Origin: Lytechinus pictus
Lineage: Eukaryota
DNA: 64,000 nucleotides
Direction: 5' to 3'
Assembly (NCBI RefSeq): GCF_037042905.1
Contig: NC_087251.1
Location: 38,938,001 to 39,002,000 of the forward strand
Shown here: positions 1 to 64,000 of the stretch, piece by piece
How the letters are laid out: every line of letters begins with the position of its first letter
How positions within the stretch are numbered: the stretch's first letter is position 1
Translations under genes and position numbers: made by a program
Notes under the pieces: model-generated
The model's database searches: none
What the model was told of the DNA's origin: nothing
What the model saw: only the letters and a program-made list of their open reading frames with translations

Positions 1-3000
1 ATCCTCTTGATTCTCGCTGTAATAATCGGTTAGGATGCTAAAACATCCTAAGGAGCAAAGACGGCTGATTTGGGGGGGTTTCAGGGGAAATATTGAACAA
101 ATATTATTTTGCTCAATTTTGGCAAATTTTCCCAATTTTCCATGTCGCGGGTGGGGCGAGGGGGTCGAAAATTAAAACTCCCTGGAACCTCTTGATTCTC
201 GCTGTAATAATCGATTAGGATGCTAAAACATCCCAGGGAGCAAAGACGGCTGATTTGGGGGGATTTCGGGGGAAATATTGAACAAATATTATTTTGCTCA
301 ATTTTGGCCAATTTTGCCCAATTTTCCATGTCGCGGGTGGGGCGAGGGGGTCGAAAATTCAAACTCCCTGGATCCTCTTGATTCTTGCTGTAATAATCGG
401 TTAGGATGCTAAAACATCCCAGGGAGCGAAGACGGCTGATTTAGGGGGGTTTCGGGGGAAATATTGAACAAATATTATTTTGCTCAATTTTGGCCAATTT
501 TGCCCAATTTTCCATGTCGCGGGTGGGGCGAGGGGGTCGAAAATTCAAACTCCCTGGATCCTCTTGATTCTCGCTGTAATAATCGGTTAGGATGCTAAAA
601 CATCCCAGGGAGCAAAGACGGCTGATTTGGGGGGGTTTCGGGGGAAATATTGAACAAATATTATTTTGCTCAATTTTGGCCAATTTTGTCAAATTTTCCA
701 TGTCGCGGGTGGGGCGAGGGGGTCGAAAATTCAAACTCCCTGGATCCTCTTGATTCTCGCTGTAATAATCGGTTAGGATGCTAAAACATCCCAGGGAGCA
801 AAGACGGCTGATTTGGGGGGGTTTCGGGGGAAATATTGAACAAATATTATTTTGCTCAATTTTGGCCAATTTTGTCAAATTTTCCATGTCGCGGGTGGGG
901 CGAGGGGGTCGAAAATTCAAACTCCCTGGATCCTCTTGATTCTCGCTGTAATAATCGGTTAGGATGCTAAAACATCCCAGGGAGCAAAGACGGCTGATTT
1001 GGGGGGGTTTCGGGGGAAATATTGAACAAATATTATTTTGCTCAATTTTGCCAAATTTTCCATGTCGCGGTTGGGGCGAGGGGGTCGAAAATTCAAAGTC
1101 CCTGGATCTTCTTGATTCTCGCTGTAATAATCGGTTAGGATGCTAAAACATTCCAGGGAGCGAAGACAGCTGATTTGGGGGGGTTTCGGGGGAAATATTG
1201 AACAAATATTATTTTGCTCAATTTTGGCCAATTTTGCCGAATTTTCCATGTCGCGGGTGGGGCAATGGGGTCGAAAATTCAAACTCCCTGGATCCTCTTG
1301 ATTCTCGCTGTAATAATCGGTTAGGATGCTAAAACATCCTAAGGAGCGAAGACGGCTGATTTTGGGGGGGTTTCAGGGGAAATATTGAACAAATATTATT
1401 TTGCTCAATTTTGGCAAATTTTCCCAATTTTCCATGTCGCGGGTGGGGCGAGGGGGTCGAAAATTAAAACTCCCTGGATCCTCTTGATTCTCGCTGTAAT
1501 AATCGATTAGGATGCTAAAACATCCCAGGGAGCGAAGACGGCTGATTTGGGGGGGTTTCGGGGGAAATATTGAACAAATATTATTTTGCTCAATTTTGGC
1601 CAATTTTGCCCAATTTTCCATGTCGCGGGTGGGGCGAGGGGGTCATAATTCAAACTCCCTGGATCCTCTTGATTCTTGCTGTAATAATCGGTTAGGATGC
1701 TAAAACATCCCAGGGAGCGAAGACTGCTGAGTTAGGGGGGTTTCGGGGGAAATATTGAACAAATATTATTTTGGTCAATTTTTGCCAATTTTGCCCAATT
1801 TTTCATGTCGCGGGTGGGGCGAGGGGGTCGAAAATTCAAACTCCCTGGATCCTCTTGATTCTCGCTGTAATAATCGGTTAGGATGCTAAAACATCCCAGG
1901 GAGCAAAGACGGCTGATTTGGGGGGGTTTCGGGGGAAATATTGAACAAATATTATTTTGCTCAATTTTGGCCAATTTTGTCAAATTTTCCATGTCGCGGG
2001 TGGGGCGAGGGGGTCGAAAATTCAAACTCCCTGGATCCTCTTGATTCTCGCTGTAATAATCGGTTAGGATGCTAAAACATCCCAGGGAGCAAAGACGGCT
2101 GATTTGGGGGGGTTTCGGGGGAAATATTGAACAAATATTATTTTGCTCAATTTTTACCAATTTTGCCCAATTTTCCATGTCGCGGTTGGGGCGAGGGGGT
2201 CGAAAATTCAAAGTCCCTGGATCTTCTTGATTCTCGCTGTAATAATCGGTTAGGATTCTAAAACATTCCAGGGAGCGAAGACAGCTGATTTGGGGGGGTT
2301 TCTGGGGAAATATTGAACAAATATTATTTTGCTCAATTTTGGCCAATTTTGCCGAATTTTCCACGTCGCGGGTGGGGCAATGGGGTCGAAAATTCAAACT
2401 CCCTGGATCCTCTTGATTCTCGCTGTAATAATCGGTTAGGATGCTAAAACATCCTAAGGAGCAAAGACGGCTGATTTGGGGGGGTTTCAGGGGAAATATT
2501 GAACAAATATTATTTTGCTCAATTTTGGCAAATTTTCCCAATTTTCCATGTCGCGGGTGGGGCGAGGGGGTCGAAAATTAAAACTCCCTGGAACCTCTTG
2601 ATTCTCGCTGTAATAATCGATTAGGATGCTAAAACATCCCAGGGAGCAAAGACGGCTGATTTGGGGGGATTTCGGGGGAAATATTGAACAAATATTATTT
2701 TGCTCAATTTTGGCCAATTTTGCCCAATTTTCCATGTCGCGGGTGGGGCGAGGGGGTCGAAAATTCAAACTCCCTGGATCCTCTTGATTCTTGCTGTAAT
2801 AATCGGTTAGGATGCTAAAACATCCCAGGGAGCGAAGACGGCTGATTTAGGGGGGTTTCGGGGGAAATATTGAACAAATATTATTTTGCTCAATTTTGGC
2901 CAATTTTGCCCAATTTTCCATGTCGCGGGTGGGGCGAGGGGGTCGAAAATTCAAACTCCCTGGATCCTCTTGATTCTCGCTGTAATAATCGGTTAGGATG

Positions 3001-6000
3001 CTAAAACATCCCAGGGAGCAAAGACGGCTGATTTGGGGGGGTTTCGGGGGAAATATTGAACAAATATTATTTTGCTCAATTTTGGCCAATTTTGTCAAAT
3101 TTTCCATGTCGCGGGTGGGGCGAGGGGGTCGAAAATTCAAACTCCCTGGATCCTCTTGATTCTCGCTGTAATAATCGGTTAGGATGCTAAAACATCCCAG
3201 GGAGCAAAGACGGCTGATTTGGGGGGGTTTCGGGGGAAATATTGAACAAATATTATTTTGCTCAATTTTGGCCAATTTTGTCAAATTTTCCATGTCGCGG
3301 GTGGGGCGAGGGGGTCGAAAATTCAAACTCCCTGGATCCTCTTGATTCTCGCTGTAATAATCGGTTAGGATGCTAAAACATCCCAGGGAGCAAAGACGGC
3401 TGATTTGGGGGGGTTTCGGGGGAAATATTGAACAAATATTATTTTGCTCAATTTTGCCAAATTTTCCATGTCGCGGTTGGGGCGAGGGGGTCGAAAATTC
3501 AAAGTCCCTGGATCTTCTTGATTCTCGCTGTAATAATCGGTTAGGATGCTAAAACATTCCAGGGAGCGAAGACAGCTGATTTGGGGGGGTTTCGGGGGAA
3601 ATATTGAACAAATATTATTTTGCTCAATTTTGGCCAATTTTGCCGAATTTTCCATGTCGCGGGTGGGGCAATGGGGTCGAAAATTCAAACTCCCTGGATC
3701 CTCTTGATTCTCGCTGTAATAATCGGTTAGGATGCTAAAACATCCTAAGGAGCGAAGACGGCTGATTTTGGGGGGTTTCAGGGGAAATATTGAACAAATA
3801 TTATTTTGCTCAATTTTGGCAAATTTTCCCAATTTTCCATGTCGCGGGTGGGGCGAGGGGGTCGAAAATTAAAACTCCCTGGATCCTCTTGATTCTCGCT
3901 GTAATAATCACTTAGGATGCTAAAACATCCCAGGGAGCGAAGACGGCTGATTTTGGGGGGTTTCGGGGAAAATATTGAACAAATATTATTTTGCTCAATT
4001 TTGCCCAATTTTCCATGTCGCGGTGGGGCGAGGGGGTCGAAAATTCAAACTCCCTGGATCCTCTTGATTCTCGCTGTAATAATCGGTTAGGATGCTAAAA
4101 CATCCCAGGGAGCAAAGACGGCTGATTTGGGGGGGTTTCGGGGGAAATATTGAACAAATATTATTTTGCTCAATTTTGGCCAATTTTGCCCAATTTTCCA
4201 TGTCGCGGGTGGGGCGAGGGGGTCGAAAATTCAAACTCCCTGGATCCTCTTGATTCTTGCTGTAATAATCGGTTAGGATGCTAAAACATCCCAGGGAGCG
4301 AAGACGGCTGATTTAGGGGGGTTTCGGGTGAAATATTGAACAAATATTATTTTGCTCAATTTTGGCCAATTTTGCCCAATTTTCCATGTCGCGGGTGGGG
4401 CGAGGGGGTCGAAAATTCAAACTCCCTGGATCCTCTTGATTCTTGCTGTAATAATCGGTTAGGATGCTAAAACATCCCAGGGAGCGAAGACGGCTGATTT
4501 AGGGGGGTTTCGGGGGAAATATTGAACAAATATTATTTTGGTCAATTTTGGCCAATTTTGCCCAATTTTCCATGTCGCGGTTGGGGCGAGGGGGTCGAAA
4601 ATTCAAACTCCCTGGATCTTCTTGATTCTCGCTGTAATAATCGGTTAGGATGCTAAAACATCCCAGGGAGCAAAGACGGCTGATTTGGGGGGGTTTCGGG
4701 GGAAATATTGAACAAATATTATTTTGCTCAATTTTGGCCAATTTTGTCAAATTTTCCATGTCGCGGGTGGGGCGAGGGGGTCGAAAATTCAAACTCCCTG
4801 GATCCTCTTGATTCTCGCTGTAATAATCGGTTCGGATGCTAAAACATCCCAGGGAGCAAAGACGGCTGATTTGGGGGGGTTTCGGGGGAAATATTGAACA
4901 AATATTATTTTGCTCAATTTTGCCCAATTTTCCATGTCGCGGTTGGGGCGAGGGGGTCGAAAATTCAAAGTCCCTGGATCTTCTTGATTCTCGCTGTAAT
5001 AATCGGTTAGGATGCTAAAACATTCCAGGGAGCGAAGACAGCTGATTTGGGGGGGTTTCGGGGGAAATATTGAACAAATATTATTTTGCTCAATTTTGGC
5101 CAATTTTGCCGAATTTTCCATGTCGCGGGTGGGGCAATGGGGTCGAAAATTCAAACTCCCTGGATCCTCTTGATTCTCGCTGTAATAATCGGTTAGGATG
5201 CTAAAACATCCTAAGGAGTGAAGACGGCTGATTTGGGGGGGTTTCAGGGGAAATATTGAACAAATATTATTTTGCTCAATTTTGGCAAATTTTGCCCAAT
5301 TTTCCATGTCGCGGTTGGGGCGAGGGGGTCGAAAATTCAAACTCCCTGGATCCTCTTGATTCTCACCCCCAAATCAGCCGTCTTTGCTCCCTGGGATGCT
5401 TTAGCATCCTAACCGATTATTACAGTGACCCCCTCGGGGTTTCGGGGGAAATATTGAACAAATATTATTTTGCTCAATTTTGGCCAATTTTGTCAAATTT
5501 TCCATGTCGCGGGTGGGGCGAGGGGGTCGAAAATTCAAACTCCCTGGATCCTCTTGATTCTCGCTGTAATAATCGGTTAGGATGCTAAAACATCCCAGGG
5601 AGCAAAGACGGCTGATTTGGGGGGGTTTTGGGGGAAATATTGAACAAATATTATTTTGCTCAATTTTTACCAATTTTGCCCAATTTTCCATGTCGCGGTT
5701 GGGGCGAGGGGGTCGAAAATTCAAAGTCCCTGGATCTTCTTGATTCTCGCTGTAATAATCGGTTAGGATTCTAAAACATTCCAGGGAGCGAAGACAGCTG
5801 ATTTGGGGGGGTTTCGGGGGAAATATTGAACAAATATTATTTTGCTCAATTTTGGCCAATTTTGCCGAATTTTCCACGTCGCGGGTGGGGCAATGGGGTC
5901 GAAAATTCAAACTCCCTGGATCCTCTTGATTCTCGCTGTAATAATCGGTTAGGATGCTAAAACATCCTAAGGAGCAAAGACGGCTGATTTGGGGGGGTTT

Positions 6001-9000
6001 CAGGGGAAATATTGAACAAATATTATTTTGCTCAATTTTGGCAAATTTTCCCAATTTTCCATGTCGCGGGTGGGGCGAGGGGGTCGAAAATTAAAACTCC
6101 CTGGAACCTCTTGATTCTCGCTGTAATAATCGATTAGGATGCTAAAACATCCCAGGGAGCAAAGACGGCTGATTTGGGGGGATTTCGGGGGAAATATTGA
6201 ACAAATATTATTTTGCTCAATTTTGGCCAATTTTGCCCAATTTTCCATGTCGCGGGTGGGGCGAGGGGGTCGAAAATTCAAACTCCCTGGATCCTCTTGA
6301 TTCTTGCTGTAATAATCGGTTAGGATGCTAAAACATCCCAGGGAGCGAAGACGGCTGATTTAGGGGGGTTTCGGGGGAAATATTGAACAAATATTATTTT
6401 GCTCAATTTTGGCCAATTTTGCCCAATTTTCCATGTCGCGGGTGGGGCGAGGGGGTCGAAAATTCAAACTCCCTGGATCCTCTTGATTCTCGCTGTAATA
6501 ATCGGTTAGGATGCTAAAACATCCCAGGGAGCAAAGACGGCTGATTTGGGGGGGTTTCGGGGGAAATATTGAACAAATATTATTTTGCTCAATTTTGGCC
6601 AATTTTGTCAAATTTTCCATGTCGCGGGTGGGGCGAGGGGGTCGAAAATTCAAACTCCCTGGATCCTCTTGATTCTCGCTGTAATAATCGTCGGTTAGGA
6701 TGCTAAAACATCCCAGGGAGCAAAGACGGCTGATTTGGGGGGGGTTTCGGGGGAAATATTGAACAAATATTATTTTGCTCAATTTTGCCAAATTTTCCAT
6801 GTCGCGGTTGGGGCGAGGGGGTCGAAAATTCAAAGTCCCTGGATCCTCTTGATTCTCGCTGTAATAATCGGTTAGGATGCTAAAACATCCCAGGGAGCAA
6901 AGACGGCTGATTTGGGGGGGTTTCGGGGGAAATATTGAACAAATATTATTTTGCTCAATTTTGCCCAATTTTCCATGTCGCGGTTGGGGCGAGGGGGTCG
7001 AAAATTCAAAGTCCCTGGATCTTCTTGATTCTCGCTGTAATAATCGGTTAGGATGCTTAAACATTCCAGGGAGCGAAGACAGCTGATTTGGGGGGGTTTC
7101 GGGGGAAATATTGAACAAATATTATTTTGCTCAATTTTGGCCAATTTTGCCCAATTTTCCATGTCGCGGGTGGGGCGAGGGGGTCGAAAATTCAAACTCC
7201 CTGGATCCTCTTGATTCTCGCTGTAATAATCGGTTAGGATGCTAAAACATCCCAGGGAGCAAAGACGGCTGATTTGGGGGGGTTTCGGGGGAAATATTGA
7301 ACAAATATTATTTTGCTCAATTTTGCCCAATTTTCCATGTCGCGGTTGGGGCGAGCGGGTCGAAAATTCAAAGTCCCTGGATCTTCTTGATTCTCGCTGT
7401 AATAATCGGTTAGGATGCTAAAACATTCCAGGGAGCGAAGACAGCTGATTTGGGGGGGTTTCGGGGGAAATATTGAACAAATATTATTTTGCTCAATTTT
7501 GGCCAATTTTGCCCAATTTTCCATGTCGCGGGTGGGGCGAGGGGGTCGAAAATTCAAACTCCCTGGATCCTCTTGATTCTCGCTGTAATAATCGATTAGG
7601 ATGCTAAAACATCCCAGGGAGCGAAGACGGCTGATTTGGGGGGGTTTCGGGGGAAATATTGAACAAATATTATTTTGCTCAATTTTGGCCAATTTTGCCC
7701 AATTTTCCATGTCGCGGGTGGGGCGAGGGGGTCATAATTCAAACTCCCTGGATCCTCTTGATTCTTGCTGTAATAATCGGTTAGGATGCTAAAACATCCC
7801 AGGGAGCGAAGACTGCTGATTTAGGGGGGTTTCGGGGGAAATATTGAACAAATATTATTTTGGTCAATTTTTGCCAATTTTGCCCAATTTTTCATGTCGC
7901 GGGTGGGGCGAGGGGGTCGAAAATTCAAACTCCCTGGATCCTCTTGATTCTCGCTGTAATAATCGGTTAGGATGCTAAAACATCCCAGGGAGCAAAGACG
8001 GCTGATTTGGGGGGGTTTCGGGGGAAATATTGAACAAATATTATTTTGCTCAATTTTGGCCAATTTTGCCGAATTTTCCACGTCGCGGGTGGGGCAATGG
8101 GGTCGAAAATTCAAACTCCCTGGATCCTCTTGATTCTCGCTGTAATAATCGGTTAGGATGCTAAAACATCCCAGGGAGCAAAGACGGCTGATTTGGGGGG
8201 GTTTCGGGGGAAATATTGAACAAATATTATTTTGCTCAATTTTGGCCAATTTTGTCAAATTTTCCATGTCGCGGGTGGGGCGAGGGGGTCGAAAATTCAA
8301 ACTCCCTGGATCCTCTTGATTCTCGCTGTAATAATCGGTTAGGATGCTAAAACATCCCAGGGAGCAAAGACGGCTGATTTGGGGGGGTTTCGGGGGAAAT
8401 ATTGAACAAATATTATTTTGCTCAATTTTTACCAATTTTGCCCAATTTTCCATGTCGCGGTTGGGGCGAGGGGGTCGAAAATTCAAAGTCCCTGGATCTT
8501 CTTGATTCTCGCTGTAATAATCGGTTAGGATTCTAAAACATTCCAGGGAGCGAAGACAGCTGATTTGGGGGGGTTTCGGGGGAAATATTGAACAAATATT
8601 ATTTTGCTCAATTTTGGCCAATTTTGCCGAATTTTCCACGTCGCGGGTGGGGCAATGGGGTCGAAAATTCAAACTCCCTGGATCCTCTTGATTCTCGCTG
8701 TAATAATCGGTTAGGATGCTAAAACATCCTAAGGAGCAAAGACGGCTGATTTGGGGGGGTTTCAGGGGAAATATTGAACAAATATTATTTTGCTCAATTT
8801 TGGCAAATTTTCCCAATTTTCCATGTCGCGGGTGGGGCGAGGGGGTCGAAAATTAAAACTCCCTGGAACCTCTTGATTCTCGCTGTAATAATCGATTAGG
8901 ATGCTAAAACATCCCAGGGAGCAAAGACGGCTGATTTGGGGGGATTTCGGGGGAAATATTGAACAAATATTATTTTGCTCAATTTTGGCCAATTTTGCCC

Positions 9001-12000
9001 AATTTTCCATGTCGCGGGTGGGGCGAGGGGGTCGAAAATTCAAACTCCCTGGATCCTCTTGATTCTTGCTGTAATAATCGGTTAGGATGCTAAAACATCC
9101 CAGGGAGCGAAGACGGCTGATTTAGGGGGGTTTCGGGGGAAATATTGAACAAATATTATTTTGCTCAATTTTGGCCAATTTTGCCCAATTTTCCATGTCG
9201 CGGGTGGGGCGAGGGGGTCGAAAATTCAAACTCCCTGGATCCTCTTGATTCTCGCTGTAATAATCGGTTAGGATGCTAAAACATCCCAGGGAGCAAAGAC
9301 GGCTGATTTGGGGGGGTTTCGGGGGAAATATTGAACAAATATTATTTTGCTCAATTTTGGCCAATTTTGTCAAATTTTCCATGTCGCGGGTGGGGCGAGG
9401 GGGTCGAAAATTCAAACTCCCTGGATCCTCTTGATTCTCGCTGTAATAATCGGTTAGGATGCTAAAACATCCCAGGGAGCAAAGACGGCTGATTTGGGGG
9501 GGTTTCGGGGGAAATATTGAACAAATATTATTTTGCTCAATTTTGGCCAATTTTGTCAAATTTTCCATGTCGCGGGTGGGGCGAGGGGGTCGAAAATTCA
9601 AACTCCCTGGATCCTCTTGATTCTCGCTGTAATAATCGGTTAGGATGCTAAAACATCCCAGGGAGCAAAGACGGCTGATTTGGGGGGGTTTCGGGGGAAA
9701 TATTGAACAAATATTATTTTGCTCAATTTTGCCAAATTTTCCATGTCGCGGTTGGGGCGAGGGGGTCGAAAATTCAAAGTCCCTGGATCTTCTTGATTCT
9801 CGCTGTAATAATCGGTTAGGATGCTAAAACATTCCAGGGAGCGAAGACAGCTGATTTGGGGGGGTTTCGGGGGAAATATTGAACAAATATTATTTTGCTC
9901 AATTTTGGCCAATTTTGCCGAATTTTCCATGTCGCGGGTGGGGCAATGGGGTCGAAAATTCAAACTCCCTGGATCCTCTTGATTCTCGCTGTAATAATCG
10001 GTTAGGATGCTAAAACATCCTAAGGAGCGAAGACGGCTGATTTTGGGGGGGTTTCAGGGGAAATATTGAACAAATATTATTTTGCTCAATTTTGGCAAAT
10101 TTTCCCAATTTTCCATGTCGCGGGTGGGGCGAGGGGGTCGAAAATTAAAACTCCCTGGATCCTCTTGATTCTCGCTGTAATAATCGATTAGGATGCTAAA
10201 ACATCCCAGGGAGCGAAGACGGCTGATTTGGGGGGGTTTCGGGGGAAATATTGAACAAATATTATTTTGCTCAATTTTGGCCAATTTTGCCCAATTTTCC
10301 ATGTCGCGGGTGGGGCGAGGGGGTCATAATTCAAACTCCCTGGATCCTCTTGATTCTTGCTGTAATAATCGGTTAGGATGCTAAAACATCCCAGGGAGCG
10401 AAGACTGCTGATTTAGGGGGGTTTCGGGGGAAATATTGAACAAATATTATTTTGGTCAATTTTTGCCAATTTTGCCCAATTTTTCATGTCGCGGGTGGGG
10501 CGAGGGGGTCGAAAATTCAAACTCCCTGGATCCTCTTGATTCTCGCTGTAATAATCGGTTAGGATGCTAAAACATCCCAGGGAGCAAAGACGGCTGATTT
10601 GGGGGGGTTTCGGGGGAAATATTGAACAAATATTATTTTGCTCAATTTTGGCCAATTTTGTCAAATTTTCCATGTCGCGGGTGGGGCGAGGGGGTCGAAA
10701 ATTCAAACTCCCTGGATCCTCTTGATTCTCGCTGTAATAATCGGTTAGGATGCTAAAACATCCCAGGGAGCAAAGACGGCTGATTTGGGGGGGTTTCGGG
10801 GGAAATATTGAACAAATATTATTTTGCTCAATTTTTACCAATTTTGCCCAATTTTCCATGTCGCGGTTGGGGCGAGGGGGTCGAAAATTCAAAGTCCCTG
10901 GATCTTCTTGATTCTCGCTGTAATAATCGGTTAGGATTCTAAAACATTCCAGGGAGCGAAGACAGCTGATTTGGGGGGGTTTCTGGGGAAATATTGAACA
11001 AATATTATTTTGCTCAATTTTGGCCAATTTTGCCGAATTTTCCACGTCGCGGGTGGGGCAATGGGGTCGAAAATTCAAACTCCCTGGATCCTCTTGATTC
11101 TCGCTGTAATAATCGGTTAGGATGCTAAAACATCCTAAGGAGCAAAGACGGCTGATTTGGGGGGGTTTCAGGGGAAATATTGAACAAATATTATTTTGCT
11201 CAATTTTGGCAAATTTTCCCAATTTTCCATGTCGCGGGTGGGGCGAGGGGGTCGAAAATTAAAACTCCCTGGAACCTCTTGATTCTCGCTGTAATAATCG
11301 ATTAGGATGCTAAAACATCCCAGGGAGCAAAGACGGCTGATTTGGGGGGATTTCGGGGGAAATATTGAACAAATATTATTTTGCTCAATTTTGGCCAATT
11401 TTGCCCAATTTTCCATGTCGCGGGTGGGGCGAGGGGGTCGAAAATTCAAACTCCCTGGATCCTCTTGATTCTTGCTGTAATAATCGGTTAGGATGCTAAA
11501 ACATCCCAGGGAGCGAAGACGGCTGATTTAGGGGGGTTTCGGGGGAAATATTGAACAAATATTATTTTGCTCAATTTTGGCCAATTTTGCCCAATTTTCC
11601 ATGTCGCGGGTGGGGCGAGGGGGTCGAAAATTCAAACTCCCTGGATCCTCTTGATTCTCGCTGTAATAATCGGTTAGGATGCTAAAACATCCCAGGGAGC
11701 AAAGACGGCTGATTTGGGGGGGTTTCGGGGGAAATATTGAACAAATATTATTTTGCTCAATTTTGGCCAATTTTGTCAAATTTTCCATGTCGCGGGTGGG
11801 GCGAGGGGGTCGAAAATTCAAACTCCCTGGATCCTCTTGATTCTCGCTGTAATAATCGGTTAGGATGCTAAAACATCCCAGGGAGCAAAGACGGCTGATT
11901 TGGGGGGGTTTCGGGGGAAATATTGAACAAATATTATTTTGCTCAATTTTGGCCAATTTTGTCAAATTTTCCATGTCGCGGGTGGGGCGAGGGGGTCGAA

Positions 12001-15000
12001 AATTCAAACTCCCTGGATCCTCTTGATTCTCGCTGTAATAATCGGTTAGGATGCTAAAACATCCCAGGGAGCAAAGACGGCTGATTTGGGGGGGTTTCGG
12101 GGGAAATATTGAACAAATATTATTTTGCTCAATTTTGCCAAATTTTCCATGTCGCGGTTGGGGCGAGGGGGTCGAAAATTCAAAGTCCCTGGATCTTCTT
12201 GATTCTCGCTGTAATAATCGGTTAGGATGCTAAAACATTCCAGGGAGCGAAGACAGCTGATTTGGGGGGGTTTCGGGGGAAATATTGAACAAATATTATT
12301 TTGCTCAATTTTGGCCAATTTTGCCGAATTTTCCATGTCGCGGGTGGGGCAATGGGGTCGAAAATTCAAACTCCCTGGATCCTCTTGATTCTCGCTGTAA
12401 TAATCGGTTAGGATGCTAAAACATCCTAAGGAGCGAAGACGGCTGATTTTGGGGGGTTTCAGGGGAAATATTGAACAAATATTATTTTGCTCAATTTTGG
12501 CAAATTTTCCCAATTTTCCATGTCGCGGGTGGGGCGAGGGGGTCGAAAATTAAAACTCCCTGGATCCTCTTGATTCTCGCTGTAATAATCACTTAGGATG
12601 CTAAAACATCCCAGGGAGCGAAGACGGCTGATTTTGGGGGGTTTCGGGGAAAATATTGAACAAATATTATTTTGCTCAATTTTGCCCAATTTTCCATGTC
12701 GCGGTGGGGCGAGGGGGTCGAAAATTCAAACTCCCTGGATCCTCTTGATTCTCGCTGTAATAATCGGTTAGGATGCTAAAACATCCCAGGGAGCAAAGAC
12801 GGCTGATTTGGGGGGGTTTCGGGGGAAATATTGAACAAATATTATTTTGCTCAATTTTGGCCAATTTTGCCCAATTTTCCATGTCGCGGGTGGGGCGAGG
12901 GGGTCGAAAATTCAAACTCCCTGGATCCTCTTGATTCTTGCTGTAATAATCGGTTAGGATGCTAAAACATCCCAGGGAGCGAAGACGGCTGATTTAGGGG
13001 GGTTTCGGGTGAAATATTGAACAAATATTATTTTGCTCAATTTTGGCCAATTTTGCCCAATTTTCCATGTCGCGGGTGGGGCGAGGGGGTCGAAAATTCA
13101 AACTCCCTGGATCCTCTTGATTCTTGCTGTAATAATCGGTTAGGATGCTAAAACATCCCAGGGAGCGAAGACGGCTGATTTAGGGGGGTTTCGGGGGAAA
13201 TATTGAACAAATATTATTTTGGTCAATTTTGGCCAATTTTGCCCAATTTTCCATGTCGCGGTTGGGGCGAGGGGGTCGAAAATTCAAACTCCCTGGATCT
13301 TCTTGATTCTCGCTGTAATAATCGGTTAGGATGCTAAAACATCCCAGGGAGCAAAGACGGCTGATTTGGGGGGGTTTCGGGGGAAATATTGAACAAATAT
13401 TATTTTGCTCAATTTTGGCCAATTTTGTCAAATTTTCCATGTCGCGGGTGGGGCGAGGGGGTCGAAAATTCAAACTCCCTGGATCCTCTTGATTCTCGCT
13501 GTAATAATCGGTTCGGATGCTAAAACATCCCAGGGAGCAAAGACGGCTGATTTGGGGGGGTTTCGGGGGAAATATTGAACAAATATTATTTTGCTCAATT
13601 TTGCCCAATTTTCCATGTCGCGGTTGGGGCGAGGGGGTCGAAAATTCAAAGTCCCTGGATCTTCTTGATTCTCGCTGTAATAATCGGTTAGGATGCTAAA
13701 ACATTCCAGGGAGCGAAGACAGCTGATTTGGGGGGGTTTCGGGGGAAATATTGAACAAATATTATTTTGCTCAATTTTGGCCAATTTTGCCGAATTTTCC
13801 ATGTCGCGGGTGGGGCAATGGGGTCGAAAATTCAAACTCCCTGGATCCTCTTGATTCTCGCTGTAATAATCGGTTAGGATGCTAAAACATCCTAAGGAGT
13901 GAAGACGGCTGATTTGGGGGGGTTTCAGGGGAAATATTGAACAAATATTATTTTGCTCAATTTTGGCAAATTTTGCCCAATTTTCCATGTCGCGGTTGGG
14001 GCGAGGGGGTCGAAAATTCAAACTCCCTGGATCCTCTTGATTCTCACCCCCAAATCAGCCGTCTTTGCTCCCTGGGATGCTTTAGCATCCTAACCGATTA
14101 TTACAGTGACCCCCTCGGGGTTTCGGGGGAAATATTGAACAAATATTATTTTGCTCAATTTTGGCCAATTTTGTCAAATTTTCCATGTCGCGGGTGGGGC
14201 GAGGGGGTCGAAAATTCAAACTCCCTGGATCCTCTTGATTCTCGCTGTAATAATCGGTTAGGATGCTAAAACATCCCAGGGAGCAAAGACGGCTGATTTG
14301 GGGGGGTTTTGGGGGAAATATTGAACAAATATTATTTTGCTCAATTTTTACCAATTTTGCCCAATTTTCCATGTCGCGGTTGGGGCGAGGGGGTCGAAAA
14401 TTCAAAGTCCCTGGATCTTCTTGATTCTCGCTGTAATAATCGGTTAGGATTCTAAAACATTCCAGGGAGCGAAGACAGCTGATTTGGGGGGGTTTCGGGG
14501 GAAATATTGAACAAATATTATTTTGCTCAATTTTGGCCAATTTTGCCGAATTTTCCACGTCGCGGGTGGGGCAATGGGGTCGAAAATTCAAACTCCCTGG
14601 ATCCTCTTGATTCTCGCTGTAATAATCGGTTAGGATGCTAAAACATCCTAAGGAGCAAAGACGGCTGATTTGGGGGGGTTTCAGGGGAAATATTGAACAA
14701 ATATTATTTTGCTCAATTTTGGCAAATTTTCCCAATTTTCCATGTCGCGGGTGGGGCGAGGGGGTCGAAAATTAAAACTCCCTGGAACCTCTTGATTCTC
14801 GCTGTAATAATCGATTAGGATGCTAAAACATCCCAGGGAGCAAAGACGGCTGATTTGGGGGGATTTCGGGGGAAATATTGAACAAATATTATTTTGCTCA
14901 ATTTTGGCCAATTTTGCCCAATTTTCCATGTCGCGGGTGGGGCGAGGGGGTCGAAAATTCAAACTCCCTGGATCCTCTTGATTCTTGCTGTAATAATCGG

Positions 15001-16450
15001 TTAGGATGCTAAAACATCCCAGGGAGCGAAGACGGCTGATTTAGGGGGGTTTCGGGGGAAATATTGAACAAATATTATTTTGCTCAATTTTGGCCAATTT
15101 TGCCCAATTTTCCATGTCGCGGGTGGGGCGAGGGGGTCGAAAATTCAAACTCCCTGGATCCTCTTGATTCTCGCTGTAATAATCGGTTAGGATGCTAAAA
15201 CATCCCAGGGAGCAAAGACGGCTGATTTGGGGGGGTTTCGGGGGAAATATTGAACAAATATTATTTTGCTCAATTTTGGCCAATTTTGTCAAATTTTCCA
15301 TGTCGCGGGTGGGGCGAGGGGGTCGAAAATTCAAACTCCCTGGATCCTCTTGATTCTCGCTGTAATAATCGTCGGTTAGGATGCTAAAACATCCCAGGGA
15401 GCAAAGACGGCTGATTTGGGGGGGGTTTCGGGGGAAATATTGAACAAATATTATTTTGCTCAATTTTGCCAAATTTTCCATGTCGCGGTTGGGGCGAGGG
15501 GGTCGAAAATTCAAAGTCCCTGGATCCTCTTGATTCTCGCTGTAATAATCGGTTAGGATGCTAAAACATCCCAGGGAGCAAAGACGGCTGATTTGGGGGG
15601 GTTTCGGGGGAAATATTGAACAAATATTATTTTGCTCAATTTTGCCCAATTTTCCATGTCGCGGTTGGGGCGAGGGGGTCGAAAATTCAAAGTCCCTGGA
15701 TCTTCTTGATTCTCGCTGTAATAATCGGTTAGGATGCTTAAACATTCCAGGGAGCGAAGACAGCTGATTTGGGGGGGTTTCGGGGGAAATATTGAACAAA
15801 TATTATTTTGCTCAATTTTGGCCAATTTTGCCCAATTTTCCATGTCGCGGGTGGGGCAATGGGGTCGAAAATTCAAACTCCCTGGATCCTCTTGATTCTC
15901 GCTGCAATAATCGGTTAGGATGCTAAAACATCCCAGGGAGCGAAGACGGCTGATTTGGGGGGGTTTCGGGGGAAATATTGAACAAATATTATTTTGCTCA
16001 ATTTTGCCCAATTTTGCCCAATTTTCCATGTCGCGGGTCGGGCGAGGGGTCGAAAATTCAAACTCCCTTGATCCTCTTGATTCTCGCTGTAATAATCGGT
16101 TAGGATGCTAAAACATCCCAGGGAAGCGAAGACGGCTGATTCGGGGGGGGGGGGTTTCGGGGGAAATATTGAACAAATATTATTTTGCTCAATTTTGGCC
16201 AATTTTGTCCAATTTTCCATGTCGCGGGTGGGGCGAGGGGGTCAAAAATTCAAACTCCCTGGATCCTCTTGATTCTCGCTGTAATAATCGGTTAGGATGC
16301 TAAAACATCCCAGGGAGCGAAGACGGCTGATTTTGGGGGGGGTTTCGGGGGCAATATTAAACAAAAATTATTTTGCTCAATTTTCGCCAATTTTGGCCAA
16401 TTTTCCATGTTGCGGGTGGGGCGAGGGGGTCGAAAATTCAAACTCCCTGC
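1..16450. repeat. Satellite DNA array, 186-bp monomer (about 89 copies in window; 177- and 185-bp variants), continues off the left edge
   Basis: Monomer ATCCTCTTGATTCTCGCTGTAATAATCGGTTAGGATGCTAAAACATCCCAGGGAGCAAAGACGGCTGATTTGGGGGGGTTTCGGGGGAAATATTGAACAAATATT...AAATTCAAACTCCCTGG recurs head-to-tail. The ORF track repeats a 62-aa unit. Most monomers carry a BamHI site (GGATCC). Confidence 0.99.
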
Positions 16451-16827
16451 GCCAAGGGTTAATAATATAAGACGTAAGTAAATAAACTAGACAACTTTGA
16501 GGTTAAGTGTGACTGTCTTTAATGACCATGGCCAAGAGACCAACACTAGATGGCGCGCTTACAATTTGCGGTTGCAACATCGAATCATCATAATACTAAT
16601 ACAACATACTGGTGTAACTGCCTTTTACTTTTCTCTACTCTTTTACAATATAATCTGAATAACAAAATCATGATGATTTGTAACTAGCTCACTATTAAAT
16701 AAAAGGGTTAGACCTCCGTTGGTGTAAGACTCTAATAAATATAGACACCAATGTATCATAACGAGTTGAATATTAAACTAATATATTAATACAACAAAGG
16801 TCACAATACAAATAACATCAAATGGCA

Positions 16828-17054
16828 CTGGATCTTCTTGATTCTCGCTGTAATAATCGGTTAAAACATCCCAGGGAGCAAAGACTGCTGATTTGGAGGG
16901 GGTGGGGGTTTCGGGGGCTATATTAAACAAAAATTATTGGCTCAATTTTGGCCAATTTGGCCAATTTTCCATGTCGCGGGTGGGGTGAGGGGGTCGAAAA
17001 TTCAAACTCCCAGGATCTTCTTGATTCTCGCTGTAATAATCGGTTAGGATGCTA
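16828..17054 (+). repeat. Detached, diverged satellite monomer (about 1.2 units)
   Basis: CTGGATCTTCTTGATTCTCGCTGTAATAATCGGTT...GGATGCTA matches the array monomer with indels; separated from the array by about 370 bp of unrelated DNA. Confidence 0.95.
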
Positions 17055-17571
17055 CATGTATCATTATTTGAAGTATTCATATATTGCGTTTGTAAATCAT
17101 TTTTCTAACATATTTTTCTAAGTTAAAAAATTTGAAGCCTAAATGAAACACTTGTACTCTCCTTGTAATATTGCACCCTAAGTGATAAAAGGTGAAATTG
17201 TCCTTATTATTGTTTGCACCCAGAAATGTTCGTTTGCACAATAAAAGGGGCAACATTTTACCTTTTAAGGTGTATAATACTTAAACATTAAAAATGTTCA
17301 AAAACAAATTAACTTTCATTACATGGTTCAAATCTGCACCCTATATGGTGCTTAATGTAGCTTATGTTACACCCATGAAGGTGCACAAATGAGCATTGCT
17401 CTCTCTAGCACCCCTTACTGTACCAACCCCTAAGGCTCAAATTTGAACCCTGATTCTTAGTGTGTTCATCAAACCATTTCAAGGTTGAATGACTAGACCT
17501 CATTCACAATGCACTCATGGATAGAATTCATTTTTACACAGTTCTTATAATAGCCAGTGAAACTGTACCAA

Positions 17572-18035
17572 GGTCTCACGCACGTAAAACATTCCCCATA
17601 GACTTGTGTGTTAAAATGGCACTTAACAAAAATTCATAAAAAATAAATGTGAAATTAGAGGGTCGAATGTTTACTACCTTTGGATAGGATATATATCTGA
17701 CATTCCATATCTGACCAGAGAAGGGTATCGTAGCCAGCTCATTTTAAAAATAAATCGCCATTTATGAAGATAACTATGATGGGATCAAATTCATCAACTG
17801 AAACAGTAAAATAGCCCCAATTCTTCCGCCAGTCAAAAAATAGTGCCAAATCATTGATATATCTTCCCAATTTGGGCAAAGGAAGTTCAGTAGTTACCAT
17901 TTCTAGAATCAGTGTTAGATTTTGAATCATATTCATACATTTTTGTCAATCAGCAATACCAAATTGAACAATTTCGAATGGGTTGGGTCGTACGAATATC
18001 TTTAGCCCTCCTGATGTAATTAGGCTCGTGGGACC
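17572..18035 (+). mobile_element. 464-bp non-autonomous TIR element (MITE), copy 1
   Basis: Imperfect TIR GGTCTCACGCACGTAA ... TTAGGCTCGTGGGACC; near-identical second copy 1456 bp downstream; flanks CCAA / TATA. Confidence 0.85.
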
Positions 18036-19027
18036 TATATTATATGACCTATGAATTTAATTTTTTTTAATAGCTTCTTTGCTATTCTTTTATATCTGTA
18101 CACTTACACTAGCACAAAGAAATGCGTTGAAAATGCTTATTTTCTATGCAATGACCCATTTTAATGTGCTACTCATACATGTTATATTCACTACATGGAT
18201 GTATACATATCCTTCCTGCATATAGCCCAACAGTGAATGCAATGACAATATAGGTCCCTATCAATTGTAATATAAAGGTGTATGTAAATTTGGTGTAGAT
18301 ATCAGGATACCAGAACTGCCCAAAACACAATTACCAGATATACATGAGATTGAATGAGGAAACAATAAAAGAATGAGAACATATTATATTACTTTAGTAC
18401 ATTTGCATTTGAACTATTATATCAAAAATCTTCCTAGGGCTATTGCCTATTAGATGTAAGAAGAAAGAGATACACAAATAGATAGAAAGAGGAGAGAGAA
18501 AGAAATATAATTTTATAGATGTCATGGCTTATAAAGAAGGGGGGGGCTAGCCTAAGATTGGATCACACAGCCACCCCCCCCCCCCTCCCTCCTTAGTTGA
18601 GCACTATTAGATACCTTACCTTACTCTGTGCCTTTTTCTAAATACCTTCTTGAAGGTACCACTCTAGTTCTCTTCAGTAAAGTTCAGAAAGTTCTATCTC
18701 TAGCTCTCTACCCCATTCCAAAAAACAATTTTAACATGAGCAATTTGTATAGGTCTAACATTAAGTAGGTGATCATACACTAGCACAAACCAATGATGAA
18801 TCAGAACATAAAGAGGCCTAGACTCTCATTGACCAGTCTATATGCATTCCTAGGCTTACATACACATACCTACTAACTTTACCTGATATAGCCTTGCTAA
18901 GCCATTAAATCCATTTTTTGCACCACTTGATGACTAAACATATTGATATCAGTTAGAAATTGTTTGCTTCTGAGGAGTTTTGGCAGGTATTTTATCCACT
19001 ATAGGGAATTCGCCTGTATTACTTATA

Positions 19028-19491
19028 GGTCTCACGCGCGTAAAACATTCCCCATAGACTTGTGTGTTAAAATGGCACTTAACAAAAATTCATAAAAAAT
19101 AAATGTGAAATTAGAGGGTCGAATGTTTACTACCTTTGGATAGGATATATATCTGACATTCCATATCTGACCAGAGAAGGGTATCATAGCCAGCTCATTT
19201 TAAAAATAAATCGCCATTTATGAAGATAACTATGATGGGATCAAATTCATCAACTGAAACAGTAAAATAGCCCCAATTCTTCCGGCAGTCAAAAAATAGT
19301 GCCAAATCATTGATATATCTTCCCAATTTGGGCAAAGGAAGTTCAGTAGTTACCATTTCTAGAATCAGTGTTAGATTTTGAATCATATTCATACATTTTT
19401 GTCAATCAGCAATATCAAATTGAAAAATTTCGAATGGGTTGGGTCGAACGAATATCTTTAGCCCTCCTGATGTAATTAGGCTCGTGGGACC
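19028..19491 (+). mobile_element. 464-bp non-autonomous TIR element (MITE), copy 2
   Basis: Direct repeat of 17572-18035 with about 6 substitutions seen by eye; flanks TATA / CCAA. Confidence 0.85.
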
Positions 19492-19901
19492 CCAAAAGTC
19501 CAACACCCCTGTCAAATATATTTGACAAAATCTGTAATGATAACAATATTTTTTAAAGAAGGGACTTCAGTTGTTGTTGTTGATACAAAATGTACATATG
19601 AATTCATTCTCATCTTTTTTTTTTTTTTTTTTTTTTTTATCTAAATATGTTTACTGTTGATATTCACATTTTCATTTATCTTCTGTACATCTGTTATTCT
19701 AATGTGGTTTATTGTATCTAAATTATACGTTAATGTTATATGTTATGGACCCCACGGAAGACCAGCGCTACTGTGCCAGTCACGCTGAATGTGGGCTATC
19801 CACCGTATTTTATTGTATATAATTGTGCTTTTTAATACGGAAATAAATACTACTACTACTACTGTTACTATGGAAAAATTTGGTATTCACTTTTCTAACA
19901 G

Positions 19902-20046
19902 GTGAACCACACAAACGGTGAGAAGAGGTAGAAAGAAAGAGGGGGACAGCAACTGGAAGGAGATGGAAGTCCAGACACTCTGCCACTGTGTGCCATTGAA
20001 CAAGAAATCTCTCTTTGGATAAGGGGGTCAAGCTTCTAGTATGAAG
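19902..20046 (+). other. Possible non-coding exon (lncRNA or UTR)
   Basis: Acceptor TTCACTTTTCTAACAG and consensus donor AAG|GTGAGT bound a 145-nt, less AT-rich segment with stops in all three frames. Confidence 0.35.
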
Positions 20047-20120
20047 GTGAGTTTGTATATAAAGTTGTATTTATTGAACATTCTACTTGTAAATACAAGT
20101 ATACTGTAGGGTAATATTTA

Positions 20121-20880
20121 TTTTTGTCTCACCTGCATAGCAGAGTGAGACTATAGGCGCCGCTTTTCCGACGGCGGCGGCGGCGTCAACACCAAATCTT
20201 ACCTGAGTTTAAGTTTTTGAAATGACAGCATAACTTAGAAAGTATATGGACCTAGTTCATGAAACTTGGCCATAATGTTAATCGAGTATTATTAAACATC
20301 CTGCCTGAGTTTCATGTCACATGACCAAGGTCAAAGGTCATTTAGGGTCAATGAACTTTGGCTGAATTGGGGGTATCTGTTGAATTACCATCATAACTTT
20401 AAAAGTTTATGGATCTGATTCATGAAACTTGGACATAATAGTAATCAAGTATTATTGAACATCCTGTGCAAGTTTCAGGTCACATGATCAAGGTCAAAGG
20501 TCATTTAGGGTCAATGAACTTTGGTCAAATTGGGGTATTTGTTGAATTACTGCCATAACTTTGAAAGTGTGTTGGTCTAGTTCATAAAACTTGGACACAA
20601 GACTAATAAAGTATCACTGAACATCCTGTGCGAGTTTCAGGTCACATGATCAAGATCAAAGGTCATGTAAGGTCAATGAACTTTGGCCACGTTGGGGGTA
20701 TTTGTTGAATTACCATCATATCTCTATAAGTGTATGGGTTTAGTTCATAAAACGTGGAAATAAGAGTAACCAAGTATCACTAAACATCTTGTGCGAGTTA
20801 TAGTAATTTTCAAAATCAGCACTGCTGCTATATTGAATCGCGTGATGCAGGTGAGACGGCCAGAGGCATTCCACTTGTTT
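20121..20880 (+). mobile_element. Helentron-associated (HINE/DINE-1/pearl-like) non-autonomous element, family A copy 1
   Basis: Subterminal inverted repeats GTCTCACCTGCAT ... ATGCAGGTGAGAC, (GGC)n microsatellite, internal tandem units containing GGTCAAAGGTCA, T-rich insertion site. Confidence 0.8.
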
Positions 20881-21578
20881 TATTTATTTTACTCTTAAGA
20901 GCGGTTGTAAATGTGATGTACTGTTATATCTATTTAATTCATCCACATCTTGTAATAAATTCATCTTAAATTTACTCACAAAAATGGATAATATCAATCT
21001 CATGAATTTTTATAGAATGTCAAGTTTGAATTGACATCTGAGCCCTCTTAATATTTCAATCAATGACAATATAATTATGGAATGCATTCTCAAAAATATG
21101 TAAGAGCAAGAACAATGTAACTCGTCAAAATGAAAACAAAATCTAGGTAGACTATTGGATCCATACTATTGTAACAATTATTTTCCACTTAACTTTTGCA
21201 AGAGATTCAGATTCAGTTGATTTTATTTCTTATTAGAATATCAACAAAGAGACTAACAATGTGAGCTTACAAGCATAAACACAATATAAGTGCATTTAAG
21301 AATAAAATAGTAGTAGTAGAGATAGGTGGTAAGTTGGTAACATAAACATGACCTTGACCTCAATTTTGTGTTCATGTATTTTCCCCCCATTTCTTGTTCT
21401 TCCCCTCTTCTAAAGTTCTCTTATTTCCCCCACTACTAGAGGTGAGTCGCCTACCCTGCACCCTTGCCCTCCTTACACCACACATGAACATTTTCTCCAA
21501 TGATATGATTGAAATGAAATATATTTTCTGACTTCAATATACGGGTATCAAAAATAATATTCGGAGACTATTAACCCA

Positions 21579-22366
21579 TTTTTTGTCTCACCTGCATTGC
21601 AGAGTGAGACTATAGGCGCCGCTTTTCCGACGGCGGCGGCGGCAACACCAAATCTTAACCTGAGGTTAAGTTTTTGAAATGACAGCATAACTTAGAAAGT
21701 ATATAGACCTAGTTCATGAAACTTGGCCATAAGGTTAATCAAGTATTACTGAACATCCTGTGCAAGTTTCAGGTCACAGGATCAAGGTCAAAGGTCATTT
21801 AGGGTCAATGAACTTAGACCATGTTGGGGGAATCAACATCAAAATCTTAACCTAAGGTTAAGTTTTTGAAATGTCATCATAACTTAGAAAATATATAGAC
21901 CTAGTTCATGAAACTTATACATAAGGTTAATCAAGTATCACTGAACATACTGCATGAGTTTCACGTCACATGACCAAGGTCAAAGGTCATTTAGGGTCAA
22001 TGAACTTTGGCCGAATTGGGGGTATCTGTTGAATTACCATCATAACTTTGAAAGTTTATGGATCTGATTCATGAAACTTGGACATAATAGTAATCAAGTA
22101 TTACTGAACATCCTGTGCAAGTTTCAGGTCACATGATCAAGGTCAAAGGTCATGTAAGGTCAAAGAACTTTGGCCACGTTTGGGGTATTTGTTGAATTGC
22201 CATCATATCTCTATAAGTGTATGGGTTTAGTTCATAAAACGTGGAAATAAGAGTAACCAAGTATCACTGAACATCTTGTGCGAGTTATAGTAGTTTTTAA
22301 AATCAGCACTGCTGCTATATTGAATCGCGTGATGCAGGTGAGACAGCCAGAGGCATTCCACTTGTT
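21579..22366 (+). mobile_element. HINE-like element, family A copy 2
   Basis: Same termini and internal units as 20121-20880, with a different internal unit arrangement. Confidence 0.8.
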
Positions 22367-24194
22367 TTAATTTCACATTCTATCTTTTTTTTAATTTAAG
22401 CCCGTGATTGCAACATCATAAGGCTCTTCCATAAATCATACATACTGTACATGAATGTGAACACTCTGCTATTATCAAGTTGAGCTGCTAACGTGGTTTG
22501 CACTGATTCTTCTTATTTCAGATTGTTCAAGAGTCAAGACTTTTGAAGACGTGACGCCATGGACCTGGTTGCACCTGGCAAGGGAACTATATGACCATGA
22601 TGACTGTTCACTGACTTAAGTATTCTCTAAACGCTTTGTAAAATTAACAAAAGTACTCATTTTCATTTTTCAAAGATAATAATCATTATATTGATATTGT
22701 GGATACCTTTTTATGATTTTTATCATAAAATTATTATAATGATAATGATGATAAGTCATAATACAAAGGAACAATAAGTAGAAAAGAAGGCGACAAAGAA
22801 GGAAGAGGAGAAGAAGATTATGAAGAAATAGAAGAGGAGGGGTGGAAGAGGAGAAAAGGAGAATAAGAATAAATTACATCACTGTGAGTTCCTCTTCATG
22901 AAATCTTACAGAAATCTTTCTCATTTAAATGGAAATATTTATTAAGCATACAAATGCGATATAGTTATTCATGTTTTTTTTTAATGTATTATGTGTCATG
23001 TTTGTAGTTGTACACTTGATTTAGGTATTGTATTCATTTAGGATATGAATAATATATTTCATTTGAATCGACACTGTAAAAAAAAATAGTTGAAATGACT
23101 GTATAAAATTGTGGCAAAAAATTACTTAAATTTTTTCCAGTATTTATGAGTTTGGCAGTTTTAAGTAAAATTTACTTTTTTTTCTTTGCATCCATTTTTA
23201 CTCAAGAAAATTAAGTTACAATGTAAAACAATCACTAAAATATTTGAAAAAATCAAATGGGGGAGTGGACTTTCGTGATTAAAAAGTCCGCTCCCCCCAT
23301 CGTCCCACTTTTAGTGGCATCATTTTCATCTTAGACATCTTTTATCCAAATATTAGACTTTGTGCATTGTCACTTACCTGTACATGTATAGGTACTGACA
23401 GATATTTATACGCGATCGTTTCATTCTTACAAATAAAACAATGAGAATAATATAAGCATTTTCCGAAAACCTAAAAAGAAATCTGAAATTTTCTGCTAAA
23501 TTTAATGTTGCTCAATCTTTAATTCAACAAAAGAATAAAATGCACACCCTTATCCAAAACAATTTCAAACACAAATAGATAGGCCTATGACAGTAAAAAA
23601 AAATGACTTGCTCTAATGAATATTCATGCATTATTTCAATAAGGCGTTAATTGAAAATATAAGTACATTCAACATGATTTTATAAGTAATAATCATCTTT
23701 GCCTAATTAAGTTAAATTCAATCAATTGAAGCAAGCTAGCAGTACGTGAATTTTCTTAAATGTATATTGAACCCAAATAAATCAAGTAAATTAAAAGACA
23801 AGTTGAAACTACTTTAAAAAAGCAAAAAATAATTATGAATTATAATTTTTTCTTATATTTTATACATTAAGTGTTAACAACTGATTAAGAAATATTTTTG
23901 TATGTGTATGTACCTCTTTTAATCATGTTTATACAGTCATGATTAAAGGACATGGGACAGGTGAAAAGATTATATTGTTTTACAAATTTTGGTGTGTATT
24001 TATTTTAAAAGTAATAAATTTACACAAAATGTCATTCTTTTTGCTTCATCTCTTTGTTTTGTTGCTTTCAATGAATCGGGAGGAAGAGGGGTGGGGTTAA
24101 AATATGATTTGCCCCTCAGAACACACGTTTCCCTACTAGAAATAGTAATTAATATTTGTAGAAAATTGTAGGATTATTTTTTTATAAACTCTGA

Positions 24195-24930
24195 ACCCAG
24201 GTAAAAAAAAACAGTTGAAACCAGTTGAAATTTTAACTGGTTTCAACTGGATTTAACTGGGACCAGTTGAAACCAATTGGCACAACTGGTAAACTCCCAT
24301 CATACCAGTATATTCCAGTTGAAACCAATTGTCCCAACTGGACATGCTGAAAACATACAAGTTGATTCCAGTTGAAACCAATTAACTATACTGGTATAAA
24401 TTAGTACACCAGTTAATACCAGTTAAAACCAATAGGCCTTGCTGGTTTATCTACCAATATATTCCAGTTTAAAACCCATAAGCCAAACTGGACCATTTGA
24501 TGCCAGTTGGAACCCATAGAAACTCAATGGGTGCATATACCAGTTAATGCCATCTTAAACCCATTAACCATACTGGTATATCATTTAACCAATTGATACC
24601 AGTTAGAACCAATAGGCCTTACTGATATATCTACCAGTTGATTCCAGTAAACACCCATAAACCAAACTGGACCAGAATGTACCAGTTGAAACCATAGACC
24701 TCCCATATCCACTTGAAACCCATTAACCATACTGGAATATCAAACCAATTGATACCAGCTAAAACCAATAGGCCTTACTGATATATCAACCAGCTGATTC
24801 CAGTTAAAACCCATAAACCAATATGGAACAGATTATGCCAGTTGAAACCCATAGACCTCCCATAACCCACTTAAAAAACCCATTAACCATACTGGAATAT
24901 CAAACCAATTGATACCAGTTAAAACCAATA
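24195..24930. repeat. Degenerate tandem repeat built on CCAGTTGAAACCAAT / AACTGG motifs (probably the interior of a truncated DNA transposon)
   Basis: Dozens of CCAGTT/AACTGG motifs; longer sub-blocks recur (e.g. GAAACC(C)ATAGACCTCCCAT twice); begins ACCCAGGTAAAAAAAA. Confidence 0.75.
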
Positions 24931-25626
24931 GTTGTCCCATGAATTGTCAAATTAGAAAAATAATTGATTGAGATGAAGATTTGAATTAGCAAGGGCGAGA
25001 AATGAAAAGGAAATATCATGAAAAAATTTGAAAGATCCAGATATGCAAAAATTACACTGTATAAGGAATAATGAGAGAAAGAGAGAGAGAGAGGCGAGGT
25101 GAATTAGAATGGGAGAAGGGAGAGGAAAAAAGTAGAAATGTGAAGAAGTCATTAACAGAGGTAAAGAGATGTATAGAGAATTAAAGAGATAAATTTCGAG
25201 AATGATAGTGGGCCAACCTCAGAGGGTGGAAGATAATGAAATGGAAAAATATGATAAAGCATTTTTTGGGGAGGGGGTTGGTTACATTTGATGAGAGATA
25301 GAAAGAAAATGGCCAGGTGCTTAAAGATGAAAAAAATATAAATGATGGGTGACAGAGGCATGGATCAAGGGATACAGGTGGCATGAATGTGTCCCAATTT
25401 AGGCACAAAGCTGTGATGAGTAGTGGCCCCTCATATGCACTCCTCTTGAAATTTGGACAATAAGTGGGCATTTTTTTTAAAGTGCCCCCCCCCCCCCATC
25501 GCCCCATCTTGGCCAGTTTTGGGCAAGGAAAACCGTATCTCTTTTATTTTTTTCTTAGCAAAAAACAATAAACCAAACCATCGGATTAGACCATTGTTCT
25601 GAAGTGAGGAACATTTTATTTAGGCC

Positions 25627-25629
25627 TAT

Positions 25630-25700
<71 letters not shown>

Positions 25701-25741
25701 TTCATTCATTCATTCATTCATTCATTCATTCATTCATTCAT

Positions 25742-25788
<47 letters not shown>

Positions 25789-25804
25789 TTCATTTATTTA
25801 TTTA
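25627..25804. repeat. Compound microsatellite (TATT)n-(CATT)n-(TATT)n
   Basis: Directly visible. Confidence 0.99.
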
Positions 25805-26151
25805 TATTTTATGTCAAATATTTTCTTGACGAAATTGCCCCACTGTGCTTCCAAATGTGTAACCCTCGCCCAAACTGCTCAGGCAAGACGGTTCCATGAC
25901 ACGCTTATAAAATAGACAACTGAAATTATATAGAATTAAAAAAATAATGAATAAATTATTACAGGGATATATGCATAGTTGTCAATCGGAGTTAATGGTT
26001 TGGGGATGACTGATATAAATATTGTTCTCTGCAAAGGAGTTTTCTTTTAGTCTAAAGGGGTGGCTTCAGGAATTTAAATTTTTATAGGGCAGACATGGTG
26101 TAAAGGGCAAAATTTAAAAAAACTGCGAGCAAGCAAAATTTTGGGGTAACT

Positions 26152-26560
26152 TAAACTAGAACTATCAATGAAGGTGATTAATACCCCTGCCCTACGCCGT
26201 TATCATGGCAACAGTTTCCAACACATGGAAAAAATATATTTATTGCCCATCTTTACCCAAGACCTACATGTATGTGTGATCAAGTCATGAGAATTGCTGA
26301 TGAAGTAGTTTGAACCTCAAGATTTTTGCCTAATTTTGGACATATTGTATAATGTTACCATGGCAACACGATTTCCGACACATGCAAAAATATGTCTTGT
26401 ACATCTTTACCTCGAGGCAAATGTGTGAGCAAAATTTCATGAGAATTGGTTGAAAACTAATCAAGTAGTTGGAACCAATAGATTTTTACCTAATTTGGGG
26501 CCTATAATATGTTGTAACCATGGCAACACAATTTTCGACACACAAAATATGTTTTGGAGC
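26152..26560 (-). mobile_element. Degenerate HINE-like element with about 150-bp internal repeats
   Basis: Starts AAACTAGA (reverse complement TCTAGTT, Helentron-like 3' end); three repeats of CATGGCAACA...(C)ACACA. Confidence 0.4.
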
Positions 26561-27179
26561 TAGGGGGAATATCCAACTTCCAACATCAACGCCAACACCG
26601 GACTTGAAATCAGCCAATGTGTGTAGCAAACTTCTTGTTTAATCACATCTGAATTAAGCACAAAAGGGGCGATTCTAGACTGAAAGTCAGAGTTATTAGC
26701 ATTATTTTGGGAGGGAGGGGTGGTGCTTGTAAAATACGTGACGTTGATATTTAAATTATGATATTATTCTAAGGAAAATGTCCTATCCTCAACGAAGTAA
26801 ACACATTAACTATTAAGCTTAGGCCTAGTTTTGGTTATAAAAATAAGGGAATATTTATGATTGTTAGTTTTTCAAATATTGAAAGAATACATCATACGCT
26901 ATCCAATGACACAAAAATTGCATAATAAAAAAAAAATAATCGTGAAATTACCCTTAAGTCACTTCTTGCGGAAAGCCGCCGCTTATGTCTTGATTTTAAT
27001 CACAACATAAATTTATGTCATTCAAATGGATTTATGTCATGATTTTATAGCGTGATTTATGCTGTATGACATAAATCGTGACATAAATCATGACATAAAT
27101 CAATACATAAACTTTTATGCAACAGGGCCCAGGTTTGTTTTAATTTACACACAAGATATCAAGATAAGCCATAAAAACT

Positions 27180-28500
27180 AACGTGAGCGCGAAGCATGGC
27201 CTATTTTTTTAAAATTATGTTTCATGTATAGTGATATAAGATTTAATATTCTGAACAGTTGTTCATAATCATTAACAAGATAAGTATGTAACTAAGTAAT
27301 TAATGCAAGCGCGAAGCGCGAGATAAAAAAACCCCAATACACTGATCTGAAAAGGAACACTTTGCAGTGACTCATGAAGAAGATATTGCGAGCGCGAGCT
27401 GAAAATTTTAATATACTGATCTGAAAAGCGACGGTTTCCAGTGACTCATGAAAATGATTTATAAATCTATATCACCAATCATATCAAGCGAGCGCAAAGT
27501 GAGAGCAGTGTAATAGACTTTAAGCATCTTTTTGTAAAAATCTACACAAGTATCTAACCAAACAATATTGAGGCAAGGGTGAAGCGCGAGCTTCAAATTT
27601 TCATTTTACGACCAGAAAACTGGAAATTTGCGAGCGCGTAGCGTGACCTGGAAATTATGATTTTCCGACTTTAAACTGCAATTTTTTAGCACTTTTTGTA
27701 ACCTTGAAAAGAATAGGTATCTACAACTGATGCGAGCGCGAGCTGAAAATCTTAGATTTTCCAACTTTAAAACTGGCAATTATTAGCACATTTTGTAACT
27801 ACGAACAGAATAAGTATCTCGCTAAACAATTAAAAATGTCATCGACTAGAAAACTGGAAATGTACTTCTTGTGGTAATTAAAAAGGAAGGTATCTAACTG
27901 AGCAAAGTCATGCGAAGCGCGAGCTGAAAATTTTTGATTTTCCGACTTTTAAACTGCAAATCTTTAGCACTTTTTGTAACTTCGAACAGGAGGTATCTCA
28001 CTAATTGACGAGAGCGCAAAGTAGGAGAAACTTAAAAAGTTTGATTTTTCGAAATCAAACTGGAATTTTTTTTGCACTTTTTAAATATGAACAGAAAAGT
28101 TGAATGGGTATCTAACTAGACAGCTGATGCGAGAAAATTTTGATTTTCTATGCGTAGGCCTAGTTAACCATGAAGAAAATGGGTATCTGATTTTTTAACT
28201 TTACGACCTGAAAAGCGGATATTCTGAGCACTTTTGACAGGATTGATATACCTAATGAAGTGCGAGCACTAAGCGCGAGCTGAATTTGGGGTTTAAAAAA
28301 GATTTTGGAAGGATATCTTCGCAAAATAAATGAGGCAAGCGCGAAGAGCGAGCCAAAGTTTTTTAATATTCCGATCTAAAAAAAATGACATTTAAATCGT
28401 CTTTACTAAAAAACACACTGTGCATGTGACCCCCCCAATAAAAATTAAATAAAAATCAAAATAAGTGCGAGTGCGAAGCGCGAGCAGAAATTGTTTACAT
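27180..28500. repeat. Diverged tandem repeat with conserved GCGAGCGCGAAGCGCGAGCTGAAA core
   Basis: Core motif recurs about every 80-100 bp; the intervening sequences resemble each other (TTTTCCGAC..AAAACTG..AATTT..AGCACTTTTTGTAA). Confidence 0.75.
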
Positions 28501-28904
28501 ACTGACAGTAAGAAGGACTCTTTTAAGCTTCGATTCCATTTCTAATTTTTTCTTCTGTTTCTTTCCCTTTTTTGCACCGCCGTGGGGGGGGGGGGGCAAC
28601 CAATTTACCCCCTGTATCCGCCTTTGTATATTGACCTGAAAAAACTAACTTTTTAAGGACTTATTTACGTTGGATCTATGGAGAGGATACGCACCTCAAT
28701 GATCAAATATTGCGAGAGCGTAGGGTGAACCGAGTTATATACAATAATCAGTCCTTGTGATCCAGAACAGGATACCTATCTCGCTAAACAGACTTGAAAC
28801 GCGAGCACATTGTTTTTGTCTATTATCGTAAAAACAGGATTTTAATTCATCTGCATTTAATCTTTTTGGGCAGGACATGTATCTCATTATGAGCAATGTT
28901 GCGC

Positions 28905-31900
28905 GGCCCCCGGTCGAACATGAATTTGCATGGCACCCCCTTAGTTTAAGGTCAATTTGGCGCCTTCAGTTGAACATGAATTAGGAGCCCCCATGCGAAA
29001 ATGACTTTGCCCTCCCCCCTCTTAAAAACATTAATTTGTCGCCTCTGGTCAAACATCAAATTGGCGCTCCCCTAGTTTGAACATCAATTCGGCGCCCCCT
29101 AGTTCAAACATCAATTCGGCGCCTGGCCGCCCCCCCCCCCCTAGTTCGAATATCAATTCGGCGCCCCCTCCTAATTTAAACATCAATTTTTCGCCCCTAG
29201 TTTGACTCAATTTGGCAGCCCCCTTGTTCGAAGAACATCGATTCGGCGCCCCCTATAGTTCGAACATAAATTTTGCGCCCCCCTAGTTCAAACATCAATA
29301 TGGCGCCCCCTATAGTTCAAATATTAATTCGGCACCCCTACTTCGAACATCAATTCGGCGCCCCCCTAGTTTGAACATCAATGTGGCGCCCCCTAATTCA
29401 AACATAGATTCGGCGCCCCTAATTTGAACATCAATTTGGCGCCCCCTAGTTCGAACATCAATTCGGCGCCCCCCTCCCTAATTCAAACATCATTTTGGAG
29501 TCCCTTTAGTTTGAACATCAATTTAAGGCCCCCCCCCCCTAGTTCGAACATCATTTCCGCAACCCCCTTGTTCAAACATCAATTTGGCGCCCCTATATAG
29601 TTTGAACATCAACTCGGCCCCCCATAGTTTGAACTTTGATTCATGCCCCCTCCTAGTTCAAACATCAATTTGGCGCCCCTAGTTTGAACATCAATTTGGC
29701 ACTCCCTTGTTAGAACATCAATTCGGCGCCCCCACCCCCTATAGTCCGAACATCAATTTGGCGCTTTCTAGATCTAACATAAATTCGCCCCCCCCCCCCC
29801 AGTTTGAACATCAATTTGGCACCCCATAGTTCGCGATTCGGCGCCCCCTAATTCGAACATCACTTCGCCCCCCTTGTTCGAACATCAATTTGGCACCTCT
29901 AGTTTGAACATCAGTTTGGCGGCCCCTATACAGTGCGTCTCAAAAAACTATACACTTTTGAAATGGCTACCAAACAAAAAATATGAAACTATGGGGGAAA
30001 ATACCTATATATATGGAAAGCCAATAAAGTCAATTTTCAGATGACACCAAAAAGTTGGAAAACTATTTATGCTTGAGTGAGCACTACCCACTTAAACAAA
30101 GGGTATGGAAATTAGGCTGGGCAGGAATTTGCCTTTCAATTTCTTTCAGTTTTTTTAGATGCGAGTCCCAGTGGAACTCGCAAAGTTGAGGGTGTTCTGA
30201 TAAATCAATGATCAAGAATTTATCAATTTAGGTTTTTAGAGCAAATTTCAAGAATAATTAAATTAAAATTAATGCATGAGAGAACATGAAATACAATTTT
30301 TAACTTTTTCACTTGGATCTCAGCAATGTGATCATGGAAGGGATAGGACTTAGGTGGGGAAGTAGGTTGATGGGATAAGGGTCAACAGATCACTTAACCC
30401 CCCCCCCTCCCTCTCTCCCTACCCCTTTCACCCCTCCTGAGAGACTAGCCTTTGCTAGGGGAGCATGAATTAGCCTTCCAGGTTTTTTTTAGAGGTGAGT
30501 CCTTTGGAACTTGCAAAGTTAAGGGTAAGGTGTTATGCTAAATTACTGATGAAATTGAGATCAGTTTTGGTTTCTGACGCAAATTTCATGAGTAACAAAA
30601 TTGAAATGTAATACATGAGTAAACAGGAATTGTAATTTTAGTGTAGCATTTTTAGTTTATTATGTGGATCTTAGCAAGTGTGCTTGTGAGAGTCAGAGTG
30701 ATGTGATTGTACCTCTTACATTCAAGGGGGTGAGATAGGGTAAGACTGGGTTAAAGGGGCATTCTTCTTGTGTTCTCTTACAAATTACATGTCATGTACT
30801 CACCACAACCTCCACCCCTTTCTTTCCCCTGGATGGTATTAAAAACTTAAATGCCTCGTGACTTATCATGCTTATGGTTGATGGGTCTTTCTTTTCCATT
30901 GAATGATTATTAAGAACTTGACTAATTATGGTGATTTATGAAATAATTTATTGAAAAATCTGAATGTTTGATTGATAATTTATTGAAAAAGGTGAATATT
31001 TGATTGATCTCATTGATTGAGTTGATTTACTAACAAATTGTTGATTGAATGATTGATAAGTGAAAGTTGATGACCTAATTTTCAGAATTTATTATCAAAT
31101 TGACAGTCCACTCTGGACTTAATGCGTGCATATAATAGCAATCAGTCTCAATCTCAACAGGAGGGGGGGGGGGGACGGACCTAAAGGAGGGAGACTATAA
31201 ACGTTCTGTTGACCACTTTCCCATCAGCTTACTTCACCCACTGAAGTCATATCTTACCCCTATTCTCCTGACTCCAATGAACACACTGCTGAGATCCACA
31301 TCGTAAAGTTAAAATGCTGCACTAAACATTGCAATTCACGCTTACTCATGCATGAAATTTCAATTTGATAATTCATGAAATTTGCTCTAACAATTTAAAT
31401 CGATCATGAATGACAATTAATTTGATTTAAATTAATTTAAGTTTGCAAGTTCCGAGGGACTCGCCTCTCAAAAACTGACAGAAATCAAAAGGCTAATTCC
31501 TGCCCACCCTAATTTTCATACCCTTTGTTTCAGTGGGTAGAGCTCACTCAAGCATGAATAGTTTTCCAACTTTTTGGTGTCATCTGAAAGTTGACTTCAT
31601 TGGCTTTCCATATATATATGTATATCCCCCCTAAGTGACATATTTTTTGTTTGGTAGCCCTTTCAAAAGTGTATAGTTGTTTTTGAGACGCACTGTAGTT
31701 CGAACATCAATTCAGCGCCCCCCACCTCTAGTTCGAACATTAATTCGGCGCCCCCCTATAGTTTGAACATTCATGTGGCACCCGCCCTATTAACTTCAAA
31801 CATTAATTCGGCGCCCCAATTCGAACATCAATTCGGCACCCCCCTTAGTTCGATCACATCAATTCGCCCCCCCCCCCTTGTTCGAACATCAATTTGGCAC

Positions 31901-32092
31901 CCCTAGTTTGAACACCAATTCGGCACCCCCCTAGTTTGAACGTCATTTCTGCGCACCCCCTCCCCCCCAGTTCAACCATCAATTTGGCGCCCCTATATAG
32001 TTTGAACATTAATTCAGCGCCCCCTAGTTCGAACATCAATTGGCTCCTCCTCATCATTCGAACATCAAAACGGCACCCCGGTCAACATCAAA
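28905..32092. repeat. About 30-bp minisatellite (TAGTTCGAACATCAATTCGGCGCCCCC), split by a transposon at 29931-31695
   Basis: Tandem units on both sides of the insertion; variable poly-C length. Confidence 0.95.
29931..31695. mobile_element. Non-autonomous Tc1/mariner-like foldback element with long TIRs
   Basis: TA|CAGTGCGTCTCAAAAAACTATACACTTTTGAAA ... TTTCAAAAGTGTATAGTTGTTTTTGAGACGCACTG|TA; TA TSD; inverted similarity extends over hundreds of bp; no transposase ORF. Confidence 0.92.
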
Positions 32093-32689
32093 TGGGTGCT
32101 TCCACCCATTTATTAGTTTTTTCCCCTCTTTCTCTTCCCCCTTTTTTTCTTTAATTCTCTTTTCTTCTTTCCCCTTCTTTTTCCTTTCTATCTCCCCTTC
32201 CCTCTTTTTTCCTTCTTACTTTCTTTCCCCCTCTTCCTCTCTCTCTTTTTCTTAATTTTCTTCCTTTCCCCCTCTTCCTCCCTCTTTTTTTTGCGGGGGG
32301 GGGGGACGCCCCTTGATTGGTCTCCGTAAGTGGGGGGCTTTTTCGTACACGGAAAATTTGACAAGCAAAAAAAAATGTCCTCACTTGCTTGTACATGGCA
32401 TATTCCCCTGAAAATGTGCCTCTCAAGGGGGGGGGGGGACACACCGAATGTACCCCTACCTGGATCCGTCACTGATCATCATCTTTATGAGCATCCTCCG
32501 CCTCATCCCATCATTCGATCGGCATGCACGCATCAGCAGCAATATAATTGCGGCGATGCAAACTCACCCCGGCAGATTTGGCTTCAAATTCTGTTATCTG
32601 AATCATTCCATAAAAAAAAAATATGTTGGTTTGAAAGAAAATAATGTAATGTATTAAAAATATGTCAGGAAATCAAGCAAGTTCAGAAC

Positions 32690-33430
32690 GAAGCCAAGTT
32701 ACCGTATATCCCGCCCGATATCCCGCCGGATATTATAGCCAATCCAGACCGAATCCAGTGCAGTAGCTCCTGGATCTATAGGATACCATACAAGAACTGG
32801 GATCGGGAATCGGTACGGTACGGAAAATCTATCCTGATTATTGCGAGCGCTGTTTCATGCTTTTCTGAATTCTCAGGTCGAAGAAGTCTTGCCTTAAAAT
32901 CTTTGCGTTTGACGATCAACATGACGATGACAATGCAGGAGGATGACCTTGCCCTTGTATAGAGAAGATTAAGTTTGGCCATTCATTTCCACAAGTTAGT
33001 GATGTTTAATTCTTTAATTGAGGCCGTTGCGCATTGCGTACAGCGTTATGTGCGATTCTTTTGCACGCTGGTTGGTCAGAGATTATCACGTTTCCATGTC
33101 GGATGATTGAGTACCGGCAGTCCGGCACAATATATACCGGCACCACTGCACTCAAGGTTCCAACTCGGGCGTCGTGCACAAGAATGTACAAGGCACAACA
33201 CCCGCAAAATTTCCATGGAATTTTTTATTATGTAGACACTAGGGCCTTCATCATGGCATGGCCTGGCCTTAGGCTTAGGCTGAAATAAGTCACCTCTCTT
33301 CTCCTCAGTCATGTGTGTCAGTGTGTCTGCGCTCGTTGTTTACAAAGTCAATGGGAGATGAAAGAAGTCACCGCCGCTGACGAAATGAATTGAATGGAGT
33401 GGTGACTTAAACCAGGATAATGTCGACACT
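32690..33430. promoter_or_regulatory. CpG-enriched non-repetitive island, candidate promoter / first non-coding exon
   Basis: Tandem ATATCCCGCC (GC-box-like) near 32706-32727, AGCCAATC CCAAT box near 32738, CpG-rich relative to surroundings; the ASB gene downstream needs an upstream non-coding exon. Confidence 0.35.
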
Positions 33431-33477
33431 AGATTACAAATTGTTAATGATATTTTCTTATAAGTTGCTATACTAGT

Positions 33478-33896
33478 CAGTAGAGGCGCACGGCCAATAT
33501 TGGAGACTGTCTCCAATTTATCTCCAATATCAGAGACTTTTGTAAAGAATTTGGGTATCCAATTTCAGAGACAGTCTCCAGTTTTGGAGACCAATTTCCT
33601 TTGTTTACATTTGCTGCAAAAGGATTACCATGGCGGCAAATGAAAATGTGAAAAGCAGATTCCTCATGAAAAATTACCCCTTTTCACCGTCTACTTTTGT
33701 TTTGATAAGGATTTTTGTTGTCAATCACGCACAAAACAAGTGGGCTTCTGATCTCAGTGAGACAAAATTTTGGGTGGAAAAAATCATGCTTTTGTTGGTG
33801 TTGTTTCTTTTGTCCTTTTGCAAAGCAAGTCTCCAATGTGGGAGATTGTCTCCCCTATTGGAGAGAGTCTCCCATATTGGCCGTGCGCCTCTACTG
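33478..33896. mobile_element. 419-bp MITE with about 30-bp TIR and 5-bp TSD
   Basis: CTAGT|CAGTAGAGGCGCACGGCCAATATTGGAGACT ... AGTCTCCCATATTGGCCGTGCGCCTCTACTG|CTAGT; subterminal GGAGAC/GTCTCC repeats. Confidence 0.9.
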
Positions 33897-33944
33897 CTAG
33901 TTAGTCATACTAAAGTTCAGTCTGAACTAAGTTCTAGTAATGAC

Positions 33945-34150
33945 GGAGGCGCGATAGCTCAGTCGGTAGAGAGGGGGTTTCGGATTCCAGTGACCCGGGT
34001 TCGATTCCCAAGTGGTGCGCTAGTGCCCTTTGGTAAGGCATTTATCCTCATTACCAGGTCCCTCGGAGAGGACCTTAAGCCGTCGGTCCCCTGGTTGCTT
34101 GCTCACAGGCATTCGTGCTTTCTTACTTTTTAGCAGTCAGGTAAAAAACC
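33945..34150 (+). mobile_element. tRNA-derived SINE
   Basis: A box TAGCTCAGTCGG and B box GGTTCGATTCC followed by a SINE-type body (GTGCCCTTTGGTAAGGCATTTATCCTCATT...). Confidence 0.8.
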
Positions 34151-34449
34151 TTGGTATAACCTCGGTATAATGACTAACTATCTGGAGTAATTGTGTGAGT
34201 GAGTGAGTGTAGTAAAGATCTTGTGCCCATTATAAGTTATCTAGCTAGCTGAGTGTGGTAGGTCCGTTCAGTGAGGGTGGCATATAACTAGAAATGTCTA
34301 AAATACATATTTTCTTTCTCAATGAAACAGGGTGACCAGGTTTCACAAAATGAAATACGGGACAATCGACAAAGCACGCTGCACGAGCGGATCGACCGAG
34401 CCAGGTCATAATAATATTATAAAAAACAATCAACAAATAAGGCTACAGT

Positions 34450-35260
34450 GTTAGACTTGCAAAAAAAATACAAAGAAAAGGAAGGAGGGTGAATGAAAGA
34501 ATGAAGGAGAGAACGAAAAGAGATTAATTGAGAGGAAAGAAAGAAAAATGAAGGGGAAAATGAAGTAAAGAAAATTAAGGAAACAAGAAAAAAAATTAGA
34601 AGAAAGAAAGTTAGAATAAGAGAAGGATGAAAGAGAATAAAAGAAAGAAAAAAAGTTTCCGTCATTCTTTGGAAAGAATAAAGAAAGAAAGAAAAAGAAA
34701 GGAAGGAAGGGAATTAATGTGTGAAAAAAAATAAAGGACAAGGAAAAATGAAAGTAAGAAAAAAAAAGAGGAAGAAAGAATTAAAGAATGAAGGAAATAA
34801 AAAGATGTTTCCTTCATTCTTTGAAAGAAAGAAACAATGAAAGAAAGAAGAAATCAGGAGGGGAGGAAAAACAATAAGGGAAAAGAATTGGAAGGGAAAA
34901 ATAAGATAAAGAATGAAAGAAAGAAAGGATAAATTAAAGAGAGAGAGGAAAGAATGAAGGGATGAGAGAATGAAAAAAAAAAGAAAATGGAGAGAAAGAA
35001 CCAAAAGGAAAAAAAGGGAGGAAGGCGGAGAAGGAAGCAAAGGAAAGTTTAAGGAAAGAAAGAATGAAGGAAATAAAAACAAGGAACTTTACAAAAGAAG
35101 GAAAGACAAATTAACACACAGAGAGAAAGGATCAGAAAAAGAAAGATAGGAAAGATTGGAAAAAAGATAGATGGAACAAAAATGCAAGCAGGAAGGATAG
35201 AAGAATGAAGAAAGAAGGATAGAAAAGAAAGAAAAATGAAAAAAAAGAAAGAGGAAAAAG
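34450..35260. repeat. Purine-rich (GA/GAA) low-complexity tract inside the hAT-like element
   Basis: Almost exclusively A/G on the + strand; source of the Phe/Ser/Leu-rich spurious ORFs. Confidence 0.95.
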
Positions 35261-35397
35261 TTCAAACTTCAAGCAAACAAAAAAATCCAATCATTTTAAC
35301 AAAAATCTATGATATAATGTTTTAGAAATGAATAGAATTCAAAATAAAATATTGTCAAACTTCACAGCATCACACACAGGCATCTGTCATCCCATAA

Positions 35398-35810
35398 AGG
35401 CGACCGCACACCTTACGATTGGTCTGCGACCCGATTTCGGAATAAAATGTAGTAGACTTTGATGCTAACATTGAGACTTGGAATATCTTACTGTGTTATG
35501 TTCTAAATCATCGTACGAATACCTGTTCAAATCTGTGACTATGCTATCATCCTTCTCAGAATAAAAGCGAATTTAATGTCTAGTCGTAATGACGTCATAG
35601 CAGTCGTACGATTGGCTACGATTTGAAACTAATTTGGCCTTTACTCCGAAATAAAGGCTTGCAATCTTTCAAAATGGTTATGTTAGTATTCTTTCAATTA
35701 ATTTAAACCTCAAATAAAATGATATGTTCCATTTTCATTTTTAGCAAATGAGCAAAATGCGATTTGTTCCAAAATCGGATCGCGAACAGTCGTAAGGTGT
35801 GCGGTGGCCT
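35398..35810. mobile_element. PIF/Harbinger-like MITE nested in the hAT-like element
   Basis: TAA|AGGCGACCGCACACCTTACGA ... TCGTAAGGTGTGCGGTGGCCT|TAA; 3-bp TAA TSD. Confidence 0.9.
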
Positions 35811-37699
35811 TAACAAGTTCGCACCGATCACAACAAGACTCAAAACGAAAACTGAAACAACTAGATCTAGTTATGAAAAACTCAATAATTTTCTCTTCCG
35901 ATTACATCAACAAATCAATAATCTGAGGATCCATAATATAATTATACAAATTTCCTACCGATTTTGTGATTATTTTGGTGGAAAAACTGTTTATCATGTG
36001 AGATTTTTTGCACCATTGAGAATCTGCTCCGATCCAACATGCCTAGCTATACATGTAGTAGCCTGCCATACACAGGCAGGAGGCCAGTTCGTTTGCAATG
36101 TATTGGGTAGCAAGAAAATCACCGTAGAACTTGCAAAAGTTAACAGTTACAGATTTTATTGTTATCTCTGCTTCGTCATCTGTTGGTTATTTGATGAATA
36201 TTCTTCACTTATCTATGTATTAATTATACTTAGTTCAATATTCTGAAATACGGGACAAATAGGCGTCCCGGGAAGGGTTTGTCGGGACGCCGGGACACAG
36301 GAGGAAAATACGGGACGATCCCGGGAAATATGGGACGTCTGGTCACCTTGCAATGGAATGAGCATTCAGAGTGATAAATTCTAATTCAAGAAAGGTTACA
36401 GAATGATCATGCTACCTGTACAAAAAGTGAATAGGAAATTAGGTTGTCAGAGAATCAGGATCAAGGTTGTCAGAAAAAGTGGGGTCATGATGAGAAAATG
36501 CCTAGAAGTAGAAGTAAATCTAATCCTAGTAAAAGAAAAAGTTAATAAAGAGCATAAAACTGTCCCTAAAAGAAAGAGATAGGTTTTGGAACATGATTCC
36601 AAAAAGTACTCGGCTTCTGTCTGCATCTGACAGCTAGAGGGGAAGAAAAGTGTGTCTCACACTGTCAATATTGTGATTGATGAGAGCACATATGTTACGA
36701 AAATTTTTAAGTGTTTGTATTAAGGTAGGCAAGTTTTGAATAAACAAAACTACAAACAGGTAGAAGCACAGAATATCTAATCATGGATGTACATAAAGAT
36801 GCATGGAAAAGAAACTGGAAAAGGGCAAAATATGTGACATTTCCGTTCACATGTAACGTCCTACATGTATGTCAGTTCACATGTAACGTCCTGCCATATA
36901 CCAAATGCAAAGTCAGATCTTTATAAGGCAACAGAAACATTGAAAATCATACAAATAAAGACTAGATAAAACACCTATCAATCTAATATGTGATTCTTGT
37001 GCAACGTTTTACTTTTTTCTGCATACTCCAGTACATACATACATACAGTCCCTCATTTAAAAAAAGAAAGAATGTCAGGTATGGTAATGTTATTTGTGCA
37101 GAGGGGGAGTTTTTCTCATGTCCAATCATAAAATCAGTAAAATAATCCTGTCTAGTTTGTTCAAAAATTTCTTACTAGTTTAGATTTCTGTTCACATTAA
37201 TCTGTCACGTCCTGCCAATAAAACCATCAAATTTGTAGTTTTACAAACAAGAACCTAGCCGATATTCGGTGTGAGTTATCACTGTGGGAAGGGTAATTTA
37301 CCAATGACATAGAGTCTTTTCTTCTGGTCTTGAATATATAAACAAAACTTTTGCAACTCACATTCACATTTTTTACCAAAAATCCATCACAATTGCATTA
37401 CAAAATTGGTAAATCTTAAGGACGAACATTCATATTTGGATCTTGTGTAGGAAAAATAATGTGCTTTAATTACTCAAAGTAAGATTGGTAGGATTAGTAC
37501 CATTTTTGTGAAAAATATTGCTGTAAGTTCAGGATATTGGGTATAGTATGAAATATAGCAGAAAGGCAGATGGAATTAAGGTCCAGAATGCATTTTTCAT
37601 GAAAGTTTATAATCTAAAGTTTCAAGAAAAACAAAAATTATAATGTGTAATTGGGTCTGAAAATTTGACACCTAGGTTGACAAAAAGTGGACCCTATCC

Positions 37700-37939
37700 A
37701 TGAACAGGACTAGATATAGTTTATAAAATGTGGATATAGGGGTTATCAAGTATCACTGACAAGTCTTAGGTTGCATGATCAAGGTCAAATGTCATTTATT
37801 ATCAATGAACATAGTATTGTATCATTATATGAATTATGATTTTCGTGAATAATTATTTTATAGTAGTTTTCAAAGTCAGCACTGCTGCTATATTGAATTG
37901 CGTGATGCAGGTAAGACTGCCAGAGTCGCTCCACTTGTT
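37700..37939 (+). mobile_element. 3' fragment of a HINE family A relative
   Basis: TCAGCACTGCTGCTATATTGAATTGCGTGATGCAGGTAAGACTGCCAGAGTCGCTCCACTTGTT matches the 3' end of family A. Confidence 0.7.
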
Positions 37940-38577
37940 TTTTTTTTAGTTCTCTATTAGAAGGTCTTTGTTGCTCTGCATCCGGCCGCTTGTGCAACAA
38001 AACCCCAGCCCTCAGCGCATTTCAGCGTGGTCATGATGGAGCAAAAAAAAAATTACTTGATTTTCCCGCCTTCAAATTTCGATGCATCGATGTTCGATCG
38101 AATTAAAGCTGTTTACAAAATAATCTATATAACTTAAGCCTAATGCAAATTATATTATTTAACATAATTGGCTCTCAGCATTTACAACGTGTACAGGTGT
38201 ACATGACCGAAAAACATGCTGTGTACACATGCATCAAAAATGGACTTTCAAAAATGGGCCTATACAGTGCATCCCCAAAAAAACTATACACTTTTGAAAT
38301 GGCTGCCAAATTAAAAAATATACCACTTTGGTGAAAAACACTTACATATATGGAAGCCAATTGATAAAGTCAACTTTCAGATGTCACCAAAAAGTTGGAA
38401 AACTATTAATGCTTGAGCGAGCACTGCCCACTGAAACAAATGGTATGAAAATTAGGCTGGGCTGGAATTAGCCTTCCAATTTATGTCAGTTTTTGAGAGG
38501 TAAATCGTTTGGAACTTGCAAAGTTAAGGGCGTTTTGATAAATTAATGATCAACCTTGACCAGTTTTGGTTGTTTAA

Positions 38578-40085
38578 AGGGGAATCCAGCCTTGGCCATA
38601 AAATGTTGTCTTGGGAAGGAGAAAAATAAATTAAACGGAAAGGTGAAAGTTTGAAAGAAATCGGACAAGCAATAAGAAAGTTATAGCTGTTTTAAAATTG
38701 AGATCACTATTACTATGTCGATTTCAAATTGGCAACTGGGGAAGTAAATTATGACAAGAGGCAAGAGGGCCGTCTGCACCATCCCGAGTTTTCAAATTAG
38801 CGCGCTATTTCTGATCCGGCAAATTATCCCGATCTGAAAAATCTCGAGATAGTTTGCAGTGGAGACGCAATTATCGCGCTAGTTCGTAGGATTAATCTCG
38901 GGATTGCAATCCCAAGTCAACTCGGGTTTATTTGCAAAATAGCGCGCTATTTTACGAATTATCCCGCTAATTCGTAGGTGCAGACGCACTCGAGATTGGA
39001 CTCGGGGTAATTTATTCATGATGTCAGTCCATAATGCAATTCGCGTTCCACTTCCGCCTTGGTCAAAACATAAACACGTGCGAAAGTCAACTTTATACAT
39101 GCGAATAGATATCATCGCGAATAGCGTTCATCAATTGCCTAATCAGCAACGATGGTGTCCCACCAGTGAATGGATTTTGGGAGAGACCAGACCGAAGGGG
39201 AGGCGCTCATCGACGATGGTCATATTCAATAACAACACTGACAGCAGTGTCGTCTTATTCCTTCGCAAAATGTGAGCAAATAGCATTTCTTTCCTCCTTC
39301 TCTCCCTCTCCCTCTCTCTCTGTCGTTGCCTCCTACTCCGCCATCATATTTAACGAAGAATACATCACTTCTTCACTCGCTGAGCTGAGAGGATTGTTGC
39401 ATAACACCGGTCGAATTCGGCGAAAGTGCTAGTGAAAGGAGTACATTGCTTGCATATCGCGGGAAGTTATTCAAAAGCGCGGGCCGTTTAAACTCCAAGA
39501 TCCGAAAGTGCGCATGCTCGGAATATCGGGCTTGTTGCCTCGCTCGAGCAGGAATCGCTCTTCTTGCGATGGTGGAGACGGGGTTTCTTGAATCTCGAGA
39601 TTAATCGCGAAGTAGGCCGATCGGGCTAAAATCTCGAGATTGAGCAAACTCGGGATGGTGCAGCACCGCCTAAGGACAACTTTCCCATAGGCCATGTACT
39701 TTATTATCAGGGATTTGTGGTTTTCTCCTAAGTACCCATTCCCCTGGGGCAGTAATCTAAATATAACCCATTTAGTATATTGTTTTATGTCCTCATGAAA
39801 GAAAAATATAATTTTAAATAAAACTTTCAGGAAAAATGACATTTTAGCCATAATATGTACTGGAGTACATGAAAGAGTAGTCCTTGCCTTACATCACTAT
39901 GACATCCCAAATGCGGCAAATTTGAAGTCTCCATGGGTATAGTGATTACCAATATTTACAACTTTTAAAAATTCATAATTTTTTTGTTGTTTGTCCAATA
40001 TTGTTCAAACTTTCACCTATCAACTTGTCCGATTTTTCTTTTCCTTATAAAAACAAGTTTTCATTTAATTGGGTTGGATTCCCCT
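38578..40085. mobile_element. Kolobok-like non-autonomous element (TTAA TSD)
   Basis: TTAA|AGGGGAATCCAGCC ... GGTTGGATTCCCCT|TTAA; removing it restores host sequence similar to 30230-30250. Confidence 0.85.
38766..39671. mobile_element. PIF/Harbinger-like element nested in the Kolobok-like element
   Basis: AAG|AGGGCCGTCTGCACCATCCCGAGTTT ... AAACTCGGGATGGTGCAGCACCGCCT|AAG; 3-bp TSD; CpG-rich interior. Confidence 0.85.
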
Positions 40086-41506
40086 TTAAGCAAATTTCAT
40101 AAATTATTAAATTGAACTTTAATGCATGAGTGAACACAAATTAAACTTATGGGGCAGCATTTCACCTTTATCATGTGGATCTCAGCAATGTGTTCATGGA
40201 AGTCGGGAGAATAGGGGGTGAGATAGGACTTAAATGGGAGAAGTAGGTTGATGGAATAAGGGTGAACAGAACATTTAGCCCCCCCCCCCTCCCTCCCCTC
40301 CTGTTTAGAGACTGATTGCTATTGTCATGTACACATGAAGTCCAGAGCAGAATGTTGATTTAATTACAAATTCTGAATTGGGGCATCAACTTTTTCCTAT
40401 CAATCATTTAATCAACAATTTATCAGTAAATCAACGCATTCATTGTGCAATGTGATCAATCAAACAATCAGTTTTTTTCAATAAATTATTTCGTTAATCA
40501 TCATAATCAGTAAATTTCTTGGTAATCATTCAATGAAAAAAAAATTGACCTTCAGCCACCGGTCACTTGGCAGTTAAGTTTTGAATAGGCTACAATCCAG
40601 GGGAAGTGAGACAGAGAGAGAGAGCGAGGGGGGGAGCCTGGGAAATGGACGTGGAGGAGGAGGGTTCATATGACTTTCAATTTTTTAAATGACAAAAAGA
40701 AGAGGGATGCCCTTTTAACCAAGTCTTACCATATCTCGCCCTCTTGCTTGTAACAGGTACCATCACATTACTCTGACTCTCACGAACACACTGCTGAGGT
40801 CCACAAGATGAATATGCTACACTAAAATTACAATTCCGGTTCACTCATGCATTAAATTTCATAGTAACTCATGAAATTTGCCTAAGAAACAAAAACTTAT
40901 TTCACTCATTAATTTAGCATAACACCCTTAGCTTTTTAAGTTCCAAAGGAATAACCACTCAAAAAACTGTAAGGCTAATTCCTGCCCAGCCTAACCGAGC
41001 TTAGTCTCTCAGGAGGAGAGAAGTGGGGGGAGGGGGTAGAGATGGAGGGAGGGGTTGCTAAATGTTCTGTTGACCTTTGTCCCACCAACGTACTTCACCC
41101 ACTTAAGTCCTATCTTACTTCCTGACTCTCATGAACACATTGCTGAGATCCACATGATAAAGTCAAAATGCTGCACTATAAATTGCAATTCATGATCACT
41201 CATGCATTAAATTTCAATGCATGAAATTTTCTCAAACAACAAACTGATCAAAACTGATCATTAATTGATATTTTAATTCATCACAAAACCCTCAACTTTG
41301 CAAGTACCAAACAAAAAAACCTGAAAGATTTTGGAGGGCTAATTCCGGCCCAGCCTAATTTTCATACCCTTTGTTTCAGTGGGCAGTGCTTGCTCAAGCA
41401 TGAATGGTTTTCCAACTTTTTGAAAGTTGACTTTATTGGCTTTCCATAAGTCTTTCCCCCAAAGTGATATATTTTTTATTTGGCAGCCATTTCAAAAGTG
41501 TATATA

Positions 41507-42321
41507 CAGTGTGTCCCACAAAAAACGAAACCGAGATTTATCGATGATTTATCATAACTTAATCACAAATAAAATAGACAAATGACCTACCATTGTAAAG
41601 CTTAGAATCTCCTCTTTCATCTGAAATTATTGAGATTATTTCTCATTCACGCATGAGTAAGCAAAAGCAATTTGAAGAGGAGATACCAAAAACTCATTTG
41701 GTGGGCTGTATCTGGGTTTCAAAAAGAAAAACACATTTTTAAAAAGTTCATTATCTGCTCTTTAATTTGATACCTCAATTTTAGAAAATGGTCAAGAAAT
41801 AACAAAGTACTGGTTATTTGAAATAAGGCTTGAATTTCATTAATTTCATAAAATTAAGAGGTTTTACAGGCTAGCGTTCAAACTCACTCGACACTCAGTT
41901 TTGTTGACGATCAGCCATGCATTAAGTCTTTTGTTAACCGTGCGATAGCTTCTGTGGGGATACTGGTGAAAACACGTTTATTTAATAAAATTATAGAAAT
42001 ACAAGCATTGTTTCGAGGGACCATAACTTTCTTACTTCTTGACCATTTTTTGTGATTAAGGTATCAAATAAAAGAGCAGATATTTAACTTTTAGGCATGT
42101 GAATTTCTTTTTGAAATTCAGATACCCCCCCCCCCCCCGCCAAATGAGTTTTGGTAACCTTTCTTCAAATTGTTTTTGCTCACTCATGCATGAATGAGGA
42201 ATAATCTAAGTAATATCAGATGAAAGAGGAGATTCTAAGCTTTACATTGTCTATTGTATTTATGATTAAGTTATGATAAATCATCGCTAAATCTCGGTTT
42301 CCTTTTTTGTGGGACGCACTG
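41507..42321. mobile_element. Tc1/mariner-like palindromic MITE
   Basis: TA|CAGTGTGTCCCACAAAAAACGAAACCGAGATTT ... AAATCTCGGTTTCCTTTTTTGTGGGACGCACTG|TA; long internal inverted symmetry. Confidence 0.9.
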
Positions 42322-42356
42322 TATATATGTTTTTTTTTGGGGGGGGACGCACTCTA

Positions 42357-44297
42357 CAGTGCGTATCAAAAAAAAGTTTACACTTTGAAAAAGCCCTGGA
42401 AATTAAAAAATATACAACATGTGGGTAATTTTTTCTCATATAATCTTAGGTTTGGGTCTCATCTATCCAATGAACGTAAACATTTTGACAGAATATTACA
42501 CTTGAGTGAGCACTGTCCATTTTTGTAAAGCTCGCAGAAATCTGTTTGCGAAGAAAAGCTTGTTTTCACGCTGAGTCAAGGGGAAAGGGCGAAATCAAAC
42601 TTACCCTGAGAAACATTTATCATACATTTCCCTTGCACTTTTAGTCCATTGAAATAAAACAGATACATTAAAGCATTTTGTAACAATTTTGCCACCCAAA
42701 TTGAAATTTCAACACTTAGTAAGCACAACCTTTACCCTTTTTGTGCCAGCTGGATCTGAGGACATAACTGAATCTGAACAAAAGTTTATATTACACATCT
42801 CCAGCATTTTTTTACTAAGTTTTTATCATTAAAAGTGGGTTTACATTTCATTTTTGTCTCACCTGCATAGCAGAGTGAGACTATAGGCGCCGCTTTTCCG
42901 ACGGCGACGGCGGCGGCGGCGGCGTCAACACCAAATCTTAACCTGAGGTTAAGTTTTTGAAATGACAGCATAACTTAGAAAGTATATGGACCTAGTTCAT
43001 GAAACTTGGCCATAAGGTTAATCAAGTATTACTGAACATCCTGCCTGAGTTTCATGTCACATGACCAAGGTCAAAGGTCATTTAGGGTCAATGAACTTAG
43101 ACCATGTTGGGGGAATCAACATCAAAATCTTAACCTAAGGTTAAGTTTTTGAAATGTCATCATAACTTAAAAAATATATGGACCTAGTTCATGAAACTTA
43201 TACATAAGGTTAATCAAGTATCACTGAACATCCTGCATGAGTTTCACATCACATGACCAAGGTCAAAGGTCATTTAGGGTCAATGAACTTTGGCCGAATT
43301 GGGGGTATCTGTTGAATTACCATCATAACTTTGAAAGTTTATGGATCTGATTCATGAAACTTGGACATAATAGTAATCAAGTATTACTGAACATCCTGTG
43401 CAAGTTTCAGGTCACATGATCAAGGTCAAAGGTCATTTAGGGTCAATGAACTTTGGCCAAATTGGGGTATTTGTTGAATTACAGCCATAAATTTGAAAGT
43501 GTGTTGGTCTAGTTCATAAAACTTGGACATAATAGTAACCAAGTATCACTGAACATCCTGTGCGAGTTTCAGGTCACATGATCAAGGTCAAAGGTCATGT
43601 AAGGTCAAAGAACTTTGGCCACGTAGGGGGTATTTGTTGAATTGCCATCATATCTCTATAAGTGTATTGGTCTAGTTCATAAAACGTGGAAATAAGAGTA
43701 ACCAAGTATCACTGAACATCTTGTGCGAGTTATAGTAGTTTTCAAAATCAGCACTGCTGCTATATTGAATCGCGTGATGCAGGTGAGACGGCCAGAGGCA
43801 TTCCACTTGTTCATTTAATACTTGTTTCTCCACACTTTTCCCAAGCTTGACAATGATTAACAAATGAAAATCAAGCCTAAGCCTTTTCATGTAAATCACA
43901 GCTCAGTGTAAAGCAAATATCGTCACGATGGCCCCGGTGTGTGGGGGAGTGGGGTGGGGCACAATGCACTCTTCGAAGTGTTTTGGGCAAGGAAACAAGT
44001 TTGAAAAGGTAAAGAGATCTTCAAATTAATTTTTCTAGCTAAATTCCACGTGTTCTTTATGATTAAGGTCTACTTTTCTTTGCATAACTATTTCAAATTT
44101 CTGCGCAAATCATTTTTCACTAACTTTTCAAAAGTAAGTGGTGCTCACTCAAGCGGAAATATTTTTCGACGGTTATATCGCCATTTGCTTAAATGGATCT
44201 ATACCAATGTTAAAATGTGGAAAAATCTTCAGATTATTACAAATGTATAATTCTACAGGATTTTTTCTAAGTGTAAACTTTTTTTTGATACGCGCTG
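42357..44297. mobile_element. Tc1/mariner-like non-autonomous element
   Basis: TA|CAGTGCGTATCAAAAAAAAGTTTACACTT ... AAGTGTAAACTTTTTTTTGATACGCGCTG|TA. Confidence 0.88.
42851..43811 (+). mobile_element. HINE-like element, family A copy 3 (longest), nested in 42357-44297
   Basis: Same termini as 20121-20880, with more internal tandem units. Confidence 0.85.
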
Positions 44298-44387
44298 TAG
44301 TGTATGTATAGTGTGACAGTGACCCCACCATGTATATTTTATTTGAATCTCATTCAATTTGATTTTTTCTTTTATGTTACATTGCAG

Positions 44388-44786
44388 ATTTGTGTTCAGT
44401 TGCTAGTTGGTCACTTGAAGTTCACCATCCCATATTTGAGAAACATCCGGCCACACTGGGAAGACATCCAGGACCTGTGAAATAGATGGACGACTACTTT
44501 GATGAGGATGGGGCTCATCACTGGGTGGATGAGGATGACCCTTACGTGGAGTTGGATAGCTTCAACGACGACAACGACCAACCTCGGTCCAGTTCGGATG
44601 GCTCCAGCAGCGATTGCTGTGATGTCGTCCTCCCGTACGAGAGTGAGCATCCCAACAAGTATGTCCCTTGGGCCATGAAGCAGTATCCTCCGGATGTCAT
44701 TGAGGCATGGACCATGCTTCATAACTGCACGCTGTCCGGCAATCAACAACCTGCTCCAGAGTTCTTGGACAAGTTGTCCAAAGAAG
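44388..44786 (+). CDS. ASB-like first coding exon (5' UTR 44388-44485; acidic N-terminus from 44486)
   Basis: Acceptor TTTTATGTTACATTGCAG; MDDYFDEDGAHHW...SKE; donor AAG|GTACTG. Confidence 0.8.
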
Positions 44787-47700
44787 GTACTGGTTTCTCA
44801 TAGACTACTCAATTATTAGTGTAAACAAATCTATTTTTTAACATTACTTTCTTTTGTTTATCTTCTTTTTTCTTATGGCAAATGAACAACTTGCTTCAGA
44901 GTTCTTGGGCAAGTTGCCCAAAGAAAGTACAGGTTTCTCATAGATTTGCCCTCATTGGTGTACGAAATTCAGCACATTTCACAATCATTCATACTATTAA
45001 ATGCTTACTTGGTAATTTATCCGAATTGGGTAATATTGTGAAGGTCAGGCTCAACCACTGATCTTCATTTTAGCAGGAATGTGTCTCAAACAGGTTACTT
45101 GTATGAAGGTAAAACTATTTATTGCAGATAATCCACAATAGCCAAAGCCAGTAAGAAGAGATATGCTTAGATCCCATATGGATGTCACTTTACGTTGGGC
45201 CTGGGACAAATACTCTTTGTGCCATGTGATTATCAGAAATCGCAAAAAAATTGACCTATTTACATGACCTGTAGACCAGTGGTCACACATAATGCATTAA
45301 GTGACTTATTCGAGTGTCCAAGCACAGCGCTTACGACATGCTCATCAACAGAGCTGAATGATGCGCTGTCACCAGTATGGTCGTCGTCGTTGCTTCTGGA
45401 AAGAGTTACCTGGAATTTAATGAAATTATAGCATGAATTTCATTTGTTATCTTGCACTTTATCAAATATTAAAGATGATAGCGACCAACTTTAAATAATC
45501 GAATGTCTACAATCAGTTATGAACATCTAGCGAACATTTGATTAGTTTAAACAGTAAATGTTGAACTGCTGATTGTTGGTAAACTGATTGAATGCATTGC
45601 TTGTTTGAGTTTTACTCCCAGGCCTATTGTACCTTGTGCCATAGTCTGAGAAGTAGGGGCTCATCTTTTAATCATTACTTCAGTCAAACCTGCAAAGCCA
45701 ACTTCGAACAGACCATCATTGGCAATAGCCATGTAAACTCCTCAAAAAAAGTTTTGAAATCTGGCTTTGATCGATAATCCCTCCTCGGTTTTAGTAAATG
45801 TCAATGTGTGATTGATACCAATGAATATCTCATTTAATTTGCTTTAAAATGATACCCTACATGATATGATTATAGTTCACATGGAGGTGCAGTGCCTTGA
45901 AATGTGAGGCAAAGTCAAAATTCAAAAGTTGCAAAATTACACAATATTGAAAGTCACTGTTCCTTTTTTCCGTGATGATGAGTGAGTTTCTCAGCGGTTT
46001 CTTTTGTTTTCATGCACCTTAACATCAACTTGAAAGTGGAATCAAACACACCTCTGCACAAAGAAACAGGCAGGGTATTTCATACCATGACTCAAACCAT
46101 CTCACAGAACCATCACTAGATAAGATAAATAAGATTTTCATCTCTATTGACACAGACAAAAAGAATCATGTTCTTTATTGACCCCTCATGACTATTTCTG
46201 CTCGTTTTTCAGCTTTTCAATCCAGACCTCATCCAACACTTTTGAATCCTGTTCTTTTCGTGATGGCATGATCATAACAAGCATGGTATCATTTAAAGAG
46301 AATGAAATAATCTTTTGAATAATATCAAAATGTCTTGTGTAGAATTGATAGTTGGGAGAAATTAATGGTGAAACTCAGATTTCCAATATTTTTTGAAGGG
46401 GTTTAAAAAAAAAAAACATGGATACAGTTTGTTGTGTGCTGCTGCGCACCTGACCTTGAAGCTACAGGAAAAGTACTCCATGACACAATCAACATTATAT
46501 GTAATGGGGCCATATCAACGCCGAAGAAACAAGACGCACACGCACAAGAGAAAAAGTGTGGAACTTTGTGCACTCTTGTCCTTTTGGAGTACTTGTGTTT
46601 CTTGTGGCCTCAAAAGAGCACATTGTTCTTCCATCCATTTTTTTAAAATATCAATGGTGATAGCTTTGGATGGTCTGGAAGGAGGTTTCACTGTTTTGAC
46701 TGTAGCATTATTTGGCAGAAAGAGTATCATCAAACTAAATTATGAAATAGGTATATTATTTCAAGCATCGCGATTGGCCAATACGTGTCACATGACATCC
46801 AACTTTTTTTGTGCACTGCATGGCAGTGCAAAAGGTGCGCAACAAAAATTGATATTGCACGCTCACGCGCCAGTGCGGTAGAAGTCCCGGGAGATTTCCA
46901 ACAAAACTGTACTGTAACTTTTTAAGAATTTGTTTCTTTGTTGCTATTTTCTATAAAATTCTAAAACAAATAATGCACTTGCACTGTCGTGCGTAAAAGT
47001 AAATGCAGAGAAAGCTCGGTTTCTTCAGATGGTGCACACTGGGCACTCGCCGCCAGCGGCTCGTGCACAGTGCGGCACCTATCTAAAGAAACCTTGTGTG
47101 CTCTGCATTTCCACTAATGCACATGGCTGCATGCATTATTTGTATACTATTTCATCCCCCCCCCCTTAGTACTGGATCAACCAAACCATGAAGGGGAAAC
47201 ACTGCTGTACATGGCTGCTTTCAGGGGACACTACCAGATGGTTGCTACGTTGCTCAATGCTGGAGCAAACCCTCACAAGGGAGATGAGTTCTTTGACATG
47301 ACTCCACTCTTTGTAGGTAAGCTAAGTAGGTACTCTAGGGGATCATTTCATGAAACGAGGTAGTCCATTTCCATCCTACCAAAATCAATGCATCTTATTG
47401 GCTCAGAGTGGGTTTTTTCAGTGAAAATTACTGACTTTTTGCTTCCTGAAATGCCCTCCTTTACATGTATTTGCTGGGTGATATTTCAATATCATCAAAA
47501 TTATGTGATATTGAAACAATTAATGGTTTTATGATTATGTTGATATATCGTGGTAACACGATATGATCAAAATATTATTAATTGCGAGAAGTTAATCACT
47601 ATTTATTGACCACAAATGCTGCTCTGTATTGCTTCAAATCAACTTAGAACTTTGTAAGTTGGTACACAAATGCCCGTTATTCATGGACAAACACTGAAGA

Positions 47701-50700
47701 AAATCTTACTGTCATTTCCCCCTTCCCTGCTTCCACCGAATTGCAGCTCATAATGAACATATATATTGAATCGTTGGACTCTGCAATATATCGTGTTACT
47801 GACACTTTGCTGGCAATAATCAACTAACATTGAAACCAAATATTGACCAGCCCTATTCTCCAGAGCTGAGACGACTAGATAATAATTTCCTATTACTTCT
47901 TTTATAATGAAATCAGTGATCAGTTCAAAGTAAACTTTGCTTAGGTTGACTTGAATATATATATATATATATCGAACAAGCTAGCGATACAGTATTCTTG
48001 TATTGTTTTACACCTAATGTTTGTAGTAAGTTTTCTTTTTGGAAGTATTGAAAGATAAAATGTTATCTCTTCAAATATGTGAGCAGGCCTTTAAAGCCTT
48101 TCATTCAGGATGTCAGTTCTCTTTCTCTGTGTCTGTCTGTCACTCCCTTTCTCTGACTGCCATTCCCTCTCTCTGTATCTCTCTCTCTCTCTCCTTTTAC
48201 AGCTGTACAAAATTGTCACATTGAGTGCGTCAACAAGTTGCTAGAGCATGTCCCTGTCAACCATGAGAACACTAGCGGTTTCACTGCCCTCTTCAAGGCA
48301 GCTCAGTTTGGACCTCACAAAGACATGCTACGTTACCTCAGCCAACCTCCACCGCATCTACAGGAAATAATACATAAAACAAGACCGCAGAATGAAGTTA
48401 TCTTAGATACTCTGCTTGAAAAAGGTAATCAGCAGTACTGATTGAGTGGTTGATTCATCAATTTTCCAATACAAAAATTTATATCATAAATAGGAGTGGA
48501 CTATACATGGGTCAAAAATACTTTTTTGTCAATTTGATATGGCAACAGTTTTTATCTGTTCCTTGTAATGTACCGGTATCTCAACATGAAATGACAATCC
48601 ATATTGGCCGCCAAAATCACAGTTTTAGCCACAAATTCTTTATTTGGTGGTCTTTTTCTCTTGTTTTGGTGTCTATTCATATGTTTTGGGGGCAGGCAAT
48701 CTGTTTTACCTGGAATTAGTACTTAAAAACCATTATTTGTAGAGTTAAAGGGTAATTTTACCTAAATTTACACATTTTTAGACCCATTTTTCAGCCAAAA
48801 ATTAGATTTCATCGTCTTGTGGTCCTTGGATATTGGTCGATACAAGTAGTTTCATATAGCTATATTGCTCTCATTCCTCTTCTTTGGGTTCTATGGATAT
48901 TTACGAAATAAATACCCAGGTGAGGTAAATGGGAACCGGCAGGAAGTAATTCCTCAAAAAGCTGTGGGCACCAGAATTGGTAGACTAGCTTAGCCGGGGT
49001 AATATAGGAGCGTCTTGAGCACCTAGCTAGGTGGGTACGCGCGCTATACAAATCCCATATTATTATTATTTCAGTAGCTTATAACATTTGGTAATAATAT
49101 TCATTGACTATTTACATCATGAAATTGTCCCAAGAAAGGCAAGAACACTAACTACTTGTCTTCATCTCGATCAGGAGCCGATGTAAACTTCACATCCAAG
49201 GTTGGACTCACACCTCTGTTGGTGGCCACCCGGGAGAACAACGTGTATGCCGTGCGGAGGTTACTGGAGTGCGGGGCCGATCCCATGGCTCTATACAAGC
49301 ATCCTATCTCTTCCATGAAATCACCTCTCTCTGCCCTCGATATGGCTGCCGAAGATGAGAGCACGGAGTAAGGAATGGATAGAACACTTTTCTCTTGCCA
49401 TTTAATAGAGTTTTTGTGATTGGTCATAGTTCTGATTTCCGCAATTGATTACATTGCTTATTGTATATTTTCATAAGTACAAAAAATCAGCCTCATGATC
49501 ATTCACAAGGTCAAAACTCATTTAAAGTCCAAAAGCTTTTTTTAAATTAATATTTCATTTTTTCTTAAATGAAAATTTTACCATGATTTTTACTCTTACT
49601 ACAATTAATATCCAGGAGAACCTAATAATTTAAGACGTAAGAAAGCAATATCAAGGTATATGATCAAATTCATTCATTTTTCGTGTTCCATATGAAAGGA
49701 GAATCAGAGGTAGGGAATACAAGTATGACAAGTATATGTTTTTACATGTAAATTTATGAAAATGTTTGACATGCTGTTTAATTGAATTGTACAACGCAAT
49801 GCAGGCAAGACTGCCCGGGATGTTCCACTTACAGTCGAACCTCCGATCCCCCTCCCTGTTGCCTCCACCAATCTCAATTTGTGGACAGTAACTTTGTTTC
49901 AGTATGGGTCCATACTGAAACAAAATCACAGTCATCAAATTGATAAATTCATACTATGGATTTATATTTCATATCTTTAGTACCCAAAGTGAACCTGTTA
50001 TTTTCTTTTCTTCCTTTGCAGATCATTACAAGTCATTCTAGAGAAGTGTAGTGATAATAAGACCTTAATGTCAAGGAACAGTGCAATGTGCTTGGCGGTT
50101 CGCAAGGGGAATCTCCCCTGTGTTCAGGCACTCATCGATACAGGATTTGATGCTGACATGGGTGTCAAGCTACCCCCAGCAGAACTTGAGCAGTTCCGAT
50201 CATCGGAAGATGCGCTTCCTATCCTCACCTGCATTGACAAGGTTAATCTTGACCTAGCGAGGTATCTCCTGTCAAGGGGGGCATCGCCGCTTTATCACAA
50301 TCTTCCCATCGCCGAGCCGTTTGATAGATGCCCTGTCTACAATGCCTTCCTAAAGAGCAGGGCACTCCTGGAGATCCTCCTCGCTCACTGTGCCGACATG
50401 AAATCTTGCCCGACCCTCAGAGACGTCCATTTTCCTATCAGAGATCCTGCTGTGTGGGAGCGAACGCCGTCATGCTTTGAAGTCATATTGCGGGCTGGAT
50501 TCAGGCTTAATTTAGACTCCCTGAATTTCAGTGATATTCATCTGCAGGGAAGGAATATTGAGGACGTCGCCAGGATTTGGTGGTTCTATACAGACGAAAT
50601 TCCAAAGGATGAATATCTCAATGCGATTCTTGTTGACTTTATTGGTAAGGAAACTACAGTTTATGTTGAAGTTTTATTCATTGTGTATTCTCTTCAGTTG

Positions 50701-51990
50701 AAATAATACATCTTCATAACATCAAGGCTTGCTGATTGTTGTGTCAGAAGCATGTCAGCTGTCATTTTGTTATGCATTTGAAGTAGACCACCAGTCTAAT
50801 TAATCATGTTCATTAATTTCTAAGTTTCACTTGTGTGCGTAGCAGTCTATTCTAAGTTAGTAGAATCCCCCCAAGGGTACAGTCTATTCTAAGTAAGTAG
50901 AACCCCCCCAAAAAATAAGGGTCTATCTATTCCAATTCATGATATGATTATATGAATTTATATGCTCTAAAGTAGCTATGATGTTGAGGATATATACTAC
51001 ATCTGTGTATGTTTGGATGAATTGTGTGAGTGTTTGTGAAGATTAATTTTGATCCATCTCTATCTCCATATTATTCTTTGCGATAGATAACAATTTTAAA
51101 GAATGGAATGGTCAGAAATTTTCAGGATATGATCTTTGTCAGTAGTCTTCTGATATCCAATAATTTACTAAACATGTAGGATAAGGGTGCAAAGTGCCCT
51201 TATAAATAAAAATAAAAACAATAACTGAAGGATGCTAGATATCTCAAAATTCAAACTGTCACAAGGTTCAAAGTTGAGGAATATTTAACAAAGACAACAC
51301 ATTTGTAAGATTGGAATTCTTGATGATACTTGAGTATAATTCACATTACTGACACTTTATCAAAACTTTATAGATTCACTATAAATCTAATTGTTAATGA
51401 AATTCATAGTAAAACTATGATATCAATACTTCACCATATAAACTGATGAGAATTTGAGTGTGTCCAAGGTCAGTGATTGCAGAAGCCATCTTGAATTGGT
51501 GATTAATTACAATTAGTAAGCCCTATTATCACTTGTTATAACTTAGAGGTGCTAGTCTTCTGACTTCTGCCTGATTGCATCCCACAAAAAAAGCGGTCTT
51601 TTGAGTGAGATATTTCAATAATTGGATATGTTTCGATCATAAAATTTTGATCAATGGAAAATCAAATCTCTCTGAATTGAGACTGCAACTTGATTTTGAC
51701 ATTAAATTTCCAAACTGTTCTTGATCATCTATGCGTAAACAATTCATATCTTATTTGGTATCAAATGAGGAAGGAAAATTGAATTCTATAATGATGTAAA
51801 TGATGACAAAGCTGAATAAATTTTTGTTCCATTTGTCTCCTTTTATTCAGAAATGCCTCGGTCACTGGCTGACCTATGTCGAGTGACAATACGAAGGAGC
51901 ATCAGCTTTCCCAAACTAGCCAAGCCTTCGACATCTGTGAGGCTCTTGCCAATACCCCAACACCTACAGGATTACGTTGGACATATGTGA
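44486..51990 (+). CDS. Ankyrin repeat and SOCS box-containing (ASB-family) protein, 541 aa; join(44486..44786,47170..47316,48203..48424,49175..49367,50022..50644,51851..51990)
   Basis: All five introns are GT-AG and phases match (1,1,1,2,1); CDS 1626 nt with in-frame TAG immediately before the ATG. Ankyrin motifs GETLLYMAAFRGHYQMVATLLNAGAN, DMTPLFVAVQNCHIECVNKLL, GFTALFKAA, GLTPLLVATRENNVYAVRRLLECGAD, SAMCLAVRKGNLPCVQALIDTGFD. C-terminal SOCS box PRSLADLCRVTIRRS...LPIPQHLQDYV. Confidence 0.92.
46966..47143. repeat. About 180-bp imperfect palindrome (hairpin-type repeat) in intron
   Basis: ACAAATAATGCA...AAATGCAGAG...GGTTTCTT.AGAT.GTGC ... GCACCTATCT.AAGAAACC...CTCTGCATTT...TGCATTATTTGT. Confidence 0.8.
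47170..47316 (+). CDS. ASB-like coding exon 2 (ankyrin repeat)
   Basis: CCCCTTAG| VLDQPNHEGETLLYMAAFRGHYQMVATLLNAGANPHKGDEFFDMTPLFV |GTAAG; not in the ORF track. Confidence 0.92.
48203..48424 (+). CDS. ASB-like coding exon 3
   Basis: CCTTTTACAG| AVQNCHIECVNKLLEHVPVNHENTSGFTALFKAAQFG...ILDTLLEK |GTAAT. Confidence 0.9.
48914..49071 (+). mobile_element. 5'-truncated SINE (core + tail)
   Basis: ACCCAGGTGAGGTAAATGGGAACCGGCAGGAAG...GAGCACCTAG shared with the SINE at 57592; (ATT)n tail. Confidence 0.7.
49175..49367 (+). CDS. ASB-like coding exon 4
   Basis: TCTCGATCAG| GADVNFTSKVGLTPLLVATRENNVYAVRRLLECGADPM...SPLSALDMAAEDEST |GTAAG. Confidence 0.92.
50022..50644 (+). CDS. ASB-like coding exon 5
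   Basis: TTCCTTTGCAG| SLQVILEKCSDNKTLMSRNSAMCLAVRKGNLPCVQALI...VDFI |GTAAG; overlaps the 212-aa ORF. Confidence 0.92.
51851..51990 (+). CDS. ASB-like terminal coding exon (SOCS box)
   Basis: TTTTATTCAG| EMPRSLADLCRVTIRRSISFPKLAKPSTSVRLLPIPQHLQDYVGHM*; AATAAA signals follow near 52083, 52341 and 52375. Confidence 0.92.
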
Positions 51991-52896
51991 ACGGAACCAA
52001 GACAGAGAGAAGCAGAAAAGTGCAGTGTGGTGACGGGTGTTGTGGCGTGCATTTGTAACCCGAGCTGTGTGGGGTAGTTACAAATAAATGCAGTGGTTTG
52101 AGGTTTCAAGCCCTGGTTACGTCTTTCGGATCGTGACGTTAAAGATCGATCCCAGACGTCCACAATCATATCTGATTGATACATGTCTGACAAAACTCAA
52201 TTACACATAGAGTGTGATGATGACTGAAGACAAGAAGACATGTTAGCGAGTCTTCCTCAACGAATTCTATTTGACAAGATCCAGGATTTCATTTTGCCTA
52301 TCTTACAATTTTAACTTGACGAAGGGCAGCACACTATGAGAATAAAGTTGAAATATATTATCACTGAAGCTTCAATAAAAAGAAGACATTAGGCCAGCTA
52401 ATGATATTGTAACTCTTAAGGCGTCAATATGTTTCAGACTCTATCTCCGTAACCCCACTCCAGCTCACCAGGTCCCCAGGAAAGCGTTGTAAAGATGTCA
52501 TCTCTAACCAAGAGTTTTTTCCCCCATCTCCGTATTTGTTGTATTTCTTATTAGCCTTGGCTTGACATTGTGTGTCAATTATTCATAGGGAATAGGAAAA
52601 ATAAATTGCTATATCATGTTTTTACAGCTGCCCATAATGGTATACTCAGATATGCAATATCTGCAACCCTGCTTGGAAAAAAGACCCAATTTCTTGTCTT
52701 CCAAAACTATTTCTTCATCTTATTTAACTTGGCTTCCATAGAGGCGATTAGGAACCCATGCTCAACCTTCGCCTTTCAAGCTGTTATTTTCAAAGCTCTG
52801 CATAAAGGTTTTGCCTGATTTTAGGGCCAACAAGCTTTTGAGGAAATGAACAAGATGTTAAAGTTTCATTGACGTTGAACAAAGTGTGTTTGTAGT

Positions 52897-53327
52897 TGTG
52901 ACCTACCACCCCCAAACCACCAATAAGTCGCCAGGTAAGGCTCTCTGTAAATAGCCAAAATAGTAAGTTAGTCTCCAAAAACCAAAAGTTAAAAAAATAG
53001 CTCATCTGAAAGAGCAATTCTTCTTCCTACTGTAATAATTTGAAGTTGTGAAGTTGAATAAAGAAAAGATACAAGATTTTCTTGGACACTACTTTTTCGG
53101 ACTGCTTGGAAGTTTCACTGAGATTGCACAGTATGCACCTTGTTTTCTCCTTATTTTTTAAGCTCTTGCTGAATTTCCTCTGCATTCAATCAAGTACTTG
53201 TAATGGTTGGTCAATTTTAACACATCATATATCAGTTTAAAGCTTAGGAAATAAATTTTCAAGCTCAATAAAAATCTCAATATTCATTAGGGTGGACCTA
53301 TTTTTGGTTTTGGGGTGGCGGGTCACA
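52897..53327. mobile_element. About 430-bp TIR element (TGT...ACA ends)
   Basis: TGTGACCTACCACCCCCAAACCA ... TGGTTTTGGGGTGGCGGGTCACA; no clear TSD. Confidence 0.65.
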
Positions 53328-55490
53328 TCATCTTGAAAGAAGCAATGTATGAATTTTTTTCATAGTTGATTTGATTTGACTGCCTTCAAAATAATGTAAT
53401 AGCTTTGATTGGTGTGGAGTTGTTTTTTATTGTAGGACTATCATAATATTCTATATGGCTGAATTGACAATTTGAAAAGATCAGATGTTGTAGACAATTA
53501 GAGATGAAACACCAGATATATAGAAACTATTGATCATAGAAATTAATTTGAAAAAAAAGAAAGATTTTTAACTTCCATCTAATGAATTAGAACATTTTAA
53601 TTCAAGTTCGATTCTGTGCTTATCAGTGCAATAAGATACAAGGAGCATATTTGCTGCCATGCCAAGATACTTTTAAAAAGATGGAAAATTTTTGTTTGTC
53701 TAACTTGTGCTTTAAAAGAACTTATGTTATACCTTGCTGGCATGCATAAAAATAGGTTATGGTATTTGATATCAAGTCTCAAAGAGACCATTGAATTCTT
53801 CCAACATTTTATTATTATTATTATTCCTGGAAAATACTAGTTTAAAGCTGTCACTAATGTGTTAATAAACAAGACATTCAAGTAGTTATGCCACTCTTCA
53901 CCCAGGTGATAATTTGTAATACAGGAAGGATGCGTGATGCTGCAAAAGATGGCACACATCTCTGAAATACTGCCGGTCTTGGTCCCTCTTCTCTGATTAA
54001 TGTTTACAAACATTTTCATGAAACAAATATTTGTTTTACCGACCATTTTTATGAGCTACCAGAGTCCTTGCATCTGATTGGCTCAGAGCAATTTTTTAAA
54101 ACACTCCCCTGGTATTCAACAAATATCGTTGTTACTTGAAATATTCATAGCTGACACAGTGTAAGTGCATTGCTTTATCTTGGAATGTATCTAATCACAA
54201 GAGAGAGTGTGAACTTACAATTCATGTATGCATTCTTGTAAATCAAAGCTCAAATATATCTTGCCAAGTTTGGTGACTAATCTTGCAATGTTGGTGACTT
54301 TGCAATAAGAAAAGTAGTCAATAGCAGGAATAGCCACATTAATATAGCTTAATGTAAATGCCATTGTATTTCTTTTTGAATGGTTTGATATGAATTATAT
54401 TTCATGTTAGGGTATGTGTGTGTGCGCCCAACTCTATTATCCATCATTATTTTTATTTTGAAAGTGAGATTTGATTGCTTAGTGAGTGATAATGAAATTT
54501 GATTCAACATGGATAATTCCTGTGAGTTTCGTTTTGTGATTCTGTTGTTTCTGACTTGTGATTTATCCGAAAATTTTCAGGGTCCATTGTCACAAAATTT
54601 GCTAAAATAGTGCTACTGTAAATATGTACCTTAATTTGGCTGGCAGCAGTGTCTTTACTGATATGGCAAAAATTTATCACTTTTACTTATTTTCCATTAG
54701 ATTTTTAAATATACATATCAATGACATGTGTTAAGCTAAAAGATAACTCAGTTTTCAGAATTTTGCTCAATGGCTCATTATTGGTAATGCTGTTTATGGT
54801 TATGAAGTTATAAGTTTCACAACACAAACAGAATCCAGTAGGTCCATCTTATCTGTACCTGAAACAAATAGTGATTTTCACTGACTATTGTTATAAGCTA
54901 CTGAAATCCTTGCATCTTATTAGCTCAGAACAAATCAGTCTGTGGAAGTCACTGACAAGCTGCTTCATGAAACCCTACCCTCTTTGACACTAATTACATG
55001 TCACATAGAGGTATTATTGCCTATTATTATTTGGATGCAGGGTTTTAGAGACCCAGATAATTTTGGACATCTTGCGAGGTTGTTTCAAAGAGACAGAATA
55101 TTAAAACTGGTTTTTAACGTGCATGCCTATGAAAACCATCCAATATTGGACGAATTGAATATTTTGCCCCGCCCAAAAGATTATCATTGGTTAATAAATG
55201 ATTGTGCACATGAAGCTTATGTTTTGTCACGATGAAATTACACTGCGTATTAGTTGCCGGAGGTGTGGTAAAGGAGCAGAGCGAGATTGCGTAAATTTAT
55301 TGAATTCAAATGCGCTTTCACTTTACGCCAGCGCATCATTATAGAGATTTCTTTTTAAAAAATAACAATATTCAGGCGCCATACTCATGATTTACAGGAT
55401 TGCCATAAATGATGGTTAGTAAAAACAATTTTTTGTTTACTTTATTAATTTATGTTTAGCTTTTTGTGGGGGTATCTAAATAATAATAAT

Positions 55491-55634
55491 AATATTGGAT
55501 GACCAATTTTCGTGGGATGCGTAGAAATATTGTTACTCGCTGAAGAACAATATCGGATTCGTCTCGGACTCTTCCAATATTGTTCTTCAGCTCGTACAAT
55601 ATTTCTTCGCATCCCACTCAAGGCCATCCAATAT
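55491..55634. repeat. About 145-bp palindrome (hairpin-type repeat)
   Basis: AATATTGGATGACC...GTGGGATGCG.AGAAATATTGT...GCTGAAGAACAATAT pairs with ATATTGTTCTTCAGC...ACAATATTTCT.CGCATCCCAC...GGCCATCCAATATT. Confidence 0.85.
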
Positions 55635-57591
55635 TCCCTAAATACTCGTGACAACAGCCATAATACTGTGCATTCCAGAAAAAGGAAACCTTTGTTCGGA
55701 GGTAGACATCACGATCATGATTTATGTTTTGATTTAAAAATTAGACACTAAAAGTAATCAACTATGCTCGGCAGATTGCAAGCAATAAAAACAAGTAGGG
55801 TTGAAACAATTAACACAGAATCTTTCATTTGAATCTGGGGAGCATATAAAAAAAATCAATGATCAGTGATATACACTGACTTTTTTTTCACAAGCTGCTG
55901 AAATTATGCATTTGATTGGCTTTGAAGCATCATGTCAGTAAAAATCACTAAGAAGGTGCTTTAAACAGTCCCCCTGTATTCATTCACATACAGAAAAAAG
56001 AGTCATTCCTTTCTAACAGGTTTTCATATAATAAAGCAATCTCAACATAATTATGCATGACTTGATTTTTACATTTAAATTTCATACTTTTATTGCGGTT
56101 CCATGCATGACCTCTCATTGTGTGTCAAACTAAAGAAGAAACTGAAGCTCAGTGTTTTGATAATTTATCAGTTTATTGGGCTGGAAAAATAAATGAGAAT
56201 ACCAGTTTCCCATTTTTCTGGGACACTGAGTAATCTGTGTGCTTCTGTCTTTGGGTTTTCAGTACTGGATCCCATTTCGTAAACACTTGTTACAATAACA
56301 AATGCACAATTTCTATAACAAGTTTACTGTCAGCCAGTCAAACTGAATGATTCTAATAGCTTAAAACTGTTATTGAAGATTTGTTAGATTATCATGTTTC
56401 ATGAAGTTTTATGAATTTCAAACAGGCCCCTGGACTTTGTAGTAACCTGTATTGCTTCTACTTGTTGCCAGGGATTTTATCTAGGCCCTCTTTTGTTCAT
56501 TAGTTGATATTAATGTGTGTGATGCATGTACAGTAGGCATATCAATACATATTACTTTGTGTATAATTGTGTATGTCATAGACCATGTGCACTTAAACAT
56601 AGGCCAAACTATCATTTTATAGCATTGTGCTATGCCAATGGTGTGAATGAGAAGGATATAAATCTAGTTGGTTGGTGATCATGCCATAATATTGCTATTC
56701 TTGTGTCATTTCATATTCGGTTATTAGCACAATTTTAACTTTTGAAACTTCTAAAATCATGCCTTGCATTCATCCTTGTGTCATCATTACATTGTTTGAT
56801 TAGTTTGTTCATTTGTTGTTCATACATTACTTATATTTATATTTGCCAGTATGTTATTTGAACTTCTATTTCAAATTAATGTGAACATGTATTATTCATG
56901 TAAAATATTACCAAATATGAACAATGTCCACATTGAACTGTATGTTTGTTTTATTGTTTTATTTACTATACTGTTTTTTTTGTGGTGTAAGTACTCAAAC
57001 TAAATAATTCAACCTTTAAGGAAAGACAGATTAGTACAAAAAAATTGTATTTTTTTCTTTGCATTGGATTATAGATAATCTTTCACTCAGATGCACGCAC
57101 GCTTAAAACTATCCAAACATTGAATCTGACAAACTGAAACTTTGGTTCCTCACCTGTTTCAATATATATTATGGTAATTATATAATTATCAGTTTTACAA
57201 GTATAAAAACTTGTATAAATATAATCAATTTTTGGACCAGATGCATACAAATAATTGCTTGCAAGCTTTACCGTCAGGAATGGGTGGTATTCACCTACAC
57301 CCAATTGCACAGGAGTAATTGCTTGAATATCAAGTATTTGCTTAAAAAGATCTGCGTAAAACCATGCTTTTACTTGCAATTACTGCTGATTTTTTTCAAG
57401 ATATCTTGGGCATGAATGAGCTTATGCTTAAACAGATCAGTTATGTTTAATTCATATGAGAAAGAACATAATCACTGAATTTATTTTCATACATGTTTAA
57501 AATTGATTGAGAAATGTTTGTCTATACCCCAATTATGAGACATGAAATGTTAGTTAATTTGATACATTTCTCAGCCCGAATGAGCGGATGT

Positions 57592-57882
57592 GGAGCGCTG
57601 TGGCCCAGTGGATTAGTCTTCTGACTTTGAAACAGAGGGTCATGGGTTCGAATCCCAGCCTTGGCGTAATTTCCTTCAGCAAGAAACTCATCCACATGCT
57701 TGTGCTGCACTCAACCCAGGTGAGGTGAATGGGTACCCGGTAGGAAGAAATTCCTTGAATGCTTGAGCACCTAGGCAGCTCGGCTAAGGCCGGGGTAATA
57801 ATAGCAGGGCCCGCTGGTAGACATTTTTCGAAACTAAAGTGGCTACCCTGGGTAAATATACCTATATTATTATTATTATTAT
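57592..57882 (+). mobile_element. Full-length tRNA-derived SINE
   Basis: A box TGGCCCAGTGG, B box GGTTCGAATCC, core GCTGCACTCAACCCAGGTGAGGTGAATGGGTACC, (TTA)n tail. Confidence 0.88.
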
Positions 57883-58011
57883 AATGAAGGGTTAAAAGAG
57901 ATATGTTTGACTCTGATGGAGAGTGGAAGAATGCTCCCATGTGCATGACGTGTGCAGCCAGTCAAATATGAAACCTTGCCTTTGAATCTGATCGCACTTG
58001 TGTGACTGCTT

Positions 58012-58250
58012 CACTCTAAATTGCAGGGATTTGAAACAAATCCAGATGAACTGTAGTTAGGGACCAATCAAATTCTGGATTTAATTTGAATCCTAACAAT
58101 TCGTTTTTAAATCTCGAATGATTTGAATTAAATCTTTGAGATTAAAAGAAACTATTTTTAGGATTCAATCTAAATCAAATTTCAATTGGTCCCTAGCCAC
58201 AGTCCATCTTGATTTATTTCAATGCAATTGAAATTTGCAATTTTAGAGTG
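58012..58250. mobile_element. Foldback MITE with CACT...AGTG ends
   Basis: CACTCTAAATTGCA...TAGGGACCAAT...GAATCCTAA pairs with TTAGGATTC...ATTGGTCCCTA...TGCAATTTTAGAGTG. Confidence 0.8.
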
Positions 58251-58553
58251 TATTGTTGAAACCCAAAGCAAATGCTAACTCAAGACAAGTGAATGTTGGG
58301 GACAAACAGATGCTAAGGATAAAGCATTTTGCTTCAGTTTTACCATTTGCTTCAGGTTTTGATAATAGTATCACTGGTGCGACCTCAATCTAAGGCTTGT
58401 GTGACGTATAACCCTGTATAACAACGTTTTCTTAAAAGCATTTGCTTATTTCTATGGATGCTGCTTCTAGCAATAGGATAACATAAAGTAGCAAAAGGAT
58501 AGGTGGAAAAATACTCCTTTTTATGCATTTAGCCCATTGACATAATGTACCCC

Positions 58554-58901
58554 TTTTTATGCCCTCGCAGACAAAGTCCGGAGGGGGCATTAAGCGTTGC
58601 CCCTGTCCGTCCGTCCTCCCACTTGGTTTCCGCGCAATAACTCGAAAAATATTTAATGGATTTTTAAAATTTTTGGTGTATAGGTAGATGACACCAAAAT
58701 ACAGGCTAAATTTGAATTCGGAGTCCGCAGGTCAAAGGTCACAGCTCATTATATATGCGAGTTGGTTCAAAGGTCTAAATTTGTTTATTATATATATGCA
58801 TATTGGTTTCTGCACGATATTAAGTTCAATCATATTGAATGAATTTCTGATCGTGTTAAGCGGGGGCATCTGTGTCCTTTGGACACGTCAAATTTCTAGT
58901 T
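58554..58901 (+). mobile_element. HINE/pearl-like element, family B
   Basis: TTTTTATGCCCTCGC ... GCGGGGGCAT subterminal IR, (GTCC)n microsatellite, 3' hairpin GTGTCC-TTT-GGACAC, ends CTAGTT. Confidence 0.8.
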
Positions 58902-58914
58902 AATACTGAGACCT

Positions 58915-59058
58915 GGGGAGTCCTTCATGAAGCAACCAGTCAGTCATTTTCACAGACTAATTTGTGTTTGTTCTGAGCCAATATGATGCAAGAATTTCAG
59001 TAGCTTAGAACAGTTGCCAGTACAAATGAAAGACTATTTGTTTTGTGAAATGCTCCCC
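58915..59058. mobile_element. About 140-bp old MITE; degenerate relatives near 47337-47458, 54013-54110, 54875-54980, 55837-55975, 56270-56430
   Basis: GGGGAGTCCTTCATGAA ... GTGAAATGCTCCCC ends with the internal AGCCAAT..GATGCAAG motif recurring at the other sites. Confidence 0.55.
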
Positions 59059-60750
59059 ATATTTACTGGAATCCTGTATCAGTTTGAAGGTCATGATATG
59101 GCCCAGACAGGCTGCTCAAAGCTAAAGTTTATATCTTTTTATTTCAGTTATCTGTTTGTCATTTCCTGTAAATGACACGGCCGAGTAAAAAGTACAGGTA
59201 TCAACATGGAAGGAAAACACTGAGAAGACCTGTTGAATAATAGTATCAATGACAGCATTTCACACATGGCCCTGGGAATTAAGCATGCAGGGGTGCTGGG
59301 GTGCTGCATATATGTTACACCGTAGGCAGCACCCCCCCCCCCCCCATGGAAATTAGGTTGCTATGCTACAATGTCAAGATTTGACCCCAGTCTCTGTCAT
59401 ATTGAGAGCTATAACTTTTTTTCACTTCTTTGCTTGTCATTTTTTTTCTGATTATATATTGTTTTGCTTGTTAAATTTTTCTTTACAAACTTCCCTTCAT
59501 TTTTGAGTTTTTTTTTTCATTTTGCCTTTTAACAAAGCGCAGCCCCTATTTAATAATCTTTCTCAGGGCCCTGCCTTCACACTGAAGGGGGAAGGGGGTG
59601 CTCTTGTGCCATTATGAATTCTAAAAAGAGGTTGTTCACTACAAACGTAATACTAGGGTTGCATCATATAAAGCTATGCAAATATACATTTACATTACAT
59701 TTGATTTGACTTTTACATTGGAAACAATTATAATCATGAAACCAGGCCTATGATCAATCATGAATCCTCAAGATCCAGGGCTAAATTGTTCATTATTTAC
59801 AGTAGTGTAAACTTTGTACCCAATTTATAACATGATAAAACACAAATCAAAATATAATTCGTGACTTTCCATACATGTCAGTCGATACCTCGCATGTACT
59901 TTTTTGCTTTGCTTTCAAAAGAAGTTTAGACCCTGAACAAATAAATGTTAAGCATACACTGTATTCCCTAATAGGGCGGCTTTGGAGGTCGCACAAAATC
60001 GAGCCATGTTTAAAGGTCATTGTCATTACCCATAGTATACCCTATCTTTTCGGATTGCTTCCTTTTTTATATCCTTTAGGTGTCATTAACTGCAAACCTC
60101 TCATTCGTTTGTATGCCTGCGTTTGGCTTTTTGTGTGTATATGGGTGACGGTGTGTGTGTGTAGATGTCGTGAATTCACACAACAAATAATAGCCATCAT
60201 TGCTGACCAGTGTCTAGGTCTCGTTTAAATCAGTCAATCCAACACCCATCTAATAGATTTTTAAAGCAGTCGAATCAACGAAAGACACACTTCACCCATG
60301 AAATAAACATGGCACAGCCTAATGGTGATCCACTGATATTTTATTGCAACGGGAAAAGGGTAAGTCATGAGTATTGAGTTTTAACTTTGTATCATTAGAC
60401 GTAGGCTATTGTAGTATGCATTAATATTAAAAAAGGTGCGTACGCATGTTCTTATATCGTGTATGTGCACCCTATTTGATATACTTTTGGATATAAAAGC
60501 CAGATGGGTCAAATTGCTCTGATGGAAATAGTGAATTTGTTCTTTGAACTGGGATTCCCATATTTAAATTCAAATTAGGCCATATGTTTAACTTATTTAT
60601 GAAATGAGACATTGAAAATTACAACAAGAGGTGTACACTATAACCGACTTTTTTTTATCTGAAGTGATCAAATCGATACCTCAACAAACGTCAAAACAGT
60701 AAATGATTGCTCTGGAAGCAATAATTCCATTATATAAATACTGGGGCGGA

Positions 60751-63700
60751 TTTATTTATTTATTTATTTTGTTTTATTTATTTTATACTGCAGGGTAGGC
60801 CTGTTCAGTTCTTAAAACTGCTTTACAAAGGCGCCCTGCAGTTTAAAATACATGTCAAGATAACTATGAACAACAACAACAAACAACATCAAAAATACAA
60901 AATACAAAATATCTAACATCAGAAACAATTAACACCAAAATATAGAGTGGGAAGTGACAATTTAAACATACATAGCATTGTAAATCAAAGGAATGTCATT
61001 TCGCTCTTCATCAATTCGTATGAAAGGCTTTGCATAATTTTTTAAAAACTAACAAGGAGGTACAAACTTGTAAATTTGAAGGAAGTGCATTAAATAATTT
61101 GGGTCCGACATATGCGAAAGATTTTCTTTTATGTTCAATTCTAGCTTTGGGAAGCTGAAGGGGGCATCGTAAAGAATACCGTGTCCTGTATTTCACGGGC
61201 CGTTTACATACTAAAGGTTTTAAATAATTTGGAACTAAATCATTCATTATTTTATATACAAGAACACAATACTGATATTTTATACGCTGATCTACTGATT
61301 GCCACTTCAGTGACTGCAACAAAGAAATTTGTGATGTATTATAATCTTTTTTCAAAAGCATTCTGGCATATTTATTTTGAAGTTTTTGTATCTTATCTAA
61401 ATGTATTTTTGCACTGCTTCCCCAAGATGTAATACAGTAATCAATGTAAGGTAAAACCATAGAAAAGTACAGCTTCTTCATAATATCAAAGGACAGTAAG
61501 TGCTTAATCCGCCTTACACAACCTATTGCCCGAGATATTTTACAAACGATATTAGTAATATGTTCGCACCAAGTCAAGCCCGGATCGAGCATGACACCTA
61601 AGTATTTAATCTTTTTTACATTTTCTAATTGTATGTTCCTGAATTTCACTGACAAATGAGCACCCCTCAACTTTTTCTTTTGACCAAATACCATGGCTTT
61701 TGTTTTTTGCGGGTGTAAATGCATATTATTTAAGTCTAGCCATTTACTTATTGAATCAAAATCATCTTGCAAATACTTTTGTACCTCCTTAATTGATTCA
61801 CCGTGATTAAAAATGGCGGTATCATCAGCATAAAGAGACATTTTAGAATGTACATGCAATTTCAAATTACACATGTCATTAATAAAAATACAAAATATCA
61901 ATGGACCCAGTATAGATCCTTGTGGGACACCTGATTTTATCTTCAAAAATTCACTGCGACAATTGTTAATCATTACAAATTGCCTTCTGTCTGTTAAATA
62001 CGATTCCATCCAGTTGTATTCATTGCCAGTAATACCATAGTACTTAAGTTTTGCAAGTATAAAATTGTGAGGAATAACATCAAAAGCTTTGCGTAAGTCC
62101 AAGAAAATACCACCAGTAACATGTTTTCGGTCCATTTTATCATACAAAAAGTCTGTAATCTCAGTTAGACAAGTGGCAGTAGAATAAGACGGTCTGAAGC
62201 CAGACTGACAATTTGCAAGTAGATCATTTACATTTAAGTACTTATACAATTGATCATGTATGGCTCTCTCTAGTATTTTGGACAGGACTGGAAGCACAGA
62301 AATTGGTCTATAATTGTCAATATCAAATGATCCTCCCTTGTGTACAGGAGTAATTCTTGCTGTTTTAAAATCTTCTGGAATAACACTAGTTTGTAAAGTT
62401 GCATTAAATAAATGGGTTAAAGGGCCAGCTATACTCTCTGCTGCCAGCTTAAGAAACTTAGGGTGAATGCCATCTACTCCGACCGCTTTCGAACAATCAA
62501 TATGTAATAGTTCTTTCAAAACATACTCCTTTTTTATTGCATAAAATTTAAATTCACAATCTGGAATAAACAGAGTTTGTAAATTGTTTAATAAATCTTT
62601 CGAGAAATTACCCGAAGCGGCTTGCAACCTTGAGCCGACTTCATTAAAGGCTTTGTTTAGAACGTGAGCTATTTCATTGTTAGGTATTTGATCATTATCA
62701 ATTGTTAATTTAACATCATGACTCGTGGTTTTATTTTTCTTAGGTATAAGCTTCGATAAAATGTTCCAGTTCTTTTTTATGTCATTTTCGCAGTCCTTAA
62801 ATTTGTCCTGATAATACTTCTTTTTCAAATTTTTAATCAAGTTATTAGCTCTGTTACGGGAAAACTGAAATTTATTCCACCAATAAATTAATCTTGTTTT
62901 TCTAAATTGCTTTCGATAATAATCCCTTTCGCGGGCTAACACCAAAAAATCATCATTTATCCAAGGTACCCCTCTTTGTTTTTGCCGCACTGATATCACG
63001 GGGGCATGCCTGTCACAAATGTCCAGGAGTGTGTTTTTAAAGTAGTGCCACAATTTTTCAACGTCAGTCCCACAGGAATAAAACTCATGCCAATCAACTT
63101 TCCTTACATCATCTTTAAATTTCTCACTGTCAAAGTACTTGAATGAACGACATTTAGTTATTTTCGGAGAAAGGGATTGATGTTTCCCTTTAATTGCAGT
63201 AAAAATCACAGAGTGATCACTAAGTCCAGCTGACTGCACTCCTGACTTAATAATATTGTCAACAAGTGCATCAGAAATACATACCAAATCGATTACTGAC
63301 TGGCTATGTGGTGAAATTCTAGTGGGTTCAGATATAACCTGTGTCATTTGCATTGTAGTAAGGAGACTGGAAACTTTTCTAGAAAGATTATTTATGGTTT
63401 GCATATTACAGTTAAAATCACCAAGAAGGATGACGTTGTTTGTAACTGTATACAATTTCTCAAGATTACTTTCAAGACTGTCAAAAAAATCTAAATGATT
63501 ATCCGGTTTTCTATACAATATACCAATAAATAATGAGCTACTATTGCTACGTTGCAACTCCAACCAAATTATTTCTAAGGCAACAGATTCAAGATCCAAT
63601 CTCCTTATATACGATAAATTTTCTGATATAAAACATCCCACTCCACCTCCATGAGTACATCTATCCTTCCTCTCAAACTTATAACCTTTAACAGAAATCA

Positions 63701-64000
63701 AGCTATCAGAATGTTCTTTTGTTAACCATGTTTCTGACACTCCTAGTAGATCATAAGGGTTATTATTCAGCCAACATTGTAAATCAGCAACTTTATTAAC
63801 AATGCTTCTGACATTAAGATGAGCTAATTTTATACCTTTAATATCTTTTAGAGCAAAATCATTAGTTTCGGTTGACCTATCATCATGTGCGTCGACAGAA
63901 ATATTATTACAGTTATACACGACTTCAGTAGATAGATCAGGATCATTCCAAAAAGGTAATACACTTTGGAGAATACATTTCGGGCACTGCCAATTTTCAA
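60751..64000 (-). mobile_element. CR1/L2-group non-LTR retrotransposon, intact 3' end, 5' part outside window
   Basis: Long APE-RT ORF, about 260-bp 3' UTR with stem-loop, (AAAT)n tail on the element strand. Confidence 0.95.
61011..64000 (-). CDS. LINE ORF: APE endonuclease + reverse transcriptase; reading frame open to the window edge (at least 995 aa)
   Basis: APE motifs HLNVRS, VSETWL, GGGV, LGDFN, IDL, SDH; RT motifs NYRPISVL, QSGFR, FLDLRKAFD, GVPQGSILGP, YADDT, KYLGV. The upstream frame reads ENWQCPKCILQSVLPFWNDPDLSTEVV with no stop. Confidence 0.97.
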   Translation of the reverse strand, partial: ENWQCPKCILQSVLPFWNDPDLSTEVVYNCNNISVDAHDDRSTETNDFALKDIKGIKLAHLNVRSIVNKVADLQCWLNNNPYDLLGVSETWLTKEHSDSLISVKGYKFERKDRCTHGGGVGCFISENLSYIRRLDLESVALEIIWLELQRSNSSSLFIGILYRKPDNHLDFFDSLESNLEKLYTVTNNVILLGDFNCNMQTINNLSRKVSSLLTTMQMTQVISEPTRISPHSQSVIDLVCISDALVDNIIKSGVQSAGLSDHSVIFTAIKGKHQSLSPKITKCRSFKYFDSEKFKDDVRKVDWHEFYSCGTDVEKLWHYFKNTLLDICDRHAPVISVRQKQRGVPWINDDFLVLARERDYYRKQFRKTRLIYWWNKFQFSRNRANNLIKNLKKKYYQDKFKDCENDIKKNWNILSKLIPKKNKTTSHDVKLTIDNDQIPNNEIAHVLNKAFNEVGSRLQAASGNFSKDLLNNLQTLFIPDCEFKFYAIKKEYVLKELLHIDCSKAVGVDGIHPKFLKLAAESIAGPLTHLFNATLQTSVIPEDFKTARITPVHKGGSFDIDNYRPISVLPVLSKILERAIHDQLYKYLNVNDLLANCQSGFRPSYSTATCLTEITDFLYDKMDRKHVTGGIFLDLRKAFDVIPHNFILAKLKYYGITGNEYNWMESYLTDRRQFVMINNCRSEFLKIKSGVPQGSILGPLIFCIFINDMCNLKLHVHSKMSLYADDTAIFNHGESIKEVQKYLQDDFDSISKWLDLNNMHLHPQKTKAMVFGQKKKLRGAHLSVKFRNIQLENVKKIKYLGVMLDPGLTWCEHITNIVCKISRAIGCVRRIKHLLSFDIMKKLYFSMVLPYIDYCITSWGSSAKIHLDKIQKLQNKYARMLLKKDYNTSQISLLQSLKWQSVDQRIKYQYCVLVYKIMNDLVPNYLKPLVCKRPVKYRTRYSLRCPLQLPKARIEHKRKSFAYVGPKLFNALPSNLQVCTSLLVFKKLCKAFHTN

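Follow-up and report, generated by a model that had tools for sequence, protein, structure and literature searches.

Two 464-bp direct repeats of Lytechinus pictus most probably belong to one non-autonomous KolobokP transposon of a published family

As judged from sequence comparison, the segment 17572-19491 of the window (the whole stretch of Lytechinus pictus DNA that was analysed, 64,000 nucleotides) is almost certainly a DNA transposon of the KolobokP group (Kolobok superfamily), of the type published as KolobokP-N1_LyPi and KolobokP-N2_LyPi. We propose that one non-autonomous copy of KolobokP very probably explains the whole layout of the locus. The element is an ordinary copy of a published family and, as such, already known. 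The accessible parts of the source publication (Kojima & Bao 2022, PMC9587614), to which the statements below on this paper and its records are limited, describe KolobokP elements as Kolobok DNA transposons with the structure LTDR-INT-LTDR, in which long terminal direct repeats (LTDRs) of about 450 or 660 bp, each equipped with short terminal inverted repeats (TIRs) of its own and with RR..YY ends, flank an interior (INT). The same text gives TTAA as the classical Kolobok target. Four KolobokP families are listed for Lytechinus pictus (PMC9587614). According to Table S1 of that paper, N2_LyPi is 1,904 bp long (313 LTDR and 156 INT copies; target-site duplication, TSD, of 4; TIR of 16) and N1_LyPi is 3,486 bp long (400 LTDR and 3 INT copies; TSD of 4; TIR of 12). 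KolobokP-1_LyPi is autonomous (4,984 bp) and codes for a DDD/E transposase as well as for a nuclease of the His-Me finger type.

The layout CCAA-[464 bp]-TATA...TATA-[464 bp]-CCAA, which an initial annotation of the letters had reported with about six substitutions between the repeats, proved to be exact. The two co-oriented repeats, compared within the window, differ by 6 substitutions and 0 indels (98.7% identity), located at repeat positions 11, 159, 258, 388, 398 and 420. The features are as follows:

17568..17571, no strand: CCAA, read as the left TSD copy (sequence match; Table S1 of PMC9587614 lists a TSD of 4 for the family)
17572..19491, + strand (as in the published consensus): most likely a non-autonomous KolobokP monomer, LTDR-INT-LTDR, 1,920 bp (comparison with published N1/N2_LyPi)
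17572..18035, + strand: left LTDR, 464 bp, GG..CC ends, imperfect TIR 12/16 (10 differences from KolobokP-N1_LyPi-LTDR, by eye)
18036..19027, + strand: INT, 992 bp, non-coding, collinear with the N1/N2_LyPi INT unit (by-eye comparison; repetitive in public runs)
18036..18039, no strand: TATA, first 4 letters of the INT, inherited (N1_LyPi-I and N2_LyPi-I begin identically in the visible records)
19024..19027, no strand: TATA, final 4 letters of the INT, inherited (same last 24 letters in the visible N1_LyPi-I record; N2_LyPi-I ends with TACA)
19028..19491, + strand: right LTDR, 464 bp, imperfect TIR 13/16 (8 differences from KolobokP-N1_LyPi-LTDR, by eye)
19492..19495, no strand: CCAA, read as the right TSD copy (sequence match)

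Both TATAs belong to the 992-bp interval, whose two ends they form, and the 464-bp repeats are not two separate MITE copies, as had been supposed, both being LTDRs of the same 1,920-bp unit. In both repeats, the TIR letters 1 to 9 match at 8 positions. Given the local word composition, the probability that 4-mers match by chance is 0.0069 for one pair and 4.7e-5 for both pairs; hence the layout is not accidental and requires an explanation, and the reservation that short AT-rich 4-mers could have matched by chance can be lifted. Based on the four-letter match and on the TSD length known for the family, we regard CCAA as the sole true 4-bp TSD of the locus. The window contains no further copy of the LTDR or of the INT (the best stray matches cover 18-20 bp), and no convincing repeat that would join the two flanks as halves of one interrupted element (best match, 22 bp; E 0.039).

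The assignment to the family comes from the comparison with the KolobokP LyPi consensus records in Data S1 and with Table S1 of PMC9587614, all identities being counted line by line by eye, not by program, on the visible part of these records. Right and left LTDRs match KolobokP-N1_LyPi-LTDR, which is of equal length, at 456/464 and 454/464 letters, respectively. The INT opens with 23 and closes with 24 letters that are identical in N1_LyPi-I; over the first 210 and the last ~155 letters, the likeness is about 94%. The LTDRs follow N1 except at positions 369, 457 and 461, where their letters are N2-like; relative to the N1 record, both have 6 differences in common, and 3 of these (positions 56, 274 and 401) are also absent from N2. 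Likewise, the INT is a mosaic, being N2-like near 210-240 and N1-like in its 3' half. The copy fits neither N1 nor N2 cleanly in these records, and such an N1/N2 mosaic may represent at most a minor subfamily. Compared with N2_LyPi, the monomer measures 1,920 bp instead of 1,904 bp; compared with N1_LyPi, which has a doubled INT and a nested insertion, the copy has a single INT. Features in common with these families are the LTDR, ~98% alike to that of N1, the collinear INT with N1-identical ends and the 4-bp TSD. The visible KolobokP-N1_LyPi-I record consists of two INT units abutting at a single TATA, the first one carrying a nested insertion of ~600 bp, and therefore stands for the form LTDR-INT-INT-LTDR; the N1-like monomer at 17572-19491, with its one INT, is probably closer to the usual unit than is the N1 record itself.

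Several properties agree with the published definition of the group. First, the unit has the LTDR-INT-LTDR build with direct terminal repeats, and these repeats are 464 bp long, as in N1_LyPi and close to the defined ~450 bp (the other defined length being ~660 bp). Second, each LTDR possesses its own short imperfect TIR (12/16 and 13/16) and RR..YY termini, here GG..CC. Third, a short outer TSD without strict TTAA specificity, CCAA, occurs on both sides. Fourth, the LTDR and the INT are both homologous to the described family, of which interspersed copies with the INT joined to the LTDR are found in public runs and counted in the published copy numbers. The termini thus find a place in KolobokP of the Kolobok superfamily, by virtue of the RR..YY ends, the 4-bp TSD and the LTDR of ~450 bp, though the initial annotation had been unable to assign them to a named superfamily. 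As for the coding features of autonomous KolobokP elements, the longest stop-to-stop frames are of 55 amino acids in the INT and 68 amino acids in the whole 1,920-bp unit, and the copy is therefore classed as non-autonomous only.

Public sequencing runs provided a second view of the element. Contigs at 85% likeness were collected from four runs (X1, X4, X8 and X19) of the 24 listed, runs with a small share of the sampled words being left out of the evidence; these runs may come from other individuals or species (the best of the 24 contains 0.26 of the sampled words), and their summed contig depth does not equal copy number. From the bin preceding the element to the first bin of the element, the depth rises from 730 to 248,976 (X1), 1,303 to 148,985 (X4), 2.2 to 137.5 (X8) and 102 to 2,225 (X19); past the right LTDR it drops to 1,307, 1,285, 0.75 and 34, respectively. 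Among the nine bins that lie wholly within the INT, 9/9 (X1), 9/9 (X4), 8/9 (X8) and 4/9 (X19) exceed all flank bins of their run in depth, so that the INT is repetitive in three runs and weakly so in X19. Among the 32 contig pieces listed (of which there are 9,928 more), three reach across the LTDR-INT junction, with 31 letters or more to either side of it, and since they show 11, 12 and 26 differences from the window, they derive from other copies with the same junction. At repeat position 274, both LTDRs of the window have a G, and nearly all the depth of the four runs has a T; a shared G is expected if both LTDRs travel as one unit, and it could alternatively be a subfamily trait. Neither an empty site (flank-CCAA-flank) nor an INT-INT joint was found among the 15 joints listed from the public contigs (112 more exist). 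The flanks 17060-17569 and 19508-20110 have raised and uneven contig depth (hundreds to thousands in X1 and X4), and the CCAA target may lie inside an older repeat, further copies of which might furnish the empty-site sequence.

The proposed course of events is as follows. An autonomous relative, for instance KolobokP-1_LyPi, would provide the KolobokP DDD/E transposase in trans, as the LTDR homology suggests. The transposase would pair the two outermost TIRs and insert the whole unit at a CCAA site, where a cut with a 4-nt stagger would generate the outer TSD; the inner TIRs and the inner TATAs would be passengers of the moving unit. We consider it probable, to a high degree, that the 1,920-bp element arrived as a whole unit. 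The 6 differences from N1 that both LTDRs share, including the 3 also absent from N2, fit a descent within one unit, so far as these letters can tell. In DNA transposition, unlike LTR retrotransposition, one end is not recopied from the other. Because of this, the six left-right differences date the last homogenisation of the LTDRs and not necessarily the insertion. As regards the visible KolobokP-1_LyPi record, by-eye comparison gives a likeness of ~92% for the LTDR and an ungapped match at 49/70 positions for the opening 70 letters of the two INTs. This match indicates that the INT is element-derived, and a similar stretch occurs near the INT end; the records differ in that KolobokP-1_LyPi is autonomous and has an INT of the form TTTA..TAGA with unmatched inner 4-mers, whereas the present copy encodes nothing.

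The inner TATAs are the feature that had led to the proposal of a second TSD made at this locus. They are instead inherited INT ends, as the following lines of evidence show. First, in the visible records, the INT ends are TATA/TATA in N1_LyPi, TATA/TACA in N2_LyPi and TTTA/TAGA in KolobokP-1_LyPi, and the INT of the clam element KolobokP-1_MeMe is described as both beginning and ending with TATA (PMC9587614). Second, the available text of that paper states that abutting INTs keep a single TATA, and explains it by LTDR excision from a multimer. The join CCTGTATTACT-TATA-TTATATGACC, which the initial annotation had put forward as a sign of a circle, lies with one letter different in the visible N1_LyPi INT record; being within a published INT and explained by LTDR loss from a multimer, such a join would be no evidence for a captured circle. 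Third, we surveyed by hand 58 consecutive records of Data S1 with both INT ends visible (with related families counted separately and a few records being incomplete). In 20/58 records, an identical word of 4 or 5 letters stands at both ends of the INT; of these records, 12/20 have palindromic words (TATA, TTAA or TGCA) and 8/20 match directly only; 8/58 match only in inverted orientation, and 30/58 in neither direction. Of the 20 direct matches, 8 read only as 5-mers; counted by non-palindromic words, there are seven 5-mers and one 4-mer. For the seven 5-mer families, the listed TSD is 4 in five and 4/5 in one (6_MoPh is without a row in Table S1); a relation between the length of the inner match and the TSD length of the family, which was considered in comparing Table S1 with this hand count, is unsupported. 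Within these records, a match between the INT ends is inherited and common without being universal; with palindromes excluded, inverted matches are as frequent as direct ones. Most simply, the inner 4-mers would derive from an old palindromic TTAA-like motif that was inherited along the lineage and drifted. Several KolobokP INTs of the visible records (among them 5_CGi, 5_MyCo, 2_MyEd and 2_TeGr) have short inverted repeats, at most 7 letters long, at their ends, a symmetry that the accessible main text of PMC9587614 does not discuss.

A mechanistic origin of these words can also be envisaged, and we hold it to be unlikely. According to it, the 4-5-mers at the INT ends are the footprint of monomers being rebuilt via an IS26-like circular LTDR-INT (or INT-only) intermediate; LTDRs may then be exchanged between INT lineages, and symmetric INT ends may be a site of re-entry or of nuclease action. 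One hint in this direction is the 20/58 records whose INT begins and ends alike, but 12/20 of these have palindromic words, 8/58 records match only when inverted and 30/58 in neither way. Another, from by-eye counts on the visible records, is that the likeness to KolobokP-1_LyPi is ~92% in the LTDR but only ~70% at the INT start, together with the N1/N2 mosaic. If true, the footprint reading would make KolobokP a eukaryotic counterpart of translocatable-unit transposition. The circular pathway is already raised in the accessible text of PMC9587614, and the locus at 17572-19491 does not prove it. The IS26-like circular intermediate and the homing nuclease cut site are a question for the KolobokP family as a whole, for which a short, high-copy, non-coding unit would offer a convenient substrate in tests of the circular intermediate.

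Concerning how this particular copy was assembled, the alternative that survives best, though we judge it improbable, is that a solo LTDR inserted first with its CCAA TSD, and that an LTDR-INT circle of the element then integrated into it by single crossover or targeted transposition, thereby rebuilding the monomer. This route takes up the earlier circle idea, the circle now being the element's own and like the IS26 translocatable unit, and corresponds to model b1 (Fig. 5b1) of PMC9587614, the available part of which already proposes such an LTDR-INT circle. It leads to the same end product; solo LTDRs, reported as common, more numerous than INTs in N1/N2_LyPi and possibly moving alone (Tables 2, 3 and S1 of PMC9587614, visible parts), would provide the target, and the 6 sites that differ between the LTDRs and the mosaic nature of the copy are in keeping with it. 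However, the 6 differences from N1 common to both LTDRs fit descent of one unit better than a meeting of random family members, and a 2026 review (PMC13565253, accessible part) describes the nuclease-driven unequal-crossover model of PMC9587614 as still in need of experimental confirmation, the circle route being likewise a proposal.

Very improbable is the reading with which the analysis began, namely a cointegrate or the capture of a circle, in which an unrelated 988-bp circle was taken up via a MITE, with TATA as the target that was duplicated. The geometry alone fits it, and the double 4-mer match (4.7e-5) is not due to chance. Nevertheless, the interval is no captured circular DNA: it is the INT of a published family with 156 near-full copies for N2_LyPi, public runs show it to be repetitive and, in other copies, joined to the LTDR, and its TATA ends stand in the consensus, which for N2 cannot have been built from this locus alone, given the 156 INT copies. 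IS6/Tn3-type cointegrates and captured circles were accordingly rejected as candidates, the interval being the family INT and the inner words standing in the consensus. The companion idea of a composite transposon that moved as one unit and has CCAA as its TSD is supported for the movement but not for the cargo, the interval being the family's own INT. More generally, where a marine invertebrate has two direct copies of ~450 or 660 bp with matching outer and matching inner 4-mers, these point to the normal KolobokP build, not to circle capture.

Two further readings are exceedingly improbable. Two independent, MITE-like insertions of solo LTDRs with chance 4-mer matches are suggested by the excess of solo LTDRs over INTs in the visible N1/N2_LyPi data and by their possible movement on their own, but each copy is missing its own TSD, the interval is an INT with the exact family junctions, and the chance of the double match is 4.7e-5. 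A miniature (TRIM-like) LTR retrotransposon with 464-bp LTRs and a 4-bp TSD, to which the direct terminal repeats, the outer 4-bp TSD and the non-coding interior would be suited, is rejected since the ends are GG..CC and not TG..CA, a primer site starting with TGG is absent after the first repeat on both strands, the 15 letters preceding the second repeat form no polypurine tract (5/15 purines on the plus strand, 9/15 on the minus strand), and the repeat is ~92% alike (by eye) to the LTDR of KolobokP-1_LyPi, which encodes a Kolobok transposase.

The single KolobokP unit that we favour resembles the bacterial composite transposons and the pseudo-compound transposons of IS26 (IS6 family) in that direct, TIR-bearing repeats flank an interior and that there is one outer TSD, a likeness drawn by PMC9587614 itself in its accessible text. 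It differs from them in that the repeats have no transposase gene and that the interior is the lineage's own DNA, not cargo; moreover, the enzyme would be a eukaryotic Kolobok transposase, and the resemblance would thus be one of working only. The locus adds one more copy to a described family and, as a locus, matters little.

The surroundings of the element are rich in repeats. Positions 1-17054 of the window are occupied by an array of a 186-bp satellite. Its higher-order period is 8,681 bp, and at this spacing a stretch of 5,445 bp matches exactly, as might result from the very recent duplication of a block, from a higher-order repeat or from the assembly; a short piece of the satellite occurs in inverted orientation at 5366-5447 and again at 14047-14128. 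Downstream, a repeat of ~770-960 bp with internal tandem units of 163 and 192 bp is present in three copies (20117-20885, 21580-22372 and 42847-43811), which may be non-autonomous elements of the Helitron/Helentron type that sea urchins possess. At 29049-32079, 38364-38527 and 40200-42460 there are arrays of 26-30-bp units together with several pairs of long inverted repeats (such as 29942-30154 paired with 31470-31682, 91%), probably fold-back or MITE-like elements. Pfam comparison of six frames located elsewhere in the window detected no transposase family, four frames being without match and two, on the + strand (48157-48441 and 49993-50706), having ankyrin-repeat matches; these two frames are probably exons of one host gene.
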